Shown here one piece after another: positions 1 to 64,000 of a DNA stretch of 64,000 bases. The stretch's first letter is position 1. Each line of letters opens with the position of its first letter. Below the pieces are notes generated by a model. The model made no database searches. It worked only from the letters and a program-made list of their open reading frames with translations, and was not told the origin of the DNA. Where the stretch lies: the NCBI GenBank assembly GCA_025594325.1, contig JANHCV010000001.1, forward strand, positions 4,154,001-4,218,000. Direction: 5' to 3'. Source of the stretch: Blastocladiella emersonii ATCC 22665 (Eukaryota > Fungi > Blastocladiomycota). The position numbers and the translations under genes were made by a program.

Positions 1-452
1 CACGTTCTCTCTCCCCTACCCGACCTCGTTCTACGGATACATCGCTCAACTCCCAAGTCCTCGACGCTCCGGTCCTCCTTGCCTTCGCCTAGGCATCCTC
101 CCTTCCCCTCCCGCTTCGTCTCCCTCGTCCCTTTCTGTCTCCCTTGGGTCCGCCCGACCCGCTCGTCCGCTCTCCCGCCTCCCCCACCCTCCCCCCTCCC
201 CTCCTCGCATCCCGGCGCCCCTTCGTCTCGCTCGAACCCGCGCACTCCGGCCAGTATCTTCCTCGACCTGTCCCCCTCGACGATTAATGAATAGCCCGCA
301 GTGCAACCTTCTGCTGAGCAGCCCCACCACCACCCCCATCGTCCCCTCCTTCTCCTTCGCCTCGAATACGGCCCCCATTGTGTTCAGCAAACACCGCCGC
401 CGCTGCACCTCCAATCGTGCCAATTCCAAACCGATCGCCGAGTTCCTCCACC

Positions 453-1933
453 ATGGCTGAACTTCTCCGCGCTCTCCTGCCCGCCGCGCTCTTCGGCCCC
501 GACTCGCGCACCAGCGCCGCCGAGAGCCCGGCGGGTCCCTCGCCCACCGACACGGGCATCCGAGGTGCAGCGGCGGCGGCGGTCGCGGCTGCAGATGATG
601 TTGACGATGTGGAAGAGCCGCGGCTTTCGGCGTCTAATTTTGGCGGTACGTTGCCTCTCTCGCGTTTCCCGCGTTCTGGAACCGCCGTTGCTCACCATGA
701 CGCACGTCCGTAGTGACTGAGCTCATGATCCTCAACACGCTCGACCGTGCCCTCGCTGCCAAGCAGCAGTGGTCGCGCGCCGTGCGTGCCGCGCAGACGT
801 CGGCCAAGAACCTCAACCTGCTCGCCGGCCGCACCGCCGAGCCCGTCGTGCTCGAGTCGGACGGCCCCGCCGACCGCCCCTACACGGGCCACGCCGTCGA
901 CCTCGCCTTCCTGTGCACGGACGTGTTCGTGACCGTGCGCGAGGCCGAGAAGGCCGTCGACGCGCCCATTTCCCACTTTGCCCGCATGCTCGTCAAGTAC
1001 CGCATCCTGTACCCGCTCGAGGACCTGCTCGACGTCGGCCCGCTCGACCCCGTGCCGTGGAAGACTGTCTCGCTGCGCGCCGTCCGCGACGCGCTGCTCA
1101 CCGTGTTCGCCGAGCAGTCCGCGCGCCTGCCGCTTAACGGCTTCGGCCCCGCCGTCGTCCCGGCCGACGCCATTGACACGGCGTCCATGGACAGCATCGA
1201 CGAGCTGCTCGCCGCCTACTCGGCCCCGCCGTCGCACGCCGCGCCCAAGCGGCTCGGGTTCGGCCTCGTCGGCTCGTCCATGCCCACCCCGCAGCAGACG
1301 CGCCCGACCCACCTCGACCGCCGCCCTAACACCCTCGTCAACTACAACAACACGGTTTCGGCCGGCTTCAAGTTCATCTCGCCGCCTACCAGCGCGCACC
1401 CCGCCATCACGGGCGTCGCCGTGCCCTCGGCGCTCACCGCGGCCGTCGCTGCCGGCCTCACGTCGTCGCAGGCGGTTCCCGAGACGGCCGCCATCGACGC
1501 CGACGACGCGACCAGTCTCGGTAGCGGCAGCCTCGGCCACCTCGCCGACTCTGGCTCGACCGACACCGGCGTGGCGCCCGCCGCCCCGACCCGCGTACCC
1601 CGCGCCGTCGCGCACCAGGCGCCGCCGCTGCTGCAGGACCAGGGCCTGGCGCTCAACGTGCCCGCGATCCGCGCCGCCAACCGCGCCGGCCCGACCATCG
1701 ACGAGGCCTCGCCACTCATCTTCGATAAAAACCGGTACATCGGGTTCGGCGCCGGCACCCTCGACTCGCCGCTCACCACGCCGTTCCCGTCGCCCGCACT
1801 GCACGGCAGTTTTGCGGGCGCCATGGGATCGCCCGACGAGCAGCACCACCCGGCGTCGAGCTCGTCGTCGGCGTCGCCGCAGCAGCAGCAGCCGCGGCCA
1901 AGTCCTGGCCCGTCTGGAGTTCAAGCGAGTTGA
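453..1933 (+). CDS. Hypothetical protein (~470 aa), spliced: exon 453-645, intron 646-713, exon 714-1933
   Basis: ATG at 453 (ACCATGG). Intron GTACGT...CTCAC...CGTAG joins in frame to the 406-aa ORF 713-1933, which has strong GC3 codon bias. No family recognised. Confidence 0.6.
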
Positions 1934-2226
1934 TGCTGTGATTGGGTCGTCGAGATTTTGTTCTCGCTATACTTTCGTTCTTGCGCGCACCCCTGTTATC
2001 GTCTTCTCAGGTCGTGATCTCGCGCTCCGTTTGTTGTCTCTGCAGGCCGTGAGCACGAGGCGTGAGGTGCGAGACGCGTCAAACAATCAGGTGATCACGC
2101 GTCGTTCATAGATTGAGACAGTTTTTCCCCCACTCAACCACCCGCCCTTCACACAATAATGATCTCATACATGTAGCACTCGCAGCTTTACACACACCCC
2201 AACCGACTGCTCGCAAGGCGCGGACC

Positions 2227-3682
2227 ATGGCGCCCTCCCTCGACGTAGCGGCGCTGCTAGCGCCGCCGGCCGCCGTGTCGATAGTCGCCGACGCGCAGCT
2301 GCACTCGGTCACCTACGACTACACGGTCAACCGCCGTCTCCTGTACAACCACGACCGCGTCGAGGCGTGCCGCATCATCTGCCGCGCATGGCTGTCGTTT
2401 CGCAACCGGTCCATCTTTAACCATCTCAAGGCCATGCTGCTGCGTTCGGTCCGTCGTCACCCTCACACGACTCAGCGGAAGAAGACTGACCCGTTTCCGA
2501 GAACAGGAAACCTCGCTGACGCAAACGCTGCTGAAGCGGCTGAGCCCAATGGAAGCACAGCTCCTCAAAGACCCCGTAACCCAAGCGCGGATCCGGTTCC
2601 GGTTCGGCGGCGCGCACTTCCCGCCGCACGTCATGTACAAGATCTTCACGCACGGCGCGGGCGTGCACTACATCTCGGGCGTGCACGCCATCGCGCCCGG
2701 CTCCGTCGCCGCGCGCGACGCGTGGCGGCTCATGGGCAACTCGCGGTACCTGACGACGTGCGTGGGCGACGACTGGACGATCCACGCGCGTCACCACGAC
2801 GCACGCCACGGCCGCCGCGGCGTCCCCGTCGGCCACCCGGACCTCGTCACCAACCCGCTCGAGCGCATCCAGTACGTCTCGGGGCTCGACCGCCGCGGAC
2901 CCGCGCTCGGTGGGCGCGCCAACGGGTGGCGCGTCCTTGACGGGTTCCCCGTCACCGGGATCGCCGCCGCGTGGGCGCCCGGGGCTGCGGCGCGCGCCGC
3001 GGCGAACAACCCCGCGAGCCGCCGGTCGTCCCGCGGGTCCGTCGCGCCGGGCACCGCGACCGGGTCCATGGTCGCCACGGGTGACTTTGGCTCGCGGCAA
3101 CCGTCCCGGCCCGCAGGCACGGCCACGGGGCGGCCGGCGTGGGCTGCGTCTGCATCGGGCCGCGATCACACCCCTGGCGCGTCGCACCCGGTCCAGCCGC
3201 ACGCGCGCGGCCCGCTGTTCACGGCAGCGGACCTGTCGCGGACGCCGTCTCCACCAAACGGGGCAGCTGTGAGCGCGGGCCGGCCGCTCATGACGCGGGC
3301 CGAGCGGGAACGCGCGCGGCGGCGGCGGCAGATCGAGCGGCTGCGCAACCTGTACCTCAAGGGCGTGCGCGAGGGCGACGTGGGCGGTGTCGGCGACGAT
3401 GGATCGGTAGACGATGGGCGGTCGTCGTCGCTCAGCCGGACGACGGGCGCGGGCGCCGGCGCGCGGTATTACCTCGACGACGGGCGGTCCGAGGTCACGG
3501 ACGCGACGGGGGCCGTGGCGCGGACTGAAGGGTGGGTGCGCGGGACGCCGTTCCATGAGCACCACGTCGGCGGCGGTAGCGTTGTTGGTGGACATGGGCG
3601 AGGCGAGGTCGAGGATCTCGACGACTTTGGCGAGCTGTTCACCTGGTCCACGGGCCTGAATATGGACGCTTACAACTTCTAG
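2227..3682 (+). CDS. IQ-like motif protein similar to C11orf65/MFI family; intron 2449-2506
   Basis: Spliced translation ACRIICRAWLSFRNRSIFNHLK...LLKRLSPMEAQLL...RIRFRFGGAHFPPHVMYKIFTH and C-terminal ELFTWSTGLNMDAY match the conserved N-terminal block and C-terminal motif of C11orf65-like proteins as I recall them. The phase-0 intron GTCCGT...CTGAC...CAG restores the frame. Confidence 0.7.
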
Positions 3683-3796
3683 CACGCGCGCACGGTGAGG
3701 AGTCGAGTCGAGTAGCATAGGTTTGTTATAGAGGTAGCAGGGGCAGTTTCGAGTCAAAAACGCGGCGGCATCGAGCCGGTCGGCGTGCGAGCGGGT

Positions 3797-4552
3797 TTAC
3801 TTGCTGCCGGCCCGGTTGTACTTTGGCTTGCCGACGTTGAAGGGCAGGTAGCGGTACTTGATCATGTGGCGGATCTGGCGGCGCATGGTGACGCCGAACA
3901 GGATGAAGAAGTAGATGACCAAGATCGGCCAGAACACGGGGATGTCGAACGCCTACGCCAGCGAGCGAGAGCAGTGTGAGCATCGCGCAACCCGAAACCC
4001 GACTCGACAGAGCGTACCGAGAAGAGCGTGCAGAAGAAGGCGGCGAGCACGGCGCGCACGGCCTGCCACCAGAACTTGAACTCGGGGAGGCGGCGGATGA
4101 AGGGGCGGAACTCCTCGCCGGACCGGGTCGGGAGGAACGAGGCGCGGCGGCCGCCGGCGCCATTGGATGCGCCGCTCTCGGTCGCGTCCACGTCGAGGTC
4201 GTCGTCCTCGTCGCCGGCCTCGAGCGCCGGGTCGAGCTTGGGCGACAGGAACAGCAGGAACAGCTGCAGCAGGTAGATGCCGAGCGCGTACGTGATGATG
4301 TACCATCCCTGCAGCAGGAAGATGCGCACCAGGTACAGCACCAGCGCGACGCCGAGGCCGGCCCATCGCACCGCCGTGTACGGCATGGTCGAGTCGAGCA
4401 CCGATTGGAATCGCTACATGCACGACGGGTGGGGGTCAGTGCACCGTGGCGGAGGCAAGAATTCGGCCACGGGCCAAGCGTACCCGGCTCAGCTGCACCA
4501 TCTGGCGCTGCGCCTTGCTGACTGGCGTGTCTGGGAGGTCGAACGAGGACAT
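3797..4552 (-). CDS. RER1: Rer1 ER-retrieval receptor (3 exons)
   Basis: [57 protein letters not shown] and [16 protein letters not shown] are Rer1 signature motifs. Two GTAC...AG introns join them. Confidence 0.92.
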
Positions 4553-4984
4553 GGTGGTGACGGTGACGGCAGCGACGGCAATCTAGAGTAGACGGCGTCA
4601 ACCCCTGCGTTGATCGGCGGCAACAGATTCCATGGGAGTGCATACATGAGCAGATCCGACAATGCAAGGAGTGCAGTCGGTGCTGCAGCGAGTATGCGTC
4701 CGGCTTGCGGGCGGGAGGGAAGGGCGAGTGCGGCGGCGACGCGTGCGGTGGCCTCTTGGAAACGTGGCGGCTTTGCGACGCGTCTCACGGCAAGGCCAAG
4801 CCACCCGTGGCGACCGCTCACCTGACCGAGCGTGACGTTGAATAACTTGCCCGCTGCCTGGCCGGCGCCGTGCCCTCGCGCGTCGCGCCCGCCGATCACT
4901 AGTCCATCGACGGCCGCACCGAGAGATCGCCCAGCGTACCAGACAAAGCAACGTAACCCGACGCATCAACGCCCATCCGCCACC

Positions 4985-5497
4985 ATGAAAGTCACCATGA
5001 GCACGACCCTCCCACAATCGACGCCGTTTGCGCCGCGCAACGTGTCGGGGCGCGTGTGGAAGGAGAAGAAGACCAAGGTGTCGACCATGCGCGCGGCCAG
5101 CGTGCGCAAGTCGTACGAGGAGCGCATGCAGGACCGCCAGATGCTCAAGGTGGCCAAGGAGCACGCCCAGGAGCTCAAGGACGCCAAGCTGCGCGCCAAG
5201 GAGGAGGCGAAGCAGCGCCGCATCGAGCAGGAGGAGCGCCGCCGCATCAACACGCTCAAGGCCGAGGTCGTCCAGTCCGTGTCGAGCCGCAAGGTCAAGC
5301 GCATGTCCAAGAAGCAGCTGCGCGCCTCGGGTATCACCATGCGCGCCACGGGCCTCATCCCCGCCATCGTCGCCGCCGAGGCCAAGAAGACGGCCGAGTA
5401 CCAGGCCGAGCAGCGCGCCGCCGCCAAGGCCGCCCTCGAGGCCAAGGCCGCCGAGGCGACCGCTGCCGCCGCGTCCACTGACTCTGCATCTGCGTGA
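4985..5497 (+). CDS. CGR1: Cgr1/CCDC86-family rRNA-processing coiled-coil protein
   Basis: VSGRVWK, KSYEERM, K/E/R-rich coiled coil, INTLKAEVVQSVSSRKVKRMSKKQLR. Confidence 0.8.
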   Translation: MKVTMSTTLPQSTPFAPRNVSGRVWKEKKTKVSTMRAASVRKSYEERMQDRQMLKVAKEHAQELKDAKLRAKEEAKQRRIEQEERRRINTLKAEVVQSVSSRKVKRMSKKQLRASGITMRATGLIPAIVAAEAKKTAEYQAEQRAAAKAALEAKAAEATAAAASTDSASA

Positions 5498-5574
5498 CGC
5501 GCCGAGCCTTCCCTCTCGTTCTCTGTAATATAGCCACCCCACCATATCATCACTAGATCTAATTTACTCCCCCG

Positions 5575-8420
5575 CTACGCGCCACTCGCGCACATGGAGT
5601 CGAGCCCGCGGCCCGGCGCCTCGCACACGATCCGCAACCGGTCGCCCGTCGTCTCGTCGAGATACTCCATGGCGCCTGTCGCGCGCGACCACTCGACGAA
5701 CCAGTAGTCGCGGTAGTCGGTCCGCCGCGCCGTCGTCCGCGCCTTGTCGTGCATCGCCGCCACACCCGCGTCCACGTCCCGCATGAACTCGAGGTCGATC
5801 CCGCCGTCCACATCGACCGGGTGGTCCAGCGGGACCTCGGTCGCGTACACGCGGACGTGGTACCCGAACGTAACCACGGCGGTCCGCGCGGCCCAGCTCC
5901 CGCCACGCCGCCCGTCGCCGCCGAGCCGGACAAAGAAGCGGCGGAACGCGAGCCGCGTCGGGAGCGCCGTCGCGACCGCGAACATCTGGCGCATCGCCGC
6001 GTCGACGCTGCGGGTCCCCGCAACGAGCGGCGGGTACGCGTCGTAGTGGTGCAGCGACGCGGGCGCCGCGCGGCTCAGCCGCGCGCTCAGGTACGCGCGC
6101 ACGTTGCGCACGCCCCACAGGTCCATTTGGTTGAACACGGGGATCCGCGTCAGCGCGACATGGCCTTGCCCGTCCTCGCGCGTCACCTTGCTGATGCACC
6201 GCGCGAGCCGCCCGTCGCCACCGTACTCGGCTTGGAACTCGGTGAGGCACGCCGGGATGTGTGGGAGCAGGCGCGCCGCGAGCGCGCGCGAGACCACGGC
6301 GCCGCCGCCGCCGAACGCCATGTCGCCGAGCCGCGCCGTCTGCCCGGGCACCTCGGACACGTCGCCGAGGTACATGGAGTCGGCGAGCGGGTCGCCCTCG
6401 ACGCGCGCGAGCGTCGCGAGCAGCGTCGGCGGGAACCACAGCGTGTCGTCGTCGCCCAGAACGAACCACTTGGTCGTGTTGGGCGCGCGCTCGAGCATCG
6501 CCGGCAGCATGCGGAACCACTTGACGTGCGGCGACCGCTTTGCGTCCCGTAGGTCGCCCTCGATCACCGCCGGGTACCGCCCGACGCGCGCGTAGAAGTC
6601 GGATTGCTTGGCCGTGGCGCGCGCCGCGTCCACGGACTCGAGCGGACCCGTCGACGCGTCCGGGTCGTCCTGCGTCGACCAGAACGGCGTCCACTGGATC
6701 GCCGGGTCCGTCGCCCACATGGACGTGAGCAGCGCGATCCGGTGCGTCGCGGCCGGGTACGTCGACACGCCAATGTGGACGAGGTCCCAGGTCAGGTTCG
6801 CGGGCGCCGCCGCGGTGCTGTTGGACACGGGCGCGGGCGGGTCCCACGCGCGAAGCGGCCACTTGCTGAGCGGCGGGACCTGGGCGAGCCAGCTGCCGGG
6901 GCGCGACGGGACCGACTGGAGCAGCAGCGGGCCGCCGTTGGGCTCGCTCGGCGGGTCAATCGACGGGTTCGACGCGAGCGCAATGGTCCACGCCTCCGGC
7001 TGCCGCGCGGCGCTCCCGCCGAGCGGCGGCATGAACACGGCGACGAGCAGCGTCGCGGCGCAGGCGACGAACACGGGCCGCCCAGCGGCAATCGGGTATG
7101 GGCCGCGGGAATCATCGGGATCGGGCGAGTGGAGCGGGCTCGCGAGCGCTTCGACGTGGATCTCGCGCGGCGCGGCGGAGGCGGTCTGGAGGCGGAAGTT
7201 TTCCGGGAGCGCGGATGTGGACGAGGAGCGCGACATGCGGCGCAGCGAGGACACGGCCGACATGCGGCGGCCGCCCTTGGCGAGCGGCGCCGACTGTGCG
7301 CGCAGCAGGGCGGCAGCGTCGACGGCGGCGGTGCTGCGTTGGAAAAGGAACCAGGCGAGTCCGAGCGAGAACGCAAAGTAGTTGATCTTGAAGTACCACG
7401 GTGCGGGATCGGTGTACCCGAGGAGACAGGCGGCGGAAAACGCGGCGAGGTCACGCAGGTGCCGGCGGAACACGGCGTGGCGAGCAGGCTGGAAGCATGG
7501 CTCCGCGATCGCGACGCGAGGCTCCATTTCGGCGTCGTCCTGGAAGCGGAAGAAGTGCGCGAGCGCGGTCGTGGTACACGACAGGGCGAGCAGGACGAGC
7601 GGGAGCGGCTCATCGGCGGCTCGGAGAATGGTTTGGCGGTAGTCGGTGCACAAGAACGCGATACCAGCAATCACAGCGACAATCTAAACAAAGCGAGAAG
7701 GTGAGTCGGTTTGCGGACAGAGGGAACGTCAAGGAAGCGCACCCTTGGGTACGGTCCGAGCGGGTCAGAACCGGCGCTGTTACGAGCCCGAGCGTCCTTG
7801 GCGAGGCGGCTCGACGAAATGGAGAAGAGGTCCGTCTCGCGTGCTCTGGACGCGCGAAGCGATGCCTCGAACGCCCAGGTGGCGGTCGTCTGGACGCCGA
7901 TCCACGCAATCTGCTCGAGCGGCGCAAGGTGCGCGTCGAGGGACTCGCGCGACAGCCACATGGCGAGCAGGAGCGCCGCGAAACAAGCGATGCCGAAGAC
8001 GAGAGTAGGATGAGGTCGCCTGGCGGTGACGGCGGCGAGCGCGGGGAGGGCGACCATGCGCCAGCCGAGCTTGCCGAGCAGGAAGCACGTCAGGGTCGGA
8101 CCGAACCCGACGACGGCATGCGCGCGCGCCTGCGACCACCACGCCAAGGCGCAGAGTGCCGCGGGCGGGAGCGACTTGACGACCCACTCGGACCAGGCTG
8201 CTGGTGGCGCACCCGAGTCGCCATTGCCGTGGGCTGGGAGAAGTCCGAGCGCCCATGTCGTGAACGCGGCCTGGATGGCGACAACGAGCAGCGGGCTGAT
8301 CAGCGGCTCGCTGTCCAGCGTCGGCGCGAGGAGGCTCCGCGTGAGCAGCAGCGACGCGGCGGACGCGACCACGTAGCCCGCGGCCCACGGGCGGAGGCGG
8401 CCGAGACCGGGCAGATTCAT
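5575..8420 (-). CDS. Putative fusion: N-terminal multi-TM nucleotide-sugar-transporter-like domain plus C-terminal GT31/Fringe-like (DUF604-type) glycosyltransferase; intron 7684-7742
   Basis: ORFs 7671-8924 and 5575-7674 are joined in frame by a 59-nt phase-0 intron (GTGCGC...CTCAC...TTTAG). C-terminal motifs: KWFVLGDDDTLWF, YLGDVSE, AFGGGGAVVSRALA, GGDGRLARCI, FNQMDL. The N-terminal ~340 aa contain many hydrophobic helices. Confidence 0.65.
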
Positions 8421-9025
8421 GGCGGCCGCAAGGGGCGTGCGTTGCATAGAGTCCCGCGCGGGAAAATGATGGTCGTGCTGGCCAACGCGGACGGAGCGAA
8501 ATGTCCGCGGCGATCGGCGGCGCCACGGTGAACTGGCCCATCTGACCGGCACGCGCGCATGAACGGCGCGCCACCACAAGGGACCGCCGCCACCGCCACC
8601 GTTGCTGCCGCCGTTGCCGCCCCTTGCTTGCGTGCGAACGCCACCCAACCTTGCGCCAGCCAACCACGGCACTTGATGCAACGAATGAAAAGCTTGCGTG
8701 ACTCGGTGACGGAGGCGGCCCTCGTGCACGCGGCGGCGCTGCCCTGCCCCTTGCCCGATTGGGCGCAACACCGTGCTTTCGAAGAACCCCGAGCCTTCAT
8801 CTCGGAAGCTTTCGGAGTCCATGGGCCCCGATCCCAAACAAAGGGCTCGTTCGCAGACTATAAAGCGGCGGCGGTCCCCCGTCCTCTCCCCGCTCGCCGA
8901 TCGCTGACCCGTTCTACGCTTCACACACTACTACTCCTTGCGCTACTCCGTCCTACGGCATCGCTGCTGCATCGTCAGACCGCTCGAGCTCGCTCTCCCC
9001 ATCCCCTGTTGTTCATATCCCCACC

Positions 9026-9958
9026 ATGTTCGACCACCATCTCTCCGCCTTCTTCACCAAGCACCCCTCTCTCCGCTCGCGGTTTGACGCCTGCGGCAGC
9101 GACGCTGCCCAGCGCAAGGAGGTCTTCTCGTACCTCGTCCAGGCCCTGCACCTCGCCGAGGTCGACGTGACCGCCGGCAACGTCATCTCGCACCGCCACT
9201 CGTGCTGCTTCGTGGACGTGCCCGTCCCGACCACGCCCGCCGAGCTGGCCGCCGAGCTCAACGACCGCTTCAAGCGCCTCGCCTCGTCGCACGGCCTGTG
9301 GGGCCTGACCCGCGACGTCTTCGAGTCGCGCGTCCACGCCGTCCATCTGCAGTCGCTGCTCGCCCTGCTCGCCGAGACCTCGGCCAAGGTCGACGTGCTG
9401 CGCACCGCCATCAAGGCCCCGCGCGTCCGCACCCTGCGCCACACCAGCACCGCCCCCGTCGGCCGCCTCGACCTCTATTACCGCGCCAACGCCCGCCACT
9501 ACCTCGTCGACGTGGCCGTGCTCGGCGCCCACAACGCCGCCACCTGGGAGAATGTCGACGAGCTGCTCGACGCCAGCCTCGACAAGGCCCGCTCGTTCCG
9601 CGTCCCCGAGTCGTGCCTCGTGCGCAAGGACGACGTGTACGAGGACGACAACGACGACGCCGTCGACGACGACGAGTGCGCCATCCCCGAGGAGCTCCCC
9701 GTCGAGTGCTACGGCATCGTGCTCCACTGGGACGAGACCGCCAACTGCCCCCAGATCCGCATCTCGGCGGGAAAGCCGACGTACCAGTTTGTCCTCCCTG
9801 CCGACATCGACATCGACGTCGCCACCGCCGATCTGATCGACATGGTCCACGCCCTGCGTCTCCAGTGCGTGCGCAAGACCGTGACGACGACCACCACCAC
9901 GACCACGACGACCGAGTCGCACGCCGCGGCCCACGCCGAGGTCGAGATCTCGATCTAA
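9026..9958 (+). CDS. Hypothetical 310-aa protein with possible PD-(D/E)XK / RLE-like nuclease motif
   Basis: Intronless ORF with strong codon bias, preceded by TATAAA at ~8859. Contains GRLDLYYRANARHYLVDVAV...LLDASLDKARSF. The CDS is well supported; the function is speculative. Confidence 0.7.
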   Translation: MFDHHLSAFFTKHPSLRSRFDACGSDAAQRKEVFSYLVQALHLAEVDVTAGNVISHRHSCCFVDVPVPTTPAELAAELNDRFKRLASSHGLWGLTRDVFESRVHAVHLQSLLALLAETSAKVDVLRTAIKAPRVRTLRHTSTAPVGRLDLYYRANARHYLVDVAVLGAHNAATWENVDELLDASLDKARSFRVPESCLVRKDDVYEDDNDDAVDDDECAIPEELPVECYGIVLHWDETANCPQIRISAGKPTYQFVLPADIDIDVATADLIDMVHALRLQCVRKTVTTTTTTTTTTESHAAAHAEVEISI

Positions 9959-10210
9959 ACCCACCTCCCCTCCTCATCAACTCGCTGTCGCCGCCTTCGT
10001 TGTTGGTCGTCTCGCTTGAGTGTTCGCCTACGACGGTGGCCTCGGTCAAACCTCCCTCACCCCCACTCCTTCGCCTCAACCTCATCCTCCCGCTTTACCC
10101 TCGCACATGCCCGCTCCCTCACCCCGATTACCACCACCCATTCCCCGCCGCCTAGAAGTCGAGACAACGTAGAACTGAACGAGAATAACCGAAACACTCT
10201 ATACTATTCA

Positions 10211-13200
10211 CTACTTGCCTATGCCGTGTGCGAGATTGTGCACCCACCAGTTGAGCTGCGTGCTCCATCCCAGCCGGATGCTCTCGTAGATGAGCCCTTG
10301 GAACTCTTCCGCCGCCTCGGCCTCGGACATGCCGAGACAAAACGCGTCGCGCAGATACGACAGGTCGTCGACCGTCTGCAGCTCCGGGATCCCCGTCGAC
10401 AGCATCAGGAGGAACAGGTTCATGAAGATGTTGGCGTTCCGCCTATGGATGCGCGCGTGCAGGGGAGTGATGGTCAGTTTGATGTCCATGGCCGTGGTCG
10501 CGGACCGAACGCGTACCGTAACACCAGGTAGGCCCGCACCGCCGTCGCGACGAAAAACTCGAAGTTGGCCGGGTTCTTCTTGGAGATGACGTGCACAAAG
10601 TCGGGCGTCAGGACGAACGGCGCGCGTTCGCGCTTGATCCCGAACTTGCGCTTCATGTTGCCGAGAAAGTGGCCAAAGTCGATGTGGAACAGCCGGCCGC
10701 GCTCGTGGCACATGATGTTGTCGTTGTGGCGGTCGCCGATCCCGAGGCAGAAGGTGGCGACGCAGTACCCGGCGCAGCTGAGCGTGAAGTTGGTCACGGC
10801 GCGGTCGTACTCGGCCTCGTCCGGGTTGTTCTGCCGGATCCACCGCTCGAGCGGCTCCTCCTTGAACGCGGCCGTCGACCCGCCGTACGCGAGCTGGATC
10901 GACGATACGGTCGCGCTCTGCGTCACCACCTCGATGAACCCCTGCTCGCGGCCCGTGCTCATGCACCCGTACAGCGTCATGCGCAGGTCCAGGCTCTCCT
11001 TGCGCCACAGCCGGTCCATGATCCGCAGCATCTGCAGCGTCAGCGCGTCCTGCCGCAGGTCGTCGCCCGTCTTGAAGATCACGAGCAGGTCCGACGGCGT
11101 GCGCGGGATCTGCGCCGGGATCGTGAACCCGGACCCTGGTCCGCCGCTGCCACCGTTCGTGGCTGTTGACGGCGTCAGCGTCTCGGAGCTCGTGGCCAGT
11201 GTCGTTGCGCTCCCGCCCGCGGCCACGGCCAGCGTGCTGCCCAGGGATGCTGCTGGCTCAGCGCCAGCCGAGATCGGGCTCGGCAGCAGCGTCGAGCTCC
11301 CCGCCGACGCGGGCGAGAAGACCGACCGCGGCCCAAACTCGAACGACGTGGCCGACGGCGGTCCGCTACTCGGGAGCGGGCTCGGCGGGCCCGCGGTCGA
11401 CTTGATGGTGTTGCCGACGGACACGGTGAGCAGGTCCATGGGCCGCTGGTCGGGCGGCGGCGTGCACCGGAATACGATCCACAGTGGCAGCTTCTTCGAG
11501 TCCATGAACTTGCACTTCTCGGTGCGGATCTCGCTGACGTGCAGGTCCGGGTTGAGTGGGACGCGCTGGCCGCGCGCGACCGACACGTTCTGCACCATGC
11601 TGACCAGCGTCTCGCGGCGGTCCGCGACGCGCGTCGACTTGACGGCCATGGCCGCCTCGGCGAGCTGGTCAACGAGCCGCTTCTGGTTCAGCAGGTCCGT
11701 GATGTCCGGCGCCGGGCACCCGCGCAAGTACCCCTCGAGCAGGATGCAGAACAGCGGGAACATGGTCGGCTTGGTCATCTCGGCCTTGAGCGCCCAGAAG
11801 AAGAAGTGCCCGATGCGCGACGACATGAGCGCGCGCTTGAGCAGGAACCGCGCGAGCGCAGAGTCGACGCGGTGCTCGAACGATAGCGCCTGCACGAGCT
11901 GCATCAGGTAGTCGCCGAGCGCCTCGTCCGACAGCGCCTCGAGCGTGTTGACCGCGTAGGCGCGCACGTCGTCGTCGGCAAAATAGGCGTCGAGGAGCAG
12001 CAGCGCGGTCTCGGTCGAGATGGGCTTCCACAGCTTGAGTAGCCTAGGGTGGCACAAATCGTCAGTGACTGCCTCGTCCGGGATCCATGGCCGCGAGCCG
12101 CGTACCTCCGGACCTCGAGCACGTCCTCTAGCTGGTCCCAGTTGGCTGCGAGCAGCACCTTGGGCAGCGACTCGGGGATGCTGGCGAGGTAGAGCCGGTT
12201 CGACCACAGGAGCCGCTTGATCGGGTCCTCGAGCGGGACGAGCGCGTCCCACTTGATCACCTCCTCGAGGTCCTTCATGTCGTCGCCGACCTCCTCCTTG
12301 CCCTGCGCGACCATCTCGTTGAAGTTGAGGTCGTCGATCGGCGCCTCGACCACGTCCGGGAACACGACCGGGTGCGTGTACTCCTCGAACCGCACCGTGA
12401 CGCTGGGCCCGGACCCGCGCTGCGGCGCCGTGACGGGTCCGATGAGCGGCGCCGCCTGGCCCTCCCACAGCCGCACCGTGTGCGTGCCCTGCCGCAGGTA
12501 TCCGCCGTCGTCGATGACCAGGATGCACACGCTGCCGAGCGGGACCGTGGTCGGCTTCTCCACCTCGGCACGCTTGCCGCGCGCGGACGCGACCGGCGTC
12601 ATCCCGTACACGGTCACGCACAGGCGCGCGTTGCGCGGCAGGTTGTAGATCGGGATGTCGAAGATGATGAAGTTGTGCCACCGCGGGTCCACGATGGGCT
12701 GAAGCAGGTGCGTGCGGACCGAGGCGCACAGGTTGCGACCGCCGAACGCGCTACACGATGAGGAAAAGTCAGTTCCCGGCTCGAGATCAAGGAAAGCACC
12801 GATGTCTCGTACATGGACGCCTCGACGTAGAGCGACGCGAACGAGCTGAGCGCCTGCGGACCCGTCAACGAGCCGAGTCCGTCCGCGCCAATGATTTCGA
12901 CGCGGAGGTTCATGGACAGGTCCCATAAACTCATCATCTTGATGGCCGTGCGGTCGCGGCCGCGTAGTGTAAGCTCGGCGTGGGTCCCCGGCGCGTGGCG
13001 GCCCTCCTCGACGAGGTACTCGTCGGCGGCCACCTCCTTGGCGACCGTGGCGTCGTCGACCTCGGGCGCCGCGTCGCGCAGCAGCGTCGGGAACGTCCAG
13101 TCGACTTCGTGCATGGCGCCGCGCTGCGCGTTGGCGATCATGAGGTTGATCTGCTCGCCGCGCGAGACGAGGTACCGGATCGAGCGGTGGTCGATGAGCC

Positions 13201-16200
13201 GGTGCGCGGGGCTCAGGTACTCGGGGCGGCCGACGAGCTGCAGCACGAGCTGGCGCGCGTACACCTGGGCGGGTTCGGGCGGCGCGTTTCCCGCGAGGTG
13301 CAGCATCAGCTCGTCGTGGAACTGGTCCGACGTGTTGCTCGGCTGCAGCGAGTACTTTTCGACGATGCGCGCCGTCACATCGAGCACGCGCTCGTGGATC
13401 CCGCACGACAGCGTGCGGACCACGGACCAGTGCGGGAAGTGCAGCCGCAGCGCGATCTTGGACTTGGTGCCCGCCATCTTGGACCGCAGGTACGGCGACG
13501 GATGGTCGCCCGCGTCCACGTCGACGGCATCGGGTGTCAGGCCGCGCGTCGTGTGGTGGCGGAGGTTCTTGAGCCGCTTCCGAAGCAGCGCGAGCTCGCT
13601 GCCGCGCGCCGCGTCCATCTGCGACGGCTGCGCGCCGAGCAGCACGTTGATCATGTTATTGTTGGTGCTGCTGCTCGGCTGGCCCTGGCCCGCGCTCGGC
13701 GACGTGACGCCGGCACTGCCCTGCTTGAGCGCGCGGAGCACGATCGTGTCGCACTGCCACTCGCGGACCAGCGCCATCTGACGCAGCGTCTGCCGCTCGT
13801 CGGCGAGGTGAACGAGCACGTGCGTCTTCGGGTGCCGGTAGTACAGCGCGTACGTGTCAGGCGTGTCGCACGCGCATAGCTTGGCCACGACCTGCTCCCA
13901 CAGCGCGGCCTTGACGGTCGTAATCGTGTCCTCGCCCATGAACGCGGCGTCGGCCTGCACGTCCTTGGAGAAGACGAGCGAGACCTTGAGGTGCAGGGGG
14001 CCAATGAACTCTGTAAAGCTGAGCGACGCAGGCCGCAACCGCTTGAGGCGCGAGTTGGCCGAGCCGGGCGCCGAGCCCGCTAGCGCGTTGCCCGTGAATG
14101 ACGTCGATGCGGCAAGCGACATGCCGCGCTCGATGGTCGCCGATGGACTTGGACCCGCCGACGCGGTTCCCGGACCGCTCGGCGGCAGGAGAAGCGTCGG
14201 CGACGAGCCGAACCCGCTTGCAGCAGACGGGGTCGAGGTCCGCGGTCCGAGCTGGCTCGGCGGGATGAAGCTCGACCGCCGCTCCGTCGCCGGCCCGTCG
14301 AACATGAGCATGTCGCGGTACACGTCCTCGACCGTGATGAGCCGCGTTCGCTTCGCGAGGAGCTGCGTGATGGACGCTCGCCGATCCTCGCGTATCGCAG
14401 GTACCGATGGCGAGGTCGTCGACGGCTGCGGCGTCGAGCTGGCAGCGCTCGTTGCGGACGCAGCCGCCTGCGACGATGAGAGCGTCGCGCCAGATCCCGC
14501 CCAGCCCTGCTCGTCGCCCGGCGACGTTGCCGACGCCTGCGCCGAGGGTTTCGCGCGGATCACGAACGACACGCTGTCGCCGACGTCGCCCTGGTTCCCG
14601 CGCACGACGGCGTCGATCTCGGGGATCTTGCCCAGCGCATAGTCGCTCGGCAGCGGTGTCGGGTCGACAGCGCCCGGCCGCTCGATGAACACCTGGTAGC
14701 CCGTCGTGACGGCCTGCTCGCCGAGGAGCGAGCGCAGCTTCTCGATGCCGCGCTGGAGCAGGAACTGCGCGTTGGACGCGGCCGTGATGCGCACGTTGGT
14801 GATGACACCCTTGGGCAGGAGAACGCGCACGCTGACGGAGCGCAGCTGCGGCTCGTCGGCGTTGAGGCGCGTGAGCGTGTCGTACGAGGTCCTCCGGATT
14901 GTGAAGAAGGACGGGACCTCGGAGTTGGCCGTGACCTCGGGGATGCGCTCGAGCAGCGGCGACGTCGACCGCACGCGGAACGTCACGACGCAGTTGGCGG
15001 GCGCGCTGCGCAGCGCGTCGAGCTCAACGACGAGCGCGTCGACGGGCAGCGCGGGACCCTCGGGGAACGTGGACGGGGTCAGGTCGTTCTCGCCGCCCAT
15101 CTGCGACAGGCCCGCGAGGTGCAGCGTCAGCTCCGAGTGGTCGATCTGGACGCCGAGCACGCGCGCAATCTTCTGCACACCCTTCTCGAGCAGCTCGTCA
15201 ACCGTCGTGTCCTGCGCGACGGCCACGTTCGAGTTCACGCCCTTGGGCAGCTCGAGCCGCACGAAGCGCGACGTGATGGTCGGGAGCGCCGTGTTCAGGC
15301 TGCTGCTGTCGTGCTGCGACGGTCGGCCCGACACGGTGTTGGTGCTGCGAACCGAGACTGCGCGGCTGACGGGCTGGAGCGGGATCGACGTTGGCCCGCT
15401 GTCGGTCCGGTACGCCTCGATGAGGGAGAAGATCGAGTCGTCGTCGTCGTTCGAGGAGCTCCCAAACGCGCTCGATGCGCCCGCGTCGGTGCCCGCCTTC
15501 TTGCGCTCGGACGCGTCCGACGACTTGCGGCTGTTGGCGCCGGACCGGTGGCCGGTGAGCACGAGGCGGAACACGGGCTCGGTGTTCGACGACTTGCAGA
15601 ACTGGTAGTAGAGCACGTCCTCGAGCAGCGTCGGCGGCGGCGGGAGCGAGGACCCGTCGCCCGTCTGCAGCTCCGCACCGTCCTTGGCTAGCGGGATGCC
15701 CGACATGCGGTGCAGCTTGGTGACGGCCTTCTCGAGCAGGTGTGCAATGGTCATGCCCGGCACGCATTGGACATGCGTGATACAGTCCTCGCTGACGTGG
15801 ATCTTGGCGATCACGATGGTCGAGGCCGAGCGGTTGAAGTCGCGCCGCAGGCCGACCGTGCGCAGCGGCGACGTTGGCGCCTGGTCCGAGTCGCGCCGTG
15901 ACGCTGGCTCGAGCTGCACGGACGTGGAGATGGCGGGCTCCGTGGACCGGCTTCCCGCTGCGTCGCGGGTCCCCGAGAGCGACGAGTTGGATGACACGAC
16001 CTGAGCCGATCTCGTCGAGATGGACGAGACCGATGACATGACGTCGATGTCAAAGTCGCCCGCGTCGGGGATCTCGACCATGAGCGGCGTGTAGACCGAG
16101 TGCTTCGACGAGGCGGAGCTCGGGCTGTGCGGCCCGCGGCTGCTGCCGAGGTTGGCCATGGTGAGCGGCGAGATGGGGCTGTTGAGCGTCGACGCGCGGC

Positions 16201-16918
16201 TGCGCGGCGGGCGCTTCATCGAGTTGGAGAAAGACTCGGTGATGCTCGCGGTGCCGCTGGCGAGGTTGTTGAGGAACACGGGGAGCGACAGCGAGAGCGT
16301 GTTCTTCTTGCCCGCCTCGCGCGAAGCCATGGACGCGTGGAGGAAGAGGAGGTTCGGGATAGTGTTCGCGCCGTGGCACTGCGTCACGTACGTGGTCTCG
16401 GCGATGATGGCGGACATATCTCCGAGCTCCTACGAGCAAACGCTCAAGCGTTAGTATGGCCCCGCTCCGATGCATCGCGGTTGCGTACATGGTGATGGCC
16501 GTCATCCGTGAACAAGCAAAACTCGGCCTTGGGCTCCGCCAGGTTGCACAGGTTCTACAACCGTGACGGCACCGTGAGCGCCGTGTCTCGACGAGAAGCC
16601 CCGAGCCCATCGTACCCGTAACTTGTTGTACGCCGAGTCCAGAACCGACTGCACGGACGCCCGCCGGTCGACGACCAGCGTCGTCGTCACGTCGTCCGCG
16701 TCGCCGCCCTTGGAGTAGCGGATCCGGACAAACATGGTCGCCCCGTTCTGGCCCGGGCTGATTGGGCTCGCAATGTTGGGCGATGAGGACGATGCAGGGC
16801 TCGGATCAGAGGCGCTAGACCCGGCCGGCGAGCCTGCTCGGCCGGATCCAGCGCTGCCGCTGGACGCGGAGCCGAACTGAGCCGATTTACGGCGCGCTCG
16901 GCCCAGTAGCGACGACAT
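10211..16918 (-). CDS. Class I-type phosphatidylinositol 3-kinase catalytic subunit (ABD-like, Ras-binding, C2, helical and kinase domains) with long N-terminal extension; multiple introns
   Basis: Kinase motifs CKFMDSKKLPLWI, VIFKTGDDLRQD, GIGDRHNDNIM, LFHIDFGHFLGN, RERAPFVLT and C-terminal WSTQLNWWVHNLAH. C2 domain PRWHNFIIFDIPIYNLPRNARLC, helical domain SLPKVLLAANW, RBD-like LVLQLVGRPEYL. Exons joined by GTAC...AG introns. Confidence 0.88.
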
Positions 16919-17331
16919 GACCGTGAATCGAGTTGGGACGACAGGTTGGCGAGATTGCCCGGCTCAGGAGGTGTGTCGTTTCGTCGAGTTGTGGACGACG
17001 AGGTCAGGCGCGGGTGGATGGCAGATTCACCGGGTGCAGTGCATTTGCAGAATCTCTAGTGCTTCATGGTGCGCATGCCATTGTGCGTTCGTCGCATCGA
17101 CTTGTTTGAGCAGGAGCAGCGTGTTCGCAGGTTGCGACCGGCGCGCGAGGCGAGCACGACGCGTCTCGCAAATCGACGCGTCGGGGTCACGCGGTGTCTC
17201 GCACCTCGAAATATGATTTTGCGACGCGTCCCTGACTTCGAGGCCACTGGAAACCACCCATAATCAAGAGGAAAGTGTCAAGGGAAATGTTTACATTGAT
17301 TTACAAGGAAAATTTACAGCTCTTCAAGGGG

Positions 17332-18021
17332 TTACATGAGGAGAGCACCGACACCAACGATGGCGGCGACGACCGAGGCGCCAGCCGTCACGGCGCTGGC
17401 CGACGACGACTGCTGCGAGACAGCGCCCGCGTTGAGGTAGTTGGACGCGACCTGCGTCGGCACCGCCTTGGCGTCCTTGTTACCATAGCCGGCCTCGTAC
17501 GCGCCGGTGGCGGCGGGGCGGGCCTCGGCCACGGCCGTAGCGCACGGCGTCGCGGCAGCGGGGTCGACAGCCGCCGTCATGTAGGCGGGGTCGAGGGCAG
17601 CAGCGGCGGGCTTGTCGCACGGCGTCGTGGCAGCGGGCTCGGCGGCGGCGACGGCCGAGGTCGTGCACGGCGTAGCAGCCGCGGGGTCGACGGCGACGGG
17701 CGCGGGCTTGTTGTAGCCGGTCGAAGTCGGGTCGACAGCAACGACAGGGGCGGCCTTGTTGTAGCCGGTGGAGGCGGGGTCGACGGCGACGGGGGCAGCC
17801 TTGTTGTAGCCAGTCGAAGCGGGGTCGACGGCAACCACGGGCGCGGCCTTGTTGTAGCCGGTGTGGGCGGGGTCGACGGCAACCACCGGGGAGGCCTTGT
17901 TGTAGCCCGTCGAGGTGGGGGCGACCTCAGCGGGCGAGGCAGCTCCAGCGTTGTAGTTGGCCGAGGGAGCGGCAGCGACGGCGGCGACGGCGGTGGCGAT
18001 GAGGAGGGTCTTGGCGAACAT
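17332..18021 (-). CDS. Secreted, probably GPI-anchored cell-surface repeat protein (229 aa)
   Basis: N-terminal signal peptide MFAKTLLIATAVAAVAA, five TGYNK(A/P)xPV(V)AVDP repeats, three-fold TPC motif, S-rich omega-like region followed by a hydrophobic C-terminus. Confidence 0.8.
   Translation of the reverse strand: MFAKTLLIATAVAAVAAAPSANYNAGAASPAEVAPTSTGYNKASPVVAVDPAHTGYNKAAPVVAVDPASTGYNKAAPVAVDPASTGYNKAAPVVAVDPTSTGYNKPAPVAVDPAAATPCTTSAVAAAEPAATTPCDKPAAAALDPAYMTAAVDPAAATPCATAVAEARPAATGAYEAGYGNKDAKAVPTQVASNYLNAGAVSQQSSSASAVTAGASVVAAIVGVGALLM
17683..17910 (-). repeat. Coding tandem repeat, five 45-48 bp units
   Basis: Repeated (C/G)TTGTTGTAGCC...GGGTCGACGGC units on the plus strand encode the TGYNK...AVDP repeats. 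Confidence 0.9.
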
Positions 18022-18158
18022 CTTGATGATGGTTTGGGTTGGTGGTGGTTCTAGGGTGTGCTTGAGGCAGACAGACTGTCTTTTCTAAAGGATGCGCTTG
18101 TAGAGGACAGGCTGGCTGGATGCTGGACGAGAGAGTTGGGTGCGGGGACGAGGCCGGG

Positions 18159-18166
18159 TTTATATA
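18159..18166 (-). promoter_or_regulatory. Candidate TATA box (TATATAAA) for the repeat-protein gene
   Basis: Perfect TATATAAA about 140 bp upstream of ATG 18021 in an otherwise very GC-rich context, followed by a pyrimidine-rich leader. Confidence 0.5.
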
Positions 18167-18570
18167 GGCGGCCCGGTCCCTTGCAGGGACTGCGCGAGTG
18201 CACCGCGCTGCGGCGAACAAGGTGCCGCGCTGCCGCGTGGGCGAAATGAACTCGAGAAATGAAGGGCGAAGGCGAGAAGATGAACAGTGGGCTGGTGATG
18301 AGTTGCGTGATGTGATTGGAGGCGAGGCGCCACGCGCGCACTCGCCATACAAAATGGCGAGCACGCGGGGAAGGTGGTGGCCAGTTCCCTTGGTGGCGCA
18401 GCCCGCGTGGGTGGCACAGCTGACTCCCGTCCACGTTGCGACCAATCGTGGCGCTACGCCAGTTCCTTGTGCAAGTTGCATCATGCACGATCGCACGATG
18501 AGTTTCAGTGAGGGTATTGCTTCGTGTATTACGGTGAAAATGGGGGTTGTGCGCAAAACGCGCGACTCTC

Positions 18571-20589
18571 TTACTTCCGGGCGTCGAACAAGATGATGAA
18601 CACCGCCCACCCGAGGACCATGAGGAAGCCCATGAGCCCGACCATGACGCGGCCCCAGAAGACGGGCATGGTTGGTGGACCAGCGACGGGCACCGATCCG
18701 TACCGCGCCTCATCGCTGGCCGAGAACGACGAGGAGAGCGGTCGGGATTCCGACCCGAGCGCAACGGTGCTGTCATCGCCGTCGTACTCGTCGTCCGAGC
18801 CGTCGCCGAGGTGGGAGTCGGTCCGGCCGAGCTTCTGCGCCTCGATGCGCTTGAGGATCAGCGGGCGCCGGGTCCCATCGGCGGCGAGCAGGCCGCGCGT
18901 CATCGGGTCGCCAGCGCTGTCGAGGATCCACAGACCCGTCGAGAGGCACAGCGACGCGACCGTGACCGCGACGAGGACGATGAGCGGCGCGCCGTACCCG
19001 CCGGTGCGGTCCTGGAGCCAGCCAAGGAGCGGGTCGAGCAGCGTCGACGCGATGTTAGTCATGGACTTGTAGATGCCGAGGGCGGTGCCCATGGACTCGG
19101 GCCCGATGAGGAGGCCGACCGACGAGACGAGCGCGACGGGACCGACCGTCAGCGACGAGCTGAACAGGAGCAGGGCGATGTACGGCGGCAGCAGCGTCCA
19201 GGCGAGCAGGCCGAAGCTCGCGAGCAGCGCGAGGGATGCGCCGACCATGAGCTGCGGGCGCAGGCCGCGGTTGTCCATGAGGTAGCCGAGGAAGGGCGCG
19301 CCGAAGATGGGGAGGAGCTGGCTGAGCGACGCGTTGAAGGCGGCGAGGGTCTCGGGCTGGCCGAACCGGTGCATGATCATCTCGGGCGCAATGTGCAGGA
19401 ACGAGGTCCACGACGACCCGAGCGTGAAGCTGAGGCCAGCAATGATCCAAAAGGTGCCCGGGAACAGGTACACGTCGTCGAGCTGGAAGCGCGTCTTGTT
19501 CTTGGCCGCGGCGACCTCGGCAGCCGAGTACACGCCCGCGTCGCCGCGGTTGACGGCGATGGCGGCCGGGTGCGGGTTCCGGGCCGAACCGGCAGCGAGA
19601 CTGCTCGACGAGGCCGAGTTCGACATGCCGACAGACCCTGGCTGCGAGGCCGCGAGGAGGCCCTGCGCCACGTCGTCGCCCTCGCCTTCGCGCGCGACCG
19701 CGTCCGCGTCGTAGTAGAAGCGGCGCATGCCGATGACGTAGACAATGTCGATGACCCAGCTGGTGAAGCAGAGGGCAAAGGCGGCCCAGAACGAGTAGCC
19801 GTACCAGCCGGTCGCGTTCTTGATGGGCACCGTCATGAGCGTGGCGAGGAAGCTGGCGAGGCGCGACGTGGCGATCTGGACGCCGACGGTGACGGCGAGG
19901 GCGGTCCCGCGGAACCAGTGCGCAAGGATCGTGTGCTGCACGGTGATGACGGTCATGGCACCGAGGCCGTAGAGCAGCCGGCCCGCCACCATGACGACAA
20001 ACGACTTGAGGTGCGCCGACAGGGCGAACAGGAAGCCGCCGAGCATGATGAGCGTGCACGAGACGGCGGACCCGTTCGAGACGCCGAACGTGTCGATGAA
20101 GCGGCCGCCGACGAGTGGGACGATGGTGTTGACCAAGCTGACGGCAGCCTGCAGAACGCCGTATTGCTACGTACAAACCAAAAGTGAGTACGCGCCCTCG
20201 CAGCACCGGATCCCAGAGGCACGTACTGCGTTGTTGATGCCGAGATCAGCCTTGATGGTCGACTTGAGGGCACTGACGACGTGCGCAGAGTCTACACGCA
20301 TCGAGGCGGGTAGCGGGGAGCTCTCGGACTCCATCCGAGCGCGAGAATCGTACAGTGGCTGCCGAAACCGATCATGAGGGTGCACAGGAACGCGAAAAGC
20401 TTCCACGACGTCGACGCCTGCGCATATTCCTCGTCAGCATCGCTCAGATCGCACGCAGTGAGCCGAGCGGCGTACGTTGGCGCGGCGGTTCTGAGCGTCG
20501 GTCCGGAGCTCGAGACAGACGTCCTGCTCGGTGGACTCGTGCCCGTGGGATGGCGGATCCTGATGATCTCTTGGAAGAGGGGACGGCAT
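18571..20589 (-). CDS. Major facilitator superfamily transporter, MFSD1-like; three 5' introns
   Basis: Spliced N-terminus WKLFAFLCTLMIGFGSHYSAHVVSALKSTIKADLGINNAQYGVLQAAVSLVNTIVPLVGGRFIDTFG, GRLLYGLG, WFRGTALA, about 12 hydrophobic segments. Confidence 0.85.
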
Positions 20590-20982
20590 GGTCGCGACGC
20601 GCATCCTTTCAGGGAAGCGAGATTCGTGTGGAGCGGCGAGTAAGAGGGCGCCCTTGCCGGAGGTCGAGGGTGGAGGGCGCGGTTCGCTTCGAATGCGCTG
20701 CTAGAGAGAGAAGAAGTTCGTTGCAGCGGGTCCGCGAGTGTTACATGGCATGGTGCGGTACGTTGGGGGCGACGACGAGGGAGCGGCCAAGGTTCCCCGT
20801 TTATCAGATGCGGCGGCGGTGTGGCGTATCGCGCCGAGATCGGCACGTGGCGGCTGCAGTGTCTCGCACGACGCGTGAGACAGGCGCTTGACGTCGTCGC
20901 GGTCAACTGGCCGAGCGATCATGGCGCGTGCAGCCTCGGATATACCCTCCATGAAGCATCTAACTGCCAGCAACAGCAAACC

Positions 20983-23900
20983 ATGAACGATGGCTCGTCA
21001 ACGAACGCGGCCACGGCCCCGGCGGCGGTCGTCGCGGTCGCGCCTCGGGTGCCTGCGCCCGCCGTCGCCGCCGCAGCACCGGCTGGACCGGTCCCCATCG
21101 CGGCAGGTGGTGGCCCCGCTGTCCCCGCGGGCGGCGCGAACGCGGCCAAGCCGTCGCAGTACCAGGACCTCGAGCTCAAGTCCGACGCGTACTCGAAGAA
21201 GATCAACACGCTCAAGGACAAGGCCCTGTACCGCTTCGAGCGCGAGATGAACCTGACGCAGTTCAAGGAGCTCATGATGGTGTTCCAGGAGAAGGCGTCG
21301 CGCGGCGGCAAGCTGACCATCGAGGAGTTCCGCAACGAGTTCGCCAAGATCCTGCAGAAGGAGATGTCCGAGGAGCAGATCACGCTCATGCTGATGCGCA
21401 TCGGGATCCGCGGCAACTTTGTGACGTGGGACGCGTTCGGCAACTTCATGCTGCAGCGTGCGCAGGAGCAGTCCAAGCAGAAGGAGAGCGAGGAGCAGGA
21501 AACCATGCTGTTCGCCATCGCCTCGCGCCTGCTGCCGCTCGGCAAGCCGCAGGCCACGCTGCACAAGGAGATGATCTGCAACATCGTCTACCTGCCGGGC
21601 CAGCAGCGGTTTGTCACCGTGTCGCGCGACGCCTCCATCTGCTACTGGAGCGAGCAGTTCAAGCTGCAGCGGTGCTTCAACTCGGTCCTGTCCGTGCTCC
21701 TCGCACCGAGCCGTCCGCGATGCATCCAACTGACCCCCGCTTCGCTTGTGCTCGTAGCGCGAACAAGCTGCAGAACCAGAACGAGCAGCCGGCCGCGCAG
21801 CAGCAGCAGGCGCAGCAGAGCCAGCACCTGCAGAACGCCAACGCCAAGCAGTGCTGGATCTCGGACTTTGCCCTGCTCCCGGACGTCAAGAAGTGGGTGT
21901 TCGCGACAGACACGCACGAGCTCAGCTTCCACGACTACTCGACGCTGCAGCCGCAGTGCAAGCTCAAGCTGCCGTCCAACGTGCTGTGCATGGACTACTT
22001 CCGCGAGGAGCTCGGCCCGCCGTCCAGCTCGGGCACCGGGTCGAGCGGGCTCGGCCATCCCGTCGGCGGCGGCGCCGGCAACAACTCGAGCACCGACCAG
22101 TACGCGCACGAGGCCATGCTGTTCCTCGGCGACGACCAGGGCGACGTGACGATCCTGACGCTCGAGCCCGACTCGCTCTTCAACCCCAACTCGCCCAACA
22201 TGCTCGCCGCCGCCAAGGGCAACGTCGTCAACCTCGACAAGCGGTCCTTCACGCAGAGCATCAAGCGCAAGCTCCACGGCGACTGGGTCACGCGCGTCAG
22301 GTACTTTCACGAGTTCCGCTCCGTCTACTCGGTCTCGCCCGACCCCAAGGACTCCCTCGTGTGCGGCACCGTCAACACCAAGAAGTGGAAGTTCACGTCG
22401 GCCTCGGTCAACAAGGGCATCAACGCGTTCGCCGTGTGCCGGTTCCCCGTCGCGCTCATCACGGGTGCGTGCTCTCCCTGATGTTCGCCGAGCGTAACTG
22501 ACGTCCACGAACGCGTGTAGTCGGCGCCGACCGCAAGGTGCGGCTGTGGAACCCGCGCCGGATCACGAACCCGCAGGCGAGCATGAAGGGCCACGCGGCG
22601 CCCATCATCGACGTGCAGGTGCAGCAGACGCTCGGCCTGTGCGTGACGCTGTCCACGGACAAAGTGATCAAGATCTGGGACATCCGCAAGATGGCGTGCG
22701 TGCAGACGCTCGCGCAGGGCATCGAGTTTCTGCACCGGCCCGACAACCTGCTCGGATTCGTCCAGTTCGTAACGAGTACCAAGGGCGGCGTGCGGCTCTT
22801 CACCGGGTCCAGCTTCGTCACCGAGTACACGATGCTCGACACGCACACGGCCCGCCAGACGACGTCGCACCTTCAACCGATCCGGTCCGTCGTCTACAAC
22901 CCCGTGTGCAAGATGATCGCGTCGCTGTGCGAGGGCAGCGTGGTGCAAGTCTGGGTGCGACTCTGTTCCACCCGCGGCTGGTCGGCTGTGCAACTGATCG
23001 GCGTACGCGACGCTTGTAGGAAGTGCAAAACGGCGCGTCGACGTTCAAGCTCGACGAGACGCAGACGCCGCGCGAGATCACCTGCATCGGCTTCGACGAG
23101 TACTCGGGCTACCGCCGGATGCTCATCGGAAGTATGAGCTCTACGAATGTTCGTTAATGCGCGCTAACCACCGCACTCGCGAGTGTAGCGGGCGACGGCA
23201 CTGTGCACCTGTCCTCGATCGAGGGTCACGTCCTGTGCGAGATGCGCAAGCGCGACAAGACCGAGATCACGGCGGTCCTCCACGTCGACGCGCCCGAGGG
23301 TCGCTACTTTGTCGCGGCCGGGTGGCAGTGCCGGCTGTACCTGTACGCCGACGACGCCAAGTCCGAGGCCACGTCCATGTACCCGACCGAGGTGTGGAGC
23401 AACCCGGGCGACTCGGGCGAGCTCAAGGATGGCCGCAACGACGACGTGTACGCGCATTCCACGCTGCTCGAGAAGCGTCACGACTAACTCTACGCGTCGA
23501 GTGTAGAATCTCTATGGTCTTTGTGCCGCCGCACTACGTCGTGTACTCGACCCTGCGCGGCGAGATCTGGGTGCGCACCATGGCCGGGCTGCAGGTCGGC
23601 GCGCTGACGCCGCCCGACTTTGACCGGATCCCGCTGTGGAACCGGTCCATCGAGAAGGTCGTGGTACTACGTCCGGTGGTAGCCACGAAACCGTCGTTCG
23701 ATCCCGCCGCGTCGCAGGAGGCCGCACTCCTACCCATCGTCTCGCCGCTCGAGTCGGCGCACATTGCGTCGTGCGGCATGGACGGCTCGCTGCGGTTCTG
23801 GAACCTGCTGACCATGTCGCAAGTTTTCTTCGTCGCGGCGCCGGGCGTCGTAACCATGTGCGCGAGCCCGAAGCGCGAGTACCTGATCACGGGCAACGCG

Positions 23901-25385
23901 ACGGGCGGGCTGTGCGTGTGGTCGCTGCTCGACTCGCACCCGGTGATCGTGCGCAAGTGGCAGGCGCACGTCCGCGCCGTGACGACCATCGAGACCGTGT
24001 CCGCGACGAGCGCCGCGGCCGCGGGCGTTTCGTTCGAGCTCGTCCACGGGGCCGCGGCCGCCAACCTCCCGACGTGCGAGTACTTCATCATCTCCGGGTC
24101 GGCCGACAACAACGTGCGGTGCTGGTCGCCGACGGGCGAGTATATCGGCACGTTCGGGCAGCCGACGCCGTGGGATCTCGCGAACCGTGCGACGTGGCGG
24201 CACCCGGACCGCCCACACGACGTGGCCGGGATGCTGCGGTCGGCCGAGCAGCGCAACGCGGCCGCGGCTGCGCCACCTGCGGCGACCACGACGAGCGGGA
24301 TCAAGGTCGGCCCCGTCGTCGCGGGTGGCAGCGATAGCGGGGACTCGCTCGACGCGCTCGACGACGATGGTGACGACACCGTGGGCATCCGCACCGTCCT
24401 GTCACGGCCATCGACGCGCAGCGGGCGCAACAAGCGCGAGATCGGCAAGCCGGCGCCCACGGATCTCGCGGATGCGGCCTCGCTCACGCTGTCGCAGATC
24501 TTCAACGACACCTCGACGTCGGCCACCTCGTCATCCACGTCGCTGCAGACGGACAGCAAGCCGCCATCGCGAGGCGGTGCTGCTGGCCGCCGCGGTCAAG
24601 GTGTCGCGGGTGGCGGTGGGTCGCGCAAGAGCGCGCTCGCTCGATCCGCCGGGCATCGCGTGGGCTCGAGCGGCCGGCAGGTCCGGCTCAGCGCCGCGTC
24701 CAAGGCGCGGACCAACGGCGCGTCGAACGCCGTCGTCCCCGCCGTCTCCCCAATGCGCGGGTCGACGCCCGGTATCCGTAGCCAGCTCAAGACGGCTGAC
24801 CTGCTCAAGAAGAACTACCAGTCGTGGTTCGCCAAGTCGCGGTTCGCGCAGGAGAACACGTTCAGTCTAGCCGGCGCGGCGCGGGCAGGGCGCGAGGCGC
24901 AGATGCAGCGCGTCGCGGCGGGCGGTGGCGGAGGTGCTGGTCGGCTCGGCCATGGAGGAAAGTCCACGGCAGCGACGGGCCGCAACCCGCGCGGAATCAC
25001 GAACCTGCTCGCAAGTTCCTCGAGCGGGTCCTCGGGATCGATTGGTGGCGACCAAGTGTTCCACGCGCTCCGCGACTATGCGCTCGACGATATCACGCTC
25101 CCGCCGATCCCTGCTCCGCTGATCAAGAACGCGGGAGGTGGCGGTGGAGGGGGAGCGCCGAGTGGGGCAGGCGGCTTGTTCGCATCGCTCAACGGCGGCG
25201 GCGGCAACCCGAGCCCGTTCGGCGGCGGGTTCGCGTCCAAGTTCGCGGCCATGACTGCCAACGTCGGCGCGCGAGCCGCGACGACGGCGAGTCACGGCAC
25301 GGTGTCGCTCCCCGCGCTCCCGGGTGCGAGCGAGGGGCACGCACGGTCGGCCATCTTCCAACCGCAACAGCGCGGCGCGGAGTGA
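20983..25385 (+). CDS. EF-hand plus WD40-repeat protein (WDR49/WDR64/EFCAB8-like), several introns
   Basis: EF-hand-like region (GGKLTIEEFRNEF; GNFVTWDAFGNFML) followed by WD repeats (RFVTVSRDASICYW, GADRKVRLWNP, MKGHAAPIIDV, LSTDKVIKIWDIR, ASCGMDGSLRFWN, ISGSADNNVRCWS) and a low-complexity tail. Confidence 0.75.
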
Positions 25386-25505
25386 ACATGTACAATACTG
25401 AACGTTCGTGATGCGACGCGGTGATCACCTTGCGTCGGATCAGGTGAGCTTTGAGGGTCTTGTCGCGTCGGCCATCCGCTCTCCCCTACCGCCTCACGAA
25501 GCACC

Positions 25506-27650
25506 ATGGGCAGACACGATGAATCCACGCAACCCCATGCATCACGGCCACCGGTAGCCGTGGCGCCCGAATCGCCGCCCTCGCGGTCTTCGTCGTCGCG
25601 CCGGCACAAGGACGAGAAGCGGAGCAGCGGCAGCAGCAGCAGCAAGCCCAAGTCTGCCAAATCTTCTCCCTCCTCCAATTCGAGTAAGAAGCACAAGAAG
25701 AGTAGCAGCAAAAAGCACTCGTCGTCGTCGTCCAAGTCGCACCGCAGCAGCCGGCGCCGCGACGCCGACGAAGCGAGCAGCAGCGACAGCAGCGCGTCGG
25801 ACGACGAGGCCGCCATGTGGGTCGAGAAGACAGTCGCTCCTCCTCCGCCACCAACGCAGGCGCCGGCTGCGCCGGCCGTCGCGCGCGACTCGTGGATGAC
25901 GGGCGCCGCGGACGAAGATCCCATGGCGTCGCTGTTCGGCGGGGCGCGGGACGACCGCAAGTCGGCGGCGCGCGCAGCCGCGAAAGCGGAGAAGAAGAAG
26001 AGTCTGGATCTCGGCGAGGTGCGCATTCTTCGCGTGCCCAATCCTTTCAGCCGACTCACAATCGCTACCCCGTAGGTCCACCTCTCGTCGCGCGAGATCA
26101 ACCCGTACTGGAAAAACGGCGGCCGCGGTCTACCTTCGCTCGCCGCGGCGCACGCGATCCCGAGCTCGGACGACGGCAACGAGTCGGCGTCGTCGACCGC
26201 GTCGACCGTGTCGCACCTCACGCTGCGCAAGATCGACCGCATCCTCGAGCTCGCCGAGGAGGAGGGCCGGCCCGTTGAGGAGGTCGGCGCCGAGCGGTTC
26301 GGCTCGCGGGCCGCGTTCGTCGAGGCGTACGCCGTGTACAAGTCGGCGCGCAAGCCCCGCGCGGCCGCGTCTGGCCTGCGCATCGGGTCGACGGTCACGG
26401 ACGAGGAGACGGGGTTCGCGTCGTCCGACTCGCTCGCGGCGGGCAGCAGCGAGTCCGCGACGCCGACAATGGGGCTCGGGCGCGCGTCGTTCACGGCGAG
26501 CCGGTTGCCCGGCGGCCTTCCGACGCTCGACCCGCGCGGGCGGCCAACTGAGGCGATGCTGCAGGCCGCAGCGCGCGGTGGTGGTGCGGCGGGCGGCGTC
26601 GCGGCCGACGAGGAGAGCATGTCGCTCGAGGAGATGGTGCGGCGCGAGAAGCTAGGTCTGTCCGAGGACATGGACCGGGCCTTCTCGCGGCGGATCGCGC
26701 GCGACGGCGGGTTCAAGGACGAGGTCGACTACATGGACGAGCAGTCGGACCGGCTCGGGCTCGTGGGCGCGTCGGCCGCGGCCAAGCCGAAGCGGTCGCA
26801 CAGCGGGATCGGGTCGAGCGAGGCGGGTGCGGGCGCCAAGCGGCGCAAGCTCGGCATGGACGATTTCCTGCGGCAGAACAAGGCGCTGCAGAAGTGCCAG
26901 TTCTGCTTCCGCGACGGCAAGCTGCCCGAGATGCCGACGATCGTCTCGATTGGCGTCGCAGCGTGCCTGATGCTGGTGCCGTACCACTCGGTCGCGACGT
27001 GCATGATCGTGCCCATGGAGCACATGGTGTCGACGCTTGAGGGCGACGATGCGTTCTGGTCCGAGGTCCGGGTACGATCTTTGGGTGGTTTATCGCGGCG
27101 GCCCGGCTGATACTGACCGCTCGCCCGCAACTGCGTGTAGAACTTCATGAAGTGTCTGATCCAGATGTACGGCGCGCAGGGCAAGAGCGTGCTGTTCGCG
27201 GAGACGGTGCTGGACCCGTCGTGGCACCGGCACACGGTGATCGAGGTGATCCCCGTCCCCCAAGGGATCCACGAGGACGCGGCGGGGTACCTGCGGACGG
27301 CGTTCCGCATGGACGCGGAGGCGGACGAGTGGACGCAGCACGAGGCCGTGGTCGACACGCGCAAGCGCGGCGGGTTCCGTCGCGCGCTGGTGCCCAACCT
27401 GCCGTACGTGCACGTGTGGCTGGACCTGGACGGCGGGCTGGCGCACATCATCGAGGAGCGCACGGCGCGCATGAACGAGCATTTCGTGCGCGAGGTGCTC
27501 GGCAGCGCCATGGACGTGGACCCGGCGCTGTTCCGCAAGCAGCGGTGGCTGTCGCGGCAGACCAACCACGACCGCGTGCGCGCGTTTGTCAAGGGGTGGG
27601 AGGCGTACGACTGGACCAAGATGCTCGAGGGCGGCGAGTACGCCGGGTAG
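25506..27650 (+). CDS. CWF19: CWF19-like 2 spliceosome-associated protein (Cwf19 C-terminal domains); introns 26019-26075 and ~27067-27140
   Basis: REINPYWKNGG, MSLEEMVRREK, CQFCF, CMIVPMEH, FWSEVRNFMKCL, RHTVIEVIPVP, LPYVHVW, GGLAHIIE, WEAYDWTKML. Confidence 0.88.
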
Positions 27651-27761
27651 ATGGAGGAGGAGAGCAAAAAAGAGGAGAGTTTTGTTTTTACACGAATGAC
27701 CCACGAACGGGGGGCGAACAGCAGGATGGAGGGTACCGGCGCCAGGCCGGTTTCCCGAGAC

Positions 27762-28253
27762 TCAGTAGCCGTAGGCGTCGCGGTTGAAGTTGGGCGCCTG
27801 GATGAACGGGCAGAGGACCTTGGACCCGGTCTGGATGAGCGGGTGGCCGCCGACGATCTGCAGGAAGCGCTCGAGGCCGATGCGGCGGTCCTCGATGACG
27901 TGGTCGTCGAAGCGGTTGGTGAAGACCTTGCCGGGGAGCGGCGGGATGTTGACGTGCGGGCACTCGCGCTCGAGGGCGTACTTGAACCACTCGAAATCCG
28001 AGTAGCGACGGCGCACGACCGACTGCTGCGACTTGAAGGCGGGCAGGTTGGTGTGGCACACAATCTCGTAGTCCGTGTACATCTTGCGGCCGATGCCGTG
28101 GGTCTGCGGGTTGCGCACCTCGATCTCGAGGAAGTTCTCGGGCAGCGCGTACGTCTCCTCGGCGGGCAGCGCGCGCGCCGGCTGCAGCACCGGCTGTACG
28201 TCGGGCTGGAACGACCGGTGCGTCACCTTGGGGATGTTGTCGAGAAAGTTCAT
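27762..28253 (-). CDS. SNX3: Sorting nexin 3 (PX-only)
   Basis: [74 protein letters not shown]. Confidence 0.93.
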
Positions 28254-28700
28254 GCTGGCTGCTGCGTGCCGGTGCGGGGCGGCAGTTGATGGCAGTGTGG
28301 AATGAGCGGTGCGTGTGCGGGTGTGGCGCAGTGGGTGTCGATGACGGCGGTCACGGCAGCGGTGGTGGTCGATGGCGTGGGGTTGACACAGAAGCAAGCG
28401 CGGTTATCGTCGACGCGCGAGATCCGTTTCCGTGAGTTATTGATGCGTAGCAGGAATCGTCTTAGGCGATGCGGGCAGCGAGCGTGGGCGGGCGCGGACA
28501 AGAGAAACGCGAAGGGAGGAAGGCGCGGCGCGCGTAGCGAGCGGTCACGCGACGTCGACAACACCGCTCCCTTCGCGCGCTCCGCCTCGCGCCGCTCCGT
28601 CGTCCTCGTCGCGAGCCGTGCCGATCTACATGACTCGAACCGCAAGTGCCGCCGCGCACCCCATGCATCTTGCCCGCGATCTCTCAGAGTAACCGAAACC

Positions 28701-29609
28701 ATGGTCAACCCGCTCATCTCGCCCGCCGAGGCCAACTTCATCACCACGGGCGTGGCCGAGGACCTGCGCGGCGACGGCCGGTCGCGCACGCAGTTCCGCG
28801 ACATGGTCGTCGAGACGGGCGTGCTCGCCAACGCCAGCGGGTCGTGCCGCCTCAAGCTCGACGGCACCGACGTGCTGGTCGGCGTCAAGGTCGACGTGGG
28901 CGCGACCGACGCCGAGCGCCCGGGCGAGGGCCGCTTCGAGTGCAGCGTCGACTGCGCGCCGACCGCGACCGCGGGCTTCGAGGGCGCCACGTCGCTCGAC
29001 GACCTGACGCTCGAGCTGACCCAGCTCGTGTCGCGCCGGCTGACGCCCGCGGGCCTGCCCGGCGTCGATTTCGCGCAGCTCGGCATCATCGAGGGCTCGC
29101 AGTGCTGGATCGTGTACGTCGACGCCATGGTGCTCGCCGTCGCGGGCAACGTCGAGGACTGCCTGTTCCTCGCCATCAAGGCCGCCCTCGCCACCACCAC
29201 GATCCCGGGCATCCAGCTCGTCGAGCAGGCCCAGGGCGATATGGACTTTGAGATCCTCGACGACCCCTCGGCCGCGCGCCCCGTGCCGGGCGCCGACCAG
29301 CTCCCGCTGTGCGTCACCGTCAACAAGATTGGCCACCGCCACGTCCTCGACGCGACCGCGCTCGAAGAACAGGTCGCGTCCGCGCGCCTGCACGTCTTTG
29401 CCACCCCGAACGGCAACGTCACGCACATCCAAAAGTCGGGCCGCGGCGGTATCGAGCCCGCCCTGCTCCGCGACATGAGCAGCGTCGGCCGCCGCGCCGC
29501 CGTCCAGCTGCACCACCGGCTCGCCGAGGCACTCAAGCGCGAGGCCGAGCACGCCGACACGGCGCGCCGGACGGGCGTCAAGGTCAAGAAGTTTGGACTG
29601 TTTGCGTAA
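28701..29609 (+). CDS. RRP42: Exosome core subunit Rrp42/EXOSC7 (RNase PH fold)
   Basis: LRGDGRSRTQFR, NASGSCRL, TDVLVGVKVDVG, GRFECSVDC, CWIVYVDAMVL, GNVEDCLFLAIKAALATTTIP. Confidence 0.9.
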   Translation: MVNPLISPAEANFITTGVAEDLRGDGRSRTQFRDMVVETGVLANASGSCRLKLDGTDVLVGVKVDVGATDAERPGEGRFECSVDCAPTATAGFEGATSLDDLTLELTQLVSRRLTPAGLPGVDFAQLGIIEGSQCWIVYVDAMVLAVAGNVEDCLFLAIKAALATTTIPGIQLVEQAQGDMDFEILDDPSAARPVPGADQLPLCVTVNKIGHRHVLDATALEEQVASARLHVFATPNGNVTHIQKSGRGGIEPALLRDMSSVGRRAAVQLHHRLAEALKREAEHADTARRTGVKVKKFGLFA

Positions 29610-29703
29610 TTTATTCGTTCTTTCATGCGTGTATGGATGCCAACAACAAATGTGTATATTCAAAGTCAGATCACAGCTGGTCTAGCATCGAAAGCGAACC
29701 CAT

Positions 29704-31577
29704 TCAGAACAGCAGGTTCCCGCCCGCCGACCCGCCAGCCTGGCCGCCCTGGCCCGCGCCGCCGCCGCCCATCCCCATGCCGGACGCGCGCACCGCCTGC
29801 TGCTGGGCCTGCTGCTGCATGAGCGAGTTCATGGACGGGCCCGCGACGGGCGTGGCCTTGGCCCCGAGCATCGACAGCGAGTCGAGGTCCACGAGGTTCG
29901 ACCCGACCAGCGCGCTGAGCGGCGTCGCCGCAGTCACCTTGGGCACGCCCGACGATGTCGGCGTCATGACGCCCGTGCCGACCGAGCTGCCCGTCGCCGA
30001 CGTCGGGACCATGGGCGCACCACCCATCGAGAACCCGCCCGACATCGACGACGCAGCATAGTTCCCGCCGGCCGTGGTAGGCGCGGCGGGCGCGGACGCG
30101 AACGCGCAAAAGTCGCCGAACCCGGCCGAGCTGTGCGACGGCGTCGCCATCATGGGCTTGGGCGGCGACGCCGAGATGAGCGGGGCCGCGCCGCCGAACG
30201 CGCCGATCCCGTTGGCCGCCGCCGCTGCGGGCGCGGGGGCCGCAAAGGCCCCGAAACCCGCGGGCGCTGCGGGCGCGGGGGCAGCAGCAGCGAACGCGCC
30301 GAATCCGGCCAGCGGAGCAGCGGCGGCGGCAGCAGGCGCGGGCGGCGCGGCCTGGAAGTCGGCGAAATCGTCGTGCGCGGCGGGCTTGGCGGGTGGTGGG
30401 TTGTTGGCCGAGGCAAAGTCGCCCCAGTCGTCGTCGTGCGCCTTGGTCGCGGAGGCGAAGGCGCCGAAGCCGACGGCAGAGGAGGAAGCGGCGCCGGGAG
30501 CGGGCGGCGCCGGGTCGTCGAAGCCGAGGAGGTCAACGACGGCGGGTTTGGGTGCCGGAACGCTCGCGGGGGCGGCCGAGGGGAGCGTGGACGCGGACGT
30601 GGCCGAGGTCGGGGTGGCCGTGTCGACGACGTTGGCGTAGTAGTTGTTGGGGTTGGTCGCGGCGGCAGCGGCCGAGGTCGAGATGTTGGAGCCGCTGAAG
30701 CCCGAGCTGCTGCCACTGCGGAACGAGTCGGAGCCGAAGCCGCCGTACCGGCTCGAGCCCGAGCCGCCGTTGCCGTTGGCGTTGTTGCCGAAGCCGCCCG
30801 AGCGCGAGCCGTCCGAGCCGACGCCGCCGTACTTGGCCTTGTTCTCGGCGGCCTTTTGGCGCTCGGCGCGGATCAGGGCCTCGTCCTGCAGCAGGTCGAG
30901 GATGAGCTTGGCGCGGTGGCGGACTAGAGAGAGATTCGTGTGAGATGACGCGATTGTCGCCGAGAGAGAAGGAGCGTACTGTTGATGCCCTGGTCCTTGC
31001 CCTTCTCGTCCACGTACTGGTAGTTGAGCGAGGCCTTGAGCTCGTAGGTGTGGGCGCGCACGTACTCGACGACGCGGTCCGAGCCGTTCTTGATGAGGTA
31101 CTCGATGAGGGTGAGCGACTTGTAGACGTTGCGCCAGGTGCGGCCCTCCTGCGAGAAGCGCTTGTATATGGCGGGCATCACCTCGTTGAAGCCCTGGCTG
31201 TAGGGTTAGCGGTAGCGGGTGGGTTAGGCGATAGGTCCGAGCCGCGCAGGAGGAGAATCGAGGCGTACTAGTCGTAAGTGGCCTTGCTACACGCGAGAAC
31301 GGGGAGTGCATGTTAGACGAAGCCTAGCGCGTACGGGAGAAGCAACGTACGCAAGCTCCTGCATGAGGGTCGAGCTGGCGCCCCAGGCCTCGCTGCTGGT
31401 GGCCTCGCGCACCTTCTGCTCGAGCTCGGTGAGGTTGAGGACCGCCGCCTTCCTGCAGAGAGGGTATCACACGGTATCGTAAGCGGGAGACGCGGGATCC
31501 CGACGGCGAACGGGCGAGGCGTACACTTTGTTGAAGGCGGACTTGATGTCGCCGACGTCCAGCGCGCCAAAGTTCAT
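29704..31577 (-). CDS. ENT3: ENTH-domain epsin, Ent3/CLINT1-like; four 5' introns
   Basis: VLNLTELEQKVREATSSEAWGASSTLMQE, WRNVYKSLTLIEYLIKNGSDRV, DEKGKDQGINVRHRAK, followed by DLLGF and DDWGDF/FADF adaptor-binding motifs. Confidence 0.88.
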
Positions 31578-32888
31578 GGTGGAAGATGCGCTCTACTCTA
31601 GCGGCGTGCGGGAGCGCGCGTCAGATCCAGCGAGCGCAACGCAGTGCTGTGGCGCGTCGATGACATGAACGACGCGTCGGCGTGAGGATCGGGATCGGAG
31701 CGCTTACATGCGAGGGAGGGCGGTGGCGCGTAGATTGCCGGTGCTGCAGCGGCGTCGGTGACAGTGCGGCTGGTTGATGGCGCGAGCGAGCAGCAGCGGA
31801 GTGCGGGTGCCGGGCGGGATCGCGACGGCGGCAGCGACGGCGGCGCGAGACAGCGTTCCCGCACGACCAAGGCGTCGGTCACGTGCGCGGTGGCTCTGCG
31901 TGGCGGCGACGCGTCGCTTTCTCGCTGCCTTCTCCGCCCGTTTGCGGCATCCTCTGCCGTGGGCGGGTTCCTGGACACGTTCTCGGCCAGGCTGGCTCTC
32001 ATGTTCTCGAGCTCCCAGAGGTAGAAGCGACCTCGGGGCGGTCGGAACGACGGATCTTGTCCGCTTACTCGCCGGGCGTCCCGAGCAGGACCTCGGCCGC
32101 CCTCTCGGTTGCCTCGCCATGGCACGGCCCTGCAAGCCTTCCTGCAGCGAGCACCGAGCCTCTAGAGCGAGTTTCCCGCGGGATCAGGCCCTTGATCAAC
32201 GAAACCAGCGGGATCGGCCCCATGTGAGCGAACTGCCATTCTAACGTGAGCCTCCCCGAGTCGGCACTTGACCGAGGTGGTCGAGGGAGGGGTGCGAGAC
32301 AGCCGCGAGACAGCGCCGTTATCCGAGAGTAATGCCATTGGTCCCGGAGTGAACCGGCGGACTTCTCCGCGCCGCCGCGTCGCGCGTTTCGGCCGTGCAT
32401 GGCTTGCCAGCACGCTGCGACTACTCCCCCGCCGCCCATAAATACGGGCCTCGCCCCTCCACCCCTCTCGCTCTGATCCGGTTTGGTGTCCCGACCTTTT
32501 GCGTCGCCTCTGGTACTTGCACCGTCCCATGTATCATAAGTCCCCGGTCCCGGTCCCCCGAGCCCGCGTCGCCGCGTCGCCGCGCTGCTGTGATCCTGCC
32601 CCTCTGCGCGGATCCTGATTGCTATCTATGATCATCCCTCCACCTCCCGCCCGCCTGCGCTACATGCAGCGGTATGCAGCGCGAAGCCTCTGACGCGTCG
32701 GATCCGCTCCGGCAGTAGCGGCAGCAGCTCCTCGACCCACGGACCACGGACCGCCCGCATCGACCTTGCCGACGACGCGATCCGCTAACCCAACCCTCCC
32801 TCGCTCGCTCTCTCCAGGATTGCGCAACCCGCTGCATCTTGCACACTCGACCCTCGCGCAGATTGCTGCCGCCACCACCACCATCACC

Positions 32889-34184
32889 ATGTCGCTCCCG
32901 ACCAACGGCGTCACCGTCGTCCTCGGCTCCCAGTGGGGCGACGAGGGCAAGGGCAAGCTCGTCGACGTGCTCGCGCAGGAGGCCGACGTCGTCGCCCGCT
33001 GCCAGGGCGGCAACAACGCCGGCCACACGATCGTCGTCGACGGCAAGAAGTTCGACTTCCACATGCTGCCGTCGGGCCTCATCAACCCCGACTGCATCTC
33101 GGTCATCGGCAACGGCGTCGTCGTGCACCTGCCCTCGCTGTTCGCCGAGCTCGAGACCACCGAGAAGAAGGGCATCCCGTGCGCCGGCCGCCTCTTCGTC
33201 TCGGCCCGCGCCCACCTCGTCTTCGACGTGCACCAGATCGTCGACGGCCTGCGCGAGCTCGAGCGCGGCGGCTCCACCATCGGCACCACCCGCAAGGGCA
33301 TCGGACCGGCCTACTCGTCCAAGGCCTCGCGCTCGGGCCTGCGCGTCCACCACCTCTTCAACTTTGACGAGTTTGCCGAGCACTTCACCAAGTTCGTCGC
33401 CAACCGCAAGAAGCGCTACGGCGACTTCGACTACGACGTGGCCGCCGAGCTCGACCGGTATCGCGCCTACGCCGAGCGCCTGCGCCCCATGGTCATCGAC
33501 ACCGTGTCCTACATGAACAAGTCGATTGTCGCCAAGAAGCGCGTCCTCGTCGAGGGCGCCAACGCCGCCATGCTCGACATCGATTTCGGCACCTACCCCT
33601 ACGTCACCTCCTCCAACACCACCGTCGGCGGCGTGTGCACCGGTCTCGGCATCGCGCCCACCCGCATCGCCAAGGTCATCGGCGTCGTCAAGGCGTACAC
33701 GACGCGCGTCGGCGGCGGCCCGTTCCCGACCGAGCAGCTCAACTCGGTCGGCGAGCACCTGCAAACGGTCGGCGCCGAGTTCGGCGTGACCACGGGCCGC
33801 AAGCGCCGGTGCGGCTGGCTCGACATGGTCGTGCTCAACTACTCGCACGCCATCAACGGGTACACGTCCATCAACCTGACCAAGCTCGACGTGCTCGACC
33901 AGCTGCCCGAGGTCAAGATCGGCGTCAAGTACACGCACACGCCAACAGGAGAGGTGCTCGACTCGTTCCCCGCCGATCTCAAGTTCCTGTCCGAGTGCGA
34001 GGTCACCTACGAGACCTTCCCCGGCTGGATGACCGACATCACCAAGGTCCGCAAGTGGGACGACCTGCCCGTCAACGCCCAGAAGTACGTGCGCCGCATC
34101 GAGGAGCTCATGGGCGTGCCCGTCGAGTGGATCGGCGTCGGGCCCGGCCGCGAGGCCCTCGTGTCGGTGCCCCTGCGCAACTAG
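32889..34184 (+). CDS. ADE12: Adenylosuccinate synthetase
   Basis: [93 protein letters not shown]. Intronless, 431 aa. Confidence 0.97.
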
Positions 34185-34449
34185 GTCCCCTCTTAGCTGT
34201 CTACTAGCTGTTGTTCATATCAGTTCCCCCCTCTCGTAATCGTATATAACCCCTTGATATTCGAAAACCACTACTTGATGATCGACGGGATTGGGGATGC
34301 TGCAGCAACTGGTCCAAGTGAGCGGTCATGGAAGCGTCGTCTAACGTTGAGCCCTGGTTCTGGTCTAGCGCACGATCGAACGCGATGACCAGCGAAAAGA
34401 ACATAAAGAACAACTATCGTGCACGACCGGAAGGCCAAACGGTGAACAA

Positions 34450-34836
34450 CGCGTGCCTCGACCGCCTCATCGGACTTGGGATTAAACCACCGTTCGATGA
34501 GAGCGTTGCCAAGGAACGAGAAAAGCCGCCGTTCGTCACGAGCCGTTTGTTTCCTGAATCGCAAGTGAACTCGCGCGTCACGACCACGGCCATGGCCGCC
34601 GAGACAAATTTGTCGTACCAAAACAAGTGATAGAGGTCGCAACGGCCCTTTAGCTCGGCACTCTCCGCTCAGCGACGATCATGACCATGGACTCACGAGT
34701 TCAAGGTGTCCTGCTGAGTGATTGAACGAAGAAGAAGTTCGAAGCCGACTACTTCAAAGAACGGTGAGGCTGTACGTCGCGGCCGCGCCCATAACCATGG
34801 TCATCGAGAATACCCAACGAGAATCAGGACGCACGG
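34450..34836. repeat. Diverged outer extension of the inverted repeat (left)
   Basis: Matches the reverse complement of ~51553-52016 in blocks, e.g. CGACCACGGCCATGGCCGCCGAGAC vs CGACCACGACCATGGCCATCGAGAC and AGCCGACTACTTCAA vs AGCCGAGGACTTCAA, with indels. Outer limit approximate. Confidence 0.7.
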
Positions 34837-35129
34837 GCACAACAGCCTCGCTGAGCAGGTTCACCGTGGCCGCGGCCACGGCCATCGTTAGATCGATGGT
34901 ACCTTTCTGCTTGCCAGTAACCATGCCTGACCACACAACTTGGACAAGCAAGGACGCAAAACGAGATTGCGCAGGGACGGGCGGAAAACGAGAACGCGAC
35001 CACCAACCACTACGACCACGAACCACTCAGCCACGAGAAAATATAAGCATACACACACGACAACTACTATTGAAGAATACAACTAGGAGATCACACCCGA
35101 GAAACACACACAACCGAAACAAAAGAAAC

Positions 35130-37049
35130 TTAGGCAAGGAGGGCGACGACGATGGCCGCGGCCGCGACGGCAACGGCCGAGCCTGCAGCAACACCAGCCG
35201 CAGAGCTGACCTTGGACGACGACGGGGCACCAGCACTGGTCGAGAGGGCCTGGACGGCGGGGATGGCCGACTCGGAGTAGTCGTCCTTGACGGCGGCGGC
35301 GACGAACGCGGCCGACTCGGCGGTCAGGTCCTGGATCGTGGGCAGCGTCGCGACGTAGGCCGGGTTGTCGTTGGCCTTGACGGCAATCTCGCGGTTCAGG
35401 TCGTCGCGGACGGCGTTGAGCGCGGCCTCGGCGGCGCGCATCTTGGCAATGGCGACCTCGCGCGGGATCATGGGCATGAGCTTGGTGATGAGGACCTCGG
35501 GCATGGGCGCGACGGCGGCGAGCTGGTAGTCCTGCGCCGTGATCGTGGTCGTGGTCGTCGAGTTGGCGGCGGCGAGAGCCGTGACGTTGGTCTGGTTGGC
35601 GGGGGCAGCAGCGGGGGCGGTGCCGTTGAAGGGAGCCGTGGCGTTGACGCTGAGCGGGGTCGGGAACACGGCCGAGGTCGCCGTCGCCGTCTTGGTAACC
35701 GTGGCCGAGGCCGAGGCCGTGGCGGTGGAAGTCGAGTTACTGGCGGCCTCGCCCTCGCGCAGCGCACGGAGCGCGCGCTGGGCACGCTCGCCGGGGCCGA
35801 CGTTGTTGGGGACCGAGTCGTACGTGTAGCACAGGCGCGAGCGGTAGTAGAGCATGTCGCGGTTGGTGTAGCGCGACTCGTACAGGACGGTGCCGGCCGA
35901 CGCCTCGACCTTGAGCTCGCCCGCGGCCGTGTCGAGGTTGACAAAGTTGGCGGGGCTCAGTCCCTGCCACTATGTTACGAATGCGCGCGATGGAATCGTT
36001 TGGTCAGTCACTGGTTTGAGATGCGAGGAATGCGGGTGGTGAGGGGCGGGCGGGGATGTGAAAAGCGGTGAAGTGGGACCACGGCCAGCTCCCTCGACCA
36101 CTCCCTCGACCCCCTCGACCCCCAGAAACAACACAGATATCGTACCGTGGCCCAAAGGAGGTCGATATAGCAATGGTGGGCCCAGAAAGTCGGGTCGGCG
36201 GGCGAGATGTTGGGGTCGCCCATGTGGCCGCCGACGATGCCGTGCCACGAGTTGTGGGGCGAGTTCTCGATGGTGTTGGACATCTCGCCAAAGGTGCGGA
36301 AGCGGCGCATGGCCTCGGCCATGACCTGCGACTGCGGGAGCCACTCGAAGGCGCCGTTGTTGGGCGCGACCCACGGGTTGCGGGTGACGATGCGGCCCGT
36401 GTCGTCGGTCAGGCCGGCGAAGGGCGCCGAGAGTGGGCCGGCCTTCATCTCGCCGAGGCCCGAGGTGGTGAAAATGCTCGAGCGGGTCGGCGCGCGCGAG
36501 TCGGCGAGCTCGTTCCAGTACGGGAGGCCGGTCAGCACGTTGTTGGACGCCTTGATGAGCGCGTCCTCGAACTCGACGAGCAGGGCGCGGTGCATCGGCA
36601 GGAACTGCGTCGTCATGTGGTAGCGCATCCCGGTGCGGTGCTTGCGCGTGAACTGGTCGAGCTGGCCCGAGCGCTTCATGCTATTATTGACGAGGACGTG
36701 GTGGTGGTGGTGCGAGGGTGAGTGACGATGGATCTCGAGTCGAAAGAGGGAGTCGCGGCCGTGATCGGAAAGGTGATCGCGCGGGTAGTCGCTGCTCGGC
36801 CCCAAGAAACACATCAGTAGAGAAAAGAAAAGAAAAGTACCTCATGATGGCATCGGAAAAGGCCTTCTTCTCGGTGGCCGAGAGCGACGAGAAGGCGCGG
36901 CGGGTGCGGATACCGTTCGGGCACGCGGCGGCGGGGACCGCGGTCGGGGCGGGGGCGGCCGTCGCGCGGGTCGAGGTCGACGCACGCTGGGCGTTGGCGA
37001 GGTGCGCAAGCGCAAGGAGGAGCAGGAGGAGGGGCGCGGCGCGAGCCAT
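35130..37049 (-). CDS. Secreted tyrosinase-like (type-3 di-copper) protein with GPI-like tail, copy 1 (3 exons)
   Basis: Signal peptide; RTRRAFSSLSATEKKAF; CuA RKHRTGMRYHMTTQFLPMHR; GLPYWN; CuB HNSWHGIVGGHM...DPTFWAHHCYID; LCYTYD; S/T/A linker and hydrophobic C-terminus. Confidence 0.85.
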
Positions 37050-38172
37050 GGTCGATCGTCTATTGTATAGAAGGGAGTCTATGGGGGTGGGTGGCAAAGG
37101 GGGTGGAGGAGGGAGCTCGGGAGCAGGATCACTCGAGGAAATGCGCAAGTAGAAGACGACGGCGGATGAGGACTCGTTCGTGGAGACGGGGCGGGGAGGG
37201 CAAGCTTCTTATACGCGGCCGCCCGCTCGCTGAGCCTTGACGCAGCGGCGACGTGGCCGAAGAGCTGGGCCAGCAGCATGGCCAGCGCGGGCCAAGCAAG
37301 CGGGCGATGGATGGTGGCTCGGCTCGGGCCCGCCCGTATCCACCTCGCTGGGAACGGTCGGGCATGGGCAAGCGGCAGGATTTTCTTTCCCGTTCACTCG
37401 CCGTGTGTACGGGCAGCGATTAATATCGCAGCACAAAGAAGCTGAGACGGCCGAGGCAAGCGCAGTCGGGCCACAAGCGCAAGCAACGCGTCGAGCTGTT
37501 GCATCGTTTCACTCTTGGCGCGTCGCTGTCGGCGTCGACGGAGGTGGCTGCGGTGTTTCACGCGTGGTAGAGCGGGGCCGCGATCATCCATCGGGTGCGC
37601 TGCAAACCGTAGATCCAAATTGGACGACCCTGCAACGTGTTCCTAGTTCTTCCGCGGCGACCCGGCACGGGCGCCGACGCCGACGCCGAGTGACGTCGTC
37701 TGTCCGGAGAAACGGGACCCAGAGGCCGACCGGCATGGCGGCGTTGATCAGTCCGTGAGCTCGGTGCTCGGCCAGCCGGGTCATTCCATGCTGCGGGCTT
37801 TTCCAACTGTTGCAAGCTGTTCTTCGCGGCGCTCGGCCATCTTGAAGCGGGGGGCAAAGAAACGTGTTCTTGCCCGTTGGTTGCTGTTGCACTCGGGCAC
37901 CCTCGTCTTGGCGTCCCGCCGCCCGGCCCAGCAGCAGCGCCCTGTTCGCGTGAAATTATTCAAGCGCTTCGCAAGAGTGATGCAACGCTCCCGGAGGTGA
38001 AGCTGGGTCGCGCCGTGTCGCGTCGCGTCGCGCGCGTGTGTGACTCCGTGATAGCAATCGTGATCGCAGTGATCGCGATGGGATCACATGGCTCGGCTGC
38101 TGCTGCGCCACCCACACACCCACACCGCAGCACCCCGAGGTCGTCATTTTCATCATCGGGAGTGGCGAGGGC

Positions 38173-39711
38173 TTGCACCAACGAGCGACCGACTGGACCC
38201 ACCCAACCTCGCGTGCTCGCTCGTGCACTTGCTCCTCTCACGGCAACAAAAAACGTCATGTAAACACCATGAAGCAGGTGCACAACGACACCACGCACTC
38301 GTGGTCCACCTCGTGGGTTGGCTGGGCGCACCAGCATCATCCCGGGCATATCGCGAGCGGCGGCGAGCCTTGGGTCCCACCCACCCCGCCGTCCGTTCCA
38401 TCATCACCGACACGCGAGTGGTCGAGCGCGCTGCGCGAATCGAAGGAGATGCGCGACTGTCATATGTGCTCCTTGGCGAGCGGCGGGCACTCTTTGAGCT
38501 CGCTTGCATCGGGAGCTCGCACGCCAACATTCTGCGCCGTAACTGAGCCATATCGGGACCGTGATTCGAACAGGCTCGCAGTGTCATTCGGCAGGCTGCC
38601 CGACGAGCTCGTCGCAAACATCGCGCTCAGGTATCTCGACCGGCGCTCACTCATGGCGCTTGCAGCAGCGTGCCGCCGCGTGCGAACGGCGGTGCTCGCG
38701 GACACGGCCGTCGTGCGTGGGCGGCTTCGCGTTGACCTTGGCCCGCTCGCTGGCCTGCTCGACGACGACCGCCTACGCCTCCTCGTGCAGACCGACTTTC
38801 GGTCCGTCGTCGAAGAGCACCCCGCGTGGAGCCGGGTCACGCTCGAACCTCTGACGCGTCCACGTGCGACGACGGAGCAGGAGCGCGCCGTCGATGCGCA
38901 GCAGCACACCCAACAGCTCCGCTGCAACGTGGGCACATCAACCGAGCCCGCTCCTCAAATCTGTACGGTCCCGTGGGTGCGCGAGCTGGACCTGAGCGAG
39001 GCCCGCGTGACGCACCTCGATGCGCTGACGCACGGCATGGCGCCGAGCTCCCCGTCAGCAGCACCGACCTCGTCTTCGCTCGACTTGCGACATCTCCATC
39101 TCGCGGGCACTCGCCACTTTTTCCCGGCCCAGCAGTTCCGGCTACCCGCCGCCGCCGCCCCTTCAACCGTCGCAGCATTCCCGCCACCCCCGTCACCGCC
39201 GCGCAACGATCAGGACTGCGATGTCGTGCCGCCAGTGCAACCAACACTGCCGTCCGCGCTTCTGAACTCGCTCGAGCGGTACCCATGGATGTTCCACCTT
39301 CGCTCACTTTCGCTCGCCAACACGGTCGGCGTGACGGATACGACGCTCCACGCACTCGCGGCGCACCTCTGCCCCAATCTTGCCGAGCTTGACCTTGCGT
39401 ACTGCGACCACATCAGCGACGCGGGCGTGGCAGCGCTGCTCCGTGCCCCTGCTACCGTGGCGCCGAGGCTCTGGCAGCGCCTGCGGCTCACAGGATGCGT
39501 CCGTATCGAAGGAACGACGCTCATCGCCCCTGTCTCGGTGGTCCACCTCGATCTGTCACTTACAGCCGTTGGCGCCTCGGTGCTGAGCGAGTGCTGCAAC
39601 TCGCCGGCCGTGCTGTGGGTCAAGGCGCGCGCCTGCGCGTTCGTGGAGCCGGACGAGGCCCAAGCCGTGCAGCGTGCGTTCCGCGCCTCCGGTAAGACCT
39701 TGTTGATGTGA
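38173..39711 (+). CDS. F-box/leucine-rich-repeat protein, copy 1 (true start probably downstream, e.g. ATG 38449)
   Basis: F-box FGRLPDELVANIALRYLDRRSLMALAAACRRVR. AMN1-type LRRs LRSLSLANTVGVTDTTLHALA, CPNLAELDLAYCDHISDAGVAAL, LQRLRLTGCVRI. Confidence 0.8.
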   Translation: MHQRATDWTHPTSRARSCTCSSHGNKKRHVNTMKQVHNDTTHSWSTSWVGWAHQHHPGHIASGGEPWVPPTPPSVPSSPTREWSSALRESKEMRDCHMCSLASGGHSLSSLASGARTPTFCAVTEPYRDRDSNRLAVSFGRLPDELVANIALRYLDRRSLMALAAACRRVRTAVLADTAVVRGRLRVDLGPLAGLLDDDRLRLLVQTDFRSVVEEHPAWSRVTLEPLTRPRATTEQERAVDAQQHTQQLRCNVGTSTEPAPQICTVPWVRELDLSEARVTHLDALTHGMAPSSPSAAPTSSSLDLRHLHLAGTRHFFPAQQFRLPAAAAPSTVAAFPPPPSPPRNDQDCDVVPPVQPTLPSALLNSLERYPWMFHLRSLSLANTVGVTDTTLHALAAHLCPNLAELDLAYCDHISDAGVAALLRAPATVAPRLWQRLRLTGCVRIEGTTLIAPVSVVHLDLSLTAVGASVLSECCNSPAVLWVKARACAFVEPDEAQAVQRAFRASGKTLLM

Positions 39712-40706
39712 ACAGACTTGGAGGATTAATAGTCTTGAATCAATGGGTGTCGCTACTCGTGTGCGACGAGTTTGAGCGGATTTTGCGGTACTGGCCATGC
39801 TCACGAGCTTCAAGCGTGCGGCTTAGATCAGGTGGGTGGCGCAGCGCGTCGACGAGCCTTCAACCGTTGGGCCCGATGGCCTTGAAAGGAAGCTCATCTC
39901 ATCGCCGATTCCACCGCCGTGGCCAAACACGTCCTGAACGAACACTGCGCCAATCACGACGCGGGAATGGCTGACCCACGCTGCCTTCCGCACATCGCGA
40001 ACGCGCACGCGCACGCTCACCGGCGGGCGTCGGTTGAATTCAGACCCCATCAAGTCGTAGCGGCGCCACAATGCGCCTGGTCACCGGGCCATGCATACGC
40101 CGTCAGCCTGACCAACCTTGGCCCGAGCTTAGCCAGCCAGCTACCGGGCGATGTGAGCAACGCGACGGGTGCGGCATCGCCCCATTCCGCTCCACCCGCT
40201 GCGTTTCCAGCGACTGGTGCAGCGTTCGGGCAGGCCGTGCATGGGCGCTCATTTCGCGGCGGTTGATTGGCTTTCCCGACTTGGCACGCACGCGTGGGCC
40301 CAGTCGGCGATACCCGGAGCAACGAACCCGTACGGCGTCGTGGGTGGGGTGGCTCAGCAGCAGCAACGGCGGTAACCTCAGCGGCACCTTGCGCTCAAAG
40401 AGGAAACGTGTCGGCTCTTCTCGCTGCTTCGCGCGGATACGGTTCCGACCTGCGCCGAAATGAGCTGTAATGAGCAGCAAATGAGACGTAGCGACTGTGC
40501 TGCATGGAGCGGCGGGCGGGCGAGCGAACGCTGGGTCGTTTCGGTGATCCGCCTCGCTCACCCTGGCTGGCGACCTCACGCTCGTCTCGCCCGCCGACCG
40601 CCCGCCCGAGGGTACAAATACCGCGCCTCCCCCGCGCCCCCGGCTCTCGATCCTCACCAAACAGTCAACCCAACCCTTCTCTCAACGCTATCACCAACCG
40701 GCCAAG

Positions 40707-41702
40707 ATGCAGATCATCGCCATCCTCGCCTCCATGGCCCTCCTCGCCGTCACGGCTTCGGCCGCCCCCGCCCCCTCGGCCTCGACCGGCGTCACCTGCG
40801 CCAAGACCTTCACGCCCGGCTTCAAGTCAACCATGACGTGCCACTGCCTCGCGTCGTGCACCGTCACCGGCCGCTGCTGCCCCGACTACGACGCCTTCTC
40901 CGCCTCGGCCTCGGCCTTCATGCGCTCCAAGGACATGGTGATCGCGCGCCGCGGCCCGACCACCGACCCCGCCAAGGACAAGCCGTACCACAAGTCCGAG
41001 CCCGCCATCACGGCCATGACGACCAAGGGCACCGGCAAGGACGCGGTCGCGCTGCTCACGGTGCGCCAGTGCACCTTCGAGGACGTGGCGCGCGCGCCCG
41101 CCAACCCGGGCAACGGCGACATGACGACCATGCAGATGCCCAAGTGGGAGCTGCGCGAGTGCAGCGAGGGCTACGACGTGGTCGCGCACAAGGCCGGCGG
41201 CAACGGCCAGCTCGTCGCCTTCGAGGACGCGGTCAAGGTGCCCGCGGCGGTGCGCGTCGCCGTCGGCCCGCTGCCGCCGACCGAGATCGCCACGATCCAG
41301 CCGTACCCGGCGCCGTGGAACGTCATGTACTACGCCGAGGTCAAGGGCGCGTCGGCCGCGTCGGCGTACAAGGCGGCGCTGGTGCACGAGCCGCTCGTGT
41401 CCGGGTTCACGGCCGACCTCAACAAGCGCGCGTCGGGCAAGCTCGGGTTCGACCCGACGACGGGCCGCAAGTGGTCGGTGCGCGCGGCCACGTTCGGCAC
41501 GGCCGAGCCCGTCAAGTACGCGCCGACGACGCAGGACGTGACGGCGCTCCAGCTCGACGAGGAGTTTGCGTCGCGCGCGCACTCGGCCAACTACCACGTC
41601 ACGCCGACCCGCGGCGGCTACCTGCGCCGCGTGTTTGACGGCCAGCAGTGGGTCGACACGGTCGATGCCCGCGGCAACCGCGTCGTGGCTTCCACTCTCT
41701 AA
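40707..41702 (+). CDS. Secreted protein with N-terminal somatomedin-B-like domain, copy 1 (331 aa)
   Basis: Signal peptide MQIIAILASMALLAVTASA; motif CHCLASCTVTGRCCPDY; intronless with strong codon bias. C-terminal domain not recognised. Confidence 0.8.
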   Translation: MQIIAILASMALLAVTASAAPAPSASTGVTCAKTFTPGFKSTMTCHCLASCTVTGRCCPDYDAFSASASAFMRSKDMVIARRGPTTDPAKDKPYHKSEPAITAMTTKGTGKDAVALLTVRQCTFEDVARAPANPGNGDMTTMQMPKWELRECSEGYDVVAHKAGGNGQLVAFEDAVKVPAAVRVAVGPLPPTEIATIQPYPAPWNVMYYAEVKGASAASAYKAALVHEPLVSGFTADLNKRASGKLGFDPTTGRKWSVRAATFGTAEPVKYAPTTQDVTALQLDEEFASRAHSANYHVTPTRGGYLRRVFDGQQWVDTVDARGNRVVASTL

Positions 41703-41763
41703 GGTGTCTTTTGGATGTGTCCTCTCCTCCCCTTTTACCCTATCTAGTCCTAGAAGTGTTTCC

Positions 41764-41779
41764 GTGTGTGTGTGTGTGT
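41764..41779 (+). repeat. (GT)8 microsatellite in the 3' region of the SMB-like gene; mirrored as (AC)8 at 44610-44625
   Basis: Read directly; same length in both arms. Confidence 0.9.
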
Positions 41780-42313
41780 CTCCCCTTGTGTGCCTTATCC
41801 TGTCGGTATCCCCTCCCAAAAGTGCAATACAAACTTAACGCTCAGCGTGTTCTTCTCCAACGTTTGATTGTGGCTACGAGTGAGCTTTGGCCCGTGGTCT
41901 GCGCGAAGAAAAGAAGAGAAACTACAAAACATGAGTACGGAGAGAGTGGCCGCGCTCAGTTGGTGTCCCGGCACTCGTTCGTTCCGCGGAGCGTCGCAAA
42001 GGACGCGTCGAGATATCACGTGCGCATGAGCCTCACGTGCAGCTGTCTCACGCGGCCGCGCGCCGCGCGCCGCCGTGCCCCATTTAGGCGACGGCGCGCT
42101 TCGTAAAACAGCCACGGCACAGTCGAGTGGTTAGAACACGCAGGACCCCGCACCCTGGAATGGGGATGCCGCCGCCTGCGCTGAACGAAGCGCTTAGCTT
42201 TTGCTTAGCTTTTGCTTCGGACCCCGATCCTGCCCTTCGGTTGTTATCAATCCTATTCTCTGCAATCAAAGTTTTTTTTGACGGGAGAAACTGCATATGC
42301 GACGACTTCTCGA

Positions 42314-43790
42314 TCAGTCGAACAGGTCCACGTCGCCCACGTTGACGCCGTCAATCAGGATCTCGCCCGAAGCCCACTGGACGAGGCGGAAGATGGCTGT
42401 CGCAAGGTTAACCTTGCTGGCACCCGTGCGGCCGCAGCACGCGAGGCGCGAGCGCGGCGGGACCTTGAAGTTGATGTCGTGCAGCAAGAAACCCGTCGTC
42501 GCCGAGTACTGGGCCCTCAGGTCGCGCACCTCGACGGCGCCGTGCGCGGGCCAGCTGGGCGGGATCTGTGCCGCCGCGAGGCCGCCTAAGGGCTTCTGCT
42601 CGATGTGGTGCAGCCAGTGGTCTACGCTCGGCGCTGTTGACGTCTATTCCGACCATGGACTGCATGCGAACCGGCTACATGGCGCAGTCGACCGCGTTGA
42701 GTGCGTACGACAGGATGGTGCCCATAAGCGCGGGGTCCATCCACGAGCGCGACAGCACGAGCACGAAGCCCGTCGACAGCACAATGAAGGCACCGAGCAG
42801 GTCGGTGCGCACCGTCAGCCACCGGTTGCTGACCCACAGGAAGAAGAAGGCGCGGTGGTTGACGTCGATGCGCTTGTACAGCTCGGTCAGGAACCGGGTC
42901 TCGTGGCGGTAGGTACGCGCGGATCACCAACGTGCGCGTGAGCGTCTCGGAGAAGAGCGAGAAACTCGGGCTGCGCGTCAACGAGTCGATGCGCTTGAGC
43001 TAGCGGCTGGTCGCGAGGACCAGGTTCGACAGAGAAAGGTAGGCGAGGCCGATCGGGACGAGGAACACGAGGAACGCGGGCACGGCGATCACGATCAGGA
43101 CGAGAATTGACGCGAGCTGGTACCCGTTGATGAGGCCGTCGACCAGGTCGCGGGTGAGCTCGCGGTCGATGGCCTTCATGTCGCGCGACAAGCGGTTGAT
43201 GATGCGGCCGAGCTGCGTCACGTCCAAGAAGCGGATCTTGGCTTACAGCAGGTTGGGGAACACCTCGTCGTGTAGGTATCGCGAAGCGCGCACCGACCCG
43301 CGGAACTGCACGACGAGGCGCGCTCCGATGGCCACGAGCGTGAGTGCGCCGATCAGCACGTAGACGAAAATGAACCACGTTACGCCGACGCGTGGGCCAC
43401 CGGCGGCCAGCATGTTGTAAGCGTTGGTCCAGTACTGCATACACAGGTCCTGGCCGACGAGGCCGAGCTGCTTCAGGAACAGGAACGCGATCAGGAACGC
43501 CCGGCACGGCAGGCCAACGGCTGCGTCGATCCATGCACGGTACACGCGCCACTCGACTCCGTCGCAGGAACAGTCCTTCTCGATGACTGTGTGGCCCATT
43601 TGCGCGTTCTCGGCGTCAGGAGCGGCCGCAGTGACGGCGGTCGCGCTTTCCTCGGACGCCACCGTGGCGGCCGACGACTTCTCGACGCTGCCCGTGGACG
43701 GCAGGCTGGGCTGGCGCGGGCGAGGGTACTCGAACGCGAGCAGCGCGGCAGCACTGTTTTTTTTGGCAGCGAACAAGCATCTGGCACGTA
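42314..43790 (-). pseudogene. ABCC/MRP (Ybt1/Bpt1-like) transporter pseudogene fragment: linker, TMD2 and N-half of NBD2
   Basis: LL*AKIRFLDVTQLGRIINRLSRD, TSR*LKRIDSLTRSP, SNRWLTVRTDLLG, M*PVRM, PPSWPAHGAVEV, degenerate Walker A CCGRTGASKVNL. Stops at 43243, 43000 and 42675, at least two frameshifts, truncated at the arm boundary. Confidence 0.88.
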
Positions 43791-43837
43791 CTGCTCTCGG
43801 GGTCAGTGAGACAAGGCCGGCCACGTTCTTGAAGAAC

Positions 43838-43990
43838 CGCACCGCAAATTTTATCCCCATGAGTGTCCTCGACGCGGGCCGCGTCGCGCAGTTTAGGCTC
43901 ACCGCACGAGCTCATGCTGCAAGACGGCATCTTTCACTGCATGTGCCGTAAGGGCAACGACTTTGAATTGCTGTTGCTCGCCCCCCCCCC
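43838..43990 (+). pseudogene. Extreme C-terminal fragment of an ABCC transporter, in opposite orientation to the TMD2 fragment
   Basis: VLDAGRVAQF/(frameshift)GSPHELMLQDGIFHCMCRKGNDFELL resembles the ABCC C-terminal consensus V(L/M)DAG.V.E(F/Y)D.P..LL....F..MC..SG.L..L. Confidence 0.72.
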
Positions 43991-44686
43991 CAAGCAATCA
44001 GATCAACACCTCGATCACTGTGCATTCCTCCCCGACTCGCACCTCGCTATACCTATCGTTGGTCTGTTCGACTGATCGAGAAGTCGTCGCATATGCAGTT
44101 TCTCCCGTCAAAAAAAACTTTGATTGCAGAGAATAGGATTGATAACAACCGAAGGGCAGGATCGGGGTCCGAAGCAAAAGCTAAGCAAAAGCTAAGCGCT
44201 TCGTTCAGCGCAGGCGGCGGCATCCCCATTCCAGGGTGCGGGGTCCTGCGTGTTCTAACCACTCGACTGTGCCGTGGCTGTTTTACGAAGCGCGCCGTCG
44301 CCTAAATGGGGCACGGCGGCGCGCGGCGCGCGGCCGCGTGAGACAGCTGCACGTGAGGCTCATGCGCACGTGATATCTCGACGCGTCCTTTGCGACGCTC
44401 CGCGGAACGAACGAGTGCCGGGACACCAACTGAGCGCGGCCACTCTCTCCGTACTCATGTTTTGTAGTTTCTCTTCTTTTCTTCGCGCAGACCACGGGCC
44501 AAAGCTCACTCGTAGCCACAATCAAACGTTGGAGAAGAACACGCTGAGCGTTAAGTTTGTATTGCACTTTTGGGAGGGGATACCGACAGGATAAGGCACA
44601 CAAGGGGAGACACACACACACACACGGAAACACTTCTAGGACTAGATAGGGTAAAAGGGGAGGAGAGGACACATCCAAAAGACACC

Positions 44687-45682
44687 TTAGAGAGTGGAAG
44701 CCACGACGCGGTTGCCGCGGGCATCGACCGTGTCGACCCACTGCTGGCCGTCAAACACGCGGCGCAGGTAGCCGCCGCGGGTCGGCGTGACGTGGTAGTT
44801 GGCCGAGTGCGCGCGCGACGCAAACTCCTCGTCGAGCTGGAGCGCCGTCACGTCCTGCGTCGTCGGCGCGTACTTGACGGGCTCGGCCGTGCCGAACGTG
44901 GCCGCGCGCACCGACCACTTGCGGCCCGTCGTCGGGTCGAACCCGAGCTTGCCCGACGCGCGCTTGTTGAGGTCGGCCGTGAACCCGGACACGAGCGGCT
45001 CGTGCACCAGCGCCGCCTTGTACGCCGACGCGGCCGACGCGCCCTTGACCTCGGCGTAGTACATGACGTTCCACGGCGCCGGGTACGGCTGGATCGTGGC
45101 GATCTCGGTCGGCGGCAGCGGGCCGACGGCGACGCGCACCGCCGCGGGCACCTTGACCGCGTCCTCGAAGGCGACGAGCTGGCCGTTGCCGCCGGCCTTG
45201 TGCGCGACCACGTCGTAGCCCTCGCTGCACTCGCGCAGCTCCCACTTGGGCATCTGCATGGTCGTCATGTCGCCGTTGCCCGGGTTGGCGGGCGCGCGCG
45301 CCACGTCCTCGAAGGTGCACTGGCGCACCGTGAGCAGCGCGACCGCGTCCTTGCCGGTGCCCTTGGTCGTCATGGCCGTGATGGCGGGCTCGGACTTGTG
45401 GTACGGCTTGTCCTTGGCGGGGTCGGTGGTCGGGCCGCGGCGCGCGATCACCATGTCCTTGGAGCGCATGAAGGCCGAGGCCGAGGCGGAGAAGGCGTCG
45501 TAGTCGGGGCAGCAGCGGCCGGTGACGGTGCACGACGCGAGGCAGTGGCACGTCATGGTTGACTTGAAGCCGGGCGTGAAGGTCTTGGCGCAGGTGACGC
45601 CGGTCGAGGCCGAGGGGGCGGGGGCGGCCGAAGCCGTGACGGCGAGGAGGGCCATGGAGGCGAGGATGGCGATGATCTGCAT
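44687..45682 (-). CDS. Secreted somatomedin-B-like protein, copy 2
   Basis: Translation identical to 40707-41702. Confidence 0.8.
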   Translation of the reverse strand: MQIIAILASMALLAVTASAAPAPSASTGVTCAKTFTPGFKSTMTCHCLASCTVTGRCCPDYDAFSASASAFMRSKDMVIARRGPTTDPAKDKPYHKSEPAITAMTTKGTGKDAVALLTVRQCTFEDVARAPANPGNGDMTTMQMPKWELRECSEGYDVVAHKAGGNGQLVAFEDAVKVPAAVRVAVGPLPPTEIATIQPYPAPWNVMYYAEVKGASAASAYKAALVHEPLVSGFTADLNKRASGKLGFDPTTGRKWSVRAATFGTAEPVKYAPTTQDVTALQLDEEFASRAHSANYHVTPTRGGYLRRVFDGQQWVDTVDARGNRVVASTL

Positions 45683-46677
45683 CTTGGCCGGTTGGTGATA
45701 GCGTTGAGAGAAGGGTTGGGTTGACTGTTTGGTGAGGATCGAGAGCCGGGGGCGCGGGGGAGGCGCGGTATTTGTACCCTCGGGCGGGCGGTCGGCGGGC
45801 GAGACGAGCGTGAGGTCGCCAGCCAGGGTGAGCGAGGCGGATCACCGAAACGACCCAGCGTTCGCTCGCCCGCCCGCCGCTCCATGCAGCACAGTCGCTA
45901 CGTCTCATTTGCTGCTCATTACAGCTCATTTCGGCGCAGGTCGGAACCGTATCCGCGCGAAGCAGCGAGAAGAGCCGACACGTTTCCTCTTTGAGCGCAA
46001 GGTGCCGCTGAGGTTACCGCCGTTGCTGCTGCTGAGCCACCCCACCCACGACGCCGTACGGGTTCGTTGCTCCGGGTATCGCCGACTGGGCCCACGCGTG
46101 CGTGCCAAGTCGGGAAAGCCAATCAACCGCCGCGAAATGAGCGCCCATGCACGGCCTGCCCGAACGCTGCACCAGTCGCTGGAAACGCAGCGGGTGGAGC
46201 GGAATGGGGCGATGCCGCACCCGTCGCGTTGCTCACATCGCCCGGTAGCTGGCTGGCTAAGCTCGGGCCAAGGTTGGTCAGGCTGACGGCGTATGCATGG
46301 CCCGGTGACCAGGCGCATTGTGGCGCCGCTACGACTTGATGGGGTCTGAATTCAACCGACGCCCGCCGGTGAGCGTGCGCGTGCGCGTTCGCGATGTGCG
46401 GAAGGCAGCGTGGGTCAGCCATTCCCGCGTCGTGATTGGCGCAGTGTTCGTTCAGGACGTGTTTGGCCACGGCGGTGGAATCGGCGATGAGATGAGCTTC
46501 CTTTCAAGGCCATCGGGCCCAACGGTTGAAGGCTCGTCGACGCGCTGCGCCACCCACCTGATCTAAGCCGCACGCTTGAAGCTCGTGAGCATGGCCAGTA
46601 CCGCAAAATCCGCTCAAACTCGTCGCACACGAGTAGCGACACCCATTGATTCAAGACTATTAATCCTCCAAGTCTGT

Positions 46678-48216
46678 TCACATCAACAAGGTCTTACCGG
46701 AGGCGCGGAACGCACGCTGCACGGCTTGGGCCTCGTCCGGCTCCACGAACGCGCAGGCGCGCGCCTTGACCCACAGCACGGCCGGCGAGTTGCAGCACTC
46801 GCTCAGCACCGAGGCGCCAACGGCTGTAAGTGACAGATCGAGGTGGACCACCGAGACAGGGGCGATGAGCGTCGTTCCTTCGATACGGACGCATCCTGTG
46901 AGCCGCAGGCGCTGCCAGAGCCTCGGCGCCACGGTAGCAGGGGCACGGAGCAGCGCTGCCACGCCCGCGTCGCTGATGTGGTCGCAGTACGCAAGGTCAA
47001 GCTCGGCAAGATTGGGGCAGAGGTGCGCCGCGAGTGCGTGGAGCGTCGTATCCGTCACGCCGACCGTGTTGGCGAGCGAAAGTGAGCGAAGGTGGAACAT
47101 CCATGGGTACCGCTCGAGCGAGTTCAGAAGCGCGGACGGCAGTGTTGGTTGCACTGGCGGCACGACATCGCAGTCCTGATCGTTGCGCGGCGGTGACGGG
47201 GGTGGCGGGAATGCTGCGACGGTTGAAGGGGCGGCGGCGGCGGGTAGCCGGAACTGCTGGGCCGGGAAAAAGTGGCGAGTGCCCGCGAGATGGAGATGTC
47301 GCAAGTCGAGCGAAGACGAGGTCGGTGCTGCTGACGGGGAGCTCGGCGCCATGCCGTGCGTCAGCGCATCGAGGTGCGTCACGCGGGCCTCGCTCAGGTC
47401 CAGCTCGCGCACCCACGGGACCGTACAGATTTGAGGAGCGGGCTCGGTTGATGTGCCCACGTTGCAGCGGAGCTGTTGGGTGTGCTGCTGCGCATCGACG
47501 GCGCGCTCCTGCTCCGTCGTCGCACGTGGACGCGTCAGAGGTTCGAGCGTGACCCGGCTCCACGCGGGGTGCTCTTCGACGACGGACCGAAAGTCGGTCT
47601 GCACGAGGAGGCGTAGGCGGTCGTCGTCGAGCAGGCCAGCGAGCGGGCCAAGGTCAACGCGAAGCCGCCCACGCACGACGGCCGTGTCCGCGAGCACCGC
47701 CGTTCGCACGCGGCGGCACGCTGCTGCAAGCGCCATGAGTGAGCGCCGGTCGAGATACCTGAGCGCGATGTTTGCGACGAGCTCGTCGGGCAGCCTGCCG
47801 AATGACACTGCGAGCCTGTTCGAATCACGGTCCCGATATGGCTCAGTTACGGCGCAGAATGTTGGCGTGCGAGCTCCCGATGCAAGCGAGCTCAAAGAGT
47901 GCCCGCCGCTCGCCAAGGAGCACATATGACAGTCGCGCATCTCCTTCGATTCGCGCAGCGCGCTCGACCACTCGCGTGTCGGTGATGATGGAACGGACGG
48001 CGGGGTGGGTGGGACCCAAGGCTCGCCGCCGCTCGCGATATGCCCGGGATGATGCTGGTGCGCCCAGCCAACCCACGAGGTGGACCACGAGTGCGTGGTG
48101 TCGTTGTGCACCTGCTTCATGGTGTTTACATGACGTTTTTTGTTGCCGTGAGAGGAGCAAGTGCACGAGCGAGCACGCGAGGTTGGGTGGGTCCAGTCGG
48201 TCGCTCGTTGGTGCAA
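46678..48216 (-). CDS. F-box/LRR protein, copy 2
   Basis: Translation identical to 38173-39711. Confidence 0.8.
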   Translation of the reverse strand: MHQRATDWTHPTSRARSCTCSSHGNKKRHVNTMKQVHNDTTHSWSTSWVGWAHQHHPGHIASGGEPWVPPTPPSVPSSPTREWSSALRESKEMRDCHMCSLASGGHSLSSLASGARTPTFCAVTEPYRDRDSNRLAVSFGRLPDELVANIALRYLDRRSLMALAAACRRVRTAVLADTAVVRGRLRVDLGPLAGLLDDDRLRLLVQTDFRSVVEEHPAWSRVTLEPLTRPRATTEQERAVDAQQHTQQLRCNVGTSTEPAPQICTVPWVRELDLSEARVTHLDALTHGMAPSSPSAAPTSSSLDLRHLHLAGTRHFFPAQQFRLPAAAAPSTVAAFPPPPSPPRNDQDCDVVPPVQPTLPSALLNSLERYPWMFHLRSLSLANTVGVTDTTLHALAAHLCPNLAELDLAYCDHISDAGVAALLRAPATVAPRLWQRLRLTGCVRIEGTTLIAPVSVVHLDLSLTAVGASVLSECCNSPAVLWVKARACAFVEPDEAQAVQRAFRASGKTLLM

Positions 48217-49339
48217 GCCCTCGCCACTCCCGATGATGAAAATGACGACCTCGGGGTGCTGCGGTGTGGGTGTGTGGGTGGCGCAGCAGCAGCCGAGCCA
48301 TGTGATCCCATCGCGATCACTGCGATCACGATTGCTATCACGGAGTCACACACGCGCGCGACGCGACGCGACACGGCGCGACCCAGCTTCACCTCCGGGA
48401 GCGTTGCATCACTCTTGCGAAGCGCTTGAATAATTTCACGCGAACAGGGCGCTGCTGCTGGGCCGGGCGGCGGGACGCCAAGACGAGGGTGCCCGAGTGC
48501 AACAGCAACCAACGGGCAAGAACACGTTTCTTTGCCCCCCGCTTCAAGATGGCCGAGCGCCGCGAAGAACAGCTTGCAACAGTTGGAAAAGCCCGCAGCA
48601 TGGAATGACCCGGCTGGCCGAGCACCGAGCTCACGGACTGATCAACGCCGCCATGCCGGTCGGCCTCTGGGTCCCGTTTCTCCGGACAGACGACGTCACT
48701 CGGCGTCGGCGTCGGCGCCCGTGCCGGGTCGCCGCGGAAGAACTAGGAACACGTTGCAGGGTCGTCCAATTTGGATCTACGGTTTGCAGCGCACCCGATG
48801 GATGATCGCGGCCCCGCTCTACCACGCGTGAAACACCGCAGCCACCTCCGTCGACGCCGACAGCGACGCGCCAAGAGTGAAACGATGCAACAGCTCGACG
48901 CGTTGCTTGCGCTTGTGGCCCGACTGCGCTTGCCTCGGCCGTCTCAGCTTCTTTGTGCTGCGATATTAATCGCTGCCCGTACACACGGCGAGTGAACGGG
49001 AAAGAAAATCCTGCCGCTTGCCCATGCCCGACCGTTCCCAGCGAGGTGGATACGGGCGGGCCCGAGCCGAGCCACCATCCATCGCCCGCTTGCTTGGCCC
49101 GCGCTGGCCATGCTGCTGGCCCAGCTCTTCGGCCACGTCGCCGCTGCGTCAAGGCTCAGCGAGCGGGCGGCCGCGTATAAGAAGCTTGCCCTCCCCGCCC
49201 CGTCTCCACGAACGAGTCCTCATCCGCCGTCGTCTTCTACTTGCGCATTTCCTCGAGTGATCCTGCTCCCGAGCTCCCTCCTCCACCCCCTTTGCCACCC
49301 ACCCCCATAGACTCCCTTCTATACAATAGACGATCGACC

Positions 49340-51259
49340 ATGGCTCGCGCCGCGCCCCTCCTCCTGCTCCTCCTTGCGCTTGCGCACCTCGCCAACGCCC
49401 AGCGTGCGTCGACCTCGACCCGCGCGACGGCCGCCCCCGCCCCGACCGCGGTCCCCGCCGCCGCGTGCCCGAACGGTATCCGCACCCGCCGCGCCTTCTC
49501 GTCGCTCTCGGCCACCGAGAAGAAGGCCTTTTCCGATGCCATCATGAGGTACTTTTCTTTTCTTTTCTCTACTGATGTGTTTCTTGGGGCCGAGCAGCGA
49601 CTACCCGCGCGATCACCTTTCCGATCACGGCCGCGACTCCCTCTTTCGACTCGAGATCCATCGTCACTCACCCTCGCACCACCACCACCACGTCCTCGTC
49701 AATAATAGCATGAAGCGCTCGGGCCAGCTCGACCAGTTCACGCGCAAGCACCGCACCGGGATGCGCTACCACATGACGACGCAGTTCCTGCCGATGCACC
49801 GCGCCCTGCTCGTCGAGTTCGAGGACGCGCTCATCAAGGCGTCCAACAACGTGCTGACCGGCCTCCCGTACTGGAACGAGCTCGCCGACTCGCGCGCGCC
49901 GACCCGCTCGAGCATTTTCACCACCTCGGGCCTCGGCGAGATGAAGGCCGGCCCACTCTCGGCGCCCTTCGCCGGCCTGACCGACGACACGGGCCGCATC
50001 GTCACCCGCAACCCGTGGGTCGCGCCCAACAACGGCGCCTTCGAGTGGCTCCCGCAGTCGCAGGTCATGGCCGAGGCCATGCGCCGCTTCCGCACCTTTG
50101 GCGAGATGTCCAACACCATCGAGAACTCGCCCCACAACTCGTGGCACGGCATCGTCGGCGGCCACATGGGCGACCCCAACATCTCGCCCGCCGACCCGAC
50201 TTTCTGGGCCCACCATTGCTATATCGACCTCCTTTGGGCCACGGTACGATATCTGTGTTGTTTCTGGGGGTCGAGGGGGTCGAGGGAGTGGTCGAGGGAG
50301 CTGGCCGTGGTCCCACTTCACCGCTTTTCACATCCCCGCCCGCCCCTCACCACCCGCATTCCTCGCATCTCAAACCAGTGACTGACCAAACGATTCCATC
50401 GCGCGCATTCGTAACATAGTGGCAGGGACTGAGCCCCGCCAACTTTGTCAACCTCGACACGGCCGCGGGCGAGCTCAAGGTCGAGGCGTCGGCCGGCACC
50501 GTCCTGTACGAGTCGCGCTACACCAACCGCGACATGCTCTACTACCGCTCGCGCCTGTGCTACACGTACGACTCGGTCCCCAACAACGTCGGCCCCGGCG
50601 AGCGTGCCCAGCGCGCGCTCCGTGCGCTGCGCGAGGGCGAGGCCGCCAGTAACTCGACTTCCACCGCCACGGCCTCGGCCTCGGCCACGGTTACCAAGAC
50701 GGCGACGGCGACCTCGGCCGTGTTCCCGACCCCGCTCAGCGTCAACGCCACGGCTCCCTTCAACGGCACCGCCCCCGCTGCTGCCCCCGCCAACCAGACC
50801 AACGTCACGGCTCTCGCCGCCGCCAACTCGACGACCACGACCACGATCACGGCGCAGGACTACCAGCTCGCCGCCGTCGCGCCCATGCCCGAGGTCCTCA
50901 TCACCAAGCTCATGCCCATGATCCCGCGCGAGGTCGCCATTGCCAAGATGCGCGCCGCCGAGGCCGCGCTCAACGCCGTCCGCGACGACCTGAACCGCGA
51001 GATTGCCGTCAAGGCCAACGACAACCCGGCCTACGTCGCGACGCTGCCCACGATCCAGGACCTGACCGCCGAGTCGGCCGCGTTCGTCGCCGCCGCCGTC
51101 AAGGACGACTACTCCGAGTCGGCCATCCCCGCCGTCCAGGCCCTCTCGACCAGTGCTGGTGCCCCGTCGTCGTCCAAGGTCAGCTCTGCGGCTGGTGTTG
51201 CTGCAGGCTCGGCCGTTGCCGTCGCGGCCGCGGCCATCGTCGTCGCCCTCCTTGCCTAA
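49340..51259 (+). CDS. Secreted tyrosinase-like protein with GPI-like tail, copy 2; exons 49340-49548, 49709-50243, 50420-51259
   Basis: Mirror of 35130-37049. Introns GTACTT...AATAG and GTACGA...CTGAC...CATAG restore one frame through CuA, CuB and LCYTYD. Confidence 0.85.
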
Positions 51260-51552
51260 GTTTCTTTTGTTTCGGTTGTGTGTGTTTCTCGGGTGTGATC
51301 TCCTAGTTGTATTCTTCAATAGTAGTTGTCGTGTGTGTATGCTTATATTTTCTCGTGGCTGAGTGGTTCGTGGTCGTAGTGGTTGGTGGTCGCGTTCTCG
51401 TTTTCCGCCCGTCCCTGCGCAATCTCGTTTTGCGTCCTTGCTTGTCCAAGTTGTGTGGTCAGGCATGGTTACTGGCAAGCAGAAAGGTACCATCGATCTA
51501 ACGATGGCCGTGGCCGCGGCCACGGTGAACCTGCTCAGCGAGGCTGTTGTGC

Positions 51553-52016
51553 GAGTGCGTCCTGATATTCGTTGCGTCGTTCTAGTTGCGTCTTCCGCTT
51601 GCTTGCTTGGCAATGAACGGACTCGATGTCCATGATCACGTCGAGTGAGTGATCGCTCTGGCCGTGGCCATTGGCGCGGTCGCGAGGCGTAGCCTTAACG
51701 TTTTTCGCATTCCAGCTTGAAGTCCTCGGCTGACTGCTTTTGCCCTGCTCTGTTGCTGGACAGGAAGCGCTTTGAGCCTGACAGCCCATGTCCACGGTCC
51801 TTACTGAGCAGGGAGCGTTACACAACATGGCCCTTCGCGGCCGCCCTATCAACTGCTGCTCGCTCAAGATCCGGTCGTGGATCGTCTCGATGGCCATGGT
51901 CGTGGTCGCTACACGAAAGCTCGAGCGGTGAGTCAGGGAACAACGTGTTCCTGACCAAAGACTTGCTTCTGTCCTACTAGGCAAGGTTTCAATCCACGTC
52001 CAAGGTCGAGAACCAC
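51553..52016. repeat. Diverged outer extension of the inverted repeat (right)
   Basis: Its reverse complement aligns in blocks to 34450-34836, with about 100 bp extra sequence on this side. Limits approximate. Confidence 0.7.
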
Positions 52017-52177
52017 GGACGATGACAAGTACTCGAGAGCATCGACGCGAAAACAGCACCGCGAGACGTGACAAGTCGAGATGGCGGATCAACAAAAGGG
52101 GATGTGTATGTACACTCAGAGAGATCGAGATAGGGTAGGGATAGGTAGCACGCAAGGGACAGAAGTAGGCAAACGAC

Positions 52178-52768
52178 CTAGAACTCCTGCGAGTCGCTCT
52201 CGTCCTTGGCGGCGGCTATGGGGAACGAGCGCGAGTTCAAGTGTCAGCGTCGTCTTCACGAGTACCTCCGAGCAAGGAGAAGTGCGCGTACCCTTTTTCT
52301 TGGTGGCGGCGGGCGCGCCCGAGCCGGTCAGGAGGGTGGGCTGAATGTTGGGCAGAACACCACCCTGCGCGATCGTAACCGAGTGCAGCAGCTTGGACAG
52401 CTCCTCGTCGTTGCGGATCGCAAGCTGCAGGTGGCGGGGGATGATGCGGGCCTTCTTCTGGTCGCGCGCGGCGTTGCCCGCGAGCTCGAGAATCTCGGCC
52501 GTCAGGTACTCGAGGACCGCGGCCAGGTACACGGGCGCGCCGGCACCCGTGCGCGCAGAGTAGTTGCCCTTGCGCAGCATGCGGTGCAGGCGGCCGACGG
52601 GGAACTGCAGACCGGCCTTGGACGAGCTGGAGGATGCGAGTAGTCAAGGGGTCAGCAAGGTTCCACTCGATCCGAGCGACCCAGACAAGCGCCGACGTAC
52701 CGCGAGCTCGACTTCTTCTCGGACGACGCCGCGTCAGCCTTACCGCCCTTGCCGCCCTTGCCAGCCAT
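52178..52768 (-). CDS. HTA: Histone H2A with C-terminal SQEF motif (H2A.X-type); two introns
   Basis: [72 protein letters not shown]. The second intron (GTACGC...CTGAC...CATAG) gives the terminal exon [12 protein letters not shown]. Confidence 0.93.
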
Positions 52769-53211
52769 GTTTGTAGAGTGTGGTGGTGCGTGTGGAGGAT
52801 GAACTTGAAGATGCGCTCACGGTGGAGTGCGGCTCGACGTGGTCGAAGATGATGATAATCCAACGAGATGAGTTGGGTCTGGGAGAGAGAGCGTCGGCAT
52901 GGCGGGGCACTGGGGGTTACATGGTGTGCGGGCGGGGGGCAGGCGAGCGAGCGAGAAGGGGCCGCCGCCGCTGCCTTCGCGCGCCCCACGTTGCCGCGCG
53001 ACCGACCGGCTCCTGGAGCATCAGCTGATGCCAGCCCGTCTGCGATTGCGATGACAGCTGCCAGCTGCCGCCACGTGGGTGAGGTCATCGAGTCACCACC
53101 TCCATCCTCGCGACTCAGCCACAACGAGCGCTCAGACACACGCAACCACGAACTACGCTAAGTAAATGTATTGCTAGGAGGGAGAGGACGCAAACAACCC
53201 GCGGCACGCGC

Positions 53212-55443
53212 TTACAGCGTCACGACCGTGGGTGCGGTCGGATCGGCCGAGGGCACGTCGAGCGCGGCGGCGGCGCGGTTCGGGTCCTCGTAGGCGTTGG
53301 CCTTGTGCTTGGGCAGGAAGTGGAAGCCCTCGGGGACGGGGCCGAGCAGCATCTCGGACAGCTTGATCATGTCGCCGACGTAGGGCGACGCGAGCATCGT
53401 CTCCATGTCGTCGCGCCCGACAAACTGCGGCGGGCGGTCGTTGAGCCGCTGCGGGAGCACCTCGAGCAGGCCGACGGGGATGTACCGGTGCGTGAAGCTG
53501 AGCATCTCGAGCAGGAACCGCCGCGTGGTGTTGACGCCCTGCGTGTCCGAGCCCCAATGCTCGAGCCCGAACCGCGTGAAGTCGCGCATCATGTCGAACC
53601 GCTCGCGCGCCGAAATGTCCCACACGCGGCGCTCCTTGATCTCGGTGAACAGCCACGGCTTGACGAGCGCGCCGCGCGCGACCATGATCCCGTCGACGCC
53701 GTACTTGTCGATCTTCTCGTAGTACTCGTCCGGGCACATCATGTCCCCGTTGCCGAACAGCGGCATGTTGCCCTTGAGCTGCGCGCACTCGCGGATGTAG
53801 TCCCAGTCGGCGAGCGACTTGTACCGCTGCGCGCGCGACCGCCCGTGCAGCGTCGTGAGCTGGATCCCCCAGTCACGGAACTGGGGCACGTACTTGTGCG
53901 CGAGGCGCTTGGTCCGCTCCACGCCCGTGCGGATCTTGGCCGTGACAGGGCAGTCGAGCACCTGGTCCATGCCGCGCAGGATGTCGCGCACGCGGCTCGG
54001 CCGGTCCATGAGCGCCGACCCGCACCCGTTGCCGTACACGGAGTCGATCGGGCACCCGAGGTTGAGGTCCACGAAATCGACGGTGCAGTACTCGTTGATG
54101 AGCTCGCACGCCTCGAGCACCTGCGCCACCTTGCCGCCGGCCACCTGTACGCCGAAAAAGTCCTCGGACGGGTGGCGCTTGAGCAGCGCCCACTCGGAGA
54201 AGGAGCCCTCGGTAATCGAGTGCGAGTGCGCCATCTCGCCAATGGTGATGTCAACGCCGTAGCCCTTGCAGATGCGGCGGAACGGCAGGTTGCCGACCGT
54301 GGTCAGCGGCGCGAGGTACGTCTTGCCGCGGAAGTCGAGCGTCTTCTTCTCGCGCGGGTGGATCTTGACCGCCGCGATGGCGCTCTCGGCCTGGTCGAGC
54401 TCGGCCGATAGGCGGTCGAGGAGCGACTGCTTCTCCTCGGGTGCCATGGCGGGGGCGGCGGGGGTCGGAGCCGGGGCAGCGTCCTCGGCCGCAGTCTCGG
54501 CGGTAGCAGACTCGGGCTCAGCAGCGGCAGCGGGCGCAGCGGGCTTCTCGAGGGCCTGGATTTGCTTGCGGACCTTACTCGCGGCGTCGTAGGCCTTGTA
54601 CTCCTTGCTGAGGGCAGCGACAAACGCCTGGGTCTTGGGGAACGAGTGCTGCTTCTTGCGGAGCTTGAGGTGCAGGTCGCGGTTGAGGAAGTTGATGTTG
54701 GTCTGCGGGGCAGCGGCCATCTTCTCGGCGTCGGTCAGCTGGGTGACGCCGTCCTCGGCCGTGTGGCTCCCGGCGAAGCGGCAGCGCAGGCCGAGCGTGC
54801 AGCGGCCGAAGGTCTCGAACGACGGGCACACGCCCTCGAGGTCCGGCTCGCGCGACGCGTTGAAGACGGCGGCGTCGTGCTCGAAGCGGCAGCTACACGG
54901 CGAGCAGTGGCTTACGGTTAGTAGTGGCCGCACTCTAGAATGGGTTCGGAGTTGATGCGTACTTGGGGCGGGTGCATTCCTCGCCGACGGCGACGAACGA
55001 GCAGATCTGGACCGTCTCGCGGATGTGCTCGCGCGGGCGCTCCTTGGCCTTGTTCTGGCCGCGGAACTTCTTCTTCTGCTCCTTCTTGGACAGCTACACA
55101 GCCAGCGTGACGGTTAGCCGAGGTCCGCGCAAGTTGAAGGCAAGAGAGCGACGTACTCGAGGCTGCTTCTCGGCGCGCTCGACGGGAGCGGCCTCGTCGT
55201 TGCCCTCGACGGCAGACGCATCGCGCTTGGCCGGGGCACTCGACGGTTCCTCGGGCGCCGGGGCGGCCGCAGGTTCCTGCACGGGGGCGGGGCGGTACAC
55301 GACAAACCTACGGAGGAGAAGGGTAGGGTCGCTCGTCAGGGCTCCGCTCCACTGCAGATTCCATGATGGCGGGTGCCGTACTCGGCCTTGACGGGCGCGA
55401 CGCCAGGGATGCGCTCAAACGTGGATTGCTTCGAGTCTGTCAT
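53212..55443 (-). CDS. DUS3: tRNA-dihydrouridine(47) synthase Dus3; three 5' introns
   Basis: PGVAPVKAEF, CCCH fingers (C.RF.HD; CPSFETFGRCTLGLRCRF), YLAPLTTVGNLPFRR, DLNLGCPID, TLHGRSRAQRY..LADWDYI, MVARGALVKPWLFTEIKE, GLEHWGSDTQGVNTTRRFL. Confidence 0.93.
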
Positions 55444-55568
55444 GGCTTCCATATGGCAGGGATTTCATCAGCTGCAAGAGCGGGGGGGAGGGGATGAAGG
55501 CCGAGTCGGCTCGACGCCAGCCCGCCGACCCTGACAGCTCTCGCTCATGTATCTCTGACGCCGGCAAC

Positions 55569-56891
55569 ATGCCGCAGTATGAAATCTACGGCTGGGGCGC
55601 CAACACGTACGGGCAGCTCGGCACGGGCACTGTCCGCGACGAGCCGCTCCCGGTGCCCGTCCTCCGCGGCAGCGACTGCGCCGATCCCGACGCAGTCAGT
55701 CCGGTGATGCCGCCGCGACAGGTCGTGGGCGGCGCGAACCACACGCTGCTCATCGACGCCCGCGGCGACCTGTATGTCGCGGGCAGCAACGAGGACGGAC
55801 AGCTCGGCCTCGCGCTGGACCACCCGGCCTTGGTCCCAGTCGCTGCGCTGCCTGGCGGCAAGCCCGTGCCAGCGGCGTTGCAGTGGATCCGGGTGCCGGG
55901 TGTCGCGAACGCCGTCACGGCGTCGGCGGGATGGGCGCACTCGCTCGTCGTGCTCGAGGACGGCGCGCTGCTGGGTTTCGGCGACACGACGCACGGGCAG
56001 CTTGCCGGCGTCCCCGCCAAGGGAGCCGATGCGCGCTGGAGCTCGCCGACGCGGCTCAACGAGCAGCTACTCGGCGGCGCGCCCGTCGTCGCAGCCGCGG
56101 CAGGGATGCGGCACACGGCCGTCATCACGCAGTCCGGCGCCGTCGTCGCGTGGGGTGCCGACAAGCACGGCCAGTGTGGCGGACCGAAGCTCGCCGCGTG
56201 TGTTGGACCGACGCTGCTCCACGATTCTGTACGGCACGGCTCGCCCGCGACATCAATCGCGGCCGGCGCGTACCACACGACGTGGACCGCGCCCGCGCCG
56301 GAACCCGTCTTCACGGTGGGCCACAACAAGTTTGGCCAGCTCGGCGTCCCGCCCGCCGCGACCGCCGCGATCAAGGACCGTGTCCTCGAGCCCATCGTGG
56401 TCCGCGTGCCCGCTTCCCGCCTCGTGTCCGGCTGGCACCACGTCATGGCGCTGAGTCCCGTCTCGGGCTCGGCCACGACCGTCGTGTGGGGCCGCAACAC
56501 GCACGGCCAGCTCGGCGGCGCGGATGCGTCCGCGGGACCCGCCTACCTGACTTGCCCGGGGACCGTTGGCCAGCTCGAGTGCGGATCCGAGCACGCAGTT
56601 GCTCTCATCGAGGACTCGAACAACGGTGCGGCCGTCATGGCGTGGGGTTGGAACGAACACGGCAACTGCGGCGTGTTGCAGCGGCCCCACCTCGAGCCCT
56701 GGGCCGCCGCCGCCGCCGACGCAGCATCGCGCGACCAGTTGCCCGCGGTCGAGTCGCTTCACTTGCCCGATGTCATCGCACCGAGCCCCGTTCACCTCCC
56801 GGCCACGATAGAGGGCAGGTGGTGCCACCCCGTGGCCGTTGGCACGGGCTACGCGCACTCGTTTGCCGTCTTGCGCATCGACGACGACTGA
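55569..56891 (+). CDS. RCC1-repeat protein, ATS1/KTI13-SERGEF-like
   Basis: YGWGANTYGQLG, GGANHT, AGSNEDGQLG, AGWAHS, AGMRHT, WGRNTHGQLG, CGSEHA and AWGWNEHGNCG; the last is the motif I associate with Ats1/SERGEF. Confidence 0.78.
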   Translation: MPQYEIYGWGANTYGQLGTGTVRDEPLPVPVLRGSDCADPDAVSPVMPPRQVVGGANHTLLIDARGDLYVAGSNEDGQLGLALDHPALVPVAALPGGKPVPAALQWIRVPGVANAVTASAGWAHSLVVLEDGALLGFGDTTHGQLAGVPAKGADARWSSPTRLNEQLLGGAPVVAAAAGMRHTAVITQSGAVVAWGADKHGQCGGPKLAACVGPTLLHDSVRHGSPATSIAAGAYHTTWTAPAPEPVFTVGHNKFGQLGVPPAATAAIKDRVLEPIVVRVPASRLVSGWHHVMALSPVSGSATTVVWGRNTHGQLGGADASAGPAYLTCPGTVGQLECGSEHAVALIEDSNNGAAVMAWGWNEHGNCGVLQRPHLEPWAAAAADAASRDQLPAVESLHLPDVIAPSPVHLPATIEGRWCHPVAVGTGYAHSFAVLRIDDD

Positions 56892-56922
56892 AGAGTATGT
56901 CAATACAGTTTATACCATCCAA

Positions 56923-57411
56923 TTACGACGCCTTGGCCTCTCCCTCCCCGTCCTCGAGCGCCGCGAGCTCGTTGAGCACATCGATCTCGATCCCGACGAG
57001 CGCCGCGAGCTGCGCCTCGAGCTCGGCCTCCTCGTGCGCGTGGATCTCGACGTCGCCAATATCCTCCTCGTCGCCTAGCAGGTCGCGGTGGATCGCGTCG
57101 AGGTCGACCTCGCCCGAACTTGCCGCGGCCGGTGCGGCCGGCTTTGGCGGAGCGGGCTTCTTGGGCGCCACGGCGGGCGCGGACTTGACGGCGTCGAGCT
57201 CGGCGAGCAGCTTCGGATCCGACTCGAGCGCCGGGTCGCCGTCGTCCTCCATGTCGTCGGCGAGCAGCGACGGGTCGAGGCCGAGCGACGCTAGCGTGTC
57301 CTGCGCCGCGCTGCGGTCGCCACTCGCCGTCTTTGCGCTGCCGCCGTCCGCCGCGGCGGCCGCGGGCAGGTTCTCCTTGCTGCCCGTGAGCTTCTTGATG
57401 AACGAGAGCAT
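56923..57411 (-). CDS. Small acidic hypothetical protein (162 aa)
   Basis: ATG in ACCATG context, strong codon bias. The acidic helical repeats (DPKLLAELDAV; EEAELEAQLAAL) loosely recall the N-terminus of CC2D1/Lgd proteins, but no DM14 or C2 domain is present. Confidence 0.6.
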   Translation of the reverse strand: MLSFIKKLTGSKENLPAAAAADGGSAKTASGDRSAAQDTLASLGLDPSLLADDMEDDGDPALESDPKLLAELDAVKSAPAVAPKKPAPPKPAAPAAASSGEVDLDAIHRDLLGDEEDIGDVEIHAHEEAELEAQLAALVGIEIDVLNELAALEDGEGEAKAS

Positions 57412-57472
57412 GGTTGCAAGAAGTAGTAGTAGTTTATCGTGTATACATGGGGGAGAGAGCTAGAGGGAGGGA

Positions 57473-60235
57473 CTAGTGTCGCAGCGAGGCGTCAAAGTCG
57501 AGGAACACGCCAGCAACGCGGTCGAGCGCCTCAGCCGACAGCTCCGCGGCCCAGTCGACGGCCGGCGCGCCCGGCGGCGGGCGCAGGACGGCGCGGACCA
57601 CGGCTGTCTCGACCAGCGACCGCGGCCGGTTGACCTGGAACACGAGCACTCGCCGCCGCGTCGCCGCGTACAGGTACTGCCCGTCAAACGACCACTGCAT
57701 GCCCGTGATGGCGCAGCTGCGCCGCGCTAGCGTGACGGGCAGTACGTCGTGGGCCGCGGGCGCGTCGACGTCGATGATCTGCACGAACCCGTGCCGGTTC
57801 GACACGGCGAGGAGCGACGCGTGCCGCAGGTTGAAGTGCACCGCGTACGTCGGCTGGCCCGTCGCTACGACGCGCAGGAGCCGCGCTGGGGTCGCTGCTG
57901 CATCGACGAAGTCGGTATCGTCGCCGTCGTCTTGCGCATGGTCCTCGGCAGCGGGCGCGGCCGCCGTCTCGTGGTGATCCGCGTCGTCGTCGTGGTTGCC
58001 GCCCCAGCCCGCGTCCGCGGACCCGTCGTCGGCGAGCTCCCAGACGAACGCGCACGGCTGCGTGTCGCACGAGTAGGCAAACCGGCGGCTGCACGCGCTC
58101 CACGTCAGGTACTGGCTGGTGACGGTGCCGAGGAAGGCGCGCGCGCGTTGCTCGGGCGTCTCGCGCGGGTTAGGTGCTGCGTCGCCGTTGACGCCAGCGA
58201 TGCGCGCCGTCGCGCTGAACGCCTGCAGTCCCGCGTCGCCCGTCGGGTCGAGTTCGATGGGCCGGTGCGTGGGCCGCGGGTCGCCTGCGGCCGACCACTC
58301 GAGCGCGACGAGCCACGGCTTGCCGCCGTCGCCGATGCACGCAATGTGCGCGAGGTCCGGCGACACCTTGGCGTCGTTGACGCACCCGCGGAAGCCCGAC
58401 AGCGAGAAGACCGGGCGGATCGTCGAGCCCGGCGACCCGTGCGGCCGCACCGCGGCGCCGCCGTCCGCGTGCGCGGGCAGACGGTAAACGTCGACGCGGC
58501 CGCGGTTGCGCGCGATGACCGCAAAGTAGGTGCCGGGAACGACGCCGGCGATGATCTGCGCCGAGTTGTACATGTCGTCCTTGAACATGATGGCGACGAG
58601 CTCGGCCTCGGTCAGCGGCGCCTCGCCCCATGTCGGCGACGCGGTTGGTGGTGGCGCTGGTTGCGCGCCCTGCGTGCAGAAGAAGCGCAGGTCGCCTGCG
58701 TCGCCGCCCGTCACAATGTACCCGTTGCGGGCCGCGAGCGTGATGGGCGCCATGTCGAGCGAGACGACAAGCCGCTCCTTGGCCGCGCCCGCGACGCGGT
58801 CGGGCGTCCACCAGTGCGGCGTCGAGTGTGTGATGACAAAGTTGTTCTTGAGCGTGATGGGCCGCTGGAGCAGGTGGCCGTTCCAGAGCGGGAGCGCCTC
58901 GCCGAGCGCGAGGTAGTTGGCGCACTGGAAATGCGAGAGGTCGCTGCGCACAGCGAACTGGACAGGCCAGCGCGGGTCGCGCGTGACGAGGTTGGTCGAG
59001 TGCAGTGCGCGGATCGAGTCGTAGTACGACGCGGACGTGAGCGCGTCCCAGTCCTCGGTCGAGTACTCGGCGCGCTCGAGGTCGGGCGTGAGCGGGTGCC
59101 CGTTGACGCCGGTGTGCGCGGCATCTCCGTCGGCAGCGCCCGCATCGTCGAGGTCAATGTCGGCCTCGTCGTCTTCCCACTCTGCGCTGACATCGCTGTC
59201 CTCGTCCGACCAGCCCGTCGACGAGAGCGTCTCGCTCGCGGCATCCTCGGCGTCGGAGCCGCCGCGCGTGAAGTCGAGCGTGCTCATGAGGCGCGACTCC
59301 TCCTGGATCGCGCGCACGCCGAACTGCATGAGGTGCGCGCGGCCGCCGTACAGGTCGAGGCCGGTGCTCTCGAACTGCTCGCGCAGGAGGTCGAGGAGCG
59401 CGGTCGGGCGGCCGCTCGTGTACTGCATGAAGGCGATCTGGGCACGCTGCGCGAGCGGCACCTCGGACGGGCCCGCGGGCGCATCGGACTCGAGGAACAG
59501 GCGGCGCGTGAGGTGCGTGGTGATGCCCTGCTGCACAGGCGCCGGGATATCGTGGAAGCCGGGCGCGTGCAGCGCGAGGGCCTGGTCGACGCACTCGGTG
59601 ACGTCGAGACCGTCAAACTCGTGGTCGGGGTCGTCCATGTCCCATGCGGGTGGTGCGTGGCCGGGCTGGTTGAAGTCGGCGGGGACACCAGCGTCGTCGT
59701 CGTCGCTCTCGGCGTCCTCCCAACCGTCGCTGTCGCCCGCCGCGTCAGGCGCGTCCACGGCAGGATTGGAGTCGTCGTCGTCGGAGTCGGACACCCATTC
59801 ACTGCCGTCGTCGTCGACAAACTCGCCATCGAGCTCCACATCCATGTCGTCGTCGGCCTCAGCGAGCGCGTGCGCGTGCAGGCCGTCGATGCCATCAGGG
59901 ATCCCTTCGAGCAACTCATCGCCGAGCCCCTCCATGTCGATGGTGAGGGGGCCGTTGCCGCCGAGAAGGTTCATGCGCTGGAGGAACCCGCCGCCGTTGC
60001 CGTTCGCGTCCTCGTCATCGGATGAAAGATCGTATTCGACCTGGACGTTGACGGCCGACAGAGCTGTTGGTGGTGGGTTGTTGCTTGCCGCAGGTGGTGC
60101 GCTCGAGGAAGATGATGATGACGAGGAGGCTGCATCAGCTGCCAGTGATGGATCGGGGCCGGCACCGGTGGGCCGCAACCGCTTTGGGCTGCTGGGCGAG
60201 CTACCCTCGGGCAGATTCGGTGAGCTTCGTTTCAT
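57473..60235 (-). CDS. WD40-repeat protein with acidic N-terminus (DUF2415-like), possible C-terminal BC-box
   Basis: Intronless 920-aa ORF. HFQCANYL, TLAARNGYIVTGGDAGDL, VNDAKVSPD, AITGMQWSFDGQYLYAA, terminal RPRSLVETAVVRAV. Confidence 0.7.
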   Translation of the reverse strand: MKRSSPNLPEGSSPSSPKRLRPTGAGPDPSLAADAASSSSSSSSSAPPAASNNPPPTALSAVNVQVEYDLSSDDEDANGNGGGFLQRMNLLGGNGPLTIDMEGLGDELLEGIPDGIDGLHAHALAEADDDMDVELDGEFVDDDGSEWVSDSDDDDSNPAVDAPDAAGDSDGWEDAESDDDDAGVPADFNQPGHAPPAWDMDDPDHEFDGLDVTECVDQALALHAPGFHDIPAPVQQGITTHLTRRLFLESDAPAGPSEVPLAQRAQIAFMQYTSGRPTALLDLLREQFESTGLDLYGGRAHLMQFGVRAIQEESRLMSTLDFTRGGSDAEDAASETLSSTGWSDEDSDVSAEWEDDEADIDLDDAGAADGDAAHTGVNGHPLTPDLERAEYSTEDWDALTSASYYDSIRALHSTNLVTRDPRWPVQFAVRSDLSHFQCANYLALGEALPLWNGHLLQRPITLKNNFVITHSTPHWWTPDRVAGAAKERLVVSLDMAPITLAARNGYIVTGGDAGDLRFFCTQGAQPAPPPTASPTWGEAPLTEAELVAIMFKDDMYNSAQIIAGVVPGTYFAVIARNRGRVDVYRLPAHADGGAAVRPHGSPGSTIRPVFSLSGFRGCVNDAKVSPDLAHIACIGDGGKPWLVALEWSAAGDPRPTHRPIELDPTGDAGLQAFSATARIAGVNGDAAPNPRETPEQRARAFLGTVTSQYLTWSACSRRFAYSCDTQPCAFVWELADDGSADAGWGGNHDDDADHHETAAAPAAEDHAQDDGDDTDFVDAAATPARLLRVVATGQPTYAVHFNLRHASLLAVSNRHGFVQIIDVDAPAAHDVLPVTLARRSCAITGMQWSFDGQYLYAATRRRVLVFQVNRPRSLVETAVVRAVLRPPPGAPAVDWAAELSAEALDRVAGVFLDFDASLRH

Positions 60236-60652
60236 GGGAAGTGTAGTCGTTTAGGTTGCTGCATCGCCGAGATCTCCCTCGTGGTGTGATCGGCGGCGAT
60301 GGACGTCGGCGCGTGGGGGAGCGGCGCAGCGCGTTGATTTGCGTCACCTGAGGCCCACGCGTGCCGTCGCCGGGGCCTCCCACTCTCGCGTCCCTGCCAT
60401 TAATGCCGATTTCTCGCCATCCCTGATCGCGTTGGGACGCTTCCGACCTGCTCCGCTCGATGCGATGACCAACCGGTCGCAATATACGCGAATTCGTCCC
60501 ATCGTTCCTTATCCGCGGTCAGTGGGTGGACGCGGTGTTGCGCGGGTCTTGGCTGAGGGCAGCCCGCCAGTCGTCGTTGTCCAGGGACTCGGCGCTCCCT
60601 TCTCTCCACGCTCTCCCTCTCTCCGGCCTGACTGAGCCTCACCACGTTTGCA

Positions 60653-63600
60653 ATGTCAACAAGCGGCCAACTAGAGCTGCACCCGATGCGGGGATGGACC
60701 AGCGGCAGCGAGAGTGACTCGAGCGATGCCGAGGATGACATCAACGCCGCGGCCAATGGGGACTACAAGGAGCTCAAGTCCCTGTACCCGCTGTACTCGC
60801 ACGATGGCACGAAGCGCCGCCCCATGGCCTCGCTCCTGCACGAGGACGACCCGGAATCGCACCTGCGCGTCGAGTCGCACGCCGATGCCCACCCGCTGCT
60901 CTCGCACGCTGCCGCCGCGCACGCGCTCCCGCACCCGCACAAGGTGCCGCCGCCCGTGGTATGCTGCATCGCGTTCCGCATGGTGGTGCCCTCGATTGAC
61001 GCGGCTCGGCACAACCTTCGCGCGTGTAGCTCGGGATCTTAATCGGTGTCCTCGGCCCAGACCTGCAGAACATGCTCAACATTGTTCTCTTCATCCGGTT
61101 GCCGATGGTCATCGGCGTGGCCGGCATCGGCCTCTCCTTCGTGATCCTCCTGGCCGCGGTCGCCTGCGTACGTTGGATCGCTGCCCGATGGCATTGTAAC
61201 TGGCGTTCCGCGACCACTCGAGACTCATCGCGTTTGATCGGCCTTGTAGACGCTTTCAACCACGATCTCCATGTCGGCCATCATCTCGAACGGAGTTCAT
61301 GCCCGTGCGTTCCCGCCCACAAGAACCAAATCCGCCGCGAGACCCCTCACCATGCTCGCAACGTGTAGAGGGCGGCGCATACATGTTCATCTCGCGCACC
61401 ATGGGCCGCGAGCTCGGCGGCAGCATGGGCCTGCTCTTCTACCTGTGCACCGTGACGGCCATCGGCGTCTCGCTTCTCGGTGGCGGCGAGGTGATGCGCG
61501 AGTACGTGCTGCGCGACTTTGACCTGTTCGGCAACCCGCGCAACACGGTTCGGCTCGTCGGTCTGGTCGGCGTCGCGTTCCTCACGTCGCTCACCCTCAT
61601 GCGCCCGCTTAACGCGAACCGCGCGGGCGGCGTCCTCATCGCCATCGTGGTCCTCAGCGTTTTCCTCATGCTCGTCGGCTGTCTCGTGCTGCTTGGCCGC
61701 GCCGATACCGTCAACCAGTTTCCGGCCAACTTCGGATCGCATTTCGACGCACCCGACGAGACAGGCGCCATCCAGCGCGCATCCATGGTTACCCTCTTCT
61801 CGTCGTTCTTTGTCTGCACGACCGGCATCATGGTGGCGACTAACAAGAGTGGTTTGAGTTCGTATTCTTTGCCTCATCGCGGGATGCTTCGGACAACTGA
61901 CCTCGCTGATCGCTCCGAACAGTTCGCCGCCCTGCAGCGATGCTTCCGCGCGGTACCCTCATCGCCGTGGGCTCGTCGACCCTCCTCTACATCCTCGCTA
62001 TTCTACTGCTCGGCGCCGTCGTGTCGGGCGACGTTCTCCGCACCAAAGCGCCATCTGCGGGCCTCGTCTTCGCCACCGTGAGCTGGCCGCACCCGGCCGT
62101 CGGCTACGTCGGCACTGTGGTCGCTACCGTCGGCGCCGCGCTGCAGAGCATGATGGGCGCGCAGCGCATCTTCCGCGCCATGGCGCGCGACAATCTGTTC
62201 CGGTCGATCCGCCTCAACGGGCGGTTCCGCGCCATGGCTATCACGTCGACTCTCGCGTCGCTCATTGTCCTGATCGGTGACCTCGACACGGTGGTGCCCA
62301 TCATGACCCAGATCTACCTGACCGTGTACGCGTCGCTCAACTTCTCGGCCGCGCTGTACGGGTACACGCGGCCGCCGACGTGGCGCCCGACGTGGCAAAT
62401 CTACCACTGGACGACGTCGCTCGCCGGCGGGATTCTCTGCATCGCCGTCACCATCACGTTGTCGTGGGTCGGTGCGCTCGGCATCTACGCGGCCGTGGCC
62501 GCGCTCTACCTCGCGCTGCACGTCCGCGGCGCCAAGGTCATGTGGGGCGGCGAGGGCTTTGCCGCGCTCAGCCTGCAGCTCGCGCAGCGCCGGCTGTTCG
62601 CGATGCAGCGCTGGGAGGAGTCGCCGAGCGTGTGGCGCCCGCAGCTCATCGCCTTCCTGCTCCCGCCCGAGCTCGTCGACTCGAGCGCGAACCGCAGCTC
62701 GGCGACCAACACCTCGGGCACGCACTCGGAGGGCTCCGCCATGATGCTCGCGTCGACGTGGACGCAGCGCGACAACGAGTGCAACCGCGTCGCGCACCTG
62801 CTGTCGTTCCTCGGCCAGCTGCGCCGCGCCGGCGGGCTCACGGTCGTGTGCCGCCTCCTCCCGCACGGCGCCGACCAGTCAGCGACTTCCTTCGCGCACA
62901 TTGCGCAGAGCGCCGTGGTCGACGACGAGCGGAGCCGGCTGCGCGCGCAGTTGTCGGAGCAGGGCGTGGACGCGTTCCCCGAGGTGGTCGTGTGCCCGAG
63001 CATCTCGGCCGGTATCACAATGTCGATCCAGGCGGCGGGTGTTGGGATGCTGCGGCCCAACACGGCCGTGCTCCAGGTGCCCGACGTGTCCGAAATGCTG
63101 TCGACGGGCCGCGTGTCGACAGCGGCGTACGCGGCGCTGCAGGACTACGTGACGGCGGTGCGCAACGTGACGCTGCTCGAGCGCGTGCTGATCCTCATCA
63201 AGGGCATGCAGCAGTTCCCCATGGTCGAGGAGATGGACGGCACCATCGACATCTATTGGTAAGCTTCGCCGATCGTTCGCCTGCGCATTGTCCTCGCTGA
63301 CTGACATCGCCACCTGTAGGATCATGTACGACGGGCGGATCATGATGCTGCTCACGTTCCTGCTCATGCAGCACCCCGTGTGGGCGCGGTGCTGGCGGCT
63401 GCGCATCTATGCGATCGTCGAGAGCAGCCGCGGCAGCGAGACTCTGCGGCGCCACCTCGAGCGCCGTCTCGAGGCCATGCGCATTGCGTCCGAGATCCAC
63501 GTCCTCGAGATGCCGCCGGGCACCGCTGCGCGGCCAGGCGACGAAGTTTATGCACGGGCGCTCGACACGGTCATGCGCGTCGAGGCGGCGCAGCGGTACG

Positions 63601-64000
63601 TGGCCGTGACCGCCGCAGCCGCGGCCGCAGCAACCAGCGGGATCACCCGCCCGCTCCCGCGCACCCGGACCGTGTCGGGCGCGACGAGCACGCCGTCGCT
63701 CGCCCCGACTACCGTCCTCACGCAGCTCGTCGAGTGGTCGCCCGAGCGGCCCGCTACGGCACCCACGGGCGTGCGCGCTCGCACGCAGTCGGTTCATGCC
63801 GACCTCGAGCGGCGCCGCTTCTCGCCCACCCCGCCGCCCCCGCCGCCCGTCCCTGCGCTGCCCCGGCAGCCGACGCCGACTTTCGGTCATCCTGTGCCGT
63901 ACGTTGCTGCGTCGGTACCTCGACCCTGGTGATCGACTCTGACCATCCGTGACGCGTGTAGGGATCCCGTGCGAGTCCAGTACATGGTCGACTCGGTGCG
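60653..64000 (+). CDS. SLC12 cation-chloride cotransporter (KCC-like), multi-exon, continues beyond the window
   Basis: LQNMLNIVLFIRL, GGAYMFISRTMGRELGGSMGLLFYL, TGIMVATNKSG, IPRGTLIAV, WRPTW..YHW..SL.G, WRPQL, GMLRPNT, GTIDIYWIMYDG, LMQHPVW. Confidence 0.88.

Follow-up and report, generated by a model that had tools for sequence, protein, structure and literature searches.

A gene-bearing palindrome with identical arms and a diverged outer tier in Blastocladiella emersonii

Genes and features at the locus

The stretch of DNA analysed here (the window) comprises 64,000 nucleotides of contig 1 of Blastocladiella emersonii ATCC 22665 (JANHCV010000001.1, positions 4,154,001 to 4,218,000). It contains a palindrome made up of two inverted arms around a spacer (Table 1), which is internal to a 5.14-Mb contig and distant from the contig end. 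The two outer flanks consist of different unique genes and have no mirror symmetry: on the left lies a purA-type gene, whose protein has an exact match in NCBI nr, and on the right a DUS3-type gene, recognised by the Pfam domains Dus and zf-CCCH_DUS3L.

Table 1. Features of the palindrome and its surroundings (positions within the window)
Feature	Position	Strand	Length (bp)	Remarks
Adenylosuccinate synthetase (purA-type) gene	32889-34184	+		Left flank, outside the repeat; Pfam PF00709, E = 5e-185
X, left copy of the old diverged tier	34506-34811			Non-coding, about 55% GC; about 67% identity to the reverse complement of 51651-51984
Left outer margin	34812-34836		25	5 mismatches against its partner 51553-51577
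Left arm	34837-42325		7,489	Identical to the reverse complement of 44064-51552 (repeat search and base-by-base check)
Tyrosinase-like gene, left arm	35130-37049	-		Mirror copy at 49340-51259 (+)
F-box/leucine-rich-repeat protein gene, left arm	38269-39711	+		Mirror copy in right arm; start codon guessed
Secreted-type protein gene with somatomedin-B-like domain, left arm	40707-41702	+		Pfam PF01033, E = 1e-5; mirror copy in right arm
E_left, dispersed element	41990-42325	-	about 340	Inner end of left arm
Spacer	42326-44063		1,738	Non-duplicated
P2, ABCC-type transporter pseudogene	42323-43758	-		Second membrane domain and start of second ATP-binding domain
P1, relic of last ABC exon and first part of 3' flank	43865-44063	+		Opposed to P2
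E_right	44064-44399			Inner end of right arm
Right arm	44064-51552		7,489	Mirror of left arm
Right outer margin	51553-51577			Partner of 34812-34836
Right-only block	51578-51650		73	No left partner; structural heterology 25 bp beyond the identity boundary (alignments)
X', right copy of the old diverged tier	51651-51984			Identified by alignment to X
Unnamed 302-codon ORF and DUS3-type dihydrouridine synthase gene	52237-54933	-		Right flank, outside the repeat

The tyrosinase-like gene, whose stop codon lies 294 bp inside the outer boundary of the arm, so that X is downstream (3') of it, is recognised by its Pfam domain (PF00264, E = 7.5e-24) at 36008-36814 (-). A three-frame reading gives it a signal-peptide-like start and a hydrophobic C-terminal tail, and at least two frame changes along it are read as introns. 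In the F-box/leucine-rich-repeat gene, LRR_6 was found above the Pfam cut-off (E = 1e-5) and an F-box-like domain just under it (E = 7e-5). The somatomedin-B-like protein clusters with KAI9189742.1 of the same strain, B. emersonii ATCC 22665, and a third copy of its gene, 89% identical, lies at contig 1:3129644-3131490. Paralogues elsewhere cover only parts of the arm (at 84-89% and 71%), among them a tyrosinase-like paralogue on contig 2 (71%). When the arm is compared with a third paralogue (L008), a comparison without an outgroup, 67 sites have G/C in the arm and A/T in L008, and 47 the reverse, which as a test for GC-biased conversion does not reach significance (p = 0.075).

The only multi-copy component of the arms is the E element at their inner ends, which has a core of 205 bp and belongs to no recognised family. 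Eighteen of its 22 genome-wide matches are in inverted pairs, 7 of the 11 E-bearing loci are located within inverted duplications, and in 4 of those 7, the present locus among them, E is placed at the arms' inner edge or close to it. Its terminus is discrete, common to three different flank contexts, and coincides with the inner identity boundary of the arms.

Between the arms, the spacer contains an ABC-transporter pseudogene as two opposed pieces. P2 is split into four reading-frame pieces and ends just after the Walker A motif, at the inner boundary of the left arm; its Pfam matches are colinear (ABC_membrane profile positions 3-84, 89-162 and 194-267, then ABC_tran 1-49). It is 89% identical to its closest paralogue, an intact-looking gene at another locus (L003), with a K2P distance of 0.116 spread evenly over codon positions 1, 2 and 3 and at least three frame breaks, a pattern that corresponds to neutral decay of about 0.1 substitutions per site. 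The opposed piece, P1, has a C-terminal peptide recognisable against L003 and is continuous with E_right, as in the paralogous genes; in fact, the sequence from 43865/43888 to 44388 aligns continuously with three loci (L003, L004 and L007). A simple TIR transposon at the centre was considered and dropped, because the supposed internal part consists of pieces of the ABC gene that keep their native arrangement to E, and because E is found in both orientations relative to palindrome centres. No diverged inner tier was found within the spacer.

Sequence outside the identical arms

Base-by-base comparison of 34837-42325 with 51552-44064 in inverted orientation gave no difference in 7,489 bp (100% identity). 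The first-pass annotation had placed the end of identity at 34837/51552, followed by two 2-bp mismatches as far as 34815/51574, which is correct within 1-3 bp; the mismatches of the outer margin are at 34835-36 and 34821-22, together with a single one at 34814. Identity drops abruptly from 100% to about 70% without passing through intermediate values, and no clear gradient was seen across the outer tier.

The old inverted homology that had been proposed outside the arms proved to be real. Local alignment of 34190-34811 with the reverse complement of 51578-52236 scored 43, compared with 11.8 +/- 1.6 for 300 dinucleotide shuffles (z = 20), whereas the two flanks aligned in direct orientation scored only 14. 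The locally aligned stretch runs in a single register from 34506-34803 against 51984-51659, and over 34500-34836 there are 328 aligned sites with 67% identity, a K2P distance of 0.44, a transition/transversion ratio of 1.2 and 119 gap columns. The homology had been described as about 400 bp long and blocky with indels; the homology itself stands, its length is about 300-330 bp, and the blocky look is accounted for by a uniform 67% identity in which the longest exact match is 12 bp (34823-34834, in the left outer margin at the identity boundary). No homology was detectable beyond the outer tier in either flank, the similarity between the purA and DUS3 genes (60% over 287 bp, E = 0.001) being taken as GC-rich coding noise between unrelated genes.

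The outer tier is unique to the locus. A sequence-only model of X and X' searched against the whole genome scored its own two copies at 304 and 264 bits and the next match at 22 bits, this match being part of an unrelated multi-copy element; all the weak matches (E of about 1e-3) belong to this one element. A dispersed repeat was thus rejected, since genome-wide searches, both BLAST-type and with a profile, returned only the two copies. By eye, a CCATGG-type motif is repeated at intervals of about 100 bp in the flanks. In 15 open pieces no Pfam signal, ankyrin included, was obtained at E values up to 10, and no significant tandem periodicity was found inside X; an ankyrin-repeat relic was therefore discarded, as X has neither a Pfam signal nor a periodicity of about 100 bp (TRF and prefix/suffix alignment). 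Searches of the tier for Rfam families, structured RNA and tRNA were also negative. A 226-codon open frame crosses X' (51538-52215, -) with no Pfam match and no relative elsewhere in the genome; compared with the left flank by tblastn it reaches 35% identity across stops, and a coding tier was likewise discarded. Finally, RIP-like mutation was rejected, the substitutions being symmetric with a transition/transversion ratio of 1.2. The divergence between X and X' amounts to about 0.22 per lineage, against about 0.10 for the decaying ABC pseudogene, a roughly twofold difference, so the centre is perhaps younger than the outer tier, or X evolves faster. From these alignments, the tier is most likely a decayed remnant of the original inverted duplication. 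Since the flank homology is real, in one register, adjoining the arms and unique to the locus, an older inverted duplication existed, and a simple fold-back chimera is excluded, as had been argued at the outset.

Origin of the identity and of its boundaries

Similar patterns have been found elsewhere in the assembly. In four other inverted duplications, whose arms are otherwise perfect, the differences crowd into the outer 13-200 bp; for example, the palindrome at contig 1:1946244 has 5 substitutions within its first 42 bp, after which 8.36 kb are free of any, and the margins on contigs 3 and 21 have 3 substitutions in 15 bp and 4 in 13 bp, respectively. In three others a nearly identical core and a more diverged tier lie on either side of an indel or of a stretch that does not align: on contig 3 a second tier (71% over 179 bp, z = 37) lies beyond about 80 unalignable bp, on contig 17 identity is 97.85% beyond a 2.36-kb indel and 99.67% inside it, and at L003/L004 it is 84% beyond a 1.1-kb indel and 99.3% inside. 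Another inverted duplication, on contig 4, is unconverted (about 78% identity).

Two readings had been offered, an ancient duplication kept identical by conversion and old inverted repeats that seeded a recent one. We favour the first with moderate confidence: the locus probably goes back to an old inverted duplication, and gene conversion between the arms would have homogenised it, in tracts halted by structural heterology at both ends. This reading draws on the decay of the spacer set against the absence of arm differences (arms that had aged like the pseudogene, at about 0.1 per site, without correction should differ at about a thousand sites), on the identity boundaries, both of which abut structural heterologies, and on the like patterns elsewhere in the assembly. 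The original event would have copied at least 8 kb of contig 1, from about 620 bp downstream of the tyrosinase-like gene, through this gene and the F-box/leucine-rich-repeat and somatomedin-B-like genes, as far as E, next to which lay the ABC-transporter gene whose broken pseudogene is seen today. Intrachromosomal conversion may then have overwritten one arm by the other, repeatedly or at least very recently, which would leave 7,489 bp letter-identical. Because conversion requires matching DNA on both sides of the tract, it would stop at structural mismatches: on the outside at the 73-bp right-only block and on the inside at the point where each E copy borders on a different piece of the ABC gene. 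These heterologies would pin the identity boundaries, and the approximately 330 bp beyond the outer barrier would have drifted to about 67% identity as a fossil of the original duplication. Taken from the letters of one genome, conversion is the process that best fits the homogenised arms, and the 67% tier and the pseudogene decay point indirectly to a duplication older than the arm identity implies. Against conversion counts the abrupt step in identity, since a single recent event would look identical, and also the E terminus exactly at the inner boundary, which could indicate an element-driven origin. The larger divergence of X and X' relative to the pseudogene and the GC comparison with L008, which fell short of significance, count on the same side.

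Such a single event, a recent re-duplication ending in an old repeat, is less likely than conversion, and we regard it as rather improbable. The ancestral locus would have had one arm copy, in the order X - arm - E'/ABC pieces/E - X'. Next to the inverted pair of E copies, a break or a stalled fork would have been repaired by strand invasion of the other copy and long outward copying (by break-induced replication or template switching, as in chloroplast inverted-repeat expansion). This would have produced the second arm, and the new strand would have rejoined the chromosome within X', which was already present and diverged. Both arms do end on the inside in E copies with their terminus at the identity boundary, E is frequent in inverted duplications, the longest exact block shared by X and X' lies at the abrupt outer step, and the centre looks younger than the outer tier. 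However, this account does not explain how an inverted X...X' pair specific to this locus came to surround single-copy genes, and it requires the copying to stop at precisely the corresponding point of a partner that is 67% identical and shares no exact match longer than 12 bp, a length far below the normal requirement of homologous recombination. Moreover, the contig 3 palindrome shares the same architecture of margin, gap and tail, yet its E is 2.5 kb from the outer edge and not central, and the mismatch-dense margins at other loci point to old duplications with corrected interiors. A related idea, which we hold to be still more doubtful, is that inverted E pairs could nucleate gene-bearing palindromes and fix their centres. 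Break repair or template switching between two E copies would copy the flanking genes outward, so that many Blastocladiella palindromes, the present one among them, would share one mechanism, and later conversion would keep the arms identical.

An assembly or polishing artefact, either a misjoined palindrome or differing arms collapsed to one consensus, is very improbable. It is true that the locus is known from a single assembly (PacBio HiFi reads, LJA, purge_dups, and Pilon with 65-bp reads; PMC9730499), but the reads have a mean length of 10.5 kb at roughly 190-fold depth (PMC9730499), enough to cross a 7.5-kb arm. The unique purA and DUS3 flanks and the distance from the contig end also speak against a misjoin, and diverged flanks are impossible from a fold-back read. 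In addition, the same pipeline kept 1-19 arm differences in other palindromes, so the perfect identity here is not an automatic collapse. Least credible of all is a flank similarity unrelated to the duplication, whether from a dispersed repeat, a decayed ankyrin-repeat gene or a functional element under conservation; the motif spacing noted above might speak for it, but against it stand the lack of ankyrin or other Pfam signal, internal periodicity and further genomic copies, the weak, stop-crossing protein similarity, and the symmetric substitutions.

Known palindromes and inverted repeats

Foldback and long-TIR transposons, and inverted duplications induced by transposons (for example by alternative transposition of maize Ac/Ds), offer one comparison. 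Like them, the locus has a repeated element in inverted pairs at the inner arm ends, here and at three other loci; unlike them, its arms are not multi-copy, and neither a transposase nor a target-site duplication was seen. In such transposons either the complete unit or its long terminal repeats would be multi-copy with the same ends, whereas here only E is multi-copy.

Another example is the long inverted repeats of Candida albicans, which, in work by Todd and co-workers in eLife in 2019, reportedly drive inversions and copy-number breakpoints. Those repeats are also kilobase-scale, near-identical, gene-bearing and inverted in a fungal nuclear genome; they drive rearrangements, whereas the B. 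emersonii locus is without a documented one, and we know of no attached diverged tier among them. The chloroplast inverted repeat is said to expand and contract (the 'ebb and flow' of Goulding and co-workers, 1996). It resembles the present locus in having two inverted copies that are copy-corrected to identity, with boundaries that shift by conversion or by break repair past the boundary. The chloroplast case, however, concerns an organelle genome with very frequent flip-flop recombination, whereas the locus in B. emersonii is nuclear and its boundary would have retreated rather than expanded.

The closely comparable gene-bearing palindromes of mammalian X and Y chromosomes (human P1-P8, and those of primates and of the mouse X) are kept by arm-to-arm gene conversion (PMC8600007, PMC8327919, PMC8981503, bioRxiv 10.1101/800185), and similar palindromes have been described in the willow sex chromosome (PMC7023750). 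In both cases large inverted arms, over 99% identical, enclose a unique spacer and carry protein-coding genes, the arms are more alike than the inferred age of the duplication would suggest, and structural change is concentrated at the centre and spacer. In B. emersonii, on the other hand, the arms measure only 7.5 kb, far less than in those cases, and are found in a zoosporic fungus on an ordinary chromosome contig and not on a sex chromosome. The structure is most likely of a known kind, a copy-corrected palindrome, not yet described in this species, whose genome paper mentions neither palindromes nor gene conversion (PMC9730499). Together with the others checked, the locus suggests that an early-diverging fungus has, on its ordinary chromosomes, gene-bearing palindromes that are long-lived and copy-corrected, and their conversion boundaries appear to be pinned by indels. 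This is of practical significance because the tyrosinase-like, F-box/leucine-rich-repeat and somatomedin-B-like genes of the arms exist as two identical copies, which affects knock-outs, expression counts and variant calling in a model organism. For primate palindromes, cross-species conservation and GC-biased conversion have been shown, whereas the B. emersonii locus is known from one genome. Here, unlike in the X and Y palindromes, a decayed outer tier is still attached; such a fossil would separate age from identity within a single genome, making the duplication much older than the arm identity implies, a point that for sex-chromosome palindromes required comparison between species.

The identical arms and their diverged outer tier

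An earlier reading by the first-pass annotation, that diverged inverted homology continues outside the identical arms, is confirmed by pairwise alignment of the flanks. The arms themselves form a perfect inverted repeat without a single difference around the spacer. Just outside them lies a margin of 25 bp with five mismatches, followed outward, on the right side only, by a block of 73 bp. Beyond it, X and X' (the left and right copies of the outer tier) can be aligned over about 300 bp in a single register and in the same inverted orientation as the arms. The local alignment of these flanks scored 43 versus 11.8 +/- 1.6 in dinucleotide shuffles (z = 20), and their alignment in direct orientation only 14. 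The length of about 400 bp initially proposed for the homology past the arm edge has to be reduced to a measured value of about 330 bp. Over 328 aligned sites the two copies show 67% identity (K2P 0.44, ts/tv 1.2, 119 gap columns), with symmetric substitution directions and no clear identity gradient along them; no homology was detectable further outward. The longest exact run, of 12 bp, is approximately that expected under uniform 67% identity.

The outer tier is located 294-624 bp downstream of the stop codon of a tyrosinase-like gene, which reads outward in each arm. The left copy is found between this gene and purA, and the right copy between it and an unnamed ORF, with the DUS3-type gene next. 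Pfam, Rfam, and tRNA searches of the tier gave no match. An identity as an ankyrin relic was rejected, given that neither a profile match (E up to 10) nor a periodicity of about 100 bp was found; a coding right-hand tier was also rejected, as its long open frame has no relative in the genome and aligns weakly to the left flank, across stops. A sequence-only covariance model of both copies scored 304 and 264 bits on X and X' themselves, and the genome search with it gave no other match above 22 bits, the weak matches corresponding to one unrelated multi-copy element (about 190 bp open in three reading frames). Therefore, in view of the lack of a family match, a coding relative, or a further genomic copy, the outer tier is non-coding and locus-specific, and truly continues the arms outward.

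The spacer and the E element

The minus strand of the spacer contains colinear ABC_membrane segments (profile positions 3-84, 89-162, and 194-267) together with ABC_tran positions 1-49, split over four reading-frame pieces. They make up an ABCC-type pseudogene that breaks off right behind Walker A, exactly at the inner boundary of the left arm. At the right end of the spacer, on the plus strand, are the remnants of an ABC gene of the same kind, namely its last exon and 3' flank, which continue unbroken into the right arm; the same continuity is found in the paralogous loci L003, L004, and L007. The spacer thus consists of two opposed ABC pieces. The K2P distance between the ABC fragment and its closest paralogue is 0.116, with almost equal values at the three codon positions (0.114, 0.095, and 0.139), and corresponds to neutral decay of about 0.1 substitutions per site in its own lineage.

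The inner 340 bp or so of each arm corresponds to E, a dispersed element with a core of 205 bp and a sharp, discrete terminus common to three different flank contexts. It has 22 matches in the genome, 18 of them as inverted pairs at seven loci and four single, and no match in Rfam. At L007, the copy closest to those of the window (88% identical) has a direct repeat of about 475 bp on either side, with 77-86% identity between the two and a spacing of 1.15 kb.

Inverted duplications elsewhere in the assembly

The assembly around the window comprises 32.65 Mb in 21 contigs. The window, contig 1:4154001-4218000, has a GC content of about 66%, and its genes, among them F-box/LRR, DUS3-type zinc finger, tyrosinase, and somatomedin B, are eukaryotic. 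A protein encoded in the arm shares a 90% cluster with KAI9189742.1, 'hypothetical protein H9P43_001175 [Blastocladiella emersonii ATCC 22665]'. Elsewhere in the window, outside the palindrome, is an array repeated in tandem about every 48 bp, in which a 141-bp reference has five overlapping copies (60-73% identity). The published ATCC 22665 assembly, also of 21 contigs, was obtained from PacBio HiFi reads (mean read 10.5 kb) with LJA, purge_dups, and Pilon, and palindromes, inverted repeats, and gene conversion are not mentioned in the genome paper of the strain (PMC9730499).

The comparison loci listed in the table were found through their E and ABC similarity and are not a random sample. 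A diverged tail was absent from two palindromes, that at contig 1:1946244 and one of 1.09 kb in L006. The contig 4 duplication seems to have escaped homogenisation. The spacer geometry of the contig 3 palindrome is usually unstable in other organisms.

Coordinates of the locus (window positions) and of related features in the same assembly
Feature	Position	Size or spacing	Remarks
Arms	34837-42325 / 51552-44064	7,489 bp
Spacer	42326-44063	1,738 bp
Margin mismatches	34814, 34821-22, 34835-36
Right-side block	51578-51650	73 bp
X / X' homology	34506-34803 / 51984-51659
Right ABC relic	43865-44063 (+)
E copies in window	41990-42325; 44064-44399
Arm-encoded protein	40707-41699
Tandem array	17579-17908
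E copies, contig 1	4314883; 1953898/1957866; 2099905/2104164; 2920961/3010145
E copies, other contigs	contig 4:864646/879212; contig 3:1233603/1255258; contig 17:337485/469788
L007, closest E copy	L007 1752-3377 (contig 1:4314251-4315876)
Weak X-model matches (L025, L026, L028, L029)	contig 8:527743; contig 5:1111482; contig 2:1588478; contig 6:371845
Contig 1 palindrome	1946244-1954651 / 1957437-1965845	arms 8.4 kb	outermost 42 bp: 5 substitutions; next 8.36 kb: none
Contig 3 palindrome (L015, L034, L016)	1231072-1244448 / 1244613-1257989	total 26.9 kb; arms 13.4 kb; spacer 164 bp	arms identical but for 3 differences in outermost 15 bp; outside, about 80 unalignable bp, then 179 bp at 71% (z = 37)
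Contig 21 duplication		arms at least 8.6 kb	4 of 5 differences in outermost 13 bp
Contig 17 duplication, very large (L019, L020, L032, L033)	331591-342415 / 473543-465000	copies about 130 kb apart	inner tier 99.67%; 2.36-kb insertion in one arm; outer tier 97.85%
L004 / L003, inverted ABCC-type transporter loci	contig 1:2920034-2922277 / 3011278-3009034	87 kb apart	2.2-kb core at 99.3%; 1.1-kb indel, then 84%; L003 gene intact-looking, with introns
Contig 4 old inverted duplication (L011, L009)	862514-864837 / 881499-879211		about 78% identity in patches; no identical core

History of the locus

Two steps are required in any history of this locus, as a new copy could not combine 100% identity in its interior with 67% identity over the 300 bp next to it. 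The simplest such history, and probably the correct one, starts from an old inverted duplication, the arms of which have been homogenised by arm-to-arm gene conversion. Conversion tracts would be halted by structural mismatch, namely the 73-bp block on the outside and the differing ABC pieces on the inside, and the sequence past the outer barrier would have drifted. This explanation, already put forward in the first-pass annotation, is supported by the locus-specific tier aligned in one register, by the decayed pseudogene built into the centre, by the perfect interiors of other loci, where mismatches are crowded into the last tens of bases, and by the repeated coincidence of tier boundaries with indels. 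Arms of the age of the pseudogene would, if uncorrected, be expected to differ at roughly a thousand sites. Mismatches crowded at the edge are what a failure of conversion close to the end of homology would produce, and they would not be expected in young uncorrected duplicates. Homogenisation may have been recurrent or may have involved one recent long tract, since a single genome fits both.

Alternatively, a recent copy of the arm might have been started from the inverted E pair and joined back into an X' that already existed. The E terminus does coincide with the inner boundary, E is found at the inner arm edge or close to it in four of the seven paired loci (which may share ancestry), and the divergence of the outer tier, about 0.22 per lineage, suggests roughly twice the age of the ABC decay, about 0.10. 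However, such a re-duplication requires an unexplained old X and X' pair around single-copy genes, as well as rejoining at the homologous point in 67%-identical DNA with an exact match of at most 12 bp, and is considered unlikely. It is very improbable that the palindrome is an assembly artefact: the pipeline preserved arm differences at other loci, and wholesale collapse of the arms here is therefore unlikely. Least credible of all is an origin of the flank similarity other than as a relic of duplication. Palindromes corrected by copying between their arms are of a known kind, and the old duplication with gene conversion favoured here would add Blastocladiella emersonii, in which they were previously undescribed.

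Follow-up and report, generated by a model that had tools for sequence, protein, structure and literature searches.

Two-tier gene-bearing palindrome with perfect arms and a decayed rim in the genome of the fungus Blastocladiella emersonii

The zoosporic, early-diverging fungus Blastocladiella emersonii carries, between the gene for adenylosuccinate synthetase (ADE12) and a histone H2A exon, a genuine chromosomal palindrome holding two copies of a three-gene block. The sequence studied is that of strain ATCC 22665 (assembly GCA_025594325.1, contig JANHCV010000001.1, positions 4,154,001-4,218,000), a stretch of 64,000 nt here called the window, whose own positions are used throughout (Table 1). 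In direct comparison, the two arms are 7,489 nt each and reverse complements of one another, with 0 mismatches and 0 indels, and they enclose a spacer of 1,738 nt. The structure that the first-pass annotation had described, namely 7.49-kb identical inverted arms without net indel around a 1.74-kb spacer, set between ADE12 and H2A, is thus borne out, and so is its remark that the (GT) tract (~41764-41781) and the T8 run (42273-42280) are the same in both arms, as both fall within letter-identical sequence. A repeat search stretches the pair to 34812-42332 and 44057-51577, and self-blastn of the window aligns 34812-42325 with 44064-51577 (7,514 nt, 99.93% identity); the 25 additional outer nucleotides beyond the perfect arms hold 5 mismatches, and the inner boundary is sharp.

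Table 1. Features of the palindrome and its neighbourhood (window positions).
Feature	Position	Strand	Remarks
ADE12 (adenylosuccinate synthetase)	32889-34184	+	single-copy left neighbour; annotated, 431 aa, 100% match to P0001; Pfam PF00709 E 5e-185
Left outer tier	34506-34803		diverged remnant; inverted alignment to 51658-51984, collinear with arms
Left transition zone	34812-34836		25 nt, 5 mismatches to mirror 51553-51577
Left arm	34837-42325		reverse complement of right arm, 0 mismatches, no indels
Tyrosinase, left copy	35130-37049	-	527 aa, introns; annotated; Pfam PF00264 E 7.5e-24 on central exon; GC3 0.88-0.91
F-box/LRR, left copy	38173-39711	+	intact ORF; Pfam F-box-like, LRR_6; GC3 only 0.76
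SMB-like secreted cysteine-rich gene, left copy	40707-41702	+	331 aa; annotated; Pfam PF01033 E 1e-5; GC3 0.98
Left-arm inner end	42000-42325		non-coding, short dispersed repeat (summed read depth, loose ends)
Spacer, ABCC (MRP-type) transporter pseudogene fragment	42326-44063	-	linker, TMD2, first ~65 residues of NBD2; 1,738 nt
Right arm	44064-51552		left-arm mirror; contigs at ~2x spacer depth
SMB-like gene, right copy	44687-45682	-	mirror of left copy
F-box/LRR, right copy	46678-48216	-	mirror of left copy
Tyrosinase, right copy	49340-51259	+	mirror of left copy
Right outer tier	51658-51984		partner of 34506-34803; ~72 extra nt between tier and arm relative to left side (~70-nt indel)
Histone H2A exon	52116-52580	-	single-copy right neighbour; Pfam Histone_H2A_C E 7e-15, Histone E 6.5e-10
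DUS3 (tRNA dihydrouridine synthase)	53212-54933	-	Pfam Dus E 1.7e-50; ancestral neighbour of ADE12 and F-box gene

Each arm carries a tyrosinase gene, a conserved F-box/LRR gene, and a somatomedin-B-like (SMB-like) gene for a secreted cysteine-rich protein. The F-box/LRR gene is missing from the public annotation in both copies, and has orthologs in B. britannica (E 8e-44), Allomyces, and Catenaria that align with it at full length, end to end; with this unannotated member added to the tyrosinase and the SMB-like gene, the doubled three-gene cassette suggested at first sight holds. The absence of a transposase, also noted in the first-pass annotation, agrees with a Pfam scan of the largest arm ORFs, in which neither transposase nor recombinase domains were found. 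The two SMB-like genes are convergent, with the spacer between them. A third SMB-like copy lies 1.04 Mb away (at 3.13 Mb), with 95% amino-acid identity, a dS of 0.10, and flanks that are 70-83% identical, whereas the two arm copies are identical to each other.

The spacer is a dead ABCC gene fragment. Its minus-strand ORFs match the Pfam families ABC_membrane and ABC_tran, and its PDB matches fall on ABCC2 (residues 1069-1142) and on MRP1 (1295-1364) or ABCC5 (1201-1265). All the pieces are encoded on the minus strand, where linker, TMD2, and NBD2 follow one another, interrupted by 3 in-frame stops and 2 frameshifts; the public annotation counts one pseudogene as a gene. Both cut ends of the fragment coincide with arm ends, the homology to ABCC continuing for ~9 nt into the arm edge. 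No inverted homology was found within the spacer, where a MAFFT alignment gave only noise and self-blastn only a 16-nt palindrome. Since the fragment may have died before the palindrome was formed, its decay gives no date for the palindrome.

The inner end of the arm is shared with other loci. Over 42000-42325 the summed read depth rises to ~800, against 118 for single-copy sequence, loose contig ends occur at 42118, 42181, 42203, and 42206, and one single-copy contig skips 42029-42123. These several further genomic copies, together with the meeting of both ABCC cut ends with arm ends, would suit a palindrome seeded by a transposon, in which the ABCC fragment would be Pack-type cargo, the dispersed repeat would represent terminal inverted repeats, and a fold-back event would have copied the adjacent 7 kb. 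This origin is quite improbable: contigs from other loci share only ~42118-42206 and a stretch before 42028, diverging ~120 nt short of the arm edge, no target-site duplication is seen, and no transposase is present in the largest arm ORFs. The repeat gave no match as a tRNA or SINE, either with ARAGORN or in Rfam at the gathering threshold and at E <= 1.

Perfect palindromes in assemblies call for scrutiny of the reads, as those of the rotifer Adineta vaga turned out to be artefacts and were withdrawn, being gone in a later assembly (PMC8494291). A chimeric fold-back, or a head-to-head fusion of two haplotypes or alleles, could in principle also produce the present structure, all the more as the contigs of the assembly were refined by hand and polished with Pilon (PMC9730499) and every read comes from the assembled sample. 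The contigs of four public runs, all from that one sample and covering three technologies (HiFi, Illumina, and 454, as named from PMC9730499 and from adaptor and linker sequences in loose contig ends), were therefore examined. Spacer contigs have a depth of 118-119 in run X1 and 30-33 in run X2, and arm contigs, for the arms inside their outer 5.5 kb, of 225-291 and 45-61, respectively; a reference contig, belonging only to a single-copy paralog at another locus, stands at 144 and 23. The arms are hence at about twice the depth of both the spacer and the single-copy paralog in two technologies, as the first-pass annotation had expected of a real structure.

The junctions point the same way. 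Spacer contigs (42296-42455, 43116-44092, and 43780-44093) enter both arms by 29-30 nt (k-1) with 0 differences, and the words for both arm-spacer junctions occur, at spacer depth, in the data of all three technologies. On the outer side, where junction words were taken from the right, those of the arm-flank junction (51523-51583, 3 sampled words) occur in 4 of 4 runs with a share of 1.00. The edges at 42325, 44064, and 51552 are in this way backed by contigs or words of the runs, contrary to what a fold-back artefact would give. Were the structure a heterozygous inversion or a mis-join of haplotypes, one of the spacer junctions would be missing and the arms would stand at 1x, so the presence of both junctions and the doubled arm depth argue against it; furthermore, HiFi reads average 10.5 kb (PMC9730499), exceeding the 7.5-kb arms. 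An assembly artefact is thus largely refuted, and hardly credible here. An arm variant with 1.1% divergence in 454 contigs was traced to a contig that runs over into the third SMB-like copy (L003, at 3.13 Mb), as its loose end and variant positions match that copy.

The same depths bear on the term "amplicon" used for the block in the first-pass annotation. As they correspond to two copies, with no sign in X1 or X2 of more than two copies or of dosage selection, such as palindromic amplification would bring, the term overstates the case.

The outer tiers, 34506-34803 and 51658-51984, are homologous to each other in inverted orientation, with 66% identity over 297 nt (JC distance 0.45) and a local score of 43, compared with 11.6 +/- 1.4 for 500 dinucleotide shuffles (z = 22.8), of which 0 reach it. 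Identity therefore falls outward in steps, from 100% in the arms to 80% over 25 nt and 66% in the outer tier. The ~300 nt of inverted homology at 66% outside the arms suggest a duplication of much greater age than the 0% divergence of the arms would lead one to believe.

The identity of the arms by itself would also be expected if they were merely young, the product of a very recent one-step inverted duplication that began at a break near the ABCC fragment, through either fold-back priming or template switching during replication. The zero differences, (GT)n and T8 tracts included, would fit this origin, as would the sharp inner boundary and the ~9 nt of ABCC homology inside the arm edge, a possible microhomology at the junction; an inverted duplication bounded by a spacer is what fold-back priming is expected to yield (PMC10622511). 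Nonetheless, the outer side of a fresh duplication should, like the inner one, pass at once into unrelated sequence, and the collinear 300-nt inverted homology at 66% and the descent from 100% through 80% to 66% are left unexplained, which makes such an origin unlikely.

The preferred explanation, to which a probability of about 0.7 can be given, is an old in-place inverted duplication whose core has been kept identical by arm-to-arm copy-correction. A native stretch with the F-box/LRR gene, the tyrosinase gene, and the secreted cysteine-rich gene would have been duplicated in place and inverted long ago, in an original unit spanning from ~34506 on the left to 51984 on the right. Recombination between the arms on the same chromosome, either as non-crossover gene conversion or as one very recent re-copying along the whole arm, would then keep the inner 7.49 kb identical, while the outermost ~300 nt, past the ~70-nt indel, would have been left uncorrected and have diverged to 66%. 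The ABCC fragment would have been taken up as filler during palindrome formation or inserted later, and the spacer would hold the arms apart, a separation of the kind that stabilises large inverted repeats. The outcome would be three genes in two co-evolving copies. The data show directly the structure, its copy number and gene content, the diverged outer tier, and the decay of the spacer gene; the age of the duplication, gene conversion as the homogeniser, and the origin of the spacer are what we infer here.

The divergence of the third SMB-like copy, while the arm copies stayed identical, can be counted for homogenisation as well. In the one sequenced strain, whose arms show 0 differences, continuous conversion leaves the same picture as one recent re-duplication on top of an older, diverged repeat. 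The description of the block as self-homogenising in the first-pass annotation stands to the extent that the 66% outer tier around perfect arms implies it.

The F-box gene adjoins PX-RNasePH in B. britannica and DUS3 in Catenaria, while in Allomyces DUS3 adjoins ADE12, and DUS3, ADE12, RNasePH, and PX are clustered; judging from these arrangements, the F-box gene is native to the ADE12/DUS3 neighbourhood. Neither the tyrosinase gene, the SMB-like gene, nor H2A was found beside ADE12 in any of Allomyces, Catenaria, and B. britannica. In ADE12, even the closest genomes reach an identity of only 78-82%, and as these three fungi are too distant, synteny gives no date for the palindrome.

A functional role of the arrangement itself could also be imagined, either as a regulatory flip-flop cassette, in which crossover between the arms flips the spacer, or as a hairpin-RNA locus, in which read-through from the convergent SMB-like genes yields dsRNA. 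Perfect 7.5-kb inverted repeats are good substrates for recombination, Candida offers documented cases of inversion between long inverted repeats (PMC6591007), and the SMB-like genes do point toward each other across the spacer. On the other hand, all that the spacer contains is a dead gene fragment, so that flipping it would reorient neither a promoter nor a working gene, and no recombinase gene is present. Of the two components that make up a site-specific invertible element, its recombinase and an invertible promoter or gene, neither is thus found in the spacer and the scanned arm ORFs. As the arms are identical, flipping makes no new junction words, and the data accordingly hold no sign of both isomers. 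A regulatory function of either kind is very improbable.

Structures of this kind are already known from Y chromosomes and from Candida. The palindromes P1-P8 of the human and ape Y undergo arm-to-arm gene conversion (Rozen et al. 2003, cited in PMC5490193; PMC6790999), and their identity is attributed to such intrachromosomal conversion, the arms evolving in concert. The B. emersonii locus shares with them the inverted arms, of 100% or nearly 100% identity, that flank a unique spacer on one molecule, and the intact genes carried by the arms (here tyrosinase, F-box/LRR, and SMB-like). It differs in that its arms are of 7.5 kb rather than tens of kb to 1.45 Mb (given as 100 to 1000 times smaller), that it resides on an ordinary fungal chromosome and not on a non-recombining sex chromosome, that its cargo does not consist of testis-specific gene families, and that conversion is deduced from a diverged outer tier instead of from comparison across species.

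In Candida albicans, long inverted repeats, such as a pair of ~3.2 kb with 99.5% identity lying ~11.3 kb apart (Todd et al. 2019, PMC6591007), act as substrates from which inversions, copy-number changes, and loss of heterozygosity arise. They likewise are kb-scale inverted repeats on a fungal chromosome, kilobases apart, with several complete ORFs and intergenic DNA; the B. emersonii arms are longer (7.5 kb), closer together (1.7 kb), and 100% identical, and have no known rearrangement phenotype. The fold-back inverted duplications of Al-Zain et al. (2023, PMC10622511) offer, through their product with a central spacer, a candidate route of formation. These events arise de novo and usually give dicentric chromosomes or terminal duplications, in contrast to the interstitial, stable, and apparently old palindrome described here. 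In Folsomia candida (PMC5490193) and in A. vaga AV13, several collinear gene blocks were described as palindromes within one genome, and those of asexual animals have been discussed as a means of gene correction without sex (PMC5490193); unlike the A. vaga cases, the B. emersonii arms are identical and supported by reads.

Palindromes go unmentioned in the genome paper of B. emersonii (PMC9730499). Taken as a single locus, the value of the finding is modest: a conspicuous feature of a public HiFi assembly is shown to be real, the annotation is corrected for a conserved F-box gene missed twice and for one pseudogene called a gene, and an early-diverging fungus is found to hold a clean natural two-tier palindrome, with a perfect core and a decayed rim. 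Tyrosinase is reportedly linked to melanisation in resistant sporangia through the work of Cantino, and its duplication may bear on the melanisation of the resistant sporangium. B. emersonii is not known to have a sexual cycle. It is a tentative idea, with the odds rather against it, that the fungus may keep many gene-bearing blocks as perfect, continually copy-corrected palindromes with dead gene fragments at their centres. If true, this would amount to an autosomal version, in a fungus, of the Y-chromosome strategy, preserving or co-evolving genes without meiotic recombination, and a recurrent fold-back or template-switch mechanism would generate the palindromes. Being culturable, with a 34-Mb genome and HiFi data, B. 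emersonii suggests itself as a tractable model for the origin of palindromes and the correction of their arms beyond sex chromosomes.

The two arms of the palindrome match at 7,489 of 7,489 nucleotides, with no mismatches or indels in a direct comparison of one with the reverse complement of the other. This bears out the identity claimed in the first-pass annotation, which had also placed a (GT) tract and a T8 run inside the arms, where both lie, and the block between ADE12 and H2A, which indeed flank it. At this arm length, chance is of no concern as the source of the match, and a repeat search returned the arms as the sole inverted pair in 30-56 kb. Self-blastn of the window extends the alignment outward to 34812 and 51577 (7,514 nt at 99.93%), because 25 further outer nucleotides match with 5 mismatches. 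The inner arm edge is sharp, and self-comparison of the spacer (1,738 nt) found no inverted homology within it. The term "amplicon", also used in that annotation, does not hold, as a copy number of two makes this a duplication.

Features of the palindrome and its surroundings (window positions)
Feature	Position	Strand	Remarks
Diverged tandem repeat	17507-17925		~120 nt per unit, roughly 70% identity (window self-blast)
Conserved gene cluster	22889-34184 and 53212-54933
Outer rim, left	34506-34803
Left arm	34837-42325
Tyrosinase, left copy	35130-37049	-	527 aa with introns; Pfam E 7.5e-24; GC3 ~0.9
F-box/LRR ORF, left copy	38173-39711	+	intact; GC3 0.76
Secreted cysteine-rich protein (SMB-like), left copy	40707-41702	+	331 aa; weak somatomedin-B match; GC3 0.98
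Spacer	42326-44063
Right arm	44064-51552
SMB-like gene, right copy	44687-45682	-
F-box/LRR ORF, right copy	46678-48216	-	mirror of left copy
Tyrosinase, right copy	49340-51259	+
Outer rim, right	51658-51984
H2A	52116-52580	-	solitary

The genome was assembled from PacBio HiFi reads (mean 10.5 kb, ~186x) and polished by Pilon with Illumina GAIIx reads, yielding 21 contigs, 34.27 Mb in total and just 1.2% duplicated BUSCOs (PMC9730499); the main text of that paper contains neither "palindrom" nor "inverted". Were the palindrome an artefact of mis-joined haplotypes or of an inversion in heterozygous state, the origin of the "palindromes" of Adineta vaga (PMC8494291), one of the two junctions should be absent and the arms should stand at 1x. 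Logan contigs of four public runs (X1-X4) from a single sample were examined over 40400-46000, which spans both arm-spacer junctions. Judged from depths, years and loose-end adaptor sequences, X1 corresponds to HiFi, X2 to Illumina, and X3 and X4 to 454; the loose ends of the latter two carry the 454 adaptor and a loxP linker. Spacer contigs have depths of 118-119 (X1) and 30-33 (X2), arm contigs 225-291 and 45-61, and contigs that belong only to a single-copy paralog at another locus 144 and 23. The spacer is thus at about single-copy depth and therefore present once, and the arms, at about double, are present twice, the 2x to 1x ratio expected of a collapsed repeat. The contigs 42296-42455, 43116-44092 and 43780-44093 cross 42325 and 44064 and enter 29-30 nt (k-1) of arm at each spacer end with 0 differences, one letter below the 31-letter bridging rule; this is the pattern expected of a de Bruijn graph where a collapsed repeat branches into two continuations. 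At the right arm-flank junction (51552), a 61-nt query whose 31-mers all cross the boundary has a share of 1.00 in four of four runs, on only three sampled words. All runs derive from the assembled sample, so that the read evidence is independent of the assembler and not of the culture.

The F-box/LRR gene is not called by the public annotation in either arm. Orthologs that align with it end to end occur, with one match per relative, in Allomyces arbusculus, Catenaria and B. britannica (E 8e-44); the gene is unusual for the B. emersonii genome in its weak codon bias. An exhaustive HMMER search with the cysteine-rich protein returned 36 relatives. Those with a name belong to Sorochytrium, and a scan of ten relatives assigned no Pfam family to any of them.

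The spacer preserves ~28% of an MRP-type transporter as a pseudogene fragment. Its ABC-like pieces all lie on the minus strand in the natural order of linker, TMD2 and start of NBD2, the TMD2 piece matching ABCC2 residues 1069-1142 and the NBD2 piece, its first ~65 residues, matching MRP1 1295-1364 and ABCC5 1201-1265. Translation through the pieces is interrupted in frame by three stops, at 43245-43243, 43002-43000 and ~42680, and shifts frame twice. As GC3 still stands at 0.8-0.95, the fragment is not extremely decayed. The public annotation places a 405-aa gene here (42314-43915, minus strand). NBD2 homology reaches 42317, so that ~9 nt of it belong to the arm; further into the arm there is no trace of ABC sequence and the GC3 periodicity profile is flat. 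Both fragment ends are thus true breakpoints coinciding with the arm ends, and the centre appears better explained by captured DNA, either filler or an insertion, than by a gene in place. The Walker A region of the spacer NBD2 (42321-42485) has ~130-165 nt in common, at ≥95% identity, with contigs of another locus, which probably holds a live ABCC paralog.

PX, RNase PH, ADE12, DUS3 and the F-box gene form a loose cluster kept across Blastocladiomycota with several single-gene orientation changes. Allomyces has DUS3 next to ADE12 in divergent orientation, and after them come an unknown gene, RNase PH and PX; in B. britannica the F-box gene adjoins PX-RNase PH, and in Catenaria it comes immediately after DUS3. 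The order in B. emersonii is PX, RNase PH, unknown gene, ADE12, palindrome, H2A, DUS3, with ADE12 and DUS3 convergent and 19 kb apart. The placement of the F-box gene in the relatives indicates that it is native to the neighborhood and that the palindrome arose in place. In no relative compared does a tyrosinase, an SMB-like gene or H2A adjoin ADE12. With ADE12 only 78-82% identical, these relatives lie too far off for the duplication to be dated by them. In B. emersonii, no H2B partner is evident between H2A and DUS3.

Beyond the perfect arms both sides still align, collinear and in inverted order. This outer rim starts 9 nt from the arm on the left and 81 nt on the right (a ~70-nt indel in the alignment) and has 196 of 297 positions matching (66%; Jukes-Cantor distance 0.45). 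Its local alignment score is 43, against 11.6 +/- 1.4 (maximum 19) for 500 dinucleotide shuffles and 14 in the wrong orientation. From the arm outward, identity falls from 100% to 80% (25 nt) and then 66%, a stepped profile that a fresh duplication would not leave.

The contig carries a third SMB-like copy at a distance of 1.04 Mb (~3.13 Mb of JANHCV010000001.1; L003:9255-11101), with ferrochelatase and MBOAT genes one on each side. Its CDS differs from that of the arm at 49 of 996 nt (95% identity, no indel; dS 0.10, dN/dS 0.35). The homology, confined to window 39906-41831, includes ~800 nt upstream of the gene, and its flanks, 70-83% identical, are less diverged than the rim. Apparent arm "variants" in the read contigs are accounted for by this copy.

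In the simplest reading, an old inverted duplication would be the starting point; the rim, severed by the indel, would no longer be corrected, and the core would be either still homogenised or very recently re-copied. Fold-back priming would be a plausible route of formation (PMC10622511). The non-coding zone 42000-42330 (mirror 44060-44390) has several extra genomic copies, to which a surplus of read depth, loose ends and a contig skipping 42029-42123 all point; it matches no tRNA or Rfam family, and might have seeded the palindrome. The arms of Y-chromosome palindromes are described as kept alike by gene conversion (Rozen et al. 2003, as cited in PMC5490193; PMC6790999), and the B. emersonii structure appears to behave alike; ORF-bearing long inverted repeats of Candida albicans (PMC6591007) are fungal structures resembling it. 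Flipping of the spacer between the arms is likely in principle, and would be invisible in junction words because the arms are identical. Nothing suggests that the palindrome acts as a switch, as no recombinase domain turned up in the arm ORFs scanned and its centre is dead. The locus is a well-supported further case of an already known kind of structure, at which the public annotation misses a conserved F-box/LRR gene in both arms and calls an ABCC pseudogene fragment as a gene.
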